Source of the DNA: Styela clava | Lineage: Eukaryota | Reading direction: 5' to 3' | Assembly: GCF_964204865.1 (NCBI RefSeq) | Contig: NC_135252.1 | Span: forward strand, 13,702,001 to 13,766,000 | Length of the DNA stretch: 64,000 nt | Shown: positions 1 through 64,000 of the stretch, piece by piece | How positions within the stretch are numbered: the stretch's first letter is position 1 | Layout of the letters: every line of letters starts with the position of its first letter | Program-made: the position numbers and the translations under genes | The notes under the pieces: model-generated | Databases searched by the model: none | The model's input: only the letters and a program-made list of their open reading frames with translations | Told to the model about the DNA's origin: nothing

Positions 1-526
1 ACTTGCAACGTTTCCAAAGCGTGGCACATCATATTTTCTAAAGCCTAATAATCAATCAGCTACATATCAAGATCCAGCCATCAACATGGACAAAGTGTAT
101 AAACATTGGGAAAGCACGGAAACAGGGAGAAGCTATTATAACTAAATGTTTAATTTATTCTAATCCTGATAATATATTATACTATTTGTAAATAATTTGG
201 GACTAAACCTTGAAAAAAATCATACTCACTAAAGCAAACATGTGCTCCGCGTAAAATTTTCTCAAAGGGAACACTGTTTACTAGCGTATGGCCATCAACT
301 CCACAAATACCGAAGTAACACAGAACACTGGAATTCATCAAATTTTTATGCAGGGAATTCTTGAATCAAACATTTGCCTTCGACTTAATATGCGATACGA
401 GCGCATAATTTTGGTCAACATAATTTTTTATCGATGGGGTTCGTGGTCGTCCGGCTTTTTCTTATTCGTTCACGACCAAAGTATGTCTTTTGTGGTCATT
501 GGAACTTTATTATTCATGATTTTTAG

Positions 527-3500
527 GTATCAGCTCTGCCTTCAGTTAAGAAAAGACCTTGCTACAGATTTGTCATGTTCATTGGATGACCTTGCTGATA
601 TATTGTCTTACTGGCTCCAGTCAGAATATCAAGGAAGCGAAGACAATGCACAAACTGTTAAAGACTGTCTCAAAGAGTTTGAAAGTCTCCCATCTGAAGT
701 ATCAACAAAAGAATTCACTGACAAGGTTCTATCTTTATATCGTAAAAGGCGTGATATGTCATCTGCAGAAGCAGATGTGCAATTTCTTCTTAAAACGTCC
801 GGCTTAGCAATGTATGGAATTCATTTCTTCGAAGGAAAAAACACAGCAGGAGCCAAAATACGTGTTGGAATAGGAGCGAAGGGAGTCATAGAAAAACTCG
901 GCGACAGATCCACAATATCCCATCCGTGGAATCGAATAAAAAACGTTGTATACAAAGACAATAAATTTAAAATAAAACTTTTACGACCGCCATCTAACGG
1001 TGATCCGCGATTAAAGAAATCGTTCATCTTCGACTCGGAAAAACAAGTTTATTTAATTTGGAGAAATGCTGTTGATCATCATGTGTTCTTCCGAATAGGG
1101 GAGAAAGATAAGAAGCCCAAACCGACTGCCGGGAGTGGAAAGAAGCCCAAGTAAGAACACAGAAGAGTGTTTCGTAGCATGCCGGCTTTCTTTGTCCAGT
1201 AGAAAAACAGAGAATTAAGGAATTTTCGAATTTAAATTTTATTCAATCTTGGCGTTATATATATATCGCAAATTTTAATATTTAGCCACATGATCATATC
1301 TTTTTCCAATTGGTATTTGGTGAAAAAGAATCGTTCAATCAAGGGCAAAAAAAATATTTAGAAAGCCAAACTTGATCACTAAAATTGTAATAACGCAAAA
1401 GATTATTAGTGATTGCAACATATTTCCGTCACTGCCAACTCAAGGTTTAATGTCTTTCCTACATTTAAAAGGTGCCCATACAACACTAATCCAAACACGT
1501 TAAAATATCTTTTACCTTTCGTTTCAACTTGCAGGAAACGACCATCATTGCTCAGAAGACTCAGTTCTAAAAAGAAAAAAACAAAAACTGAATCTGATGT
1601 ACAAGAAGAAAGTGATAACATAAAACGACTTCAACCTACGGTGGTAAAGAATGTTTCATTTGTGATTAAACATTTATGAAAGTGCAGTGTCATTTAAACG
1701 ATACTTTTTTCATGATATACTCACAAAACATATTGAGTTCTACACGGCAAAAGCTATTTCAATTCTAACTTTTTCAATTCTAAATTTTTCAGACTCGCCA
1801 AGGCACATTGCGTGGTCGCCCCCTTAGTCAGCTAAGTACATCTCAATCATCAGTTTCTACTGAACTTCCAGCCGAAGCAACATATACTATATCTCAAGAA
1901 CCCCAAGCGGAGTCCGACGCTTCTTCAATTCCCGATGAAACAAAGCCCCATGTAATCGATTTCGGGGAAAAGAGTGACGTTCCGCGTGAAAATGCCGACA
2001 AGAATTCCACAACCAAACCGCAACAAGAATCAGAGAGTGTAGACGGGAGAGAATACAAAGATGAAGATTTAATGGAAGCTGTCATTGGGAAAATGGACGG
2101 CACGGCAAGTGGTGGATCTTCAACGTTACTTCTTACAGAGACTATTCTTGAAGAAGATGAAGATCAAGACGCACATATAGCATTACCTTCGCCGCGAAAA
2201 CGAGTTCCTCCTGTAAGCTACGCCCGACTGAAAAGCGACGATGATTCTCACGACTTTGCACCGTTACAGACTTCAAATGAAATGATGCAACAGATCCAAC
2301 ATGCAGGCAGTCTTCTAGAAACCGATTTAGACGCAGAGGTCGTGTTAAGTCCCAAACCACTTGAAGAACCCGGAAGCCTCAGCGAAAAAGAATTTGAATT
2401 TGAGCGCTGCAAAACACAAAAAGAAGAAATTCGTTACGGAAAGCGCACTGTACTTATTGAAGACACGAAAACAGAGGAACAGTACACGGAAGTTTGGGAA
2501 GAGATTGAAGTTGAACCGGCATCTCCCCATCGCAAACATGAGGTTTCAGATGTATCTACCAGAACACCACAAAAAGACACCATTGTCAAATCACCAGAGG
2601 AAATAAATACGAAAACAGGCGATGTCTCTGATAATTCCTCGACTGCCAGTTCTCATGAAGGAGAGGTTCATTTCAATGCCCAAGGATATGTTCAAATGCC
2701 TCCAATATATGAAGTCAAACCGAGCGAAACGGAAGAGGCCCCACTACCTGTTTTTGATGATTTACATAAAAATGAAACTTCGCCTTTACAAGGTGAATAT
2801 AGTGGTGATCAAACAAAATTCAATTACGAAGAAGAGTCAAAAGACAAGTACGGAATAGAAACTGCATTATCAGATGAAGAAATGCATACCGTGTCGGGGT
2901 ACAATGAACGTTTCCTACAGATTGAAGAGCAACTTCCAGATGACGAGAAACAACAACTTAGTCCAGAAATACAAGAAGTTGCGGATAAGCAACAATCTTC
3001 GGAACAAATTGATGAAAAATCAAGGCTTAGATATGACACTAACACATATACATTTAGTTACAACTATGATGAAGAAGATAAACATGATTTGGAACCACAC
3101 GACTCTTTAGAAGACCAGTTAGAAACAACTGAATACAAATCCGACCACCAAACTAATCGTGACACATCCTACAACGAGTATGACAAAGAAGAAACCTCCA
3201 GTATAGACGAGAAGTTCACGAGCATTAAAGAATATGTGCCGGACAAAAAAGTACAATCTAGTGAAGAAGAGTCTGACGAAGAAAGTCGGTATTCGGGAGA
3301 TGACCATTTCAAATCATTACTTGATTCTCAGGTTAAAGATAGGCTTGAAACTGATGTGGAATTTTATGAAGTATCCCAAACAACAAGTTATGTCCCCCTG
3401 GCCGATATTGCAGACGAGGAAGAACGTATTATAGTACAAAAGCGAGATTCCGAAAAAGACGATTATCAAGTAGGTGAGATCAATGAATCTTGGAAAACGC

Positions 3501-5635
3501 CCCAGGCTGAATACTATGTATCTCGTGGTACTTCTGAAAATAAAGACGATGATATAAATATAGAAATACCAAGCTTGGAGTTAACTTCTCCTACATCTAC
3601 AATAGAAAGAATTACGAGTGGTCGTATTTCGTATGTCGGCATGACGGAAGAACCAATAAAAGATGAGAAAAATGATGTAGAAGAACATGAGGACAACGAA
3701 TATGGGAGAGATTCATATGAAAGTGATTCTACTGTAAAAGACGACTACGAATCAAATGAATACTATGGTTCTTCTAAGGTTGTTCTTGCTTCAACCAAAA
3801 AAGTTGCAGATGAAATTCCACCACCACCCGCACACGGAATAGGAGACGAATTACAAACCAGGGAAGACTTTGAACTCAGTTCCCTTGGTATAGGAGTTTC
3901 ATATAAAAGCATGAACGGAGCCAGGTTGCCGTACGCAGCGGCAAGTACAACTGCTGCGACTATCGGGGATGATGATGATCTTTCACTGAACGAACTTGAC
4001 GATGGAATTTTATACGAAGAGGAACGTTCAAGAAGCCCAGAAGAACGCGGTGGGTTTAGCTATGAGGAAACAGAGAAAATTGAGTTTGCTGAAGAATCAG
4101 AAACGAGAGAAATTCAACAAAGTCCACAAGATTCAACAAGCAGGAGCACAAGTTTGTCTGATATAACGGACAATACTGATGAGCTGCTCCAGCCTGATAT
4201 TTTAGAAAAGACGTGGTCATATGGGGCTGGGCTAGATGAAGATAGTGAATTATTCCAAATATTGTTTCGAACACCGCCGTTGAAGAGACGTCAACGTAGA
4301 AATCGATCAGAGATCAACCCGCACGAAGTTCGTCAAGGCAAGCATGAGGCGATCGCTTTTAAAAGTACATCAGACGAAATTCCGGTTAGTCCAAGGCGGA
4401 GAGAAAATTTGAGCAGAAGGCCTTTCATTCCAAGTTGGCCTTTTGATCCTGCATCCTTGTTGAATTCTCGTAATTTGGAGGATTTGGATAAAGAAGCCAT
4501 TCTGGCAGCGATGGAAGCACAAAAAGAATTAGCCGATGAAGACAGAAGAATTGAAGAAATGGAAATGATGGAAGACGTTGAATTGTCCTCGCCAGAAATT
4601 CCAGACAGCAAATATTATTCAGCTCCTCCGGGCGATTCACATTTGCCGAATTATCGTGATTGTTTTCCACCATCGATTTCAAGTCGGGACAATTCTCCAT
4701 CTAACGATAAAGAAAAAGGGGAAAGTTATCAAAGACTTGATTACGCAAGACCGCCCATAAAATCTGACATTATAGAACAATGTGAGGAGAAATTTGATTT
4801 GGTCAGCAAAATAAAAATTCGTTCTAGGTCACCTTCTGCGTCTCCGCGTATGGTTGGTGAAGAATTTATTCCTGGGATTCCGGATTTTGCTCAAAGTGTT
4901 ATTCCATATCAGCTAGAGAGCACGGAATCTATTGAGAATACACAAGAAGTTTCTGAAACAGCGATGCCTCAATATGTCGAGGAAGAAATTGACCCCGAAT
5001 CTTTAAAATTTCCGAAGCCAATCCTCAAGTTCTCAGCACCAAAAGAAAAGAAAGAATGCCTCAAATATCGTTATTCTCCTCCAGCAGGTGAGAAACAGAA
5101 CCAAGATGACCAAAGTCTTTCTACATCAGAGGCTTCTGTGGAATCTGGAACGGACGAAACGCAAAGTATCACTATAATTTCACAACCTCTTCCTGAAAAC
5201 CTGCAGGCGCCGGCTGCAGATATGCAAACTTCACAGCATGTTACATCTTCGGGGAGAAGCACCCCACAGTCTGCTACGGGAGGAAACTCCAGTCAATCCG
5301 AAGGCTCGTCTTCGAAATCTTCATCTTCCAGTTTTCCACGATTCATTCACAGCGTTTTTCCTCTTCGACGATCCTCATCTAACGCGAAACCTCGAGGTCG
5401 CAGTAAGACACGAAAGAAGCACGAAAATAAAGTGACAAAGCAAAAAAATAAGAAAAAACCAAGATCAAAAAGCAAAGACAAAAAGAGCAATCAGTCCAAA
5501 ATTCTACCAACCATTCAAGTTACAAGTCCTTCCAGCCCAGATGGTCTTTTAGCCTTTCCGTCCCACCCACACTATAGAGCTCTTCCTTACCAGCAGCAGA
5601 CAAACAGTCTTTCTCCGGAAACAGCTCAGGTATAG
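527..5635 (+). CDS. Band 4.1 (EPB41)-family FERM-domain protein, 5'-partial, with a very long acidic disordered tail
   Basis: Exons 527-1150 (FERM B/C lobes: YQLCLQLRKDL...EADVQFL...LAMYGIHFF...WNRIKNVVYKDNKF...WRNAVDHHVFFR), 1535-1643 and 1793-5635. GT-AG junctions are phase-compatible. The gene may continue from a donor at 5630. The N-terminal FERM lobe exons lie outside the window. Confidence 0.85.
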
Positions 5636-5983
5636 TTAGTTTTACGCCAATAAAAATTTGTAACCTAACGTGAGTATATTACGTTCTCCTAGTTTGCAAA
5701 TGGTAAAATGACCACTATGTTATATATGCTTAGATAAAATTTTGGGAGTCATATGGGTTTCATAACGAAATTTTTAAATAAAAAGGCCTCTTCGAATAAG
5801 GAATATTGCATTAACTGCAATGAAAGCTGTTGTGGGTTCTTACAAAACATTAGTTTTCTTGTCAAGTAGACTTTCCATAGGAATCTGTTATTTTTTCTGA
5901 GCCGATTTTTCATTTGTTTTCAGTCTACAATTTCGGGGGATATTTCAGCACAAGTATACGTTTTAAGGTTGATAAGAAAATTC

Positions 5984-6081
5984 GGTCCTCCTGAAGTATG
6001 CGCACCAAGCTGAACTCTAACTTGGTATACAACCTAAGCTCAGGTTGTGCGCCATCTTGGTGCGCATACTTCAGGAGGTCC
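5984..6081. mobile_element. Internally deleted hairpin MITE (GG..CC termini, 8-bp TSD family)
   Basis: Inverted arms CCTCCTGAAGTATGCGCACCAAG / CTTGGTGCGCATACTTCAGGAGG; direct repeat GAAAATTC on both sides; homologous to copies at 26410, 39826 and 53946. Confidence 0.75.
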
Positions 6082-7506
6082 GAAAATTCTAATATTTCTC
6101 TGAACAATATCATCTTACAAATGTGAATTTTTTTCATGAAATTTTTGTTATTTTACATTCTTTCGGATGGCTTCATCGACAAAATATTACAATTTCAGAC
6201 TCAACTTCACTGTCAATATGATCAAGAAAGTTTGGATAAAATAGTTCTCTCAGAAAGTGACGACGCACATTCAGATTCTGATGCTCCAGTGACCGCTCGA
6301 AAAATTGAAAAATAAGGGATTGATTCAATATATTATGTCCACTGTCCAAAATGAACTTTACCATTTTTGCTTGCAATATTTGTTTTATATAAATGCATAG
6401 AATCCGAGCAATAGCTTATATGCATGGCTTATAAGCATGGCATGGCTTGCTCTTTTTATGTACATTTATATTTTAAACACATAGGTTATCTATTATGTAA
6501 TTAAGTCGAAGTCCGCATTTGCGTATAATTTAAATAATATAACGTACCTATCCATCACAGAAACATCTTTTTTCAAATAATATCAATGTTTTATATTTTA
6601 TTACAGTTTAATTCAGAAAAGTATCAAATGATATTGATTGTATTGCTAAAGCAACAATAGCTTAGCAGATAATACTTGCCCCTTCGAATATCAGACTTTT
6701 CGAAATCATTCAAGCTCTGAACCTATTTGTTGATTACGATACCAACAGCCATCGAATATTAGACAAATTTGTAGTTCAAATAAGGTCAATAGATAGACAT
6801 AACATTATACCATGAGCAGATATTGATTCATTTTCATATTTACTACCATATTATTCTATTATAGTAAATATTGTATATTTGTTGCATTCTTATGTATTTA
6901 TAGTGAGAATAAACTATTTGTAGTAGATCGTCATTGAGAAGTTAATAAAAGCTAGACAGCGTAGTATAGACAGCGCATAGAAAGTTTAAAGCTTCTGCTC
7001 ATTGGGCCTTGAAAATTACAGTTATATATATATATTTATAGATCGAAATCCAAAATACTTACTTCTGTGGGAAATGTCTCTGAAGGTAACTAATCGAATG
7101 CGATTTATTTTTAGTGTGCTAGTCTTTTTAATTGAATAAGCGTTAATCTGATCCTACTAATTCTAAATCCATATCAGTTGTTTTCGCACAAACGCTTTAG
7201 GTGTGTGTTTGTGTTTTACCAAACATGAAACTTAGACCTTCAGGCAACAACAGAGGTGGGTGTTCAGAGCCACTACTTAAACAACTCAGTTCGTAAACTG
7301 CTTAGATGCTGGACTCTAGTTGAACTTCGTGAACGGACATGAAATGTCCCAATTCGGATTCACAAGCAAAGTAGTACTACGAATTAACTGTAGGATAACA
7401 TGCTTCATACATGTCGGGGTTAATTAAAATACTTGTACTTGCACCCTTCAAGAAAGTTAGGAAAGAGTTTTCGATGCACGAACTATGAAGTTTGGTTTGT
7501 AAATTT

Positions 7507-10500
7507 TCAGTGCGTTGGTGAACTGAATTTGCCGTTTTCGTTTGCTTGTTTATGTTGGAAAGCCAGTCTTTCATTCTTTAGCATCGGTTGTAGAAACAAA
7601 CTTGTGGTTCCAATAATGCAACCAATCACAAATATGCACAGAAAAATTCGATCGATAACCATGGCAACGTATTTCCAGTCATTGACGACCTTGAAGTAAA
7701 TTAAGAAAGCAATTAATCCAAAAATATTGACGCATTACAAAATATCAATCACAAAGGGCACGGACAAATAAGTATAGACTCAACAAAACAGCGGGAGAAA
7801 AGGAGTTTTGGTGCAAATTTTTTATTGGGAGTCCTCGGGTTACGACGGTTGCGACTTACGATGTTTCGAGGTTACAAACGCGCACTCCATAACGCTGTTT
7901 CGAGGTTACAAACGCGCACTCCATAACGCTGTTTCGAGGTTACGAACGCACTTAACGAACATATACAGATATAAAAGATAATACTGTACTGTAATATCTA
8001 AGCCTATAAACTGGATCATTGTGATCAAGAAAATCAGTGCTCTGGGCTCATTGGTTTTCGTTATTTACATCGTAAATGACGTGACCAATTGCGAACTATT
8101 ATGATTATGAACGAATAATCACTAAGCTTCAGTAACATGGTACAGTACAGTACAGTACTGTAAACAGTTCCAGTGATACAGTATACTGTACACAGTTTCA
8201 GTGATACTGTACGTCATTTTGGTTGTTTAAGCCGGTTTTTTCGTAACTTGTTTGATCGTTTTTTTTACTTTTGCCCTTTGTTATGGACTCAAAGCAAAAA
8301 AAAATATGTTAAGATACTGTACAGTGTTTGCTTTTATTCACGTGATGTGGAATTGTTTTCTGTTTTTCTAATAAAGATCTTATTTGCATTTTTTGTACAT
8401 TTTATTAGTGTACAGTACCATACTTTACAATACAGTACGATGTGTATAGAGTAATTCATGCACTGTACCACTCACTGTACAGTATATAATGTTCTGACTT
8501 ACACTGAAATTCGGGTTAGGCTACACCGAGTCTCAGGAACGGAACTGCGTCGTAAGTCAAGGACTCCTGTATTTTTTTTCTAGTTATTTGCGACCATGCT
8601 TTTTATTTACTATTTCGATAAAAGTATACTAAAGCATGACTTACATCACTGGCGTCGTCCTCTCTTTGCATATGTTTAGCAATGTAAGTTACTCCGTCAA
8701 TTGCTCTTTTCACATCCGCAGAAAAACAATGCTGTGTGGTTTGTTCGGACCGTCCTGCGTTATGTCCATCCTGTGTCGGCAATGATCTGATTTTATCTCT
8801 GTATGACTGAAATATACCAAAAGTTATGTCATTACTGAAAATGAAAAGCCTTTTTCGAAGACTGACGCTTGTTACAGATCAATGAAGCTTTGTACATGTG
8901 GGAAAAGTTTTAAATAGATCCCTTCTTGCTACACTTGAAAGCAGGGGTTGAACAGAGAGTATTTACACTTCTTTGAAGGTGATTCACATGTTTACCAATG
9001 CTGAACGAAAGTTTTACCGCATGGGAATATGTTGTTTATGATCACGCGCGTTTGCCTGATGCCATTCAGCATTTTTTCGTAATTATGCACACTTCGTATA
9101 GTGGGTGTACTTAGCTTGTTTCGCTTGGAGCAACAAGCGAGACTCATGCGTTTCACCAGATCGCGTTGTTGTAATATGGCATTGCGAGATTAATTGAATT
9201 AAACTGCCATCGACTGCTCTAGAATCGGTAGATAACTGTGGACACTGTGCTGTCCTTGAGACCAGGGCTGGATAAACCATTATGCAAAATAAGCACTTGC
9301 TTATGGCACCAAGAGAAAGGGGACACCACAGAAATTTCCATAGTGAAAATTTCAATGTCGATTAGTGGTTAATGAAAGTGAGTTGGTCTGATGACGATTT
9401 TTAACAGTATAGTACCTCATTGCGTCAGTCGTCAAACATTTGAATAGCATTTCACCGTTACTTCAATTCTTTTGATAAGCGTTAGTCGTTAAACGTTTGA
9501 ATAGCATTTCGCGTAACTTCAATACTGTTGAAAAGCGTCAGTCGTTGAACATTTGAATAGCATTTCACAGCAACTTCAATACTGTTAAAAACCGTCAGTC
9601 GTTAAACGTTCAAATAACATTTGTCTGTTACTTCGATAATGTTAAAAAGCGTCAGTTGTTAAACGTTTAATTAGCATTCGTCCGTAACTTCAATACTGTT
9701 AAAAAGCGTCAGTCGTTAAATCTTTATAACATTTCGCCGTTACTTCGTTACTGTTATAAAGTGTCAGTCGGTAAATGTTTAAGTAGTATTTCGCCGTACT
9801 GTCATATTCAATTTCACCGAAAATATTAGTTTGAATTACAACGCGAGACTAACTCTAAGATGCTGGCGAATTTATAGGCGTATAATAATGCGAGCCAGGG
9901 CTGAATTAACCATCAAGCAAAATGAGCACCAAGAAAAGGCGCACCACAGAAATTTTCATTAGTGCGTCAGTGTTCCATGAGATAATTAGTCAGCCGATTC
10001 AGACCTCAATATTGACCCAGTTGAAATAAATTTTGCTTATTTTCTTTCTCAAGTACCAATTCAAATAGCTTTATTAAAGTTTGTAGATATGAGAATTGTT
10101 TTCGAAAAATATCATGTAAATTAATCCTAATTTCGTATTCCATCAGTACTATCTATATACTGAAACTTACTTATTCAATTTCAGATAGCCTAGAACACTA
10201 GTTACATTCTCATTATTATGTTTTTTTTTATATATATAGGGCATCAAAGTTTCAAGTGCTCAGGACCCTGCCTGAGACCCTTGCGGTAAGAACAGGCCTT
10301 GGAGCAATCATTATCCCTAAAATTGTTTCATCGCCGTAGTGTAGTCTAATCTAGTGTAGAGGCATCATTGCAACAAACTTATTTCGGAGATAATGACTTA
10401 TTTCAGATAAAATAACGATTTGCGGGAAGCATCATCAACTTGTGAAAAACGGGATTACTTCGGTTTGTAGAGTTCTTCGTCCGTTTCCAAGAGTTGCTTT

Positions 10501-13500
10501 TGCAAGATCTCGCAAAGCACTTCGCTTCGATTTCGGGCGTTTCATGAGCAGTATCTAAATATTGGAAAGACAACTCTGTCAAATGGTTGAAATATTGACG
10601 TGATTTACAAATATATGAACTAAAAAGTCAAATGAGTACGCAATATTAACAAAATTCTACCAATATTAAATTTATTAGTTTAAAAGGAAAGCGATTTTCA
10701 CCACAATAGCAATTAACCATTCCAAAGACAATTCAGCAAGGTATCCATAGGTACACACCGCAATCCACAAATAATGGCAAAATTTTGGCGAAATACCATT
10801 TACAGTTATCCTGATTTTTAGGTAGGAAATTCTGTTTAGTTTAACTACTACAACACTGTTTCGTAACCAACCTTTGGCAGGATTTCTAAAAACAATGTCT
10901 TCATCCATGCTGGCATCTCATGGGTATTTGGAGATCGATGATGAACGTTCAAAACAAATACAGTGACAACGATCGATAAAGTCACAAATATCATCGTGAA
11001 TAACAAGTATTCTCCGATTAATGGAATTACCAATGACGTAGATGGAATGATTTCAGTAATGACCAGAAGGAAAACCTAAAATTAAAAGAGTCAAATTTTC
11101 AAAAAGTAAAGTTAAAGCAGAAATATGGATGGACAGGTTGGCGTATTCTTTTGTTATTGAATGTCAAGTATAATAGCAATTCTACTTTTCATAATTTAGA
11201 TTTTCATTTATATCATAATGAAATGCTGTTGTTGATATGATGAAGAATCCACCCATCAACACGCTGACGGCAGAATTGTCGGGTCGGGCTTCGGAAATCT
11301 TGGCCAGCCCGGTTCAAATTTGCAGCGAACGACTGTAAATGATTCTAAGTCGTCAAACACGCTGCCCGATTAAACAACAGTGGTCTTATGTTGTATTTTG
11401 TTACTTCGTGGGTTGATATGAAAAATAAGTTTTCGTCTTTGTCATTGAAACTTCGCGTTTGAATGAGTTCATAAGTTCATCATCACGTTAGGTTAACAAT
11501 TGTTCTCAGCTGAAGTAAAATTCTACTTACGGTGAGTGAAAGTAATACAGAAATACATAATGTAATTTTTTCTCCACAGTCTGATGGTAAGTAGAATACA
11601 AGTACACTGAGGAAAGAGATGAGAAGGCACGGAATTATCAAGTTGATCATGTAAAACAGTGGCAATCTCCGAATATAAAACGAATAGGTGATGTCAGGAT
11701 AAATCTCTGGACAACAGTTATATTTTCTTTCGTGTCTATAGGTTGAGAAGAAGTTGATCATATGTGAGAACATGAAAAATGGAATAAACTCATACAAATA
11801 TGGCATTGTAATATGGTATTGAAAAAACAAGCTCAAAATAGACGCCAGTCAAATGCCAATATGAGTAATTTCGTCAATAAAGGTAAAAGGTACGTCCTCA
11901 GTTTCAAAGACGCAGCAGCCTTTCGATGGATTTGTATAGTTTATAATCGCCAGGGTAAACAGACAATGCTCGATCAGATCCTACTGTATTAATATTTCTC
12001 CTCTCTCGGTTTTCAAATTCTTGGGTTATACACACATGTGTGGGATTTATTTACATAGTTATTGTTGCAAAAAGTTGAAAAAAAACATATGTCCTTACCC
12101 ACCTCCAAACATAACTTACGATTCTAGATGAGTAATTTAAATATCTATTCACCATCGCATAATAAGAACTTACCTGTAACCAGATGCATCCAACACCTCC
12201 CATTCTCCACTTTCCCAATATTCTTTTCTGTTAACTTTATTACTATACATAAGCAAATCTAATCTTGCCTTGTCATATGTCCAAGAGCCAAACTTCATTG
12301 TACAATTCTAGAATAGTTTCATAATATTGTTTTATTTTGAAACATGTTCTCGTGGTTTATTGAATATATAATATTATTTCGGGAGGTTTCAGGTTCAAAT
12401 TACACGGGAACTAATATACGCAAGAAGAATGTTGGACTCTTTGCATCATTTGGGCCAAATGTACATGGTTTCAGTAATAATTTCGAGTATTAAAAAGTAT
12501 TGTGGAAAGATTGAATCCAATACATCCAGGGACTTTGTATAATAATTCGATTGATCAAACCAAATATGCGCGTGTCATGATTAGATACGGGTTCATGGAT
12601 TGCAGAGTTATTGCTTTTCTTTTGATTTTGCTATAAAATCTATCCCTCGAGAATGCCTTTGATTAGTATTGCAGATCAATTGATTTTTATCGAGAGCTTC
12701 TGTAATTTCATTACCGTTAGTTACCAGGATGTTTCAATGTAAAAAAAAAGGAGTCATATTTGGGTAAAGCTACATCGATTCGTCCATGCTTATAGTTTTA
12801 CATGTTCAATATTGGGCGCATAAAATTTAAAAATAGGTAAACACTAATGCTACCACTATGTACGTGGTACTTACTTGTGTATCAAAGGGAAAATATGAGA
12901 CATCAATACTACATGAACTTTTAAAAATAGCTGGAGGAGTCCACGTTATGCTACCTGTATAATGTACCAATGCCTTTGTTGTCTGCTCTACTTGAAATCT
13001 ACCAACGGCACTAAAATAAATAACGGTAAGAAATGATACAAGGTAAGAAGAAGGCATTGGTTGGCCTTTGATATTGCAATCGCGTATTATATAGATTTGT
13101 ATTGTTTCAATAATAGCATTTTACAATTTGAAGGTAGGCCATTCTAATCTTTTTCGTCAATGTTCTATTATTGGACACAAAATGAAACTATGGACCGTTT
13201 TATCAAATTGTAGTTGTTTTTAGGGTTCTTGTGTGGTCGGGGTTTCTTCGCAGCTAGAAGGCTATGATATATATTTCAACCAAAATTTTCACCAGTAATG
13301 TGTAGTACCAAATCAATGTACGCCGTTTGAGCGATAAATTATGAGTTGAAAATTGGATGATTTCTTCCAACGTCAGACACTGTGACTGTAGTCATTTGAC
13401 ATTGGCTCCACGAGACCATGCATTGGCCATTGCTATCTTATTATTAAACGGGCCGTATTTTGATTAACAGAGGAAAAGCACAAAGAATCCTATTTTATAT

Positions 13501-14795
13501 CTTAGAACTTAACCCTTTTGTAACACAACAAGTTGTTCGGGGTGGATTAGTTCGCGGTGTCTTGGGATTTCCATGCAATCATAATTTGATTGACAGTTTC
13601 ATTCTGCTATTGGATCGATGAGTTTTGTCTCAGACCGCGATTACTATCAATTAGAAATCTTACACGAATTCTAATTAAATTTTAATTGACTTAGTATTGA
13701 TCTTAATCCAAAGCTTCAAAACGTTTTGCATCTTTGTCACTGCTGACGAACCATTCAATAAAGAGCAAAAGATTTTACTTACGTGTTGTATAAAACAATA
13801 TCAGGTCTCCATATATTTTCCGATGGAATTCTAAGATATCTGACATCACCATATAAACTTGGATCCCACTGCATTTTATAATCGAACCATTCTTGTTTTA
13901 ACCATAGATTTGTCATCATAATCTGATTGATTTCATCCTGCAGAATAGGCTATTCATTTTCAAATTGGTCATTTATGTGCAGGGCAGCAATCTGACGTGA
14001 TCACATAAATAGCGATAGGTTTATTATCCTTTAATTCTTTTCATAACATTTTTTTTATGTAGTTTTGAATGGTTAATGTTTTCGCATGTTGTTGCTGTAT
14101 TATTTAGCTGTATTTTTTGTAAAATTGAATAAATCTAAATAAATACCAAGTTGAATGGCTGCTCGACTTTTTGTGTGTGATCATAACATATCAATCCCCT
14201 TATTGCCGATTTCGCATATTAGAGGAATGGATGTGTACATTTCGACGATTATATCATCGCCAGCCGGTCTACATTATACAAAACGAAATAGTTTTCTAAC
14301 AAATCAAAATTAACTTTAACGTTTTTGCAAGGATATAAATAAAGTTTTTTTATTTTACAATTGACGACGACTATTCCAGTATGCATGTTACATGTTAATA
14401 TATAAACCCTTGAAGTTCCGATACATCACGAATATAATGAATGTATAAAATTAAATTTCTTACGACTTTTACAAGTTGTGACATGAACAATTCCAATGCC
14501 ACGACGACACTATCATTAGCATTTTCCACTGGTCGTATCCATGGATTGTAGTCGGAAAACAACACTCGATATAACTTTTCCTCGTCTCGAGTTCCAAAAC
14601 AACCTGTAAGATAACTTAATTTGAAATACATACAGCAGTGAATTGAGCTTTTCTACAAATGAAGAGAATATTTTTCAATGCTAATTTAGACTTGTTTGTT
14701 CTCAGCATCAAGCCGATCATAAATTAAGTATACTCGTATGATATTATACCTGTGATAAGAGTCAGGAAGAAAAAGATGTATTTTGAAATTCTCAT
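7507..14795 (-). CDS. Nicotinic acetylcholine receptor alpha subunit (neuronal alpha2/3/4/6-like), about 486 aa, 10 coding exons
   Basis: Exons 14795-14750 (signal peptide [15 protein letters not shown]), 14603-14464, 13937-13783, 13010-12875, 12307-12174, 11735-11531, 11075-10872, 10554-10459, 8806-8645, 7689-7507. Cys-loop [15 protein letters not shown], loop C YNCCPEIY (vicinal Cys, alpha type), M2 [20 protein letters not shown]4 region [14 protein letters not shown]. The intracellular-loop exons are the least certain. Confidence 0.95.
7825..8569. mobile_element. pogo/Tigger-like non-autonomous element in the last nAChR intron
   Basis: Imperfect TIRs GGAGTCCTCGGGTTACGACG / CGTCGTAAGTCAAGGACTCCTG, each flanked by TA; internal tandem duplication of about 35 bp and many TACAGTA/TACTGTA motifs. 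Confidence 0.7.
9422..9800. repeat. Minisatellite, about 57-bp unit x about 7
   Basis: Units like GCGTCAGTCGTTAAACGTTTGAATAGCATTTC..TAACTTCAATACTGTTAAAAA start at about 9422, 9479, 9535, 9592, 9649, 9706 and 9761. A duplicated CCAGGGCTG...ACCACAGAAATTT segment brackets the array at 9262 and 9895. Confidence 0.9.
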
Positions 14796-15861
14796 GTTCC
14801 CGTGAGTGTCCAATGCTGCTCCGTGAACAAAAATTGACTAGTAAATAATCTAAAAAAAAATATATTTTGGTAAAAATCGTCACAAATCTTCAAATCCTAT
14901 ATTGTCATAAAACAGTGTTACTAAAATTGTTCAGTGGAAAGAAATGTAATCTTCCCTTGTTCTATTTGTGGCGAGTATTCCTGTCTTTTGGACACCTTTC
15001 ACACCTTCCTACAGCAACAACTGTAAAAAATTATGCAGTATCCTATTATACTCTAAACTTCACCATTCCACATACAATATACCCTTTTAGTTGTAACGAA
15101 AAGATAACTTAAAACTCAAACGAACTTCTTTTACATTCGCTTATTTCTAAACATATTTTACGCTAACGTTGGTAGTTTCATAAATCTCGTCCAAAGTTTT
15201 CTGCATCATTCCACCATAGTCAATCGGTTTTCAACTTCCCAACTATCGGGTAAATCCGACGTTTCCAATCGATTCAAATTTGTGTTCTTTCATTCATTGT
15301 GTCGGATTTGATTAATCCATGCTTGAGAGAACAACGATGAGGCTGGGAAAGTTAAAAACAATATTGATTGGTCAAACTGTTTCTAAAAATAGCACCATTT
15401 TTATGACATAGATTTAACGAAAAGTATGATTAAAATCGTGTGCAAGAACTCTTCTGTAAAAAACGGGGTTCCAAGCAATTATAAAAGTACAACGCAGCTG
15501 GGTAATTTAGGTCTTAATCGGAGAATAGTTTGTGAGAAGATTTATCAGAAATTGTAATTGCGTTTCTAAGCTAAAATTCAAGAAGCGATCGTATACAAAA
15601 AATCATTTTACTTCTATCGCCGCAGTGATGAATTCTACTCCACATATTGATCTGCGATATAACGAAGAGCAAGAAAAGTGTTTGATAACTGTTTAATCGA
15701 TAATTTAATTACATAACTATAGTTCTATTCACTCAAGTAGATTGGGAAAATGTTTTCTTGCGTTATTCGCATACTGATCCACCTGCGCAAAGGCATAGAG
15801 CAAGGAAAGGTAGTTAGTTTCACGTAACTCCCGATACACTGTTAGTTATAACTGTTAGTTA

Positions 15862-17320
15862 TAGGCCGCGAGACGAGTCCGTTTATCTTTCAGTTTCGTA
15901 GCGCACAAAAGGGAACTACTTGGAAATAATTTTAAAATGTTCCTTAGACCAGAGGTTCACAACCTTTCTACTCCGGCGGAGCGATAAAATTAATCGCGGA
16001 CCGGTAGAAAATTGAAATGACCGGAACATAAATAAATAACATATATTTGCGTAATATAATGCAATGTCGGGCATTCAATATGCTTCTAGACAGAAAGGCA
16101 CACTTAAAAACATTTCACACGAAGAAAAACTATCAAATAATGTGCCGGCTAAAATTGAAATGGGTGAAACATAAAATAATGTATACCATATATTTGCGTA
16201 ATGAAATGCAGTGCTGCACACCCATTATGCATAAGAAAGGCACGCTTAAAACATCTCGCATAAAAAAACATGTACCGATAAAATTAATCGCGGACCGGTA
16301 GAAAATTGAAATGACCGGAACATAAATAAATAACATATATTTGCGTAATATAATGCAATGTCGGGCATTCAATATGCTTCTAGACAAAAAGGCACACTTA
16401 AAACATTTCACACGGAGAAAAACTATCAAATAATGTGCCGGCTAAAATTGAAATGGGTGAAACATAAAATAATATATACCATATATTTGCGTAATGAAAT
16501 GCAGTGCTGCACACCCATTATGCATAAGAAAGGCACGCATAAAACATCTCACATAAAAAAACATGTACATGCCAAATCATGTACAAACACAATTAATTCT
16601 AGTGAGAATTTTGCTGCTGTTTCGTTTCCAATGTCGGATTGCAAACGAGGCCTCAAAGCAGTTTCTGCAACACGTCTCTCTGCAGCGTCATGCAGCCGAT
16701 TTCTTTGCTTCGTTTTAACTAAAGCTATTGATGAAAATCAGGAAAAGCACGTAGAACAGAAAAAGGACGCGTGCCGATCTTTAGGTTTCTGAATCTTGCG
16801 AGATTTGATGAAGCGCATTCGCGATGAATCGGAGCCGAAAAAGCGAAAAGTGTAATTACTCGGCACAAAGATGTCGTGAAAGACGTCGCAATATGACGAC
16901 GGAAGAGAAATTACGTGATAAACCAACGCAACCTCGTCTTCGGTAAAGCGACTGAAAAAAAATGACTGAGACGGCAAAAAAACAATAAAATTTCTCGCGG
17001 ACCGGCGAAAAAGCATTGCGGACCTGCGGTTGGGAACCACTGCCTTAGACTAATAATAACTAAAAAAGACGATGGGAAGGCTACCCAACTCAACGCAAGA
17101 TCGAGCAGTAATAGCTGAAATTCATCCGCCCGCTAACAGCTGATCAAATTTTAATTGTTAGGTCGTGCAATCACGAGAGTCTTGCTACGCAACTGGGAAC
17201 AAGGTATTATTTGATACTAAATTTCTAAGAAACATTTTAGAGTTATTTCCAGGTAGTTCCCTTATGTGCGCCACGAAACTCATTTTCTAGGCGTTTTTCA
17301 GGGCCTCGTCTCACGGCCTA
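15862..17320. mobile_element. Foldback/MITE with about 85-bp inverted arms, interrupted by a hAT MITE
   Basis: TAGGCCGCGAGACGAG...GTTTCGTAGCGCACAAAAGGGAACTACTTGGAAATAATTTTAAAATGTT on the left is the inverted counterpart of 17222-17320; flanked by TTA on both sides. Confidence 0.7.
15950..17042. mobile_element. hAT-type non-autonomous element with an internal tandem duplication of about 294 bp
   Basis: TIRs CAGAGGTTCACAACC / GGTTGGGAACCACTG; perfect 8-bp TSD CCTTAGAC (15942-15949, 17043-17050); near-identical units at 15982-16275 and 16276-16569. Confidence 0.9.
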
Positions 17321-17654
17321 TTACGCTAAATTTATTCATCGCCAAAATTGTGTATTTTCTTTTGTCGTGTATTGGATGTGGAAGAATCAATAGTAACATC
17401 GTTTACTCATTCAAGTCCGATGATAAGTTCTGAGTTGGATAATTCGTACAATACTCATCGTCGATATCAGTAGTTTTAAAACTCTAAAATTCCACTGCCA
17501 TATCGTTTCCGCGGAAAACAATGTTTACAATGTCTAGGTGGGGATAGAGAAATCGGAGAAATGTTCGTAACGCTCCACTTGGTGAATATTTTGCAGGGTT
17601 ATTCTCGATTTAATTTCCTTGGTCGTTTTTGTTTTGATCTCTACTTTATTGAGT

Positions 17655-17760
17655 TTGCCCAATGACATTAAACAACATGATAGGCAACTCTGACGTCACT
17701 CCATAAGACTACATGCGAAAGATTGTATTTCGTGATACGCTCCAATGCACATATTTCTCG
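17655..17760 (-). repeat. Inverted homologue of the PGAM5 upstream block 21345-21430
   Basis: Exact 23-bp (ATCATGTTGTTTAATGTCATTGG) and 17-bp (TATGTGCATTGGAGCGT) matches in inverted orientation and the same order. Confidence 0.8.
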
Positions 17761-18977
17761 TCGCCTTTTGCGACGGTTTTCCGCTTGCTTTTGCTACTCG
17801 GCGTCTTCTTTACGTGTAGTACCTGCCTTTTTGCGCCTGTAACGAAAGAAAATAATCTCTATATCTGAGAAGTTTTGCTCATTTGGAAAGCTGGAATGGC
17901 AGACAAGCTGTAAAGAGTAATTCTGAACATCATAGACGTTTTTTTTATCAGAGAATATTACAAACGCGATAGCGTAAAGATTTGTGTGAAACATTTTGCA
18001 GATAATGACACAGTTCAAAGTTAGTAATTTTAATGTTTGCGCTTAAACATTGAAATTTCATTTAAAGAGGGTGTCATACAAAACAGCAAAACTGTTTTTA
18101 CTTCTCTTAAAGGTGCTGTGATACAATTCCATAACACAAAGTTTGAAACAATCGAACTTGCTTTAGTGGTGAATTTATTAGACATATTACATATTCAGTT
18201 AATCGTAGGTAACATTGCTGGTACATAATGCCTCGTAGATAGGTTTGTGTCTAAATTTCTAAATTTAGCTCATAGCCCGCTAATTAATATTATCTTCTAT
18301 GCAGGAAATTGCAGGGCTGATTCAACTTGCAGCCTTACCGATCACCTGACGATGCTCATTTAGTTTGTCTCAAGTCTTCTTGAAAGACTTGTGTGAATGG
18401 AAACTACCTATATGTTTTGCCTTCCTCCGACTTTAGAAGACAAATTTATTTTGAAGGATTTGGCATATAATTCTCATTGATTGTTGGCTGTTTATAATTC
18501 CTATTAAATGTGAATTCTGATTATAACAAAGAGTTAAACATTTTTTTACGTAATCTACGGGCACTTTTTTCTTGTCAATACTCCAAGCTGAGGTAAAAAG
18601 CAAGACAATACATTTATGTCATCTGGAAGCAAAATATACACACTAATTAAAAGTTTGACACATTGAGATAATACATCATGACAGAAAATACAAAGATACA
18701 GTATGTATGACCATCACATGGTAATTAAAATTAAAAAAAAAATTAATAGAGGCTGTGAAGTATGAAAAGTTCAAGACAAAGAAAAGAACAAAAGTTCATA
18801 GCTCATGAACTCTTAATTCTGCCTCCATTGCTTTGTGAAGGCCAATATATTCCGAATGGCTGAATTGGTTTATCTTGTGATAGCAACGGTTTTGTATTTA
18901 ATATAGCGAGATTTTTTTTCAATTTAATTGAAGTGATATTATTTCCCAAAGCAATGCTTGAATCGTCTAGAATATAT

Positions 18978-20156
18978 CAGTGGTGTCAAACTCATGGGTT
19001 TCGAGAGCCGCATTGCATGTTGGAAATTGTGAAAAGGGCCGCAAACAGTTTTTGATAATTTAATACTTGAAAGATATTTTTCAGATAGTTTTAGTTTGTG
19101 ACATATATTGTGATGCAACTAATCAGTTGGATTAAGTTTTATCATATTCTTTATTTTCTTTAATTTCAAATGCAATTACATATTAATATTTGCATTCCAC
19201 TATTATTGCAAGTTACTGTATTTATTACAAAAAATCATAAAATTCCATGTACAACCATCAAAATCATTTTTGAACAAGCGTTGGTTAAGGAAAGAATAAT
19301 ACATACACTAAAAATGACTTAATCTAAATATATGAACCTAAAATTAACAAAAATACTACAGTATAAACTCAATGTTTTTTTTAATTACATTTGTCCTGAC
19401 GTTTGGCATCTTCTTTGTGTCACCAGCATACTAAGGCCAGGCTGAAATGATTTTATAGTACCAACTCTAACTAACGAGGTCACATGATCATGGGTTAATC
19501 TGTATCTTTGCAAGAGTTTAATTAATTCCAGTAATGCAAAAAAGTTACTTTTATCATTTCCTGTATAGATCAGTAAAAAACAAATGGCAGATTTTTTCGA
19601 CAAGACATTTCGGGCTACATTGCATGGCATAGGATTGCTTGAATTATTATTGATATTGATTTTTAGTAACTAAGTCGTTGTATATTTATATTAATATACA
19701 AACACATGGAAATTTTCTGTTCGGAGTTGGTCTTCGAATTTGTCATATTGACTGCTGAGCTTATTGTGTTTTTTCATTGTACTGATGGAAATATGACAAA
19801 TTTAACAATGTGCTTCAGAATTTTGTAAAATGCAGAAATATTGCAACTCCCATTTTCTTCGAAAATGCCACCTTCTTTATGTACTTTAATTTAATCACTC
19901 AAGTGTTTTATTCAGTATTCTTTTGCTAGCTTGATGTGTATTCTTAATTGAGTCAAAATGTGAACAAAAAAAAATTAACTTTCTAAAACTACTTTCAGTA
20001 AATTGTTTTCTGTGTGAATATTCAATTTCACTTTAAAAGGTTTGAAAAATCTTTTACATTTAAATAAAAAAAAATTCCAAAATACTATTACAATTATTGT
20101 TAAGCGTTCGAGGGCCGCACTGGGAGTTCTCTGGGGCCGCAAGTTTGACATCCCTG
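18978..20156 (-). mobile_element. Decayed hAT (Buster/SPIN/Charlie-like) element with a transposase C-terminal remnant
   Basis: TIRs CAGTGGTGTCAAACT / AGTTTGACATCCCTG; GGGCCGCA subterminal motifs; minus-strand peptide RYRLTHDHVTSLVRVGTIKSFQPGLSMLVTQRRCQTSG resembles the Buster-type transposase C-terminus; imperfect TSD GTCTAGAW. Confidence 0.75.
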
Positions 20157-20214
20157 GTCTAGATTGAAATTGTCCAAAATATATAACATTATTTTATCAT
20201 GAATCATGATTATA

Positions 20215-20560
20215 CCCTTTCCCGAATTTCTTTTAGTAGTACTACCAAAATTTGATGAACCAAATATAACACAGGTGTAGTCAGTGACCCGTAATCCTCA
20301 TTTTTCAAAGCTGTTTTAAGTATGTCTGGCATGTTTTGTGCCTTTTTACAAAGAAGACCGATTTTGGAATTTTTAGTTATTTCCCTCAAGCCCTGCAGGA
20401 TGTAGGGGCCATACACAACTTTACCGGAGGGTCAAATGTCTTTGCATTCCTCCATAGGTTGTTCTTCTATTTATGGAGTATTCTAATCATATTTCTTGGA
20501 ATCAAACTGTCACTGATACGTCGCCAGACTTCTGATATCTCCCCTTCTGCTACAGTTGTC
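20215..20560 (-). pseudogene. Possible frameshifted retroelement integrase zinc-binding remnant
   Basis: Across frames: LIPRNMIRILH / GGMQ / KTF / YGPYILQGLREITKNSKI, loosely like the Gypsy-type H2C2 region; stops and frameshifts are present. Confidence 0.25.
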
Positions 20561-21476
20561 CTGTGAATAAATAATAGGAAATTGAGGTTAGACGAATAGT
20601 TGAAAGTTTTGTTTTATGTCGGCCTAATTTCTCTCGGCCTCTTGTGCTGCAGGAGTCTCACAATGCTTAGACAGGTCTGTCCACAACTTTCACATCTGTA
20701 GGAGAGAAGATTTATTAATTTTCGTTAAGAATAAATAAAGCAGTCTATATGATTCAGAATGGAAAAGCTAATAAATCCAATATCTTATGTTTTTTGTAAA
20801 AAATGTTTTACTGAATTTGGTATATAAACCAACTAATAAAGGGGTTTAGTCAGAAAATTATAAGCATTCGTGGCTCCAAATACTTGAGAGATCAGACTAT
20901 ACAATATAGACCGGTATGAGTGAAATTTTAGGTGAACTTGTTAACCCTTTGATTCAATACGCAAATAAAAGTGAATGAGCAATAGTATGTTACAGCAATA
21001 AGTATATATCCTCACTGATTAAAAAAATCTAAATGGAGGTGCATGAACTATTTGAAACCATAAGGGGTAAGTAAATATGCAATTTCGGCAGATGGCCAAC
21101 TACGTACCGTACTGAATTATAAACTTCGTAGTATTTGACAAAAGCTGGCTTTCCCGCATGTACTTAACAGTGCGATGCCCGGGTGTGATATACAACAATA
21201 GTATTTACCTTACTTTTTTCCGATTTCTTTTTACCTTCAATTTTCCAAATATCATTAAAAACCACAACAACTATCGAAGCAGGCTCGAACACCATTCGTG
21301 CTATGCCTTGAAAGCAACACACATCCGCTCGTTTTCGTCTCGTCAAGTATGTGCATTGGAGCGTGCTATCAAATACGATCTTCGGCCAAAAATGCCGGAG
21401 TTGCGCATCATGTTGTTTAATGTCATTGGTTTGCCCTTTCTGCACTTGTTGATGTTTACTGTTCACTGTCTCCATA

Positions 21477-23504
21477 ATGACCACTAGGCTTTCCAAAACC
21501 ATATTGGTATCTGTCTGCGCGGGTGGATCCGCTTTGTTTTTGTCAAATTTCGGCGACGTTAACAAGCCACAAACAAACTTACTTTCGAGATTGAAAGTGA
21601 ACTGCGCTACAGCTGATGCTTTTATTAAAACGAAAAAAATTGTAAACGAAAAAGATGCAGGCTGGGACTGGAATTGGGACAAAAGAAATCATCAATCACT
21701 TACTGACGTTTCAAAATCAGAAAGAACCAAGAAACATTACATTTTTGTGAGACATGGAGAGTATAACTTGAAAGGGTATAACGACGAAGAAAAGTATTTG
21801 ACAAAATTGGGACAAGAGCAAGCAGATATGACAGGACAATGGCTGTCAAGCTTGGATTTAAATTATACGAAAATTGTGCAGTCAACCATGACACGGGCTA
21901 AAGAAACCTGTGGAATTATATCGAAATATTTGCCAGATGTGGAAGTTGAAACAACAGATTTATTAAGAGAAGGAGCACCTATTCAACCAGATCCACCCAA
22001 TAGAGCAAATGAACCAGAGGTGAATAATTCATTTTTTTATTTTTTAGTTGCATATTTTGTCATTTCCGACTGTGAGATAAAATTTTTAAATTGATATTGC
22101 ACCAATATTTTGAATACAAGAATATGACGAATAATGCATTTTTCTTTCTCTATTGCATTTAAATATAATTAATTTAAAGGTGGATAAATGCCATACCGGT
22201 ATTTTCTGGCTAATAAGGTAAATTGGCGAATGAGAAGAGAACAATTTCAACACTAAAAATGAGTTTTTTTTTATATTACTGTATTACTGTCCACTAAGCC
22301 AGGCAGAAAAATTGTGTTACTTTATTTCTCTGTTCGTCATTTAAACACCAATATGCATTCAATTTGTTATCGATTATAATTCCCTCATTTTTCTCTCAGT
22401 TACACCCCAATGCACTCTCCCTCTCTTTGATGTGCTTACAAGTTACAATACACTATGTCTATATACGACAGTATCAGTAATTACTTTTGCTAGTGATGCA
22501 TACACAAATACAGCAACATCAAATATAATAATCACAGCAGAGATCTTCCAGATTCACAGTGTGAGATTGCTGATTCATGAAAACTGATGGTGAAGGCACA
22601 TTGTTTCGGTGATTTCTGGTCCAAAGCTAATAATTAGCCGAAAACGAAAATGAGCCGACCACAGAAAACCAGGCCCAGTATATCAGCTTATTAGCTGCCA
22701 AATACAGTAGTTTATTTTGGTTTTTACTACGACATATTCCTGAACCAAAATGAACCAGTTTCCTGCTGTTGTTTCATTGCATTAAATCTAATTCACTCAC
22801 TAGGTATAATAGTATCACTTCGAAAGTACCTTTTGTGAAAACTACTGGTTCTATTAGTTCGCTTGTTTCAGGTTAGTTTGAATATTACTAGAACTGGTCG
22901 GATCAGAAAACTCTTTATAAGTTGCATGTTCGTTAATCTTTCTAAGTAACGGTTTCCAAACCTTTTCAAAACGAACTGTTTTGACATTAAAATCGATCTA
23001 TTTGAGAAGATGATATCGTGATAATTTTGACTATTGCTTATAATTTTAATTGGGGTCTTTCAACCTTATTTATTTCACAATCTTTCCCATCAATTTTTGA
23101 TTATTAAATTTTGTTGTTTTTGTATCTCTCAGCAAGTTGTATTCGAAAAAATCATATCTATTCCTCCCATGATTTTGAAATGTGAAACTTATATTAAATG
23201 TGCAATTTCCTTATTCCAGCTTAAATATTTCTCGGACTCTCAACGGATTGAATCTGCCTTCAGGAAGTTTGTTTACCGACCGAAACTTTCAGATTCCGAT
23301 GAGCCAGTCGAGGTTTATGTTTGTCATGCCAATGTTATTCGTTACTTTCTGTGCAGAGTTGCACAGTTTCCCCCGCGAGGCTGGTTGAGAATTAGTCTTC
23401 GTCATGGCAGTGTTACCTGGGTTACTGTGTATTCTGATGGAGATGTGTGGATAAGATCCATTGGAGACGCAGGGTTTATGCCACCATATAAATTGTCTAG
23501 ATAA
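21477..23504 (+). CDS. PGAM5: Mitochondrial Ser/Thr/His phosphatase PGAM5, about 275 aa, 2 exons
   Basis: Exons 21477-22019 and 23220-23504. WDWNWD motif, RHG catalytic motif, LTKLGQEQA, STMTRAKET, LLREGAPIQPDP, RIESAFRKF, VCHANVIRYFLCR, GDAGFMPP. Confidence 0.95.
22470..22590. repeat. Dispersed repeat; inverted copy at about 32785-32900
   Basis: CAGATTCACAGTGTGAGATTGCTGATTCATGAAAACTGATGG matches the reverse complement of CCATCAATTTTCATGAATCAGCGTTCTCACACTGTGAATCTG in a KLHL28 intron. Confidence 0.7.
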
Positions 23505-23694
23505 TTTTAAATCACTGTTTTTTTTGTTTATTCACATGCTGAAATGCTATAAAAAGGTGACAAGCTCTCACTCGAAAACAGAGAAATAGCTTGTAAAACG
23601 AACACTAATAAGTTAGAATGCATATGAATGATATATAAGGGTGGACTTAATTGAATGGAAATAAATTAAAGCAATTGAATCAAATATATTAGAT

Positions 23695-24380
23695 TAGTGG
23701 TTCCCAACCTTTTTCAGCTCGCGACCCCCTTTGGTGGTTTACACATACCTTCGCGACCCCCTGCCTCACTTTCTATACTTTACAATAAAATAAGCGGCAA
23801 ATTTGATTTTTCATCAAGCTGCAGTTTTATTCAATGTGATGGCTGGCTTGGAACCGCGTGGCCAACTGCGTAATTCGTGGTTGAGTTTTTGACAGAGCTA
23901 ATCTCATGTCATCCTTGACTTTCATTAGTATTCGTTCCTATGTTTTTATATGAAAAAGAAGCTGAAAATCCGATTTCATTTTCATATTGTCGCTTCTTCG
24001 CCATGGTAAATAAAATAACTGAATTATAACGTTACTGCAGGATGTATGATAATCTTCACGATGAAACAACATAGACAACCCTTTGGTATCGAAATCCCAC
24101 AGCCTTGCTTCGAAGCATTGCGCGAAATGCTGTCGAGTTCGTGTGACGTCACAATGGCTAACATGCCATAAAACTCTCGCGCCGCTTGCTAACATTCTGG
24201 GGTGTCACGACAGCTAGTGGAAATCTCTCGGAGGCGAAGGAGAGTCAATTCCAGACTTCTTCGCGTTCTATCGCCAATATTTAATCTGCGGCTTTGTATT
24301 ATTTTCTACTGTTGTGCAACAACTTCGCGACCCCCCTAGAAACCCGTCGCGACCCCCAGGTTGGGACTTGGGAACCACTG
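23695..24380. mobile_element. hAT-type MITE
   Basis: TIRs TAGTGGTTCCCAACC / TTGGGAACCACTG, CGCGACCCC subterminal repeats, perfect 8-bp TSD TATTAGAT. Confidence 0.9.
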
Positions 24381-25702
24381 TATTAGATTGAGTTTTGAAT
24401 GATATTTTTCAAAAAGCAAAAGTATTGTACTGATATGTATAATTTGGCTGTAAATTGAATTGAAATAAATTTTATGTACCGGTAACTTGAATTAAAGACT
24501 GAAGAAAACTAAAGTGTTTGCAGTTACTTATCTTTTGTATAGCATCATATGTATATTTTATGCAGAATTGAATTTTATTGCGCAGACAATCTTAATCAAT
24601 ATCACTATTGAACAGCAGAAAATCGCTAACTTCATTTCAACTTTTTTTATTGGGTATTTGTAATTGTATATCTGTAACATGTCATATTATGCACATTTCA
24701 CAGTCTTTTTACTGTCATTTATTGCAGTGTTTCTATTATTGTGCCATAATATTTTTGATTCATTATAAAAAAAAATCTCAAAAGTGCTGCTGTAATTATT
24801 TTATGCATTTCAGGCAATCTGTACATTTTTTCATCTAAACATTTGGTGCTTGGTTTTTTTTGGGTGAAGAGTTTACAAAGTTAAATTTCAAATTGTGATG
24901 TTTATCCTACATGTTACAAAGGCCAGTACAAATGTTGTCCCTATGTCTAGCATACAAGCTCAGTGCAGTACAGTATTTGGGCTACTGATTTGATCAATGA
25001 AAAACGTTCTTTTCTGAACTCGTTACTGACTGCTTCTTTGTATGTAGCCGCTCATATAAATTTGTCAAAGCTATCTCGGTTTCATGACTCTTTCAAAATT
25101 TAATTTCTGAATGAAATGTTCTGAAAAAGGTCAAAAAATACTCAGGAGTGAACTATGACCACACAGACTTGTTTTTTTCTATTATGTGAACTCATATTCT
25201 GGAATTTACTATATTGTGAATGATTGCAAATATTAATTTAAAATGCCCATATTACGACGGATTTGTATTTCATAAAATACTTTTTCTATAAGTTTTATTT
25301 CTAAATAATTCAACTTGTATTATCTATTTTGTATCATTGAATTGAAGATGTATGTGATATTCATATGGCAAAAAATCATAACTTTATTTTCAAAATTTTT
25401 CAGTGTTCTCAAAAACAGTGATTTTGATTTGTATGAAAGCGCTTGTTCCTAGTCAATGTTGATTCCAAATCTTAAAATCTAAAATGATGGACAATCTGAA
25501 CTATTGTATGTGCACCAATAATATAATCACTCAGGAATTAAATATATTTAAGCAAATATTACCCTTATGTGTATCTTGTCCATAACCACTAGTGAAATGG
25601 TGCAAATTAGCAATAAAATAATTTTTCTATAATTCCTGTTTCATCAAAACTTCAGATGCTATTTAATTATAGATAAAATGACTGAACTTTGAATAACCAA
25701 AA

Positions 25703-28700
25703 ATGGCAAGTAAAAGTACAACAAATTTAAGCAGTTTACATAGTGTTGGAGTTTTGTGCAATCTGGATGATCTAAGGAAACATGAAAACTTATGTGATGT
25801 CAGTTTGTGTGTCGGCGGATGTCAACTGTCTGCTCATAAAGTTGTTCTCTCAGCATGTTCACCATACTTCAAGGCTATGTTCACTCAGGTAATTTCTGAA
25901 GTGCTTGAAAAAACCTACTTCTAACATACCAATGGCAATGACTTTTTCAAAAATTTTATAGGTAGAATTTTACTCAAATTTTCGGACAGTATTTATTTTC
26001 ACTAAAATTTTTTTTTTGAATATTCCGTCTTTGAAATAAAGATATTGGACTGAAGCAATTTATATGCCCTGGTAAGTTAGTAACTTTAAGTGAAACTTCA
26101 TACAAGAATGGACCATTGGATGGACCCATGTTTAAAAAAAAATTATTGATCAACAAAATAATAAGATGAACTTCTATTTGGTTTCGGGGAATTATTTAGT
26201 AGCTTAAAATTAAATTTATTGTAAGAAGATGTTTTATGAATTTGGATGGTAAATTGATGTCGATTCAATTTTTGCAGATGAAATGTCAAGGGTGGCAAAG
26301 GTCATTGGAAGAAGAATTTTTGTCTATGATTTTTAAATATGTAATATTTTTTCGGGGGTTTTTAGTGACTGTCACAATGGCTTTTTAGCTTATCTATATT
26401 ACAATATTGGGGGCTCCCGAAATATGCGAACCAAGATGGCGGACATCGGAATGTAATATGTGTACTAGGTTAGGGTTAGGCCATAATTTTAGATATAAAT
26501 ACTACGGGAGGCTCTTGGCTACTCTTCGAACTGATAATAGGACTAAAATAAGGAAAATTGGAAAAAAATTATCGCCTAACCCTAACCTGTTACCCATGTT
26601 ATGTTCCGATGTCCGCCATCTTGGTTCGCATACTTCGGGAGCACCCAATATTGTTTATTTACATTTTGTTAATTGCACAGGACATGGCAGAAAAAAATCA
26701 ATCATACGTTACTTTTCACTGTGTAAATGTCGATGCAATGGAAATGATTATTGATTTTGCCTACACTGGCAAACTACAGGTATTAATATTAGTTTTATTT
26801 ATCGCACTTTTCAATCTGTATCTTTGAAATCACTTCTAGTATCAAAAAAATTTTTTTAAAACAAATTTATATATATATATATATCGTATTTTACGGACCA
26901 TACGGCGCATCATATCATAAGGCACACTGTCAATCAATTGCTCAGATTGAGTTTATATTCACGCATAAGGCGCATTAGGGTGTAAGACGCGACAGCTTTT
27001 AAAGCAATCATGCTACTGTTTTTTCAGTATATGCAATAAAGCACTACCTTATTAATACACTTCATGCACCTACCTGCTCATAGGGCGCACAATCAGTTTT
27101 TGAGAGAGAAAAAAAGACTTAAAATGCGACCCATGATGTGTGACATACAGTTTATATATATATATGAGGAAACATGTTCTTCTGAACACTTGCTCTTCTG
27201 AGCTGGAATTTCAGTGATTGTTCAGTAAATTTGCTCAGAGATAAGTCCTGTGGGGACTGATTGTGTGAATTTTGAGATCTGTCATTATTCATGGCAACAC
27301 ATTATCTTCTTCAATCTTGCTTCACTATTGCACCATCTTAAACAACTTCTAGGGATAAGTTTTTTATATTATATAAAATCAACACAACATTAGAATGTAC
27401 ATCCAAAAAATTAAATTATTAAACGTCATCGAGTTATTTTCGAATGATATCCAGATGATTTCTTATATATACGTACTATATAACTTTCTGGCAATGGGCT
27501 GAATCGCATCTACGAGTTTTAATTCACATAATCCTTTATTAGAGAGGATTAGTTGAATAGCTGTTCCTTACGAATATTGAATTGAATGGGGATTAGGCTT
27601 GTCTGAGGCTGTCAGATCAACACGATCAATATTAGAAATTGAATAAATACAATATTGATCATGAATAGAGATAATATAACTGAATAGCTACATACACTCG
27701 GTGTTCTGGTATTACCTTTTCTTCATAAATCATGGTGTTGTTAATGTTAAGGCAAAATTTTCAGATAAAAAAGGAAATCAAATTTGAAATGACACCTGAA
27801 AAGATTTATTGAAATGCATCTATTTCATTTAAAAAAATTCATGTATTGAATAACATCCTTGTATGAATATATATACCGTATATACCTTGGATAACTTATG
27901 ATTTGAATTTTTGTTTATTGTGAAATCATTTTGCAGGTGACAGCGTCCAATGTTCAGAGCCTTGTTCCTGCAGCTTGTTTATTTCAAATGCATCTTATTA
28001 TTGATGAATGTTGCCAGTTTTTGGAATCACAATTGCATGTCAACAATTGCATTGGAATATGGAGATTTGCTTATGATTATGGTTTAATTGAGTTGACTCA
28101 AGTATGTTCAAAATATAAAACTAATGAAATTGCTTATAGACGAGAATGTCCAGAATGAATAAAATACATCTGACATCTGAGTCTATCTGATATGAATTAT
28201 ACTCCATATTTGAAATTCTTGAATTTTGGAATTATATAATATATTTTCATTAGAGAAATTATCATTTTGAACAATTAAAGTCTCACACTATGATAAAAAA
28301 TGCCTCCATTTGGTTCTCAAAAAAAACATAAAACCAACAAATTCATTATCTTAACTTCTCCTGCATTCCTGAATTCAAACTCATATCCATTATTAAACAC
28401 GACCCAATTTAGAACATATGAGATATTTCGTATTCGAAAACATTAATTAGAAAGCATTTATGATAGTGAATTGTTTCATTTTGGCTATGGGTTAGTATCA
28501 ATTTTTCATCTTCTGTTTTTATTTTAGGTTTTGTTTAAATTCATCAATCAGAACTTTGAAGAAATATCAAAACTGGATGAAATACATGATCTTCCAGTTA
28601 AATATTTGATCAAAATTTTATCATCTGATGATTTGAATGTTTCTTCAGAAGAATCGGTGAGTCAATGGATGATTAATATAAGCTGAGCTGTAGAGTTGTG

Positions 28701-31700
28701 GAGAATTGATAACAGTCTGAATTTCTAATTCCAAAAACTTTGACTCTGACTCTCAGCATGCCAGACTCCTCAGTTTTGCTTCTGGTGCATTTTAATGGGG
28801 CATCACAAATTGAAGATATCTTGTTCTAGTATTAGCCCAAGGAATCATAAATTTTGTATGACTGGTGGTGTTTTCATATGATTAAAATTGTCAACTTTCA
28901 AGCAAGCTTAGCTCTCGATCTTTGGTCTACTGATTATGAAGATAACACTTAAATATTATGAAACTCTAATTGGGAACACTGTTTTCCCATATTTTAGTAA
29001 GATATTTGAAAACTCTGATTGATTCTTGATTGATTGATATTTACATTAATCCTACAAATACATAATTATGCAACACTGTGTATTTCAGAAATAAATATGT
29101 TCCAAAATTTTCATCTTCTTTCAGGTATTTCAAATCCTGGAATCTTGGATCATGTGGGATGTGGAAGCAAGAAAAATTAATTTACCGAGATTATTAAAAT
29201 GTGTCAGATTATCTTTGTTAAGTGCAACATATTTGAGAAGATCGTCACTGTTGAATTCTTTAATTTCTTACAATTCGTTAGCATGGGATATTATGCATTC
29301 TTCAGTGCAGGTAACCATGCTTTCTCCTGGTATTTCAGGATAAGATTTTCATATCTATCCCGAGGAAGGGAAAAGCCCTACTCATATGCTTGACCACATC
29401 TTATCGTCCGCTCTCATGTAAATGTTGGGTATGGGAAAAGATATTTGTTTCATTCAGATGCATGAACTTGATAGAGGGGACAGCCGCTACAGACCAGTGG
29501 CTCTCAGCCTATGGCAGTGAGCAATCTTTTTGTACATAATTATTTTTCCTGAAATTCGGAACTGTGAACATGTGCAGTAATCAGAGATGCAATGACAAGC
29601 ATGTTTTGCCAACAGCCGAGCCAGTAGAATTTTATCGTTTGTTTTCACTTATTATTTTAGTAATGTATCACTGACTTCTTAAAATAACCGGTAGGTAAAA
29701 TTCTAAAGACTTTTCCTTGTTATAGTTAAATGTTAATTGAGTGAAATTTCCGTTAAATTCCGTGTCATGATTTGTATTACAATTATTCGACTAAATTTTA
29801 TATTCAACGAAGAATAATTTATGATTTGTTTTACGAAGGCATATATTTTTGCGTGAACACATATAATAAATTCTGTTTAACATCTGACATCTGTTTATCA
29901 TCTTAACATCTGCTCTGTCATTTTGAAGCACAATGCATTCGTTTGCTATTTCCGTGAACTATTTGAACCCACCTGCCATATTATATATTGTGTTAGTATT
30001 GATAATAATGAATTCAGGAAGTTCCGTGTTTGCTGACTAAATTTTGTAAATCAAATCCTTCAGCAAGCAATATGACAAGCACAAATTACTATGCTGCATT
30101 TTTGAAGTGCAGAAATTGTCAAAAAATATATATTGTAAACGCTCCCATCTCAGCTTAGTTTAGTTACTGTATTGCTTTACAGCAGTGGTTGGCAAAATGT
30201 ATGTACTACTGTGCCAAATATGCACATTGACGGTAGCAAGCGGGCCGGATTATTTTTTGCCTATATTATTGCATTAAACTTCCAATAATGACCCACCTGC
30301 AACTGCTGTTTCTGTGTTTCTTTGTTAAAGCAAACAAAATACAGTTTTCTATCATATGGTGCTCATATATAATCACCCAATTATGATTGTACTTACAGGG
30401 TGAACTAACTCTTGATCAACAGCATGTTCGGCCAAGGTGTGCACCCAAGTTACTTTGTGCAGTTGGAGGGAAGAACGGATTGTTTGCTACATTATCAAGG
30501 TCAGCTTTTATATAAATTTAATACAAAAGAAGTTCTGAAAATGACCAGGGGTTGGGCAGTATAATATATAAAATGTTTCACACGAAAATATTTTGTGAAT
30601 ATGAAACAATTTGTTATTCCAAATGACAGTGTTTGTTATTTGACCTATCAAAAACTTGAGTAATATCGAATATATTAAAATATTTGATGTTTTTGAGCGT
30701 AACTGGTTAGCGGCTAGCCGCCTATAAACTAGAAGCAGTAATTTGTAGCTTTGTTTGCACACTATGTATTACTAATATATGATGATTTGCCTATAACAAT
30801 GTATTCGGACATTGCAATCGTTCTAAAATTAGTCATTCGTAAAAATACTTAAGCATTAAAAACTCTTTGCATTTCAAAATATAGAATCTATTATACTAAT
30901 TTTAATTGGATTTATCAATATAGGGATAACGAAAACCAAATAAATAATTATTTCGAATGCGTTTTGAAATGATATTTCAGAATATGAAATTTTTGTATTG
31001 GCCAGTGCGCCTAATGTATGGTCTTATGCTTATGCCTACACTCCAGCAGGTACCAGTACCGGTTGCGTCTTATAGCTCGGTGAACATTATGTATGGATAA
31101 AACCCCAATCAATTATAACCTGCTGTGCTTTATGGTTTGTAAAATACGGTACTAAGCTGTAATTTAATAATTCGATCATTGTCTCCTGCTTAGGATGGCT
31201 TGCAAAATTCATGCTTTGTTTACATTCCCACCATAGACAGAACAAATAAGTTTGAAGTGAACAACACACACTATTCTATTATAATTAATATTTAATTTAT
31301 CATGAATTGTTTACTAATCAAACAATTGTAAAAATTTCGTGAACTTAGTAGTTTCGATTTTCTTCCCTGTATTTCTGAAATAGCTACCTAAGTTAGTCGA
31401 TTTCTGTTTGTGACATTGGTGTTTGATATTTCAATTTTTGCTGGATCAAGTGAATGTTCTACATTATACCAATTACAGCAACATGCTTATTATTCATTAC
31501 TTATTTCAAATGAGGCTTACAAAATGTCTCGCTCTATATTGTGTCCAAACGCTATTTCAGAACATTACCTGCTAGTTTCTTGCTTGTTAAAATAATTTCA
31601 ACAAAGTTTTTTTTCAAAATTTTTGCTTCCACTAGCTGTTGACTTGCACTCTTTCAAGTCGCAGCAAATGCAAGAAAAAATATTTTTGCAGGCTGTTTTG

Positions 31701-34700
31701 CACCTCACTTAATGCGAGGATCTGTACACTCAGCTACAAAAATCTTTAATAACCTCTTACACCAACATCATTGGAACCAACGCTGGGCATTCTTGACATA
31801 ATTTTTTGCTTGAGCACCTTGAGCTTTTCTTTTATCAACTTGTTCCAAAAATTTTATGATATTTGAGAGTGAGACATTCGGTATGTTTTTATTAGAGTCC
31901 GAGTCGAAATTCAAAGCGGATCAAGGTGATATCAAAGTCGAATTTTTCTGTAGAAATGCAAAATAAATTAAAAGGAGTAAGCGTTCCCGTCAGTCTATTA
32001 TGGAAAACTTTCATAACCCAATATGATTCCGAAATTTGATTATGTATTCAGTTTGGAAATCTACCTGCCAGCGAAAAATGAATGGAAATCAATGGCAGCC
32101 CTGCCTCAACCTCGATATGAATGTAGTGCTGTTGTTGCTGACAGAAAACTGTATGTCTTAGGTGGAATTGTCTGTGAACCATACAAGTAAGTTTTAAGAT
32201 TATATTTCATTTGCATTGTGTATGTGATATTATGTAAGAGTCCAAACACAAAGTGGCCGTAAGAAAACAGAATTTCTTAATTATTTCTACAAAAATGAAG
32301 AAAGTTTATTTAACACTTGAACTACTGTTTGTGTATAATTTCACAGAAAAAAATCCATTTGCTTTACATTCCCACTTGACTTATTTAACTCAGGGTAAGG
32401 TATTATCGGCCTAATATATTATATGGTATTGGCCGATTATATGCTTCATTAAGCGCAATCTCTCTCTCTAGACAACACTCAAACACAGTAGTAGTATGGG
32501 ATCCTGATAAAAACAATTGGATAAAATCAGTTGGGATGTTGAAAAGCAGAAGCAGTTTTGCAAGTGTTGTATTGAAAGGTTGGTAATATGGATGAAATTA
32601 TTTAACAGTTATGAAGGATGGCCAAAACTAAACCAAAACCTATTATTGCAAATACATTTCGATGGAGTATTTTTGAATATATGAATTATCAAATATATTC
32701 TAAATCAAGCCATGGTTAATTAAAAGAAAAATTTACACAAACTAGTAAATATTCTCAAAAAAGAGGGTCAAAAGAGTGCTTTCCCCATCAATTTTCATGA
32801 ATCAGCGTTCTCACACTGTGAATCTGAAATATCTCCTCTGGCCTTACTAGATTTATGTTAACGCATTTGTGTGTACATCACGAGCAAAAGCAATTACCGA
32901 TACCATCATGTGTAGTAACCCACTAAAACAAGGCACTTTGACGCATGCACCGGTGCACATTATTGGGGCATGAGGAAAAATGAGTGAAATAAAACCAATG
33001 AAAAATAGAGCGTACATTGGTGGTTAATTAACAAACAGAGAGGAGAAAGTTGCTCATTGGACTGTAACCCTTCCTTGTAGGGCTAAAAATTTGCCCAAAA
33101 TATATAATACCAATTTCAATTCAATATGTTTCGGACATCGCTGGCAACCAGTAGTCTATTTTTAGTTCCAAATGCTCATTAGTTGAATACCTGTATTAGT
33201 ATTAACAATATGCCTAGCACTGCACAATTGATTACACAATGCACTAGTTATGTAATGCATTAAGGTGCATGTGATTAATTATAAGTTGAAGCCTCCACTA
33301 TTGATCATCCGAAATTTTGAAGCCGGCTGGACATATTGGAAAGATCTTTTTCTATGACTGTCGTATTAGTGGCTTCTTGTCTCAAGGCTCAGTCATGAAG
33401 AAAGCTTGATTGAACATGTTATCAGATATCCCAATTTTTGTAATAATAATACTATCATTATTTAAAGGTGAAATCTATGTTCTCGGAGGATATGATGGGG
33501 AATCGTATCTCAAGCATGTGGAGAAGTTTTCTCCTAGGAAATCAACTTGGGAACGAGTAACCGACATGAAACAAACAAGGATTTGTTTTTCTGCCGCGGC
33601 ATTGCATGATTGTATTTATGCGATTGGAGGATATGGTCCTGCACACCAGGACAGGTTAGTTTGAATATCTACTTATTTGTTGTTTTCATCCCGATACAAG
33701 ATCCAGAGCTTGTCAGACTCAGGCCCTATTCCTATTCAAACTATGATCCTCTCGAAAAATGATCTTGAAACCTGATATTCTAACTCAATTCCTAATGATA
33801 TATTTCCTACTTCGCTTCAGTGTAGAGATGTACAACACAACAACAATGCATTGGCAGATGTTGAAACCGATGTTGAATAAAAGAATAAACTTTGGTGTCA
33901 CAGTATACCAAGATTCTATTTATGTTATGGGTGGACACAGTGGGACAGCTCATCTCAGGTCAATGGAAAAATATGACACAGAAAAAGAAGAGTGGGAATT
34001 ATGCAATTCAATGAGAAGGCCAAGAACAGGTTGGGTTGGATATTATTCTTTGTATCGTTCAAATAAATATTGGAGTGATTGGAATAATGCATGAAATAGT
34101 TATAGTTTGGCTGTTTTCATTGCCAGATTGAAATGATTAAAAAAATTGTTGTGGTTGTTTCAATAATGGTTTATGAGGATTGTATTATTTTCAATTAATT
34201 TATAATAATAGAAGGAGACTATATTTCAACATAATCAATTTGTTCCTATTTGACGCTTAATCAAGCCTTTCCGTTCAAACAAGATCCTGATATTGTAACG
34301 ATATGTAGGGGGCTAACTTTTTCATGAAAGGGGAAAAAATTCCACCACAAAAATAGACACTTTTACTTTGATATTTAGAATTAAATTACCATTCAGTAGG
34401 GAAAACAGCATCATTATTCATTGCTACTGCAATCAAAATTTAAGTATAGTGTCACAAATCAATTTAATTTATCAATAACTCTAGCAATTTTTAATAGGTT
34501 TGTGGTCCACCTAAAAATGTTTATGTGGCCCAGCCAGTGAACCATGGCCTATTGGTTGGGAACCCATGTGTTAGGCCATCGCACCCAATAGTAATCTTAG
34601 CAATGTCTCTCAATACTGAATGCACTATATATAAAATAAAACTCTATGCTAAATCAAAATATAAATACTCGTATTAAATGTAAAAATTCCAATTTTTAAA

Positions 34701-35092
34701 TCTCATTTCATCTCATACCTTCACTCTGGTCAGGACTGTGTACAAGCATACATAGATACTTCAAGAGCTCTACTATTTATGGGATGATTTGAATGTTTGT
34801 AGTCATTTTTTCTTTATAAACTAATGTGCAGTGTAATTGGGTAAATAACTTTGAGGTTTCAATTCTCTGTTTTATACTTTGTTTGTTTAATTGACAATAC
34901 TCAGTATAAAATACCATAATTATTTCAGGTATTGGTACCGCTGTAATAGATGGCAAATTCTATGTTGTCGGCGGACATTCGGGTCACGAATATCTTAACG
35001 ATGTAGAATGTTATGATCCGGGCGATAAAACATGGGAGAGATGTTCTGGGATGAATTCAGCTCGATGTGCTTTTGGTCTGGTGGCATTGTGA
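25703..35092 (+). CDS. KLHL28: Kelch-like protein 28 (BTB-BACK-6xKelch), about 555 aa, 11 exons
   Basis: Exons 25703-25888, 26681-26779, 27937-28101, 28528-28656, 29125-29310, 30399-30499, 32052-32186, 32472-32578, 33468-33654, 33821-34029, 34929-35092, all in phase. RPRCAPKLLCAVGGKNGLFA, GGYGPAH, KRINFGV and the final RCAFGLVAL match KLHL28 as recalled. Confidence 0.9.
26410..26645. mobile_element. Full-length hairpin MITE with TTAGGG and YY1-like motifs
   Basis: Long inverted arms (GGGGCTCCCGAAATATGCGAACCAAGATGGCGGAC...GGTTAGGGTTAGG / CCTAACCCTAACC...GTCCGCCATCTTGGTTCGCATACTTCGGGAGCACC); 8-bp TSD CAATATTG. Confidence 0.85.
26884..27150. mobile_element. pogo/Tigger-like MITE inserted in a (TA)n run
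   Basis: Starts TCGTATTTTACGGACCATACGGCGCA, has repeated TAAGGCGCA motifs and a degenerate right TIR, with TA repeats on both sides. Confidence 0.55.
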
Positions 35093-37941
35093 CATCATCA
35101 TGGCCTTAACAGTATTATTAGTCTCCAATGCTTACATGAGATATTCAGTTATCATTAATATTCAAGATGCAGTGCTTTAAGGCTATGTCTCTCTAAGAAT
35201 TTGAAGAGTGCCAATGGAGGACATGGAACTGAAATGCTAAGAACCTCTACGTAGTTTATTCCTTGAGACAAATATGTCAGGAAATATCGAGACTTGAAAC
35301 AATTCACGTCAGCACTAGTGAGGAAAAATTCATTTAAAAAAGCGAAGGTCTTAAGCGAAAAATATTAACATTCATAAAATTTCGATAACTAACAGAAACC
35401 CCTAGGCATGTATAGAACTCGCTCCGGACCTGGAGCCAGCATGTTGCATATATATTTTGAACAAGTACCTATATACTCTGTATTGATTACCTTTTCATTT
35501 TATTGGTTAATTGTTAATATGTATTCATTCTCTGTATGTTCATTGTAAAAAGAGATTATGTGAAATCTTAGTATTCACCAGGAATGTGGAGAATTCACTC
35601 TTGTATTGAGAGATTACTTGACGTCTAATGAATATTCATCGTGACTGTGAAGTCAGCATTTGCATGTTTATATTGACATTTTCAAACTCTCAAACTGGGA
35701 GCCAAAAGTAGAATTTAAATTTCTTTCAACTAGGAGTTGAAATGGATTCGTTTTCTAAATTTCCGAAAGTTTGGGAGTATGTTGTCGATCTTCCCCAGAC
35801 TTTGATATTCCCAGTCTTGGGCATTTAGTCGCATCACTCTAAGCAAGATGCTTGCTTAAGCCGTTACTACAGTATTCGAAGATGACATACCAATGCAGGA
35901 ATTCAATATTTTATCCCATATTTTTACATAAATGGATGTGTAAATCACTGGAGTTACAATATGAAAACAGATCAGTACAATATGCTATTGTAAATTTGTA
36001 CTTCATTAATTTGAACAAAAAATATTTTTCCATGTAATAAATCTCGCTGGGAACTTTGGCTGGGGAAAGCTAAATCCTTTTTATAAGTTCACTGGCGTTA
36101 TTTGGTCCATCTGTTCCAACTGACTAAATGTCCGATCTTTATTTTCAATAAAAAAATAAACACAAATCAGTAAGCTTTAATCTTTAGATGCATGTTTAAA
36201 ATTATTTTCCATCCCTATTACAACCATATCCAATTGTCAATAGTTCAGCGTCCATATTTGTACTTCTGTATATATATATATACTCATCACCTGTGTTCTT
36301 CAGACTTATTACTTTATATTTTGTTGCTGCAATATTTTTTTGAAATTTAAATAATGATATTGCCCAGATTATTGACTACCTAGTCGTACCATTTAAGTCT
36401 GCATATTTTGTGTAAAATAGACGTTTTTGGCGTGCTGACTTAAATGATATTTTTGCATTTCGAGTTTTGGGGACAGTTGCTGATGTAAATATATGAAATT
36501 ACTCTATGCATGAAATTATGCTCCTGTTATTATTTTAAAAACTCAGTGCGTATTATGAGATAATATTGCTTTTCCACTTATATACGTTTGATAGCTTAAT
36601 GTTTCATTCAACTGTGTAATAAATGCAAAATACTATATGTCTGGAGAATTATTATGACTGGCCTTGTATGTATTGGCATAAGGGTCTTATACCATCTGTG
36701 TTCCTCATTTTCGTTTCTCAAACAGCCAACAGAAACGCGCGCAATCGTTACAACTTGTTTATGATATAATTCCCAATTTGACATAATGTGTACCATATGC
36801 ACACGAAATTTGGAGGTTTACGTTGTCGAAAATAAGCGTTTTTTTATCTGTCGCGTGGATCCTAAAACAAAACTTAATTTTTCTTTTCGTTTTATTTGCA
36901 ATATTTTATAAAACTCTTTTCAGTATTAGTATTTACTCTCTTATTTTCAGTCGTAAGTTTGAGTTGCAGGTTCTTTTACAGTTGACGCACAGTGGCACAA
37001 GATGTGCAGCGAGATACCGTTATTGGCGACTTTTTCGGTTTTCCGAAAATTTTTAAGAGGGTGGGGGTGTTCAGCTGCTGATGAGGTGTAACATTTAGAG
37101 AATATTTATGTGAACGCGACTTAATTTTTTGCTCTTTTTCCACAACCATAAGTAATTATCTCTTTTTTGTCAGTTCAAATGATTCCTAATTTCTTTCGTA
37201 GTCAACTCCTACTAGGAATCACCGCTAACAAAACTTCGTGAGACAGTGCAGCGCTTATTTGTAATCAGCACTCTCGCAAAAATGAATCAAGTTTCGCGCC
37301 CTATTTGTTGCGCGATCTACAACACAACCTAAACGCGAGAAAGTGCATGAGCGATCGTTTTCGTTTGGCTTTGTAAAGGTACGCTCGATCTAGGTTATCA
37401 GGAAATTATGTGGCTAACAAGTTTCCTCTGTGTTTACAAGTATTAAGTAGTTTTGTCATTATACATCATTGGAACGATTACTTAAATTCGAGATCCCTCG
37501 TTCTACCAGGCCTTGTGTAGTAAACGTTTTGGTACGGGTAAATGAATACGGGGTTTATGAGAATTAGATAGTATTTTGAGGGGGAGTTTTAATGTACAAA
37601 GTTGAAGACGAAAGCGCAGAAAAACACAAACATTTATATAGTTTACATATATATATGTATGACCTATAACTCGGAGGTTATAGTATTGGAGTTGGAGTAA
37701 TAACTCATAAGGAAGTATTTAATTAAAATACTTATACCGGTAACCGCACGCGGTTAGGTGAATGCTCCGCTAAAATTATCCGCCATTGCTTATCGTGCGG
37801 TACTGTGGGGGTTCTTGCCTCACGAAGTTATTTCTAGGCTAAAAAAAATTCTCGTGAATTGTTGCTTAGTGTTTGCTATCAATTGAGTCTGTTTTCGGTA
37901 TTATTATTGGAAATTACGAACGTTCTTCCACTCGCCATCTT

Positions 37942-40900
37942 ATGAAAATGTCGACTGCAGTAATAGTAAGCGGGAGAAAAGTAGCTTTACTTCTAAAGTT
38001 ATATAGATTTTTTGCAGGTGAGAAAAAGCATTTTTCTATTATATCAAATTTGAGTATAATTAAACCAATAGATATAACCATTGTCATGGAATTTGGAGTC
38101 TGATTGGATTCTTTTACTTGTTTACAAATCTTTCCGCGTTTCTTGTTTTCTTTGTATGTTAGTAACTTGGAAAATGACGATTTTTTCTTTAGGTATTTCT
38201 CAAAAACAACTTGCAAGTGTCATGTGTGAAATGTTTGGCGAAAATATCAAAGTATCAACAATAAGTAAATTTGAACTTGGAACTGAGGTAATTTTATTAA
38301 CAGTAATAAATTTTAACAATGCTCACTACTTCGCGTATTTTTATGGCCCATCTGACGATATGACACGTGGTTTAGATATCTAGCTTCCACCAGAATGGCT
38401 CTTATTCTACCGGGTAATATCGTATTCTACCATTAACAAAGAGTAGTCTACTCACTGCTTGTGCTAGGCAGGTAGGCTAAATAACTAATATGCCACCGCA
38501 ATATTAATAGTATCCAGTCAAATGTTTTGGTCTTAATTAAAAAATTATACCAAATCTTATATTAATTTGTGTCGAATCCGAAAAAACAAATAATAAAGCC
38601 TTCTGGCTGAAACAATTTGTAAATCGAACATATCAACCTTATTCAATAATGTTTCAATTGTAGGCATGCATGCAAGATGTCAAAGATTTTTCATTGAAAG
38701 CAATGGTATGGCTGGAAATTATGGGAATAGATTGTCATTATCGCCTCGTTTCAGTCAATGACTGTGATAGCATAGATGGGATGAGAAAAAAAAGAAAGGT
38801 TGCAGAATTGCCTCCGCTCGAGAAAAGAGCTTTGGAAACACTTCGCAAAATGTGCTCGGGATTCACATTGGAGGTAAGCAGCTGTGCTGAATGTGCGTGA
38901 AACAAAGTATTATCAAAATCTTCAGAAAACCATAGGGGTACCCATCCGATTAAACTCTCCATGCAACATTCTCTCTCTTCACAACAAATCCTGTCTAAGT
39001 CGCAGAACAGTGATCCCCGCATGAGCTTGAAAGAAGTTTCACGACATACCTAGAAAATGTTATAGTTAAGCCTTGGTACGACGATTGAGTTTCTCAAGAT
39101 AAAATATAGAAGCCTATTATATTTCTTATAACAGCATCTTCAACTATTGGAAATAATATTTGGTGTTACACCAGAGGATCTACATAAATGGTCTATTCAA
39201 CTACGACGCAGACAGAAAAACTTCAATTCCATCAGAAAAAGAAAAAGGCCTCAGAATGTATGTGATTGTTTTGTTCAAAAGTTGCATTTATATAGATTTT
39301 TACCCAACATAGTTAAAGAAATGAAAAGCTTAAAATTTCATAGTTTATAGTTAAAACGTCACAAATATTCCCTCGAGGGAACGCTGTTCTACGTCAGATC
39401 CACGGCGATTATGGTGAACTAATTTTTAATGAGAAAAAGTAGAATACATATATATGTATTTTGGCAAATTGGACAGACATGAGTTTGATTTCAAATTCGA
39501 AACTCAAATTTTTATATTGATGATTTAAATTAGCTTATATCTAATCTGTTTCACTACTGCTTTTTCTGCAACCATTTTTTTCTAAAGCAGGTTTCTGAAA
39601 AGCAGTGCCGGAAAGATTTCCTTTCAATCACTGCGAAAAATCATACGGAAATTCCTGACAAACATGTTGACAGCTTAATTGTTTCAGAAGATTCTGGAAT
39701 TGAATCTGAAACGCCTGCTTCCCCAATCAAATACACGTATGTCGCTAGCTATCCATTGCGTTAATTTTATACCAGGTATTAAAGTGAACAAACTTTTGAA
39801 CACCTAGCTAGACAATATTTGCTTGTAGTATGTGAACTAAGATGGCGGACACCGGAACTTAGCATGTGTACCAGATTAGGGTTAGGCCATAATTTCAGGT
39901 ACAAATACTACGGGAGTCACTCGGCTAATCCCCGAACTCGTAATAGAACTAAAAAAAGGGAAATTGGAATCAAATTATGGCCTAACTCTAGTCTGGTACA
40001 CATACTACGTTCCGGTGTTCGCCATCTTGGTTCACATACTACGGAGGTACTAGATAGCGCACTATATGCTAAAGGATTTAATTAATCGAGCTTGAAAATT
40101 ACACGTGAGTTCGCATTTCCCCACAAGCAAAAGCATGATCTATCTCTGACTAATCGTTGTTTTAATTCTAGTAATGGGAAAACCTATGCACCCCTGCACC
40201 CAGTGACATCAGCAAAACGGAGAATAATTTACGAAGAAGCAATTGAAAACCACCGTATTTCGTATGAAATGCCCCAAACCGATACGGATGAGGATCAGTT
40301 TTCCTGTGCACTGCTTTAGGGAAGACATGAGATATTCTGTTCACAATATAGGCCTATCTATATAAACTATAATGAGGCACAAATTTTCTTACTTTTCACA
40401 AAAATAATAACACCGACACTTGCTTGAAATTCGGTTAATTTTTTACAGTTTTCTTTCATTTTGGTAACAAGTACAGCCACTCCACTTGCAAAATTTTATT
40501 TTTCTAAGAATATTCCGTTAACATAAAATAATTGCGTTCAAAATTTTCATGTCCATAATTATTTAAAATTTCCAATAACTTGGACAAGGCATTGGTTTCG
40601 TTTATTTCCACGAAGTGTATTCAAGCCTCAAATTCAAAAAAACTTCGCACAAGTATCCGTTCAAAGATAGGATATACTGAAGCCCAAAATAAAAATATTT
40701 TTATTTATTCAATGCCAAATGATACACACCGTTTAAGGCTTCGTCATGTCTCTCTATCAATACATTCTTAATAAATACCCCGCCACTCCAATATATGAAA
40801 CGATAATGGAATACTGTTTTCGAAATAGCACATGTGCATCTTTTACAGACAATCCCACGCTACCGATTTAATTGTCCTGGAAATTCATTATCGATCTTGT

Positions 40901-42141
40901 AAAATTGATTTCGTGTTCTTTCGGTTGCTGCTGCATGAGTACGTACGCGATAAGTACGAATTGCAATGTTTGTGATATTTAATTTATCAACAAGTCGCTT
41001 TTCTATTTATTTCGCATTTCTTTTTCGGGCATGCTATATTCACTCTTCGAATAAAGGAATTTTTTTTTAATATTTGTTGCTGGAGATCATAGTATTTGCA
41101 CTTTTTTACATAGACAATCGTGGGAAATTTGTTTATCCCGTTAGATAGTTAATCCCGTTAGATTAAATTTCCCAGAAGCTAACACGGTTTTATGCAAGCA
41201 GGGATTCGCCGCAAGGAGGATCTTGCAACGACTGTTCGCTTGAAGCCACGTTTCCAAGTCTGGGAGAAATTTATCCTCGAAGAGAAATTTTGTCGTTTTT
41301 GGGGGGTACTTTTACTTTGTATTTTCTGCAGTATCTAATATTCTTTATAATTTATATTAGCACACATTATAAACTACTTAAACTTTAAACAAAAAACGGG
41401 GATGCGACTTGCGCATAACACTAGCTTCATTCATTCCGAGGTATTCATTCTGGATACCTAGGATTCATTAAAAATCTAATAAATAAAGTAGTTTTTATTT
41501 ATAGTGAGACAGGAATAAAGAGTTTCTACTATGCAAAAGTAGGAATTTCGTGAAAAGGTTCGGAAGCACTGTCCCAAGGCTCCCATCACCATCCGAGAAT
41601 GCGTGTTATTTAGTCAACCCCGTTCAGACTTCCGATTTTCAAATTCGATCATATATCAATGCCAACCCTTAAATAAAAATATTCGGTTGATCGAACAGTA
41701 TGATCACAAATAAACCAAATATTTGGATAGTAGAATAACTGATATCCAAAACAACCCAACTTATAACAACACCGCCATAATACTCTATTGTACAAACAGC
41801 CTGCAAACATGTTGACCTTGAATATTTCCTATAAATAATACACGTTGAGTTATAATAAGCATTTACATTATAGTAAACACTTGTGGCAAACACTTCCAAT
41901 AATTTTCAACTTCAATAAAGGGAGACAACATATATCAGTTACGCAAGACGTAATACAAAAAGTGGGAAACGAACATCTGCCGCTCAGTGACGATAGTAAA
42001 GATATATATAATTTGTCAAACGGAAAGTTATTTTGCTCAAATCGAAATGATTCGGTCCAGAGAGTGACGAGTGAGAAGTTGGTCTCAACGATAAAACGCA
42101 CGGTACGATTTAGCTTACCCATATTTGGGAGATGCTACTGA
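37942..42141 (+). CDS. Highly divergent POU-domain (POU-specific + homeodomain) protein; about 384 aa, or about 265 aa if it ends at 40319
   Basis: Exons 37942-38017, 38193-38287, 38664-38873, 39135-39257, 39591-39736, 40172-40261 (or to the stop at 40319), then less certain 40849-40938, 41202-41305, 41921-42141; all phases are compatible. POU-specific-like VALLLKLYRFFAGISQKQLASVMCEMFGENIKVSTISKFE...KAMVWLE; homeodomain-like RKKRKVAELPPLEKRALE...LHKWSIQLRRRQK. The start codon is uncertain. Confidence 0.7.
39826..40050. mobile_element. Hairpin MITE (TTAGGG/YY1-motif family) in a POU-like intron
   Basis: GTAGTATGTGAACTAAGATGGCGGACACCGGAAC...TTAGGGTTAGG...GTTCCGGTGTTCGCCATCTTGGTTCACATACTAC; homologous to 26410-26645. 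Confidence 0.85.
41962..41979 (-). promoter_or_regulatory. Candidate PTF1 (Ptf1a/E-protein/RBPJ) bipartite site upstream of the colipase-like gene
   Basis: The minus strand reads CAGATG-ttcg-TTTCCCAC: an E-box, a 4-nt spacer and a TC-box, about 700 bp before the colipase-like ATG. Confidence 0.45.
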
Positions 42142-42673
42142 TATATATGCTTAAATGAAATACGATTAGGTAAAAGAAAAACCTGTTCCTATTCCACAGT
42201 TATAAAGTAAGTGAATTTCTAGCCCTCGTTCGCCTTTATGTACACTTATACACGTTATAACTCACATCAAATGGTAAATATTTGAGCTCGATTATATAAA
42301 ATAAGCACATTTTAATTCAGTTGACAGCTAGAGCAGTAACAAGTACGGAAGTACGCAGTCGTTTGCCACACCTGCACTGTTTTATTGAAATTTATCCCCG
42401 GGTGATTTCAAGTTTCAGTGGAGTTTAAGTCAAAACTTAAATATTCCACAGAATTACTACACGAATTTGAGTACAAAAAGATAATTTCTTTCATAAACTA
42501 GTTTCACTAAGAACGCGGAGTGAGTGATCGTAGCAGTACTTACTTTATATCATTTACATTGTGCATTTGAACTGCATTTCCATTCTAGCTAAATACCAAC
42601 CTAGTTGTAATTATTGCAGTTGTCATTTTTGTAACCTAATTGTAACTTTTCTGCCGCCATCTCTTGATCAAAA

Positions 42674-43670
42674 ATGTTTCTCAGAATTATATTGTTCTAC
42701 TGCTGTTTAGCATTGGTGACATGCTCAGTAGAGAAAAATTTAGTAATCAATTTAGTAAGTACTATTTATTTGTGCTAATTTGACGTATTTGTAACCCACC
42801 CGTGCAGGACGCGGTAATACTGCACCTGTTTTTCTAGGAAAACGGAGAAATATGTGCTTTTGGAAGTCAGTGTTTGAGTGGATGCTGCAAAAGGAACGGA
42901 GTCGTACTTCGATGTTCAAGTCTTAGCAAGGAAGGTGCTCAATGTACAAGAGACGTGAGTACCGGAATAGTTTAATCGATGTCTAGCAACAACAAAAATG
43001 GGTAGTCAGACCTGAAGATTTTATTGTCTCGGGTTTATATCGTTTTCTCGAACTTCACGCAAACAGCAGAAAAATTTTAAAACCCGGATTCGACTTGAAA
43101 TCCGGAAGGCGAAGCTGGTGATTCTGGCCCAATTTCAAGTACTCAGCATTGAAGTTTTTAGCTCGTTCCTAGATTTAAGAAAGTGACCTTTCAAACGTAT
43201 TTTTTGAACATCTGTTTACAAGTTGCATCTTTAATAAGATAATAGTAATGCATATATTTCTAAATATAATTGGGCTATCATTCAACAACGTACGTGACCA
43301 GTAATCAATCAGGATATATATAATCTCATTTGCTGATAGACTTCCTGCACGATTATCAACCTGCATGACCTGACTTCAATAAGAAAGTTCTTTTCTAAAG
43401 TTCCTCTTAAATCTGTACCAATTTCGAATTTATTTTATTTTTATTAGGTAGCCATTTGTAAGATTTGATGGGTAAAAAACAAATCAAGAAAGTAGCATTA
43501 ACTTTCTTGAGCACGCAGCGCTCACGTGACGGAATTTATAAATCGCAGAATAATCCATAAAAAAAATTATTTTGTAGGATATGTTGGACACCGAGGTTTT
43601 TCATTGCCATTGCGAGATGGGATTACAATGCGACAGACAAACAGACGTATGCGTGGACGGGAACGCATAA
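42674..43670 (+). CDS. CLPS: Colipase-like secreted protein, 96 aa, 3 exons
   Basis: Exons 42674-42754, 42838-42954, 43578-43670 (phase 0/0) give MFLRIILFYCCLALVTC-SVEKNLVINL|ENGEICAFGSQCLSGCCKRNGVVLRCSSLSKEGAQCTRD|DMLDTEVFHCHCEMGLQCDRQTDVCVDGNA*. Signal peptide, 10 mature cysteines in colipase spacing, and an INL|ENGE junction as in human colipase; AATAAA near 43781. Confidence 0.85.
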
Positions 43671-44193
43671 AATGACATCTCTGCAAATACTTATTCATAA
43701 AATTCAAATGATGGAATTTAATATTACATCGATTTGGTAAAATTCAAAAGATGCTATCAAGATTATAATAATTTTATATAAATAAAATAAATGGAATTTG
43801 ATATTGATGAAATTCTCTGTGACACCTTCAATAAATGTACTGAATACCTATTTCTTCCTCAATATTTCTTTGTGAGCAAATTAGCCGGTCAGTGATCTGT
43901 TAATTATGTATTTTTTATACAGCATTGAATTTGAAATGTTAAACATAACATGAAGAGTGAACTGTGCTCAATTACATATATAATATACACATTTCGAAAG
44001 GACTTATGTAAATTTTAGGAGTTCTTCTTATTCTAGAACGTCTTTGATGGTTTCTAAATTACAGTACAACCCAGTATTTAGAATATAAATATTTTTCATA
44101 AGGGTTTATTTGTCTGGGCATCTGATTTGATCCAATGTTTGTGCTTGATTTGGTTCCAAAGTAAATAACTTGTTCAATGTTAACTGGACAAGA

Positions 44194-45018
44194 CTATTCT
44201 TCAAATCCATCCACTCGTTTATTGTATAACTTTTCCATTTCTAAAGCAGCGTCTTTACTTTCCATCACATATGCATGACTTCCTTTGGAATGAATATACA
44301 TAGATTCTTTCAATGGAATGCCGGAAAAGAAGAAAAATCTTGCAGGCTTTTTGTCTTTGGTTTTATTTTCGAACTTGATAAAGTCTCCACCAGAGATATC
44401 ACCAGTATGTCTTGCTTTGATCGTAACCCCTCCGACTACGATAGTACCTTGCATTGTGTAAATGAAAGTGGTCCATGTTCTATCGATTGGCTGAGTATGC
44501 GAAGACCCCGAATTCAACGTGATATCTAACATTACTGTTGGCTGCTGCGTTTGTACTCTTGATTTCATTCCTAGTGAGTTTCCCATTAGCACTCTCACTG
44601 TTGCGCCCTCATTTTGTAAAGTAGGTGTTTGAGCCTTCCTAGAAACTTGAAAATCACACGGAGTTCTCTTTTTATCATGTGGTAAATTTACCCATAAATT
44701 AAGGCCGTTTGCAACCCCAACGGGCATTTCTCTGTGTATTATACCACCAGCTGCGCACATATTTTGAATTCCGTCGGGTCCCAGAACGTTTTTGTTTCCA
44801 GCGTTGTCACCGTGAAAGAGTTCGCCTTGAACAACAAAAGTAACGGATTCAAATCCGGTGTGAGGATGATTCGCAAAAACGGTAGGCGCTAGAAGATTAA
44901 AATGATCAAAAAATATAAACGGATCCTTTTGCACGAACTTTTGGTCGACCAAACCAAATCTCACGAATCTTTGCACTGCGTCATAAACTTTGGTGACCGT
45001 TGCAGCAACTTGATCCAT
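44194..45018 (-). CDS. PIR: Pirin-family bicupin protein, intronless, copy A
   Basis: DPFIFFDHF, HPH-x-GFESVT, GGIIHREMP, LWVNLP; metal ligands H-x-H and H-x-E are retained. Confidence 0.92.
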   Translation of the reverse strand: MDQVAATVTKVYDAVQRFVRFGLVDQKFVQKDPFIFFDHFNLLAPTVFANHPHTGFESVTFVVQGELFHGDNAGNKNVLGPDGIQNMCAAGGIIHREMPVGVANGLNLWVNLPHDKKRTPCDFQVSRKAQTPTLQNEGATVRVLMGNSLGMKSRVQTQQPTVMLDITLNSGSSHTQPIDRTWTTFIYTMQGTIVVGGVTIKARHTGDISGGDFIKFENKTKDKKPARFFFFSGIPLKESMYIHSKGSHAYVMESKDAALEMEKLYNKRVDGFEE

Positions 45019-47250
45019 TTTTAACTATTTATTGTCAATTGATTGGCTAAACGCGTGCTGGTAAAATAATCGACGCATAACAAATTTAGTAATGTCGGAG
45101 CTTCGTAATACGATACATGAATCCTGTACAGGTCTTGCAAAAATAGGAATCTGGGGCCGAGGAATCGGTATGCCTTGACTACAAGGCTTAAACTAAATTG
45201 TCGAGCCAAAAGTTGATTAAAGATGATTCAAAAGATGACCTGACCAAATCATCATTTCTAAGATTCATTACATACGGTTAGATTATTACTTGAACTATTT
45301 TACCCCATTTCCCAAAGTAACCCTCTATCTATTCTTTTTGTTCAAGATAAGTTATTTTTGCTCGTGCTTCAGTAAGCATCAACAGCTTGAAATCTCCTCT
45401 TACTCCATTGTTTTTGCACTTTTTATCCTAAACATAATCATAATTAAGCTCATTATAAGCAGACCCAGTTCTTTGTGAAAAATTATGATCAATATATATA
45501 ATATCTATTATAAACGAATCATTTGAAATATCAAAGTCGTACAGTTTTTTTTGTTTTTCAGGCAAAATTGAAACAATACTATTAAATACAAGTTGAGTAA
45601 TCGCACAATTGCAACGTAATTTTTTTATTGGATATTCCAAAAAAAGAAAAGGATTTCACGTCAAAGTAACTACATCATATCCAAAGCCAGTATAAACATG
45701 TAAATCGCTGTGTCTTTCACACTTCCTACACTAACTGAAACTGAACATATGAATAATCTTCATGCATCACCGTTGCGTATCAAACGGGAATGATTAGAAT
45801 GATTGAATTACATGCACATGATGATTGAAGGCTGACTTGAGCTCTTTTTGTTCAATAACTGAAGTGAGTAGAAACACTGCTGACTATAATCATCAAATGT
45901 ATGTTGCATGTAATATACAAATTAAGGCATGTTACTGAAAACTTACGGCACATATAAATTATGTTTTAATGATATATCATAGTCGTGACCTGATCGAACC
46001 GTGCTTCAAAATTTATGTGACAATAATGACACATATGAAATACCACGTGCCTTATTAATCATAGATCAATTGATATTATTGATCATCAATACATTATATA
46101 TTTTCTTTTGGACATAGATGAAAAAAATTAGTTGAGCAAACTCATAATACATGCCGACACACTTGTGACGCAACACGGGGCATGCCGAACTTTTCTGCAG
46201 CCCAGTGCCAGAAAACGATGCGCTTATACCTCACTTCAAAAATAATATGGGAATAAACAAATTGTAGATGTTGGTATACATGATCATGAATCAATGAAAA
46301 GACGAGTAAGAGTGGGATGTTTGTATTATTAAATAAATCATCAAACTAAGCAACAATTTCACATATCTAAAATCCAACTTATAACGCGAACTCTACAGCT
46401 TGGATCTGCTGCCGCCTTCAACGTTCTGCCCGGGGCGGCTCCCCTTATGGCCATCCCCTACGTCCGTTCCCTGGTGTAACAGACTTAACAACACTTAGTC
46501 TTCAAGTTCGAAAGAACCGTTTGTGACTTAAAACTTTGTCCTTTTTCGAGAAAATTCCCATACCGCCAACAATGAAGTATGATAATGCGCACTTGCTCAA
46601 TGTTGATATATATTTTCAAATCAATATCAAATGATTATTGGCGACTACCAGCAAGCTTTTTAAGAATTAGCTAACCCCATTCTTCGAAATAAAACAAAAA
46701 CAAGCATGTGCCAAGCAATACCATTTGTTGCTCACGTATATTATTATTGTATTATATATATGGACATGAATTGGACCTATGAATCGTTTTGTTATTATGT
46801 TGTTCTTGGTATGTTTCTTCTTATCGTTATGAAAAAACCGCTTTTATCTTTAACTACTGAACCAATTGCTTTGGAATTTTCAGTGGTTAAAGCTTGTATT
46901 TTCCTTTAGTTTAGAACTTTTTCGTGTTCATATAGTTGGTCATAACTCTCTTGTTAGTGATAATATAGCACATTTTACCTCATTTGCGATTGGTATATAT
47001 ATATATATACTTATTTGGCGTTAACAGAATTCCAATATTTTCAATGCATACAGTGTTACTTGTATATCGCGCGTTTTGCGTATTTTGGAACGTCCCGGTT
47101 GTTTCTAAATTACTAACAGTACAGCCCAGTGTTTAGAATATACATATTCATCATAAGGGTTTAATTTTCTGGACATCTGATTTGGTCCAATGTTTGTACT
47201 TGATTTGGTTTCCAAGTAAATAACTCGTTCAAAGTTAATTGGACAATGTC

Positions 47251-48075
47251 TTATTCTTCAAATCCATCCACTCGTTTATTGTATAACTTTTCCATTTCTA
47301 AAGCAGCGTCTTTACTTTCCATCACATATGCATGGTTACCTTTGGAATGAATATACATAGATTCTTTTAATGGAATGCCGGAAAAGAAGAAAAATCTGGC
47401 AGGCTTTTTATCTTCGGTTTCATTTTCGAACTTGATAAAGTCTCCACCAGAGATATCAGCAGTATGTCTTGTTTTGATCGTAACCGCTCCGACTACAATA
47501 GTACCTTGCATCGTGTAAATGAAAGTGGTCCATGTTCTATCGATTGGCTGAGTATGCGAAGACCCCGAATTCAACATGATATCTAACATTACTGTTGGCT
47601 GCTGCGTTTGTATTCTTGATCTCATTCCTAGTGAGTTTCCCATAAGCACTCTCACTGTTGCGCCCTCATTTTGTAAAGTAGGTATTTGAACCTTCCTAGA
47701 AACCTGAAAATCACATGGAATTCGTTTTTTATCATGTGGTAAGTTCACCCACAAATTAAGGCCGTTTGCAACCCCAATGGGTATTTCTCTGTGTATTATA
47801 CCACCTCCTGCGCACATATTTTGAATTCCGCCGGGTCCCAGAACGTTTTTGTTTCCAGCGTTGTCACCGTGGAAAAGTTCGCCTTGAACAACATAAGTGA
47901 CGGACTCAAATCCGCTGTGAGGATGATTCGCAAAAACGGTAGGTGCTGAAATATTAAAATGATCAAAATATATAAACGGATCCTTTTGCACAAACTTTTG
48001 GTCGACCAAACCAAATCTCACAAATCTTTGCACCGCGTCATGTAATTCGATGACCGTTGCAGAAACTTTTTCCAT
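47251..48075 (-). CDS. PIR: Pirin-family bicupin protein, intronless, copy B
   Basis: Same length (274 aa) and motifs as copy A, with scattered substitutions. Confidence 0.92.
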   Translation of the reverse strand: MEKVSATVIELHDAVQRFVRFGLVDQKFVQKDPFIYFDHFNISAPTVFANHPHSGFESVTYVVQGELFHGDNAGNKNVLGPGGIQNMCAGGGIIHREIPIGVANGLNLWVNLPHDKKRIPCDFQVSRKVQIPTLQNEGATVRVLMGNSLGMRSRIQTQQPTVMLDIMLNSGSSHTQPIDRTWTTFIYTMQGTIVVGAVTIKTRHTADISGGDFIKFENETEDKKPARFFFFSGIPLKESMYIHSKGNHAYVMESKDAALEMEKLYNKRVDGFEE

Positions 48076-48287
48076 TTTTATCTATTATTGTCGAACTATA
48101 GTTAGATTGGCGAATCGCATGCTGGTAAAATAATCGACACATAACAAATTTAGTAATGTCAGGGATTTGTAATACATGAAATAAATAGAGCGAAAAGTGA
48201 ATCATATGACAAGATAATGACAACATGATTGTGACATAACAGACTTACTAATACTAAGTCTTCAAGTACGAAAGAACAGGTTGTGAC

Positions 48288-48803
48288 TAAGGATGCTAAG
48301 TATGAATAATTACAAGTATTCGATTCTTATCCGATTCCTAAATTTTCGATTCCGATTCTCAATTTCGAATCTCGATTCCTCGACATATCTTACCGAGAAA
48401 ACATACCCACATAAGCAAAACCATATGAAATCAAACAAGACAGCGAAGTTCAAATATATGGAAGAACAAGAAGGCCAAACTAAGTAGTAATCTTTCACAG
48501 GAGACAAAATCGCACAAAAAAAAAACGAATCCCTCAGAACCCACAGAGATTTTAGAAAAAAATCGAGGTAAAAATTTCCTAGCGAAATATATATATAGTG
48601 AAGTTTGCGGTGCCGTAGCAACTCAACATAGCAGTAAAGCAGTTTATACATATATGTGAAAGAATTCCCACAAAACGTTACACATTGTTTGCAATCCGAG
48701 TTTTAATCTCGAGAATCGATTCCTATGCATTGGAATCGATTCTAGTCGATTCCGCGAAGATTCTATTCTGTAATCGAATCCGGACTCAATTTCGCCATAC
48801 CCA
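48288..48803. mobile_element. hAT-type MITE (TAGGGATG-like termini) upstream of pirin copy B only
   Basis: Termini TAAGGATG / CATACCCA, GAATCGATTC motifs, 8-bp TSD GTTGTGAC; empty site TTTGTGAC at about 46521 in the paralogous unit. Confidence 0.8.
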
Positions 48804-51564
48804 GTTGTGACCCGAAACTTTGGTATTTTTCGAGAAAATTCCCATACCGCCAACAATGAAATATATTTAACAATGTGCACTTTTGATGTATTTTTTAAAT
48901 CAATTTTAAATGATCATTTATAAACAGCAAGCTTTCTAAAAATTAGTTACCCAATTCTATGGTATAAAAAAACGGTGTAGCATTGTAAGTAAGTGTTAAG
49001 TATAAGTGTTTATTTCGATTTTCCAAACAATACATGGCAAAACAAACAAATGTACGGAAAATGCACGAGCCCACTTACCCCAAACAGCAAACAACACATT
49101 GAAGTAAATTTAAAAAAAAAAGAGAGACTCGAAAGATAATTCGGGCGTAAATACTTGGGTGTGGTTGTGGAGTTTTACCATGAAGTGTGATTTTCTACTA
49201 TATCTGTACAAGGAAATAATGAGAATTGTAGAATACAACAAACAAACAAGCTGTGCAATATATGTGATGAAATTAATTTGATTACAAACGCACTCGACTA
49301 ATAGTCTACCGGACGATAAACAACAATAATAAAAGCACCATAAAAGAAAACAACAACAAACGAAGTAAAATATGGCAAGGTCATTTCACGCCCTGGCACA
49401 TCCTTATTCCATCGGTACTGTATCCAACAGCATCGTTTTGATTTAGGTTTGTAAGTATCTTTTCAGTAGGGTTTATATTCGTCCGGCTTTTCAGGTTTTC
49501 ATTCAACTATTTCTTACTCCAGTATTCCACCGTCGATATTTCACGTCCGCACCCGACGGCGGTCTGATCAGATTGTATTAATAATAATATCGCATTTGCG
49601 AAATGCTGATAGCAGAGTTGCTATATTTGGCGTTGACCGAATTCCAAAAGTTACGCATTTTCAATGCAGATAATATTACTTTTTTAACGCGACGAAAAAT
49701 AACCCGCGATGTAAACGTAATTGATGTCAATGGTTTAGGCACTAGTCCAACATTTGGTAAGTTATTATAAAATGCAATGAAAATTTTACAGCTTCGTCTT
49801 TTTTTTATTATCTTACTTATCTCACATTTCCACAAAATCTTTCTTGTCTCCATCTCTTGAAATATCTATGGCCTGACTGTGTTGATTCACAGCAAAAAGT
49901 AGAGCGCTCATGCAAATTCGTATTTAAAATTGCCACATTCATTTTTGTATTCACGAATCGTGATAGCCACAGAATATAATGTTGCCTCCTATGACGCGAT
50001 TACTCAACTGAAACTTTGAAAAACCATGCTGCTTACACTCAGAAGTGTATTGATGCCTCTCATCTCTTGTTTTGTATATGCATCGAATGAGCAATCGCGT
50101 GAAACGAGGTATTCAATTCCCAGTCTCGCAAGAGCAAATGCACGATTAAACCGGAAGAGCCTAATATCACCTACTTGCCCTTCAGGTCATTTTCAGACTA
50201 CCAAAAGCACAAAATCCATAAAGTTACAATACCAGATTGAAGAAATGATTTCGATTGCATGTGACGCGTGAGGCTTCGCATGAGGATTTGGGAATGATGA
50301 ATGAAACTATCATGAAAGAGGACGGAAAATTAGTTACCGCCATTTTGGTACACACGATTCTGGAGCGCCAATTTAACAATGTATTCTTCTGTAAATCGGA
50401 ATTTTTAATAGATGTGAGTGATTTGCACTTTTTCAAATCGCTTTTGTAGTAAAATGAGTTGAAAAACTTTTGTTGTTATTTCCGATATAGAAATGTGATG
50501 TTGCACTGCTTCCCGATGATTGCCGACCACTGTTTCAAACTACGTACAACGCTTAAAATATATTTTAACTAGATTTTTATTGTTGTGATTTTGAAAGATT
50601 ATGCAATTGGAATTTGACGAATTACGACAGTGTGCCTAAATTTCGATATCCTCCGACCGAGACAATAGAAGAATATTATTAAAAAATTTTGATCTAAACA
50701 AATCTGAAATCAGTTGATAACAAAAATCTCTGATTATATAGATAGGAATGTGTGATGAGACAATAGGATTTTTATGCCACCCTTATGCGCGCAGGGAGCG
50801 GTATGCATGTAACAAGGCCGTCAAATATTGGTAACCGCCGATTTTCTGTATTTTTTAAACCATAAATATACAAATTGGCAAAGACGAAACATTTCATTTA
50901 TATAGCGTTAACGAATAAGTTCCATTTGTATTGTTTACGATGATAAAATAATATTATCTCATCAACGCCTATCACCCAGGCCTTAAATTTATTTGACACA
51001 AAGAAAGCAAATCAATGAAAGCTAACTACGATTACTCGTTCGTTCTATCGTCTATTTCGATCCACATGGCGGGGTCTTTGTAACCATTTCCTGTGATTGT
51101 TAGGCCAAATCCAGAATCAACGTGTAATTGAGCGCTTATCTATAGTCAAAGCATGATTTTTGATGAAACTACACGCTGACGAATTTTAACCTCGAAACGA
51201 AAGCACTTCAATAATCACAATATATATAATGGAAACCAAAGTGACTATAGTGACTTTGATGGAAACAAGTGGGACACGTGGTGTGACAGGTGGGACAAAT
51301 GGGGCACGACATTTTTGCGAAACCCCTCAACTGTCGTAATATATATATATGCAATGGGAAACGATTCCGATTGCATGTGACGCGTGAGTATTTGGAAAGG
51401 ATGAATGAAAATAGCATGAAAGAAAAAATCCATTGGACAATAAACGAAATTGTAACTTTTTGAGATTGCGACGCACTAAATAATATCACGGTACACTCAT
51501 TACAACACGAAGTTTTTCAAGTCATTTATTTAGCGAACTTTAATGCGATGGATGTGTTTTAGAG

Positions 51565-52245
51565 CAGTGGTTCCCAACCGCCGATCCGCGAAGCTTTTTT
51601 GCCGGTCCGCGAGAAATTTTGTTGTTTTTATACCGTATTAATCGCTTTACCCAAGACAAGGTTGCGTTGGTTCATTACGCAATTCCTTTTGCGACAGCTT
51701 GGCGCCATCTTTCGCGACATCTTGGCGCCGAGCAATCTCACTTTCCGCTTTTACGGCTCCAATTCATGTCGCGCTCCGACAAATCTCGCAAGATTCAGAA
51801 ACCTGAAAATCGGCACGCGTGCTTTTTCTGTTCTGCGTGCTTTTCCGGATTTAAAAAAAAGAATTACTTGACATAATTTTAGATATTTCTTGGTAACGAA
51901 TACCCATCGCTAAGTAATCAAACTGTTGTGCGTATTTTCAACCCGTTACTGCTTTATGCGAAAGAACATTTTCATCACTAGATTCAATTAAAACGAAACA
52001 AAAAAATCGACCGCACGTGGCTGCAGAGCTACGTGTTGTAGAAACTTCTTGTGGGCCTCGTTTGCAATTTTATATTGAAAACGTTACAGCAGCAAAATTC
52101 CCACTAGAGTCAATTGTGTTTGTACATGATTTGACATGTACATGTTTTATGTTCCACCCATTTCGATTTTTGGTCAGCACGTTATTTGATAGTTTTTCTC
52201 CGTGTGAAATGTTTTTAAGTGTGCTTTTTTGTCTAGAAGCATATT
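51565..52245. mobile_element. Truncated hAT MITE, same family as 15950-17042, in opposite orientation
   Basis: Starts CAGTGGTTCCCAACCGC; extended inverted similarity to about 16370-17042. Confidence 0.85.
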
Positions 52246-52935
52246 GAGTGCACGTAGGGTGGGGAAGAATGGACATGTGGGGTAAATCAGACACCTTTTT
52301 CTATTTGAACTTACTGCGACACCATGAGAGCTTCGGTCGAGGTTTTACTACTCGTACAATGCCCAAAAAATTGATCATCGGCATTTGTAGCGCATTTAAT
52401 TTTTAACTTGCAAAAAGGCTAGTATGAGAAATATTTGGCCATATCCAATCATTAGGAACTGATACACTATAGTATTCACCCGTATTACTATTTCTGCACA
52501 GGTACGTTTCGACAACCTACTCGACGATGTTTCCAGTAAGGAAGCTTTACAGAATTTAGTTCTAACGCATATTTCATGTCGTAGTCGAGAAAACTCATGA
52601 TCCCTTTGATTATCTGTCTCAATGTGATTGATAACATGCAAATGTATGTTATGGCAGTCGTTGAACATGGACGATGCGGCCGAATTGCGCCACCTTCTGA
52701 TTACCAACGGAAAAGGTTCTTACGTCACAATAATTATTATGAGATCATATAACAATAACTATTTATCACAATGGCGCTTTGAAAAATGTGATGGTGCCAT
52801 AGAAACTCTTTCGGATTAGAATTTCGGGTTGCAGTTGGTTTGTTTTATTGCAGCGTTTTTTTCGAAGTTTAAGGCGTGTAAAGTAATTTACATTTAAAAT
52901 AACCGCGAAAGCAAGGAAACTCACTCCTAACAATT

Positions 52936-54255
52936 ATGAATTCCTGTATTAGAAATGTAAGTATTCTATGCGCTTTTCATTATTTTAGAAACCAACAGGA
53001 TGGGTCAAACGAGTTTTGGACGGTCATTGGCATTACTAAAGTAGTTTCTTCGAATCTTTGCATGCTTGGGAAATATATTCGCAGAAAATCATTTTGAGGG
53101 ATATCAAGTCTGTAATTAATGGTTGTTATTTTACTTCAACACAAGTGCCCACCAGTGTATCCTAACTAAATTTATTGCCTGACCAAATGTTTGGTTCAAA
53201 TAAATTTTATACCGGTACTGTTGTATCATGCTTATGTGCGACACTGCGGGTCACAATATTTGAAAGTAATTTGTTACTTTTGTGTAGAGACTGCAAGAAA
53301 TGGGATGCGTAGCCTGTGCATAAGAATGATTAACTTATTATACACTTTGAAAATCAGATTCAGGTCAAAATTTAACTTAGTAACCGGCTAACCGCAAAAA
53401 TCTTTGAGTTATAATTTATTTATGCCCTTCAACGTCTTGGATAACCCTACACGTTGAGATTGTTTGGACTGTTTTCTAGCATTACTGAGCTAACAATTTG
53501 TTAACAGATTCGAATACCTATTTCAGGCGCTTTTCTTCTTATTGCTGGTGTGTGGTACATTATCAAACCCGATAACAACTCCAGAACCAGATGATGACGG
53601 GACAACAACAACTGATAGCAGCGTTACTAGTCCAGAACCTGTCGTGGAAGAGGAGGTCGATGTAGGAGACAACACAGCCACAGAGCCAGCCGAGGTAGAA
53701 ATTCAAGCGGAAGAAGGTGGCGAAGAAACTGTCGTAACTGAAGAACCAACTACTACAGCGGGTAAGAAATGGGCGTAATGTATCAGACTTACCTAATCAG
53801 TAACCTAGAGTTGATTATTATAATATCAAGTATTGCTATAACGAATTCCGCTTTAGGGCAACCATATGTGACGTGTACCGGCAGTTAATGGGACTAAATT
53901 TTTTTCCTCTTCTAGATTTCGCAATCCAATCTCTTAATTGAAATACCAGGTTAGGGTTATACCATAATGTTATTCCAACTTTCCTTATTTTAGTTCTATT
54001 ACGAGTTACGAGACTAGCCAAGTGACTCCCGTAGTATTTGTACCTGAAATTAGGGCCTAGCCCTAACCTGGTACACATACTACGTTACGGTGTCCGCCAT
54101 CTTGGTTCGCATACTACAGGAGTACCAGTCATATATTATTCTTATGTTAAGGATGTTAATTTTAAACATGAATTTTACTATTTGCAGGTGCGGAATCCGT
54201 CAAAGCAAAATTTGCAGCAATTGTATTGGCTTCAATGTTGCCTCTCTTGTTGTAA
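52936..54255 (+). CDS. Small secreted acidic Thr/Glu/Pro-rich mucin-like protein, probably GPI-anchored, 107 aa, 3 exons
   Basis: Exons 52936-52956, 53527-53761, 54188-54255 give MNSCIRNALFFLLLVCGTLS-NPITTPEPDDDGTTTT...EEPTTTAGAESVKAKFAAIVLASMLPLLL*; strong GTAAG donors; AATAAA near 54356. Confidence 0.8.
53946..54126. mobile_element. Hairpin MITE (TTAGGG/YY1-motif family), one arm truncated
   Basis: GGTTAGGGTTA...CCCTAACCTGGTACACATACTACG...GTCCGCCATCTTGGTTCGCATACTACAGGAGTACC. Confidence 0.8.
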
Positions 54256-54881
54256 TTTCACATTCAAAAACACGTTCATTTTTTCGTTGTCAATTTTAGG
54301 TGATTAACTTGTGAACTTATGAAGAACTTTTGTTACTGAATTGTTCACTTTGAAATAATAAAAAAATAAAACCAAATAAAAAACGACTAAACTCTTTGTA
54401 TCTATTTTGAATGAAGCTCTATATCAGTGTTTCCCAACCTTTTTTCCAGCGACCAAAATTTTTTAAATAATAATTTTGTAAAATCTAACGACTCAAGTAT
54501 ACCGTGTTTTCCCGAAAATAAGACCTAGCCTGAATTTTAGAAATGATTTTAATGTAAGCCCTTCCCTTAAAATAAGACCTAGTCAAAAACGCGAATTTTT
54601 TTTTTGACCTCGTCGATACCAAGTATAAGGGCTATTGACCCTTTCTTCATGTCCACACTCCCGTGTAACAGAGTGTAACTCCAATCTGACCATTGTTGAA
54701 TGCCGATGTTGTTATATTGTAAGGATACACAATTGGATTGATCCAAATAACAGATAACGAAATTCACTCAAAACCTTAACGCAATAATATGTGATGAAAC
54801 CAAATTTCTAACTAACAAAGAACGGCAAAGACAAGCAACACTGAGCGAGATAAAATATATTATAAAGGAAATGAATTAGAG

Positions 54882-57800
54882 CAGCGTTTCCCAACCTGTT
54901 TTGGTGTGTCTGTGTGGTATGGTAATATATGACACTTTAAACAATTTGAGTCTTTTGCGCCAGACAATTTAAAACAAAATTTTGTATATGGCTATAGTAC
55001 TCTCTTGGTAGATTTCACAAAATCAACAAGAGCAGGGAAAATGCTAGGGTCGCGTAAGATAGCTTTGAGTTGAAATTCAATGCCATAATCGCGACATTTC
55101 ATCTTTAGTAAGCGTCTTTCGTTTCTATATGCACGACAGTTCAATAGAAAATGTTCTACTGTCTCTGGATCATTACAGAAATCGCAAAGTCCATTATTAT
55201 AGCATCCTATTTTATGGAGGAGCCCATTTAAACGGCAATGTCCCGTCTGAAGTCGAAATAAAATTTTGTCCATTATTCGTGGTGACCAAGTGGAATTCTT
55301 GATGCTGTCTTCAATTGAGGGGAAAATTGTCTTGTAATGAAACGCTTGGTCACTGTGTATAAAATGTTGATCCCATTTATTTGCGCAAAATTGTCGAATT
55401 TGTGATTTGACTTTGTTTTGTGATTGGGATAATCTTTTGTCCACATCGACTTTCGCCGCTGATACCTTTGCTATTTTGTCGGCGACTTCGTTACCCGGAA
55501 TGCCAACATGTCCTGGAGCCCATAGTAGTGTGATTTTGCATCCTTGTTCCTGTAACTCAAAAAGACAAGTCTGAATATTTGAAGATATATTACTAATTTG
55601 ATCCGAGTTATTATTTATAGCAGACATACAATACGATATGATAAGTATATTCCCTTTATAGTTATTTTTTGACCATGTAAGGGCACTATATATTGCAAAA
55701 ACTTCGCAATCAAACGAGGAACAGTCTTTGTCTAGCCTAAAACCCATACGAGAATTATTATATGGAACATAAACCGCAGCACCGCATTTGTCATCAATTT
55801 TTGATCCATCGGTATAGATATGCACGTGTGATTGACATTCATATAATCCAAACTTATAGCTTTTGTTTGGTCGGGCGTATACCAAGGAAAAAGTATTTTC
55901 GATAATGCATCGTCAATATTAATTTCGTCCAAATACCATGGGGGAATTTCTTCGGCTTTAATAATACTAATATCCAATTTGTCAATATCGAAAGTCCTTG
56001 CAATCATACCAAATGTACGAAATGTTGGAGAGTTGGGAAATATTTCATGCCATGAGTGTTCGATGACTTCGTGACAAGGATGGTCAACAAATGTTAGCAG
56101 TTTAGCCTTATATAAGAGGCATAATTGTAGTCGTCGTACACTCAATGGCATCTCATTACAACAAACTTGTAAAGCAATTTTAGGCGTACTCATCATGCCA
56201 CCTGCAGCGATGCGTAGACATTGAGATTGGATAATTTCGATTTTTCTTATGGCATTCATTGATGCTGAAAAATAAGCTTCCATACCATATTCAATAATGG
56301 GTCGAACTAGGGATCTGTACAATGACAAAAGGGGTGATTTGTTAGCTCCCCAGCTAGTTCCAATAAGCAAACGCAGCAGATTAATCCGTTTACTACATTT
56401 TTGTACAACATATTCGATATGTCTCTTATAATTTAAGCGCCTATCGAAATAGACTCCGAGGTATCTTACTTCATTCCTGATTGGTAGTATTACACCGTTT
56501 ATGTGTAGTTGTATTGGTGGTAATTTTCTCTTTCGGGTGAATAGTACAACTATTGATTTTGTGACCGAGATCTTAAAACCCCATTGATTGCACCAGGACT
56601 GAATACAATCCAACGAGTTCTGAGAGGAAATGATTAAATCTTCAATTTTGAGCCCAATGTGCCATAGAGCGCTATCGTCTGCAAACAATCCAACATTATC
56701 TGATGAAATAGTACTAGGCATATATATCGTTTATCATTATATGGAGTGGACTGATTACGCTCCCTTGAGGAATTCCGTTTTCTAATGAGAATATACTTGA
56801 AAGACGACTGCCTACTCTAACCTGAAATGAACGATTCGTCAGAAAAGATGCAGTGGAAAGCCAAATTTTCCCGGTGACACCAATGTTATATAGTTTGTAT
56901 AACAGTCCTCTTTTCCATACCATGTCATAAGCTTTTTTCCTGTCTAAGATAATGCCAAGTACAGATCTTTTATTTGGTAAAGCTTTATATATGTCATCGT
57001 GTAATATTAGATATGCATCAGTTGTAGATCTCCACCTGAAACCGCTCTGTTCTCTACATAATATGCCATTTTATTCAACAAACCACTTCAGTCTGCGAAC
57101 TATAATTCTTTCCAAAACCTTACATAAATTGCTAGTTAAAGATATAGGCCTATATGAAGATGGTTGGTCTTTTTGTTTATTGGATTTAAGAATCGGAATT
57201 ACAACAGAGCGTTTCCAGGTATCTGGAATACTCCCTTTGTTCAAAATCAAATTGAACAATTTGAGTAATATGTCTTTACATTCTGCGGGCAATTTTATAA
57301 GCATCGCGTAGCAAATCTTGTCTAGTCATGGAGCAGTGCTTTTTCTTGGTTTTAAAACTTGATTAAGTTCTTTCATTGTGATATTTTTATCCAATTTGTG
57401 ATTAGCCTTGAAGATTGTTACGTCATGTGAGGATTCGAATGCGATCTTTTTTTGAATAAATTTTGCTACTGACCGCCGAGAACGAACTCGCCAGAAGCTC
57501 AGCTTTTCCGGAATCTTCGATTGCTGTTATACCATTGTGTTTAAGGCCGGGGATTTGTTCGTATACCTTGCTTTTAGTGAAGCGCCTAACCATTCTCCAT
57601 ACGTTGCTGAGTTTTTCATTCTTGTCCAGTGAGCTACAGTAATCATGCCAACTCTGCCTTTTAGCCTTTAATATTATTCTTCTTGCTTCAGATCTACGTT
57701 TTTTATACATTATCACATTTTCGATGGAGATCGACCTTTTCATTTTAAGGAACGCCGCTTTTCTTAGCCGTATGACTTTGTCGCAATCAAACCTTTTTTG

Positions 57801-59220
57801 GTCGCGGACTATTTTCTTACCGGCGAAAACCTTTGAGGACTGAAGGTGCGTTTATTGCAACCGTACTTTGTGTTAAGCAGCAATGAAACCAAACACAACA
57901 GAAAAACCAAACACAACGAATTTCAAAATCGGAAATTCGCCGCAATTACGCGTTCGTTAAAAGAGCCGACATTTTTGGTGTATAATGGATCTTTCTGTCG
58001 CACAGTATTCATTCCATGACAACGACGAGAATTTAAAATGTATTCCTATTTTAATTTAATTGTGTTCATCATGGTAACTCGCGGTTGCGTCGACTTACGA
58101 CAAGATGGAAGCATTACTTTTTTAAAATTCCACTGCAATCTTCGAACATAATAATGAGAGAATATATTGCCTGAATATATTTAGCTTTGATACATATTTT
58201 TTGCGATCTTGCGAATTCGTTATCGCTGTTAGAAAAAATCATACTATCTGCTATAAATTTCCAGAATGTACAACTTTATTTAGTATTTATCAAAAATATT
58301 TTTGAAGTATATATATTAGTAAATCAAGAATACCTATTCACCGCCTTGAAATTCTCGCGAACAATTTCTGAAGTAATCGTCGCGTATACGTCACTCGTTA
58401 AAAGAGCCGACTTTTCAATGATTTTTTCTGTTGCATAAAGCCATAAACTATTCAATCCATCCCCATGTGTAATTCTTTTAATCTGCGGTTGTGTTGACGA
58501 AATAAGAGCAATATCATGACAATCCGTGGCCACAAAAATGCGTGGTAAAGTGCCCGATTATATCTTGTCTTGACTCGTATTTTTGTGAATTCGACATTAC
58601 TACTGTGCGTACCAATCTGGAGGCAGTAAAGCAGAGAATCCTAAAGGAAAACGCCCTGGTACGTATACTACGGTAGCACCCGGAATTTTGCGATTTGCAA
58701 TGTCTAAAAAAGCGTTTTTAATCGGTCGTGAACCGCTTTTCATTTTAGAAAATTTGGGTTGCCCCCATTTACTCTTACCAGAAATTTTTTTTATTCCTCG
58801 TTGTTCGAACTCGCGAGAAACACCTATCTATCGAAGCGTGCAAATACTCTTGTTCTCGTCGGAGATCCACAAGTGAGTTGTGGAATCCAATCGTTTGATT
58901 AAGCGACTCGCAAGTGACCTGTCGCGTCACATGTTACCAAATTTTCGATTAGTAAATATGCTATTCTAATAGTTGAATATTCGAATATATGCCCAGCCCT
59001 ACTCAGTAACCAGTAATTATTGACGCGACTAATGTCATGTGAATAAACTGACTTTTCATGTTTTTTTTTGTAAATTCTAACGCAAATCCTAACTTGGCTG
59101 ATAGTTAATTAGGTTTCGCAAAAACGTTTGCGGCCCGCTGTGAATTTTTGACTCATTGCGGACTCATTTAAACGCTCTGCGGACTCATTTGAGACCGCGG
59201 ACTCGGGTTGGGAAACACTG
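54882..59220. mobile_element. Inner hAT-type element
   Basis: TIRs CAGCGTTTCCCAACC / GGTTGGGAAACACTG, GCGGAC subterminal repeats, TSD AATTAGAG / ATTTAGAG; the intact empty site is visible at about 60485. Confidence 0.85.
54906..57789 (-). mobile_element. 5'-truncated, frameshifted non-LTR retrotransposon (I/Nimb/Ingi-type: RT + RNase H + Cys/His finger)
   Basis: YRPISLTSNLCKVLER, GIPQGSVISP, FADDSA, RYLGVYFD, RNase H IYTDGS...WAPGHVGIPGNEVADKIAK, and C-x2-C...H-x4-C (CDFCNDPETVEHFLLNC); 13-bp TSD AACCTGTTTTGGT / AACCTTTTTTGGT; CA-rich 3' tail. Confidence 0.93.
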
Positions 59221-62008
59221 ATTTAGAGCAACGGCCTTGTTTCAGGCGAATAACATGCACTATTAACAATACGGTAAAAATATTGAAACATACAGTAACT
59301 TTCCATATGTACTCGCTACAAGAATACCCCCCCCCCCCCCGACAATAAAAAAAATTAGTTTGCTAATTTTCAAATTTTGTAAGACTAGCTAATAACGATT
59401 TCTGATTGAATATTATGTCGTAAAATTTGCCGTGTAAGAGTGTATTTAATTCTGCATCAAAGTCGCTAATGACCAACTAATCAAGCGACACATCGACTTC
59501 TTCCTGCTTTGAAAATAATAATATTCGACGCGAGCATTCAAAACTGTAACTGACTTCAATCTTCGTCGTGTTGATGTTGTAGCGAATGTGCATTGTGTAA
59601 CTATGGATTATAATGTATTTAACCCTTTCATATTAATAGCATGTAATATTTCACAAAATAGGCCGCATTATGTTTCGCAACAGCGATAGTGCATTCGCTC
59701 CATGTATTATTGCCTTTCTCGTTTCGACCAATTTGATAACGTATCGTTTCCGGTTTGCCGAGAATGCTCTATAATATTGTGTTTTTTTGTTTCACTCGAT
59801 ATATGACTTGTGATTTGACCGTAATCTTACTGCATTAGGAATTGAGTGTGTTCAATTTTATCTGTATTTGGAATTTGGATCGTGCATCTTTTCAATAATA
59901 TACAACAATTCGACAATCATCATCGTGTGCTTATTATCGTCTGAGGGAATCCAGATTGGAGTTACATTCCATAACACGTGAAATTAATAACGTGGGAATC
60001 GAACTTTGAATATTAGGGTGAACAGTCTTTATTCCTAAGACCGCACCTCATCTCCCTATAATGTATATTGTATGATGTATTCGATAGGCGAGTGCAATTT
60101 TCGCGTTCCGAAGTTGAACGTAATAGTTGATTTGTAGAATAATGTCGACGTTAAGATTTAGTTTGTTGGAAGCATTCCTCGAAGCTTTGAAAACTTGGCA
60201 ATTCTCGGAATTTTCAATCTGTGAAGATTGCCTGACGAGTTGTAACGTAACAAGAGTGTGGTAGCGTTGAATTTCGGAAAGCCGCCGACGTGCAAACTTT
60301 CGTATCGTCAACGTTCCAGACAAATGTGAACGCACCTTTTCGGCAAAACCCGGAATTGGGTGCGCATTGGCTGAGGTCAGCTAGGGGGAAAGTGTAGTTT
60401 CCGTGTCATGTGATTGAAGTAAGAACGGCAAAGACAAGCAACATTGAGCGAGATAAAATATAAAAATATATCATAAAGGAAATGAATTAGAGCGAAGGCC
60501 TCGTTTCAGGCGAATAACATGCACTATTAACAATACGGTGAATATTAAATGAATAAATGTACCTGATTTAATGAAGTAAATTAAATGAATAAATTTACTA
60601 GGAAATGAGATAAACAAATAAAATTTTGTTAAAAAACAAGTGACCCAAGAAGATATTCAGGCGCCATAGGTTGGGATGCACTGCACTACATTACTTTTTG
60701 TTCGAAGATAGCAACAGCCTAATTTTTTATTATTATTGCACGTTATTCTGATGGCCGGCGGTAACAACACGGTAATAGCATAAATTTTGTCACCCAAGAT
60801 ATCACTTTTTTGACCCCTACACTAGAAAATGCAGTATCAAAGTGGTCATATATTGAAAGGATTTGAGTAACTAATCACCGGCTTCGATGAGTACTACTGC
60901 ATTTTTATTCATGCAAACTCCAATTGGGCCTTTGGAAGAAACGATAAAAATTTGTCATTAAATCAGCAGCCTTTAGTCTTGGTCAGGGATATAATTCCAC
61001 ACAGATACAGGGATATTTCGGTTTGGGTTCATCAGGATATAATTCAAATTCGTGACAAGAAAAGTCAATAACGCAAGCTACTTTTTTGTGTTACTATCGA
61101 TGACGAAGGCATCCCGCAGCTGGGTATGCTACTCCTTACGCTCGCTATTCGTTAAGTTGCCAATCAGAGTTAAGTTAGAGCAAGCATGCCTTCCTGTTGA
61201 CCGTTTATTGTATCCGTATCAATGCTTAAGTCTCTCTGCACCTGGCTGTCTCGAATATTAATCAATAAAGAAGAATTATAAAATATAGAGTGCCGATCGC
61301 GATGATTATTAAGTTACTATGAGGAAATTTTACTCGCTAAACATACAATTTTGTATAGGCGCCAGGCAAATATATTAGGTTGTCGATAACAGCAGCCAGC
61401 GACGGAAGGGTATCGTGCTCATTCAGCTGCGAAGAATAAAAATCCTGTTATATATTCCGAGCTCAAAATACGCAAAAATACTTTAACTGTAAGCGTCTTA
61501 CTTTGTTGTTAGAAGTTTAGCGGTCAACTCCGAGAGTGAGATTGAGCGAATGAGGTTTCAGTTGCCTGAGAATTTATGGACACGACAGAAGATATAATAT
61601 ATATATATATACTAAAGCAGTAATCTAATGAGTCACAAGTTGTCGTTGATTAAGACATATATACTATACAAATTAGGTATTATTGTACAATTTGATGTAT
61701 TGCTAGGTTCCAGATATAATAAACGAGAGTAGCCTAATAGGCAGTACAGTATTGGCAATCTCGCTTGGGGTGACAATAATTCCACCTGAAACCTTTATTA
61801 GTCCCGATAATCAAGTATTCGGATGACTCTTAAGTAGGTTAAATCAGAGGCGATAACGACGATATCCATATAACTCCACATAAAATAGGTCACTATTACA
61901 AACATCGTTGCATATTTAACCTGGCATGAATACGTGCTCGTTCTTTTAAAGTACTACCAACGGTGTCAGTTCAAATATAAATTGGTTTTACTTTATGGTC
62001 ACCACGCC

Positions 62009-62042
62009 TCCAATTGTTTGGCCAATCACATGGTTGACGTCA
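62009..62042 (+). promoter_or_regulatory. CCAAT boxes and a palindromic CRE upstream of uridine phosphorylase
   Basis: CCAAT at about 62010 and 62022; TGACGTCA at 62035-62042, about 220 bp before the ATG. Motif match only. Confidence 0.35.
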
Positions 62043-62262
62043 AATTTGTTGGGTAAAATCGCGTATTCCCATGTAAAATACCGTTCAGTTCCGCTTGGGC
62101 AACTCAAACATCTGACGGTTAAGTCCTTTTTCTCACTATGTAAATATAAATATTATCAAGTTTTCCATTATCATATATTATATATTTTCGAATATTTCAA
62201 CGCGATTCGAATCGGACTTGGGACCGGTACACGCACATCGAAATAAAAACCACAGTACAAAA

Positions 62263-63764
<1,502 letters not shown>

Positions 63765-64000
63765 GTAACGAATGTTATTTTGAAGTGCTTAGATTGTCCC
63801 GTGTAGCAATCCCGGTCACGTGTATCATTTCGTCATTGAATTAAAACAGATATGATAAGAGTCATCAGTAATCATAGCCATAAAGTATGCTTTATACAAG
63901 TCATAATCATGCAAACGTTACGGCAAATCAAAAACCGAGTCCAGAAATCTAACCTGAACATGTAGTTTTGTATTTTTTCCATGGTTCATATCCCATGTCC

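What the first reader, a model, noticed from the sequence alone, without database searches (positions are those of the whole stretch)
37942..39257. Extremely divergent POU gene with altered DNA-contact residues
Seen: four in-phase exons encode POU-specific-like and homeodomain-like halves in the correct order. Canonical SQTTICRFE becomes KVSTISKFE, and VRVWFCNRRQK becomes LHKWSIQLRRRQK. Known: homeodomain Asn51/Cys50 and the recognition-helix Gln are central to octamer binding. Inference: a POU factor with new specificity, or a non-DNA-binding decoy or cofactor. Automated annotation could easily miss it.
Basis: partly seen in the sequence, partly recalled or inferred. Interest (0 to 1): 0.8.

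Follow-up and report, generated by a model that had tools for sequence, protein, structure and literature searches.

The report
Degenerate orphan POU-like gene, Styela clava
A sea-squirt gene that public annotation calls "uncharacterized" is transcribed and spliced, and it encodes a badly eroded two-part POU DNA-binding domain that has lost most residues that read the octamer site, so it is probably a fast-evolving POU duplicate with a changed or lost DNA-binding role.

Summary
The four exons (37942-38017, 38193-38287, 38664-38873, 39135-39257, + strand) are real. Spliced contigs from RNA-type runs of three studies join them exactly at GT..AG borders and add two more coding exons (39591-39736, 40172-40319).

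The product is RefSeq XP_039267729, "uncharacterized protein LOC120342812 [Styela clava]", 266 aa. It is single-copy and has no detectable relative among billions of public proteins.

The POU reading is supported, but only below curated thresholds.
- **Pfam:** Pou scores 18 bits (cut-off 27) and ties with HTH_3. There is no Homeodomain hit.
- **PDB:** the best sequence hits are Oct4/Oct1, collinear over both halves (E about 0.2).
- **hhalign** against a POU profile: score 38.7, 83% probability, 0 of 110 shuffles as high.
- **POU-specific half**, 40 ungapped columns: 16 bits, 0 of 5000 shuffles.
- **Homeodomain half:** invisible to local searches, but it aligns without gaps over 58 columns at +10 bits (1 of 5000 best-register shuffles).

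Fold residues are kept. Base-contact residues are replaced (POUs Q44V; homeodomain R5V, V47K, C50I, N51Q, F49S). The frame is intact in all alleles and pN/pS is about 0.27.

Verdict: a lineage-restricted, rapidly diverged POU-derived gene. Octamer binding is unlikely, and its real activity is untested. The gene model was already annotated; its POU affinity was not.

The parts
37326..37941 (+). 5' leader of the long transcript form, with 8 upstream ATGs and uORFs of 3-25 codons; shorter contigs begin near 37871-37879
   Evidence: Contigs of X1 and X2 run unbroken from 37326/37359 to 38015. uATG count and the in-frame upstream stop at 37867 are.
37942..38017 (+). Exon 1 coding part (M1 to the first base of G26): helix 1 of the POU-specific-like domain
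   Evidence: Translation; junction 38017|38193 in four runs.
38193..38287 (+). Exon 2 (G26-E57): helices 2-3 of the POU-specific-like domain, including KVSTISKFE at 38249-38275
   Evidence: Translation. Pfam Pou E 0.017 on this exon alone. It is the only non-canonical PF00157 hit in the six-frame genome search (19.7 bits).
38664..38873 (+). Exon 3 (A58-E127): POU-specific helix 4 (to about 38723), a linker of about 20 aa, then the basic arm RKKRK and helix 1 of the homeodomain-like half (from 38784)
   Evidence: Translation; junctions; 100% match to RefSeq protein P0001.
39135..39257 (+). Exon 4 (H128-N168): homeodomain-like helices 2-3 (to about 39224), including LHKWSIQLRRRQK at 39180-39218, and the basic cluster RKRKR
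   Evidence: Translation; junctions 38873|39135 and 39257|39591.
39591..39736 (+). Exon 5: tail with no known domain; NAGNAG alternative acceptor at 39588 (adds Q169); alternative donor at 39775 (isoform X3, 226 aa)
40172..40319 (+). Exon 6 coding part: tail ending in an acidic patch (TDTDEDQF), stop TAG at 40317-40319; the 3' UTR continues to at least 40471
39825..40042 (.). MITE-like inverted repeat inside intron 5; not part of the protein
   Evidence: Arms of 71 nt, 92% complementary; contig depth of 10^3-10^4 there.

Best explanation
**What it is.** LOC120342812 of Styela clava is a single-copy, six-exon, expressed gene for a 265/266-aa protein.
- Residues about 10-77 form a POU-specific-like four-helix domain.
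- A linker of about 20 residues follows.
- Residues 98-157 form a homeodomain-like three-helix unit.
- After that come a basic cluster and a tail of about 100 residues with no known domain, ending in an acidic patch.

**Origin (inferred).** A POU gene was duplicated in the tunicate lineage. One copy then diverged fast, to about 20-24% identity with canonical POU domains, while staying under selection as a coding gene.

**What is kept.** Fold-determining residues remain.
- POU-specific half: R20, Q27, G39, T46, I47, S48, F50, E51 and W/L of helix 4.
- Homeodomain half: L16, E17, L34, W48, R53, K57 and the KKRK arm.

**What is replaced.** Most base-reading residues are changed.
- POU-specific half: S43K, Q44V, T45S, R49K.
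- Homeodomain half: R5V, V47K, F49S, C50I, N51Q, and core F20R.

**How it most likely works (inferred).** It cannot read the ATGCAAAT octamer the way Oct-1 or Pit-1 do. It is most likely a nuclear protein, given its three basic clusters. It either binds a different DNA motif (I put this at about 45%) or acts without sequence-specific DNA binding, as a partner or competitor of other factors in the manner of HOPX (about 35%).

**Shown:** gene structure, transcription and splicing, the intact frame, single copy, weak but reproducible POU similarity in both halves, and the replaced contact residues.

**Inferred:** descent from a POU gene, nuclear location, and any activity.
For: **Gene and expression**
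- Splicing and the two extra exons.
- RefSeq identity and isoforms.
- Single copy.

**POU similarity over the whole domain**
- Pfam Pou is the top family for exon 2 alone (E 0.017) and for the whole protein (E 0.0028, 18 bits). That corresponds to about 1e-7 for this one model.
- Six of the eight best PDB sequence hits are Oct4/Oct1 POU domains, aligned collinearly over residues 13-158.
- BLASTP against the same genome's POU3 domain gives 27.3 bits, E 8e-5, 24% identity over 153 aa across both halves.
- hhalign against 40 POU sequences gives E 1.9e-4. Trimmed to the domain, the score is 38.7, probability 83% and E 8.8e-6, against shuffles with mean 13.4 and maximum 23.9 (0 of 110).

**Each half on its own**
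- POU-specific half: hhalign score 28.0 (0 of 110 shuffles). It also aligns without gaps over 40 columns at 16 bits (0 of 5000 shuffles), so it has the long helix 2-3 loop typical of POU rather than of XRE-type HTH domains.
- Homeodomain half: 58 ungapped columns score +10.0 bits. This is by far the best register in the protein (the next is -13.7). It was reached by 0 of 200000 fixed-register shuffles and 1 of 5000 best-register shuffles.
- With both basic clusters held fixed, the interior of the homeodomain half still gives p = 5.5e-4.
- MAFFT finds the same register independently.

**Coding constraint**
- The 266-codon frame is intact in every allele seen, although a random frame of that length at 35% GC stays open with probability 3e-9.
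- Listed SNPs split 7 synonymous to 7 non-synonymous, so pN/pS is 0.27 with one-sided p = 0.016.
Against: **Similarity**
- No curated threshold is met: Pou scores 18 bits against a cut-off of 27.
- Pfam HTH_3 scores the same as Pou.
- There is no Pfam Homeodomain hit.
- The homeodomain half alone scores at null level with HMMER (-3.2 bits) and with hhalign (9.2 against a null of 11.1). Alone it retrieves no homeodomain from PDB; its best hit is a coiled coil at E 0.15.
- The shuffle controls keep composition only. They do not keep helical periodicity.

**Structure**
- AlphaFold2 without an alignment gives no confident fold (pLDDT 36).
- The confident model and its POU matches were made with a POU alignment, so they are circular.

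**Ancestry and constraint**
- Intron positions are not shared with the POU2- and POU4-like genes of the same genome.
- No orthologue is known, so there is no between-species dN/dS.
- The SNP list is truncated (27 rows are not shown).
Confidence: 0.78

Rival explanations
1. Chance resemblance. The protein is an orphan helical protein, possibly with a generic XRE/Cro-type helix-turn-helix at its N-terminus, followed by an unrelated basic helical region. It has no POU ancestry.
For: - Pfam HTH_3 ties with Pou.
- All similarity is below curated thresholds.
- The homeodomain half is not found by local profile or PDB searches.
- No relatives exist to anchor its ancestry.
- Intron positions differ from the canonical POU genes of the genome.
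Against: - Two separate regions each beat their shuffles, in the right order and spacing.
- The HTH_3 match needs a 6-residue insertion and covers only helices 2-3. The POU match is ungapped over helices 1-3.
- The distance from the basic arm to W48 equals that of a homeodomain exactly.
- POU proteins are the top PDB hits over the full length.
Confidence: 0.13
2. An expressed but decaying POU duplicate: a transcribed pseudogene, or a gene on its way to loss, whose protein has no function.
For: - Key DNA-contact and core residues are lost (N51Q, F49S, F20R, Q44V).
- There are no detectable orthologues.
- The long leader carries 8 uATGs.
- SNP density in the exons is similar to that in the leader.
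Against: - A 266-codon frame across six exons is intact in all alleles despite about 80% sequence divergence.
- All splice sites are canonical and used.
- pN/pS is 0.27.
- No non-synonymous SNP lies in POU-specific helices 1-3 or in the three homeodomain helices. The seven lie at the N-terminus, the start of helix 4, the linker, the basic arm, just after helix 3 and in the tail.
Confidence: 0.06
3. A member of the HNF class (HNF1/HMBOX type), which also pairs a POU-like domain with an atypical homeodomain.
For: [quoted passage not shown] HNF1 chains appear far down the Foldseek list (ranks 38, 41 and 45, E above 2).
Against: - The similarity is to true POU domains in every search.
- There is no 21-residue insertion between helices 2 and 3. 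The homeodomain half aligns without gaps to POU homeodomains.
- The protein starts directly with the POU-specific-like helix 1, so it has no N-terminal dimerisation region.
Confidence: 0.02

Closest known systems
Canonical POU-class transcription factors (Oct-1/POU2F1, Oct4/POU5F1, Brn/POU3, Brn3/POU4; Pfam PF00157 + PF00046)
   Same: - The order is the same: a POU-specific four-helix domain, a flexible linker of about 20 aa, then a 60-residue homeodomain with an N-terminal basic arm.
- Fold residues are conserved: R20, Q27, G39, I47, F50, E51 and W/L of helix 4 in the POU-specific half; L16, E17, W48 and R53 in the homeodomain half.
- The helix 2-3 loop length is identical to that of POU classes 2 and 3.
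   Different: - Identity is only about 20-24%, and Pfam scores fall below the cut-offs.
- Base-contact residues are replaced: Q44V, S43K, R5V, V47K, C50I, N51Q.
- Core residues F20 and F49 are lost.
- There is no N-terminal activation region.
- It cannot be assigned to any of classes I-VI.
- Its intron positions differ from those of the POU2- and POU4-like genes of the same genome.
- No orthologues were found.
HDX (highly divergent homeobox) and POU5F2/Sprm1: divergent or orphan members placed in the POU class (PMC2211742)
   Same: These are lineage-restricted, strongly diverged genes that sit at the edge of the POU class. For HDX, class membership is debatable.
   Different: HDX has an atypical 68-residue homeodomain and no POU-specific domain. 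Here both halves are present and both are degenerate. There is no evidence of orthology with either gene.
HOPX (homeodomain-only protein): a homeodomain fold that does not bind DNA and acts through partners (from general knowledge; not tested here)
   Same: It keeps a homeodomain-like fold but lacks the canonical DNA-reading residues. It is a model for how such a protein could act as a cofactor or competitor.
   Different: HOPX is a single, small, conserved homeodomain of another class. Loss of DNA binding is shown for HOPX and is only inferred here.
Fast-evolving orphan homeobox genes produced by duplication and asymmetric divergence (for example the orphan families listed in PMC2211742: Argfx, Dprx, Leutx, Tprx, Rhox)
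   Same: The pattern is the same: a lineage-specific duplicate with very rapid sequence change, altered recognition-helix residues, and poor detection by standard profiles.
   Different: Those genes belong to the PRD or other classes in mammals. A comparable case inside the otherwise very conserved POU class, and in a tunicate, did not turn up in the literature I searched.

Membership tests
POU class homeobox genes | POU-specific domain (about 75 aa, four helices, Pfam PF00157) N-terminal to the homeodomain | tested here: inconclusive
   Pfam Pou scores 18 bits with E 0.0028, below the 27-bit cut-off. hhalign on the POU-specific half scores 28.0, 62% probability, 0 of 110 shuffles. An ungapped 40-column profile scores 16 bits, 0 of 5000 shuffles. 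Similarity is significant, but the curated threshold is not reached.
POU class homeobox genes | POU-type homeodomain (Pfam PF00046) with W48, F49, C50, N51 and R53 | tested here: not met
   W48 and R53 are present, but F49S, C50I and N51Q are changed. There is no Pfam Homeodomain hit and local profile scores are at null level. Only the ungapped global alignment is significant (+10 bits, 1 of 5000 shuffles; interior p = 5.5e-4).
POU class homeobox genes | Both subdomains on one chain, in order, joined by a flexible linker of about 15-56 residues | tested here: met
   Helix 4 ends near residue 77 and the basic arm starts at residue 98. Collinear alignments cover both halves.
POU class homeobox genes | Base-contact residues of the octamer-reading surface (POU-specific Q44, T45, R49; homeodomain V47, C50, N51; residue roles recalled from the Oct-1/DNA structure) | tested here: not met
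   Q44V, T45S, R49K, V47K, C50I and N51Q, read from the alignments.
POU class homeobox genes | Assignment to one of the classes POU1-POU6 by orthology | tested here: inconclusive
   Homeodomain identity is 21% to the POU3- and POU2-like genes and 25% to the POU4-like gene of the same genome (my count from the sequences). BLASTP of single exons gives 18 bits for the POU4-like exon and 11.5 bits for the POU2-like exon. The POU-specific half lacks the longer helix 2-3 loop of POU4, a feature I recall from vertebrate Brn3 sequences and did not check in the S. clava gene. Introns are not shared. I built no tree because I held no sequences of classes 1, 4, 5 or 6.
XRE/Cro-type HTH (Pfam HTH_3, PF01381) | Short helix 2 - turn - helix 3 unit, matched above the 23-bit cut-off | tested here: not met
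   The score is 18 bits (cut-off 23). Thirty residues match 24 profile positions, so an insertion is needed, and only helices 2-3 are covered.
HNF class (HNF1/HMBOX) | POU-like domain plus a homeodomain with a long insertion between helices 2 and 3 (PMC2211742) | tested here: not met
   The homeodomain-like half aligns without gaps to POU homeodomains. HNF1 chains appear only at E above 2 in Foldseek.

The most novel reading that the evidence does not exclude
This may be the first POU-class protein to have left octamer recognition altogether. One form would be a HOPX-like protein that binds no DNA and titrates POU partners or cofactors. The other would be a factor with a new bipartite DNA specificity set by V44/K49 in the POU-specific helix and K47/I50/Q51 in the homeodomain helix. 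In either case it arose recently in styelid tunicates by duplication and runaway divergence.
Probability: 0.35. Interest if true: 0.65.

Novelty: new variant of a known kind. Interest (0 to 1): 0.48.

Why it matters
POU domains are among the most conserved DNA-binding modules of animals, and tunicates are usually credited with only two or three POU genes. The Styela clava transcription-factor catalogue lists two (PMC8122590).

This gene is expressed, kept open by selection and POU-derived, yet both halves have drifted past profile thresholds and the invariant Asn51 is gone. It therefore does three things.
- It shows that domain-based transcription-factor catalogues miss this kind of gene.
- It offers a natural experiment on how far a bipartite POU domain can diverge while still being maintained.
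- It gives a concrete candidate for testing whether POU scaffolds can be re-used for new DNA motifs or for DNA-independent roles.

It is a modest but real addition, not a new kind of system.

Tried and rejected
**Intron positions as proof of ancestry: no exact match.**
- The POU2-like gene (contig C4) has POU-specific introns after GFTQ (phase 0) and inside the Ser codon after EALNL (phase 2), and a homeodomain intron at 22|23.
- The POU4-like gene (C18) has a homeodomain intron at 23|24.
- This gene has introns in the Gly codon before ISQ (phase 1), after FELGTE (phase 0, which is 2 nt away from the POU2 position), and at homeodomain 29|30.

**Searches for relatives: none found.**
- phmmer with exon 3 against 1.84 billion representatives found only the RefSeq protein itself and a junk repeat protein.
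- The word search with the whole protein found only itself.
- The six-frame search of the own genome found no paralogue.

**Structure prediction.**
- AlphaFold2 on the single sequence was unusable (pLDDT 36).
- AlphaFold2 with a POU alignment, followed by Foldseek, gave POU hits. That result is circular and I count it only as a consistency check.

**Local searches for the homeodomain half: nothing** (Pfam, my own HMM, hhalign, PDB).

**Class assignment:** attempted by exon-wise BLAST and left unresolved.

**Literature:** no paper mentions the locus or a divergent tunicate POU gene.

**Other.**
Exons were searched one by one. All full-length analyses used the public RefSeq protein that the database returned (P0001/P0004), or an unchanged stretch of it.
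Full report
**Observation.** The region 37942-39257 (+) holds four open exon-like stretches with GT..AG borders. They translate as follows:
- exon 1: MKMSTAVIVSGRKVALLLKLYRFFA(G)
- exon 2: ISQKQLASVMCEMFGENIKVSTISKFELGTE
- exon 3: ACMQD...RKKRKVAELPPLEKRALETLRKMCSGFTLE
- exon 4: HLQLLEIIFGVTPEDLHKWSIQLRRRQKNFNSIRKRKRPQN

**Transcription and gene model.** One search for sequencing runs gave ten holders from four studies, all of one coded organism. I laid contigs of four runs from three studies on 37300-42600.
- The contigs skip exactly the predicted introns: 38017|38193, 38287|38664, 38873|39135.
- They continue through two further introns, 39257|39591 and 39736|40172, with an alternative donor at 39775. 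All are GT..AG.
- The gene therefore has six coding exons and stops at 40317-40319.
- The long contigs start at 37326-37359. This gives a 616-nt leader with eight uATGs and an in-frame stop at 37867.
- The runs are only guessed to be RNA. The intron-less joins in a gene that is single-copy in the genome are what cDNA would give.

- phmmer with exon 3 against 1.84 billion representatives returned one real hit, P0001 (266 aa, 100% identical over the exon).
- Its cluster is RefSeq XP_039267729/30/31, [quoted passage not shown].
- P0004 equals the window's six exon translations. P0005 lacks Q169 through a NAGNAG acceptor. P0003 uses the alternative donor.
- All full-length analyses below use this database protein.
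- So the gene model is already annotated, but without a name. The published S. clava transcription-factor catalogue counts two Pou genes (PMC8122590).
- A six-frame PF00157 search of this genome finds three canonical loci: an intronless POU3-like gene on C1, a POU2-like gene on C4 and a POU4-like gene on C18. The present locus is the only extra hit, and it is weak (19.7 bits).

**Is it POU? The N-terminal half.**
- Pfam ranks Pou first for exon 2 alone (E 0.017) and for the whole protein (E 0.0028, 18 bits, profile positions 10-48). It ties with HTH_3, and both are below their cut-offs.
- The hmmscan E-value is multiplied by 24,736 models. The probability for the Pou model alone is therefore about 1e-7, which would stay below 0.01 across a proteome of 20,000-30,000 proteins (my inference).
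- hhalign of residues 1-96 against the POU-specific columns of 40 POU proteins scores 28.0, against shuffles with mean 10.5 and maximum 19.0.
- An ungapped 40-column profile from helix 1 to the RFE of helix 3 scores 16.0 bits. It is the best register in the protein, and no shuffle out of 5000 reached it.
- No gap is needed, so the long helix 2-3 loop typical of POU is present. The HTH_3 match needs a 6-residue insertion and covers only helices 2-3.

**The C-terminal half.** Local methods see nothing here.
- There is no Pfam Homeodomain hit.
- My POU-homeodomain HMM gives -3.2 bits.
- hhalign gives 9.2 against a null of 11.1.
- A PDB search with residues 92-168 finds no homeodomain.

A global test does see it.
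- The 58 residues R98-K155 align to the POU homeodomain profile without any gap at +10.0 bits.
- The next-best register of the protein scores -13.7.
- None of 200,000 fixed-register shuffles reached this score, and 1 of 5000 whole-protein shuffles did when the best register was taken.
- With both basic clusters held in place, the interior (positions 5-52) still gives p = 5.5e-4, or 6.6e-3 without W48.
- MAFFT reaches the same register independently: L114=L16, E115=E17, W146=W48, R151=R53.

**Both halves together.**
- BLASTP against the genome's own POU3 domain gives 27.3 bits, E 8e-5 and 24% identity over 153 residues.
- The six best PDB hits are Oct4/Oct1 POU domains, collinear over residues 13-158 (E 0.19-0.5).
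- hhalign of residues 1-170 against the trimmed POU alignment gives score 38.7, 83% probability and E 8.8e-6, against shuffles with mean 13.4 and maximum 23.9. Against the untrimmed alignment the probability is 48% and E is 1.9e-4.
- Two regions are each significant on their own, and they lie in the right order and spacing. This makes POU descent the best reading.
- I put it near 0.8 rather than higher for three reasons: every score is below a curated threshold, the shuffles keep composition only, and the locus was chosen because it looked POU-like.

**Structure.**
- AlphaFold2 on the single sequence failed (pLDDT 36). Its helices do fall where POU helices would: 11-25, 29-40, 61-76, 111-121, 126-136 and 140-163.
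- With a POU alignment, the model is confident in the POU-specific half (pLDDT 88-93) and fair in the homeodomain half (69-89).
- Foldseek then ranks POU2F3, Oct4, Oct1, Brn2 and Pit-1 first.
- This second result is circular and counts only as a consistency check.

**What changed.** Residue numbering is that of Oct-1. The residue roles come from established knowledge of the Oct-1/DNA complex and were not tested here.
- Kept in the POU-specific half: R20, Q27, G39, T46, I47, S48, F50, E51 and helix-4 W/L.
- Kept in the homeodomain half: the KKRK arm, K13, L16, E17, L34, E43, W48, R53 and K57.
- Replaced: S43K, Q44V, T45S and R49K in the POU-specific half; R5V, F20R, V47K, F49S, C50I and N51Q in the homeodomain half.
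The ungapped register places Q at position 51 and keeps R53.

**Selection.**
- At 35% GC, a random 266-codon frame stays open with probability 3e-9. Here it is open in two RefSeq versions and in all contigs.
- The SNPs listed split into 7 non-synonymous (K2E, T5P, A58S, C91Y, K100R, N156S and Y-to-N at codon 31 of the exon 6 frame) and 7 synonymous.
- With 622 non-synonymous and 167 synonymous sites, pN/pS is 0.27 (one-sided p = 0.016).
- None of the non-synonymous changes lies in POU-specific helices 1-3 or in the three homeodomain helices.
- The SNP list is truncated, so this evidence is weak.

**Origin.**
- There is no paralogue in the genome and no relative in two very large protein searches.
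- Tunicate coverage of those libraries is unknown, so 'species-specific' is not shown.
- Intron positions are not shared with the POU2- or POU4-like genes. The nearest case differs by 2 nt.
- The class is unresolved. Homeodomain helix 1 (KKRK....EKRALE) looks most like POU4. The loop length of the POU-specific half matches the POU2- and POU3-like genes.

**Mechanism.**
- The most likely picture is a small nuclear protein with a degenerate POU scaffold that no longer reads the octamer.
- Whether it binds another motif or acts without DNA cannot be decided from sequence.
- Rivals are a chance resemblance or generic HTH (0.13), an expressed decaying duplicate (0.06) and the HNF class (0.02).

**Limits.**
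- No other tunicate genome could be searched with these tools.
- The tissues and stages of the runs are coded and unknown.

Noticed in passing
window 39825-40042 (intron 5): A MITE-like inverted repeat with 71-nt arms that are 92% complementary. Contigs of RNA-type runs pile up over 39778-40131 at depths of 10^3-10^4, with many loose ends, so this is a very high-copy, transcribed repeat family.
   Followed up: partly
window 37326-37941: The long-leader transcript form carries 8 upstream ATGs, with uORFs of 3-25 codons. Contigs of two other runs start near 37871-37879, which suggests a second start site or translational control.
   Followed up: partly
window 39588/39591 and 39736/39775: A NAGNAG acceptor adds or omits Q169 (RefSeq isoforms X1 and X2). 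An alternative donor 39 nt downstream gives the truncated isoform X3 (226 aa). The 39591 acceptor and both donors are seen in the run contigs.
   Followed up: yes
G000:C1:10662970-10664424 (L010), G000:C4:24580700-24587800 (L008), G000:C18:10945700-10946800 (L009): The genome holds three canonical POU genes: an intronless POU3-like gene, a POU2-like gene and a POU4-like gene. The published Styela clava transcription-factor catalogue (PMC8122590) lists only two Pou genes.
   Followed up: partly
Only 39591-39736 and 40172-40319 are coding. The rest is intron 5, 3' UTR and intergenic DNA, so any motif claimed beyond 40319 is not in the protein.
   Followed up: partly
window 35000-35100 and 42674 onward: The flanking genes are on the same strand. 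Upstream, a gene ends near 35100 with a kelch-repeat-like C-terminus; this is my reading of the sequence and I did not test it. Downstream, a signal-peptide-like ORF starts at 42674; this is the colipase-like gene of the earlier notes.
   Followed up: no

Follow-up and report, generated by a model that had tools for sequence, protein, structure and literature searches.

In vertebrates, the 5′ promoters of secreted digestive genes carry a bipartite PTF1 site, the target of a trimer of Ptf1a, an E-protein, and RBPJ or RBPJL, in which an E-box (CANNTG) is followed by a TC-box (TTTCCC) one or two helical turns away, centre to centre, and both the site and its spacing rule are described in the accessible text of several reports (PMC2586380, PMC7197352, PMC9545688, PMC12406278). 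NR5A2 is named as an acinar regulator (PMC9545688) and ranked among the acinar regulons (PMC10331937) in the accessible parts of these articles. In the sea urchin, E-box/TC-box sites have been predicted on the promoters of digestive-enzyme genes (PMC4880809; Perillo et al. 2016), the sea-urchin Ptf1a is active together with mammalian partners, and enzyme-gene expression drops upon its knockdown, as given in the accessible text (PMC4880809); the work on exocrine pancreas-like cells of the sea urchin was extended in a report likewise accessible in part (PMC9437490; Paganos et al. 2022). The idea that a Ptf1a-driven enzyme program is older than the pancreas is already published for the sea urchin in the accessible text of PMC4880809, and a ptf1-containing 'exocrine' gut module is described across bilaterians in that of PMC12768270.

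Among ascidians, Ciona has Ptf1a, Ptf1a-r, and Tcf3, which are described in the sensory vesicle (PMC7693978, accessible text). Enhancers of the Ciona coronet (dopaminergic) cells, like the Styela site presented here, involve E-boxes, through which ascidian Ptf1a acts, but with Meis as the partner, in neural tissue, and with no TC-box or RBPJ described in the accessible text (PMC6169837), the main text of which does not contain the term RBP. In the accessible part of the literature searched, ascidian Ptf1a is described in neurons, together with Meis. For the Ciona gut, the accessible texts report the expression of enzymes related to the pancreas in several regions (PMC11661445), enrichment of a colipase-like gene (ENSCING00000000898) in the stomach (PMC11277035), and localisation of Nr5a2 expression posterior to the pdx boundary, along with mention of a further domain that is more anterior (PMC12768270), a pattern that would fit a stomach role only partly. 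A single RbpJ/Su(H) appears in the same gut survey as far as its text is accessible (PMC11277035), and RBPJL is therefore presumably absent. The main text of a preprint on single cells of Styela endoderm (10.64898/2026.01.25.701569) contains none of the terms 'ptf', 'lipase', 'clps', and 'rbpj', and no PTF1 site in a tunicate was found in the literature searched, part of which ground may be covered by Nakayama and Ogasawara 2017, Iguchi 2023, Holmstrom 2011, Masui 2007, and Hale 2014.

We analysed a stretch of 64,000 nucleotides (64 kb) of Styela clava DNA, hereafter the window. A first-pass annotation of the window had proposed a PTF1-type site, CAGATG-N4-TTTCCCAC, on the minus strand ~700 bp 5′ of the ATG of a colipase-like gene, together with two further sites nearby, and re-reading of the letters confirmed the composite:

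41962..41979, minus strand: PTF1-type composite, found by sequence scan with the spacing definition of PMC2586380 (accessible text)
41119..41126, plus strand: lone Su(H)/RBPJ half-site CGTGGGAA, without an E-box partner, uninformative
42369..42374, plus strand: lone E-box CACCTG, without a TC-box partner, uninformative

The composite reads GTGGGAAACGAACATCTG on the plus strand, and on the minus strand consists of the E-box CAGATG (41974–41979), a 4-bp spacer, and the TC-box/Su(H) site TTTCCCAC (41962–41969), the centres of the two boxes being apart by ~10–10.5 bp; it is located 712–695 bp upstream of the colipase-like ATG at 42674. The site contains a CANNTG E-box and a TTTCCC(A) TC-box at one-turn spacing, with the E-box 5′ of the TC-box, which is the order in PTF1 sites, and, with the start position taken from one contig, falls in the deduced 5′ promoter region of a colipase-like, digestive secretory gene. 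The vertebrate rule invoked by the first-pass annotation, an E-box one turn from a TC-box, agrees with the spacing in the accessible text of PMC2586380 and PMC7197352.

CANNTG-N4/5-TTTCCCA occurs only once in the window, namely at the composite. Markov models (orders 2, 4, and 5) fitted to the window predict 0.12–0.17 one-turn sites per 64 kb, and at least one match to the N4 composite appeared in 5 of 100 dinucleotide shuffles. For the 1.73-kb intergenic stretch, the Markov probability of a composite is 0.003–0.005 at one turn, 0.009–0.013 if one or two turns are allowed, and 0.12–0.13 with a very loose definition; among letter-shuffled TC-boxes, 2 of 140 (the real one counted) form a composite in this stretch. 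The sites at 41119 and 42369 are indeed present, but each lacks a partner one or two turns away and contributes nothing; with half-site classes at background frequency in the window (GTGGGAA, 10 seen versus 8 expected), both were dropped as regulatory support. A two-turn PTF1-like match at 29460, in an intron of a kelch gene, was taken as chance.

The downstream gene and its transcript were examined with sequencing runs, 4 of 14 of which (including X5, X9, X10, and X11) were placed on 37000–44200. Runs X5 and X10 carry no RNA or tissue label on record and were treated as RNA because GT..AG joints are present; coverage is swamped by a high-copy inverted repeat, and the joints and pieces given below are among those listed. 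The features concerned are as follows:

42003..42011, plus strand: TATA-like box, spanning −32 to −24 relative to the contig 5′ end
42035..42102, plus strand: putative first exon (non-coding) of the colipase-like gene, deduced from X5 contig 12, with a GT donor at 42103
42293..42322, plus strand: second TATA (42293) and initiator-like TCAGTT (42317–42322), from sequence only and not RNA-supported as a start
42674..42754, plus strand: colipase-like coding exon with the ATG and a signal-peptide-like N-terminus, aligning to vertebrate colipase N-termini, with a GTAAGT donor
42838..42954, plus strand: colipase N-terminal domain exon (Pfam PF01114, E 0.0017, sub-cut-off), covered in X5
43578..43888, plus strand: last exon, with the colipase C-terminal domain (PF02740, E 0.008, sub-cut-off) to the stop at 43670, followed by the 3′ UTR

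Exons 42674–42754, 42838–42954, and 43578–43670 join into an open frame of 96 aa. Scanned singly, the two domain exons scored 18.4 and 16.7 bits against Pfam gathering thresholds of 27 and 23.7 bits, respectively, whereas an HMM of 17 vertebrate colipases matched the 96-aa protein with an E value of 8e-21 (identity, 31–47%), and the best PDB matches of the colipase-like exon are colipases. The predicted protein is small and apparently secreted, the signal peptide being called by alignment only, and its mature part has ten cysteines with spacings of 5,3,0,8,9,12,1,5,6, compared with 5,3,0,10,9,11,1,5,17 in vertebrate colipases. Nine of the ten conserved cysteine columns align, and the tenth cysteine is present past a shorter loop. 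In common with the colipase family (PF01114/PF02740), the protein thus has a signal-peptide-like start, ten mature cysteines, and near-identical first eight intervals, whereas its last loop contains 6 residues instead of 17; the finger of this loop, which we take to be a lipid contact, is short in the Styela protein. Typical colipases bind lipase of the pancreatic type and relieve its inhibition by bile salts. The colipase-like gene claimed in the first-pass annotation is borne out by the HMM match, the ten cysteines, and the PDB colipases, and from its sequence we assign it at the family level, not to CLPS in particular. Toxin-family matches to the short cysteine-rich exons were rejected as a shared cysteine pattern, colipase being best in PDB and HMMER, and the matches of an atlas search, just disulfide-rich look-alikes scoring below 0.9, were discarded.

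A word search of a protein collection with the colipase exon gave no candidate, which is weak evidence, and a HMMER scan of 1.84 billion representatives gave one match, an unnamed protein with vertebrate colipase relatives; the 96-aa protein itself was found in neither search. Since both neighbouring pirin genes are present in the protein collection, the colipase-like gene may be unannotated, and the present analysis points to a gene not found in the protein collections searched. The cluster that holds the pirin genes has a representative named Styela clava.

X5 contig 12 is 496 nt long, and its listed piece 43578–43888 corresponds to contig letters 186–496. A difference row at 42065, located 31 letters from a piece end, has a depth of 16.7, equal to that of the contig 12 piece. 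A model consisting of 42035–42101, 42837–42954, and 43578–43888 fits 8 of 8 depth bins within 0.02, whereas an alternative model with the signal-peptide exon misses three depth bins; once one ambiguous G is assigned, the intron is 42103–42837 with GT..AG ends. The splice of the 5′ exon is a deduction by depth arithmetic, its joint not appearing among those listed. The composite is then positioned at −73 to −56 from the deduced RNA-supported 5′ end (42035). TATA-like words are common (275 in the window), and therefore only the position of the TATA-like box counts. The transcript start is not fixable from contigs, and a start near 42035 rests on a single contig.

The X5 contig starting at 42035 skips the ATG/signal exon (42674..42754), and this form could therefore not yield a secreted colipase. 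No X5 or X10 contig covers that exon or the region 41820–42034, and no coverage of the colipase gene was seen in X10. The TATA and initiator at 42293–42322 could be the productive promoter, in which case the composite would be ~350 bp upstream.

The 300 bp upstream of 42035 were scanned with 18 consensus patterns, chosen after the region had been viewed. Three FoxA-type sites and one NR5A2-type site, missed by the first-pass annotation, were found within 180 bp upstream of the composite, all on its strand (minus):

41803..41809, minus strand: FoxA-type site 1 (TGTTTRC), by motif scan
41813..41821, minus strand: NR5A2/LRH-1-type site TCAAGGTCA, by motif scan
41873–41879 and 41886–41892, minus strand: FoxA-type sites 2 and 3, by motif scan

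We take TGTTTRC to be the FoxA consensus and TCAAGGTCA that of NR5A2/LRH-1. The three FoxA-type sites compare with 0.12 expected in 300 bp (Poisson P, 0.0003, or 0.007 when they are taken as two), and sites 2 and 3 are possibly one small local duplication. At least three such sites occur in 21 of 6370 sliding 300-bp windows, every one at the colipase-promoter locus, and among 210 letter-shuffled versions of that word, with the real one counted in, a single version reaches three sites. The NR5A2-type word occurs twice in the whole window versus 0.4 expected, and its expectation in the 300 bp is 0.002 (P ~0.002; 0.011 for a looser form); as a control, 6 of 2481 shuffled 9-mers match the 300-bp region. 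GATA, Mist1, CAGCTG, HNF1, XBP1/ATF, and AP1 motifs are absent from these 300 bp, and six of nine factor-level tests were empty; the positive three include two FoxA patterns that are nested. Elsewhere in the window, a FoxA and NR5A2 pair spans a kelch splice donor (30481–30503) and was taken as chance.

The DNA upstream of the colipase-like coding exons thus consists of three FoxA-type motifs and one NR5A2-type motif, the composite, a TATA-like box, and a spliced 5′ exon, in this layout. The composite is probably the core of the proximal promoter of the colipase-like gene, read by Ptf1a, an E-protein, and Su(H) in gut secretory cells. The PTF1-type reading of the site, as a prediction, holds up, the published spacing rule and a promoter-proximal position both being found, and it gains strength from the location of the site, with a TATA box and an RNA-supported 5′ exon immediately downstream and FoxA- and NR5A2-type motifs near. 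The first-pass interpretation is thus partly supported, and the element is better placed than was thought at first, being promoter-proximal and accompanied by plausible cofactor sites. We infer the binding and expression steps as follows. FoxA would mark the promoter in endoderm; a dimer of Ptf1a (or Ptf1a-r) and Tcf3 would bind the E-box; a Notch-independent tether to Ptf1a would place Su(H)/RBPJ on the TC-box at one turn's distance; and NR5A2 would add activation, so that the gene would be expressed in those stomach cells that secrete enzymes. A productive transcript would contain the ATG/signal exon (42674) and encode a secreted, ten-cysteine lipase cofactor. Besides the motif cluster, this model is favoured by the rarity of the composite and its uniqueness in the window, the stomach enrichment of the Ciona colipase-like gene, the presence of Ptf1a, Ptf1a-r, and Tcf3 in Ciona and of Su(H) in its gut, and the sea-urchin results on Ptf1a. 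Counting against it are the skipping of the signal exon by the sole contig, the possible alternative start at 42293–42322, the lack of colipase coverage in X10, the post hoc choice of the cofactor motifs, the chance look-alikes elsewhere in the window, the preference of many other bHLH factors for CAGATG, and the action of Ptf1a with Meis in Ciona neurons.

An unlikely alternative is that the promoter is real and is read without the PTF1 trimer, or that Ptf1a drives a neural, non-productive transcript. Without the trimer, Su(H) would be a Notch-responsive factor or a default repressor, another bHLH factor (Neurog, Atonal, Twist, or Mist type) or FoxA/NR5A2 would act, and the one-turn spacing would be incidental. 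Against this stand the exact one-turn spacing in PTF1 order, unpredicted by a model of independent sites, and the TC-box itself, which is without the 5′ pyrimidine of YGTGRGAA, presumably the full Su(H) consensus and occurring 0 times in the upstream region scanned. Reading by other factors is favoured by the E-box, since CAGATG is a favoured box of many other bHLH factors and proneural and Twist factors have a preference for CAT-CAG boxes in the accessible text of bioRxiv 10.64898/2026.02.10.705010, and by the fact that Su(H) and components of Notch are expressed over the full length of the Ciona gut (PMC11277035, accessible text). The neural version finds support in the sensory-vesicle neurons in which ascidian Ptf1a is documented in the accessible texts (PMC7693978, PMC6169837), and a non-productive transcript in the sole contig being without the signal exon, whereas the nature of the target, a digestive cofactor, argues against trimer-free and neural versions alike.

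A chance match near a promoter, with no function, is distinctly unlikely. One- or two-turn matches are expected 0.33–0.47 times per 64 kb and loosely defined ones 5–6 times, and a first pass looks for many motifs; the probability of a one- or two-turn site in a given 150 bp, however, is ~0.0003–0.001, and the composite falls within the 150 bp upstream of the contig 5′ end, a position that the first-pass annotation did not know, with FoxA and NR5A2 motifs co-clustering beside it. Should the site prove inert, it would be an ordinary motif match.

As to conservation, a metagenome scan with the colipase alignment returned 92 matches to the pattern, none of them a relative, and the three loci of an exact 22-mer scan were all rejected as chance (54–60% GC; 23–29 aligned bases), neither scan yielding orthologous DNA. 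Run X9 covers 42003–42153, outside the motif, and X11, ~1–2x deep there, is too thin for variant calls.

The first-pass annotation had placed the composite inside the last exon of a POU-like gene and proposed a dual-use coding enhancer. The gene in question is the following:

37359..40945, plus strand: divergent POU-like gene, with the ATG at 37942, a Pfam Pou match (E 1e-4), and joints and pieces in X5 and X10

Its exons are supported by X5 and X10 from 37359 to 39775 and from 40172 on, the coverage in the deeper run X5 (depth 37) ending near 40945, and the splice forms encode 225 aa (stop at 39764) or 265 aa (stop at 40319), the X10 depth in bin 39410–39650 being reproduced by the 265-aa form. 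The POU-like frame therefore ends well before the composite, which lies in intergenic promoter DNA outside the POU-like exon and in no translated exon found here, and the dual-use coding enhancer is for this reason unsupported. That the composite lies within a coding final exon of the POU-like gene, or of a POU–colipase read-through, is very improbable: the frame 41839–42102 is open and shares its phase with the colipase domain exon, and low-depth X5 pieces lie between 41185 and 41819, but the POU-like frame ends at the above stops in the supported splice forms, no X5 or X10 RNA contig crosses 41820–42034, and the stop-free frame over the motif (41839–42141) contains no ATG ahead of the 42102 donor and has weak acceptors, no Pfam match, and a length expected by chance (7–17 such frames per 64 kb of random sequence). 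With respect to rare read-through, contigs prove the presence of transcripts, not their absence.

In comparison with the vertebrate PTF1 site, the Styela composite likewise has CANNTG then TTTCCC at one turn in the 5′ promoter of a secreted digestive gene, as far as that site is described in the accessible literature; unlike it, the present site is a predicted one, in an invertebrate chordate without a pancreas. The sea-urchin circuit shares predicted sites on invertebrate digestive promoters and the same evolutionary argument, with Ptf1a dependence there, according to the accessible text. Whereas in the sea urchin the function of Ptf1a was tested and the sites are just predicted, the Styela site, known from sequence, is placed against an RNA-supported 5′ exon, and the Styela case goes beyond the sea urchin in its tunicate colipase and its flanking FoxA- and NR5A2-type motifs.

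Arguments about how the exocrine pancreas arose usually draw on gene expression, the sea-urchin DNA sites being predictions in the accessible text (PMC4880809), and a short ascidian promoter with a composite and cofactor-type motifs would make the cis-regulatory side directly testable in the sister group of vertebrates. The Ptf1a/E-protein/Su(H) reading of the colipase-like promoter leads us to the tentative suggestion, which we put at somewhat below even, that the acinar promoter grammar of vertebrates (a one-turn Ptf1a/E-protein/RBPJ site acting together with NR5A2 and FoxA on a TATA promoter) existed already in the tunicate–vertebrate ancestor, operating on Su(H) alone before RBPJL and the pancreas. 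If so, the 240-bp colipase promoter would be a compact, electroporation-ready test piece for the ancestral acinar grammar.

Several other features of the window were recorded. The POU-like gene (37359–40945, plus strand) is expressed, alternatively spliced, and highly divergent, with a weak Pou match in one exon; its linker/homeodomain exon gave no PDB or Pfam match, and its recognition helix departs from what we take to be the usual pattern. One copy (39824–40044) of a high-copy, MITE-like inverted-repeat element lies inside an intron of this gene, other copies being at 26401–26654 and 53944–54128, with thousands-fold depth in 4 of 4 runs. The pirin genes are tandem and single-exon (44194–45024 and 47251–48081, minus strand) and are 96% alike over a 300-nt stretch. 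A kelch-repeat gene, BTB-kelch-like by eye, occupies ~25700–35100 (plus strand), and a PGAM5 gene, one exon of which is 99% identical to a Styela clava record, occupies 21453–23504 (plus strand). A fragmented non-LTR retrotransposon that includes an RNase H domain is found at 54992–57851 (minus strand). By eye, we also noted a FERM-domain-like gene that has an acidic exon of 1283 codons (285–5635, plus strand), a nicotinic-receptor-like exon (11483–11848, minus strand), and an acidic, secreted-looking exon (53494–53778, plus strand). A tandem array of ~57-bp units extends from 9400 to 9720.

Follow-up and report, generated by a model that had tools for sequence, protein, structure and literature searches.

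Colipase is usually explained as an answer to the inhibition of pancreatic lipase by bile salts, and its best described forms are the vertebrate CLPS proteins (PF01114 plus PF02740; PDB 1LPA, 1ETH and 1PCN), for which a complex with human pancreatic lipase has been solved (1LPA/1LPB/1N8S). The hydrophobic finger tips of colipase contact lipid and its polar residues contact the lipase (PMC7094207; likewise in the available text of PMC6358717), its propeptide is reported to be cleaved from procolipase by trypsin, and it is reported to shield lipase from surface denaturation even without bile salts (both PMC3098174). Colipase is also recorded in cartilaginous fish (PMC4362833, PMC3466250), and the available part of PMC2263054 states that, as of 2007, no clear invertebrate correlates of bile salts had been described. 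In the ascidian Ciona robusta a gene labelled 'Colipase-like' (ENSCING00000000898) is reported to be stomach-enriched by RNA-seq and RT-qPCR, with expression higher than in the intestine, and serves as a stomach qPCR marker (PMC11277035). The first-pass annotation of the sequence studied here had set its candidate against the usual treatment of colipase as a vertebrate protein; the candidate does lie in an ascidian, but this is less surprising than it appeared, given that the Ciona gene was already published (PMC11277035). An ascidian colipase-like gene is thus not new, since both Ensembl and the literature already carry one under that name. The partner lipase and the shortened finger appear to be new: in the available text of the open literature on colipase and ascidians, Ciona, amphioxus or tunicates, no source makes a case for orthology, identifies a lipase partner or mentions a short finger.

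The candidate was studied within a window of 64,000 nucleotides (the whole stretch of DNA that was analysed) and in the genome to which it belongs (376.8 Mb in 380 contigs), where a DNA search found the locus to be single-copy. All of its parts lie on the + strand. Coding exon 1 (42674..42754; 81 nt, ATG at 42674) was placed by homology and is followed by intron 1 (42755..42837; 83 nt, acceptor used in RNA-type contigs), exon 2 (42838..42954; 117 nt, both ends spliced in two RNA-type runs), intron 2 (42955..43577; 623 nt, joint present in runs X1 and X2) and the coding part of exon 3 (43578..43670; 93 nt including the stop). Exon 2 encodes Cys1 to Cys6 and the equivalents of colipase E15, R38, K44 and E45, and exon 3 encodes Cys7 to Cys10, the equivalents of E64 and D89 and a third finger of 6 residues. 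The 3' untranslated region (43671..43888; AATAAA at 43781 and 43830) abuts the 3' end of a convergent pirin gene, and an alternative upstream exon (~41936-42102) is spliced directly onto exon 2 via a 735-nt GT-AG intron (42103-42837). The colipase-type product has 96 aa and 13 cysteines, three in the hydrophobic N-terminal stretch and ten in the mature part, which is a single 79-aa domain. The three-exon splice, the ten colipase cysteines and the LVINL|ENGEIC junction had all been described in the first-pass annotation and were reproduced as given, with exact coordinates and with both introns being GT-AG and phase 0.

Exon 1 encodes a predicted signal peptide of ~17 aa (to ~42724, called from hydropathy), a short propeptide with a terminal Lys, and then LVINL. 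The Lys corresponds to colipase position 5, which we take to be the procolipase trypsin site and which is K or R in 11 of 15 vertebrate rows. Among 46 phase-0 donors in the 3 kb upstream, exon 1 ranked top at 58.5 bits (45.3 bits with no first exon), with the runners-up close behind at 53-56 bits; its donor is the consensus GTAAGT, and its ATG, hydrophobic core and phase are intact. The assignment of exon 1, and hence of the coding form, is based on homology. The reverse primer for the Ciona gene, as printed in the available text, encodes C-V-E-G-D-Q at codon 35 and matches the candidate, in which Cys1 is codon 33. The two ascidian genes would accordingly share the colipase label, a C-x-x-G-x-Q motif and a first cysteine near the same codon, and on these six primer-read residues the Ciona gene may be the counterpart of the candidate.

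The surroundings of the gene were also inspected. Two uninterrupted pirin frames of 276 aa each (44194-45024 and 47251-48081, both on the - strand) are 93% identical in DNA; the first converges on the colipase gene tail to tail, and both 3' ends are spanned by one RNA-type contig. Other neighbouring genes (window 285-5635, 11483-11848, 21453-23504, 33747-35089 and 37870-40316) include a FERM-domain gene and a histidine-phosphatase gene (PGAM5-like; Pfam), the others, judged by eye, comprising an acetylcholine-receptor-type exon, a kelch-repeat gene and a + strand gene just upstream of colipase. The neighbours seen (pirin, PGAM-type, FERM and kelch) presumably differ from those of vertebrate CLPS. 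Non-LTR retrotransposon-like fragments (reverse transcriptase, RNase H) were seen by eye at 54992-57851 on the - strand, and a dispersed repeat at 26389-26754 and 39783-40085, whose translation recurs at many loci in the genome, is likely a small mobile element. Elsewhere, on contig C9 (~16,176,000-16,181,000), a cellulose synthase region (QxxRW, TED) is followed by a GH6 domain, a combination that is a tunicate hallmark; this gene ruled out a vertebrate source for the DNA and agreed with the claim of an invertebrate chordate.

Judged from the aligned residues, the lipase-binding face of the candidate is kept and its lipid-binding face is cut down. All five polar residues that face the lipase are retained: E15, R38, E45 and E64, which are invariant in 16 of 16 vertebrate rows, and D89, which is found in 15 of 16 and which we assume to be a lipase contact. 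At two further positions the candidate differs, with L16 replaced by I and R65 by M, although R65 itself occurs in just 2 of 16 vertebrate rows. On the lipid side 6 residues separate Cys9 from Cys10; of 17 complete vertebrate rows, 16 have 17 residues in this loop and one has 14. Y58/Y59, invariant in 16 of 16 vertebrate rows, are V/F. The three loops together hold 8 hydrophobic residues in the candidate versus 12-14 in vertebrate colipases, and finger 2 has a net charge of -3 versus -1 to +3. On finger limits that we carried over from vertebrate colipase, including the 70-86 hairpin, the candidate thus lacks the set of three hydrophobic-tipped fingers (Tyr loop and 70-86 hairpin) that is a feature of colipase. 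An AlphaFold2 model of tuatara colipase made for finger mapping was poor (pLDDT 60, pTM 0.43) and was set aside.

A candidate lipase–colipase system had been proposed at first pass, and the genome does encode a full-lid lipase of pancreatic type. Lipase-family searches gave 22 matches in six places, and one gene on contig C2 (~11,242,000-11,250,300; public model P0019, 402 aa) was alone among the genome's lipases in having, by eye, a lid that resembles pancreatic lipase in length and sequence. The exon for this lid scored 68-69 bits on human pancreatic lipase and dog PLRP1 versus 22 on lipoprotein lipase, and the whole protein 320-327 versus 172. The lid is 23 residues long in the C2 lipase and in two relatives (73% and 61% identity), and these three ascidian-type lipases all retain the full lid, N241 and K400. 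Table 2 of PMC7094207 gives eight lipase contacts, which we compared using the alignments to dog PLRP1 and human pancreatic lipase for the C-terminal positions: N241, S244, Q369 and K400 are identical (4/8), V247I and I402L are conservative changes (2/8), and D248G and Y404E are losses (2/8). The C2 enzyme therefore resembles the lipase of the solved human complex in its 23-residue lid, catalytic motifs and four identical contacts, and differs from it at D248 and Y404. A poor response of shark and seabream lipases to colipase has been linked to loss of Tyr404 (PMC7094207), and on that basis Y404E speaks against the classical mechanism. The colipase partner of Y404 is R65, the residue found in so few vertebrate colipases.

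Several observations were made on the lipase genes themselves. P0019 carries the label 'inactive pancreatic lipase-related protein 1-like', yet its GHSLG and GLDPAGP motifs and catalytic His are intact; Ala/Pro after the catalytic Asp is a mark of active lipases, and from its motifs the label is likely wrong. A further coding exon lies upstream of the P0019 model in the genome. The C2 lipase has a close paralogue on contig C3 (~24,720,000-24,728,700), in which the lid is shorter and the K400 place has no Lys, and which is therefore likely a colipase-independent sister enzyme. On contig C8 (22,881,000-22,908,000) two near-identical short-lid lipase genes lie ~23 kb apart, representing either a tandem duplication or an assembly duplicate, and a glutathione-transferase-like exon follows the first of them. 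A PDB search with the lipase's first C-terminal-domain exon alone was uninformative.

Prediction of a complex between the candidate, entered as exons 2 and 3 in separate chains and with no alignments, and the C2 lipase gave a score of 0.55, versus 0.00 for the best of three controls, with the runs agreeing in at least 94% of contacts and the partner pLDDT being at least 78. In the benchmark 51 of 78 solved pairs attained the mark, as did 2 of 108 mismatched pairs; passing scores of 0.60 or below, however, came from only 5 of the 78 solved pairs and from all 4 mismatches that passed. Since a solved lipase–colipase complex exists, the pass may reflect likeness more than binding, and the model lends weak backing to an interaction that, unlike in the human complex, is here predicted.

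Taken with a probability of roughly 0.6, our preferred reading is that the gene is a colipase orthologue whose predicted secreted product binds the C2 pancreatic-type lipase as a cofactor and aids gut fat digestion. By analogy with Ciona, a gut form using exon 1 would be secreted from stomach cells with digestive enzymes, and trypsin may clip the propeptide after the position-5 Lys. The product would then dock on the lipase's C-terminal domain via E45-K400 and E64-Q369, and would hold the lid open via E15-N241 and R38. Its grip on lipid would be weak, given the near-missing third finger and the replaced Tyr-Tyr pair, and the product would probably serve more to open the lid and shield the lipase at the interface than to rescue the enzyme from bile-salt micelles. 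Anchoring of lipase on bile-salt-coated lipid had been suggested for this gene; the lipase-facing residues are kept, but the bile-salt mechanism is not simply transferable, since the loops that face lipid are shortened and no bile salts have been described in invertebrates. Each element of this scheme (secretion, tissue, cleavage, binding, activation) is an inference.

The alternative that survives best, although we regard it as unlikely, is that the gene is an orthologue by descent that has lost its cofactor role, the lipid side having decayed and the lipase working alone as in some fishes. The near-absence of the third finger and the replaced Tyr pair would fit such a loss, as would a C2 lipase that has neither D248 nor Y404; there is precedent in that colipase reactivates smooth-hound lipase poorly (PMC7094207) and that clps is reported missing in four teleosts (PMC9386070). 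Decay of this kind is harder to reconcile with the retention of all five polar lipase contacts in an intact frame, and with the three ascidian-type lipases that keep the full lid, N241 and K400. A weak hint in the same direction is that run X2 differs from the window at 0 of 210 coding nt versus 4 of 218 nt of the 3' UTR (p=0.07).

Whether the gene is colipase at all bears on a further alternative, namely that it is a relative that shares the fold but has a different function, for example inhibiting proteases in the gut, as the spider MIT-like protein NcTI does, or acting as a signal of prokineticin/astakine type. We consider this improbable. In support of the colipase assignment, the spliced protein scored 58.4 bits (55.5 bits for the mature protein) on a profile made from 16 vertebrate colipase sequences, while 1000 shuffles with all Cys and the first 20 residues fixed gave a mean of 1.4, an SD of 5.3 and a maximum of 20.7 bits; identity with the same 16 proteins is 30-39%. 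Two Dickkopf-type genes elsewhere in the genome (C14 and C2) have domains scoring only 8.8 and 13.2 bits on this profile. Reciprocal similarity searches gave the same answer in both directions, with exon 2 finding one match at E<=0.001 among 1,835,955,588 representative proteins (P0001, a colipase by Pfam; E 4.8e-8, 53% identity) and opossum colipase returning the candidate locus alone from the genome (E 0.013). P0001 has 281 aa and two complete tandem colipase domains, and is 81% identical to lungfish colipase. Against the PDB, pig colipases were the top three of 14 matches to exon 2, the best at 20.8 bits, with DKK1 at 17.0.

Cysteine spacing in the candidate is 5,3,0,8,9,12,1,5,6, versus 5,3,0,10,9,11,1,5,17 in vertebrate colipase, so that C4-C5 is 8 rather than 10, as in DKK1/2/4, and C6-C7 is 12 rather than 11. 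The C2-C3 spacing of 3 is shared with 18 of 18 colipase rows, whereas it is 4 in the animal's own DKK domains and in a Xenoturbella prokineticin (available part of the PMC11521371 supplement). All of these families, including astakine and the MIT-like peptides, share the ten-cysteine fold, and Dickkopf also shares E-G-x-x-C at position 45; the C-x5-C-x4-CC unit of Dickkopf, however, is the second domain of a two-domain protein, and the candidate has one domain. It lacks the features of the prokineticin/astakine family (C2-C3 spacing 4, a long C6-C7 loop and a PF06607 match, of which the locus has none), and presumably the AVIT start of the prokineticin type as well. Of the five lipase-contact residues put forward at first pass, all are present, but E45 and E64 are not diagnostic of colipase because they occur in Dickkopf domains too. 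From the alignments, the telling features are E15, R38, the N-L-[DE]-N-G-E start, the C2-C3 spacing of 3 and the basic position 5.

Intron positions point to the same family. A coelacanth colipase model ceases to resemble the other colipases exactly 3 residues past Cys6, at the place of the candidate's intron 2, and two colipase models with a wrong first exon rejoin the family at [DE]-N-G-E, at the place of intron 1. Human CLPS has three exons with phase-0 introns at these places, and the claimed intron match agrees, indirectly, with three faulty vertebrate gene models and with the human gene. In sum, the candidate is like vertebrate CLPS in its ten-cysteine frame, its three phase-0 exons and its conserved start and contact residues, in a sea squirt host. 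Ascidians have no pancreas, and no bile salts have been described for this host.

Pfam scans were made exon by exon and gave 18.4 of the 27 bits needed for PF01114 and 16.7 of 23.7 bits for PF02740; both profiles cross exon borders, and these scores are thus for single exons and not for the spliced protein. Exon 3 alone scored best on MIT_LIKE_ACTX (PF17556; 21.7 of 27.5 bits versus 16.7 for Colipase_C), and its only PDB match was a spider peptide (E 0.11), but exon 2 had no PF17556 match. A maximum-likelihood tree that omitted P0001, P0015, P0016 and P0018 gave no supported branch for the gene, its outgroups being two DKK sequences, both saturated. In genome scans at E<=10, PF01114 gave 17 matches and PF02740 7, none above cut-off. 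Re-scoring of 3666 segments on the colipase profile, including the prokineticin and DKK loci and covering 26 of 28 matched loci (two PF01114 matches being without a locus), placed the candidate locus at 30.9 and 15.1 bits with the next at 14.4, and no colipase paralogue stood out in the genome. Matches in the ESM Atlas were small spider-type cysteine peptides and were discarded, all having scores below 0.9.

The fold-relative alternative draws on the spider-like character of exon 3, the short last loop, the Dickkopf-like E-G after position 45 and C4-C5 spacing, and the lack of any prokineticin (PF06607) match above cut-off elsewhere in the genome; in addition, a spider gut protein with the colipase fold is reported to inhibit trypsin, and atracotoxins are reported not to function as colipases (both in the available text of PMC9918498). 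Set against these are the single best and reverse best matches to colipase, the mature score of 55.5 versus 8.8-13.2 bits, and the combination of C2-C3 spacing, N-L-[DE]-N-G-E, R38, intron places and position-5 Lys. Search, spacing, intron and profile evidence together favour the view of the first-pass annotation that this is a true orthologue and not a Dickkopf or prokineticin relative, and we conclude that the gene is very probably a colipase orthologue.

Contigs of four runs were aligned to the locus: X1, X2 and X10, which are RNA by guess, and X5, which is DNA-type (four runs guessed as RNA contain 14-22% of words); their tissues are not on record. Intron 2 is precisely spliced out in X1 and X2 contigs and is retained in X5, and intron 2 and the intron-1 acceptor are in use in two of three RNA-type runs, run X10 having no contig over the gene and being silent on expression. 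No exon 1-exon 2 joint was found in the X1 and X2 contigs, both of which connect the upstream exon (donor 42103) to exon 2; contigs lose minor forms, however, and the skipping of exon 1 in 2 of 2 spliced runs is no proof of absence. The upstream-exon transcript has no in-frame ATG before exon 3 and is therefore predicted not to encode a secreted colipase; it is probably non-coding and driven by a second promoter. Its upstream exon has a sole ATG (42047; out of frame, 6 codons) that is altered in X1, X2 and X5. As RNA-type contigs read past the exon 3 stop with no other joint, no fourth exon provides the missing part of the third finger. One low-depth X1 contig (window 42642-42797) runs from exon 1 into intron 1 and then into 92 letters absent from the window, and may represent an allele with an insertion or else a chimeric contig. 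No canonical PTF1 site (E-box plus TC-box) was found upstream of the gene, where an isolated CACCTG lies at 42369. A protein search by word index, with exon 2 and its next six read-through codons as the query (80-2000 aa), returned no candidate, which by itself is weak evidence; exon 2 also had no self match among the representative proteins, although this genome's lipase is present in the collections, and together these results suggest that the protein is missing from public annotation.

That the coding form is no longer made, with the locus being read only as a non-coding upstream-exon transcript overlapping the pirin 3' end, would fit the exon-1-skipping form being the only one seen, the protein being absent from those collections and the lack of a canonical PTF1 site, but we regard it as highly improbable, given that exon 1 keeps its ATG, hydrophobic core, position-5 Lys, GTAAGT donor and phase, that absence cannot be read from contigs of runs whose tissues are not on record, and that the Ciona counterpart is reported to be strongly stomach-enriched.

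With the gene read as a colipase orthologue that serves a lipase, the lipase–colipase partnership likely predates vertebrates, the pancreas and bile. A more specific history, which we put forward only tentatively and hold to be doubtful, is that the sea squirt keeps an early two-finger clamp and that the third finger and the tyrosine pair were later vertebrate additions for handling bile-salt micelles; we hold back because the last loops of outgroups range from short to long (16 residues in the animal's own DKK, 10 in the Xenoturbella prokineticin as given in the available part of the PMC11521371 supplement) and because the comparison includes no other tunicate or amphioxus sequence. The shortened finger nevertheless bears on how the colipase cofactor began, and the gene supports the view of an ascidian stomach with a pancreas-like enzyme set. 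With a tunicate colipase and a matching lipase in hand, the question of what colipase did before bile becomes testable with two small recombinant proteins.
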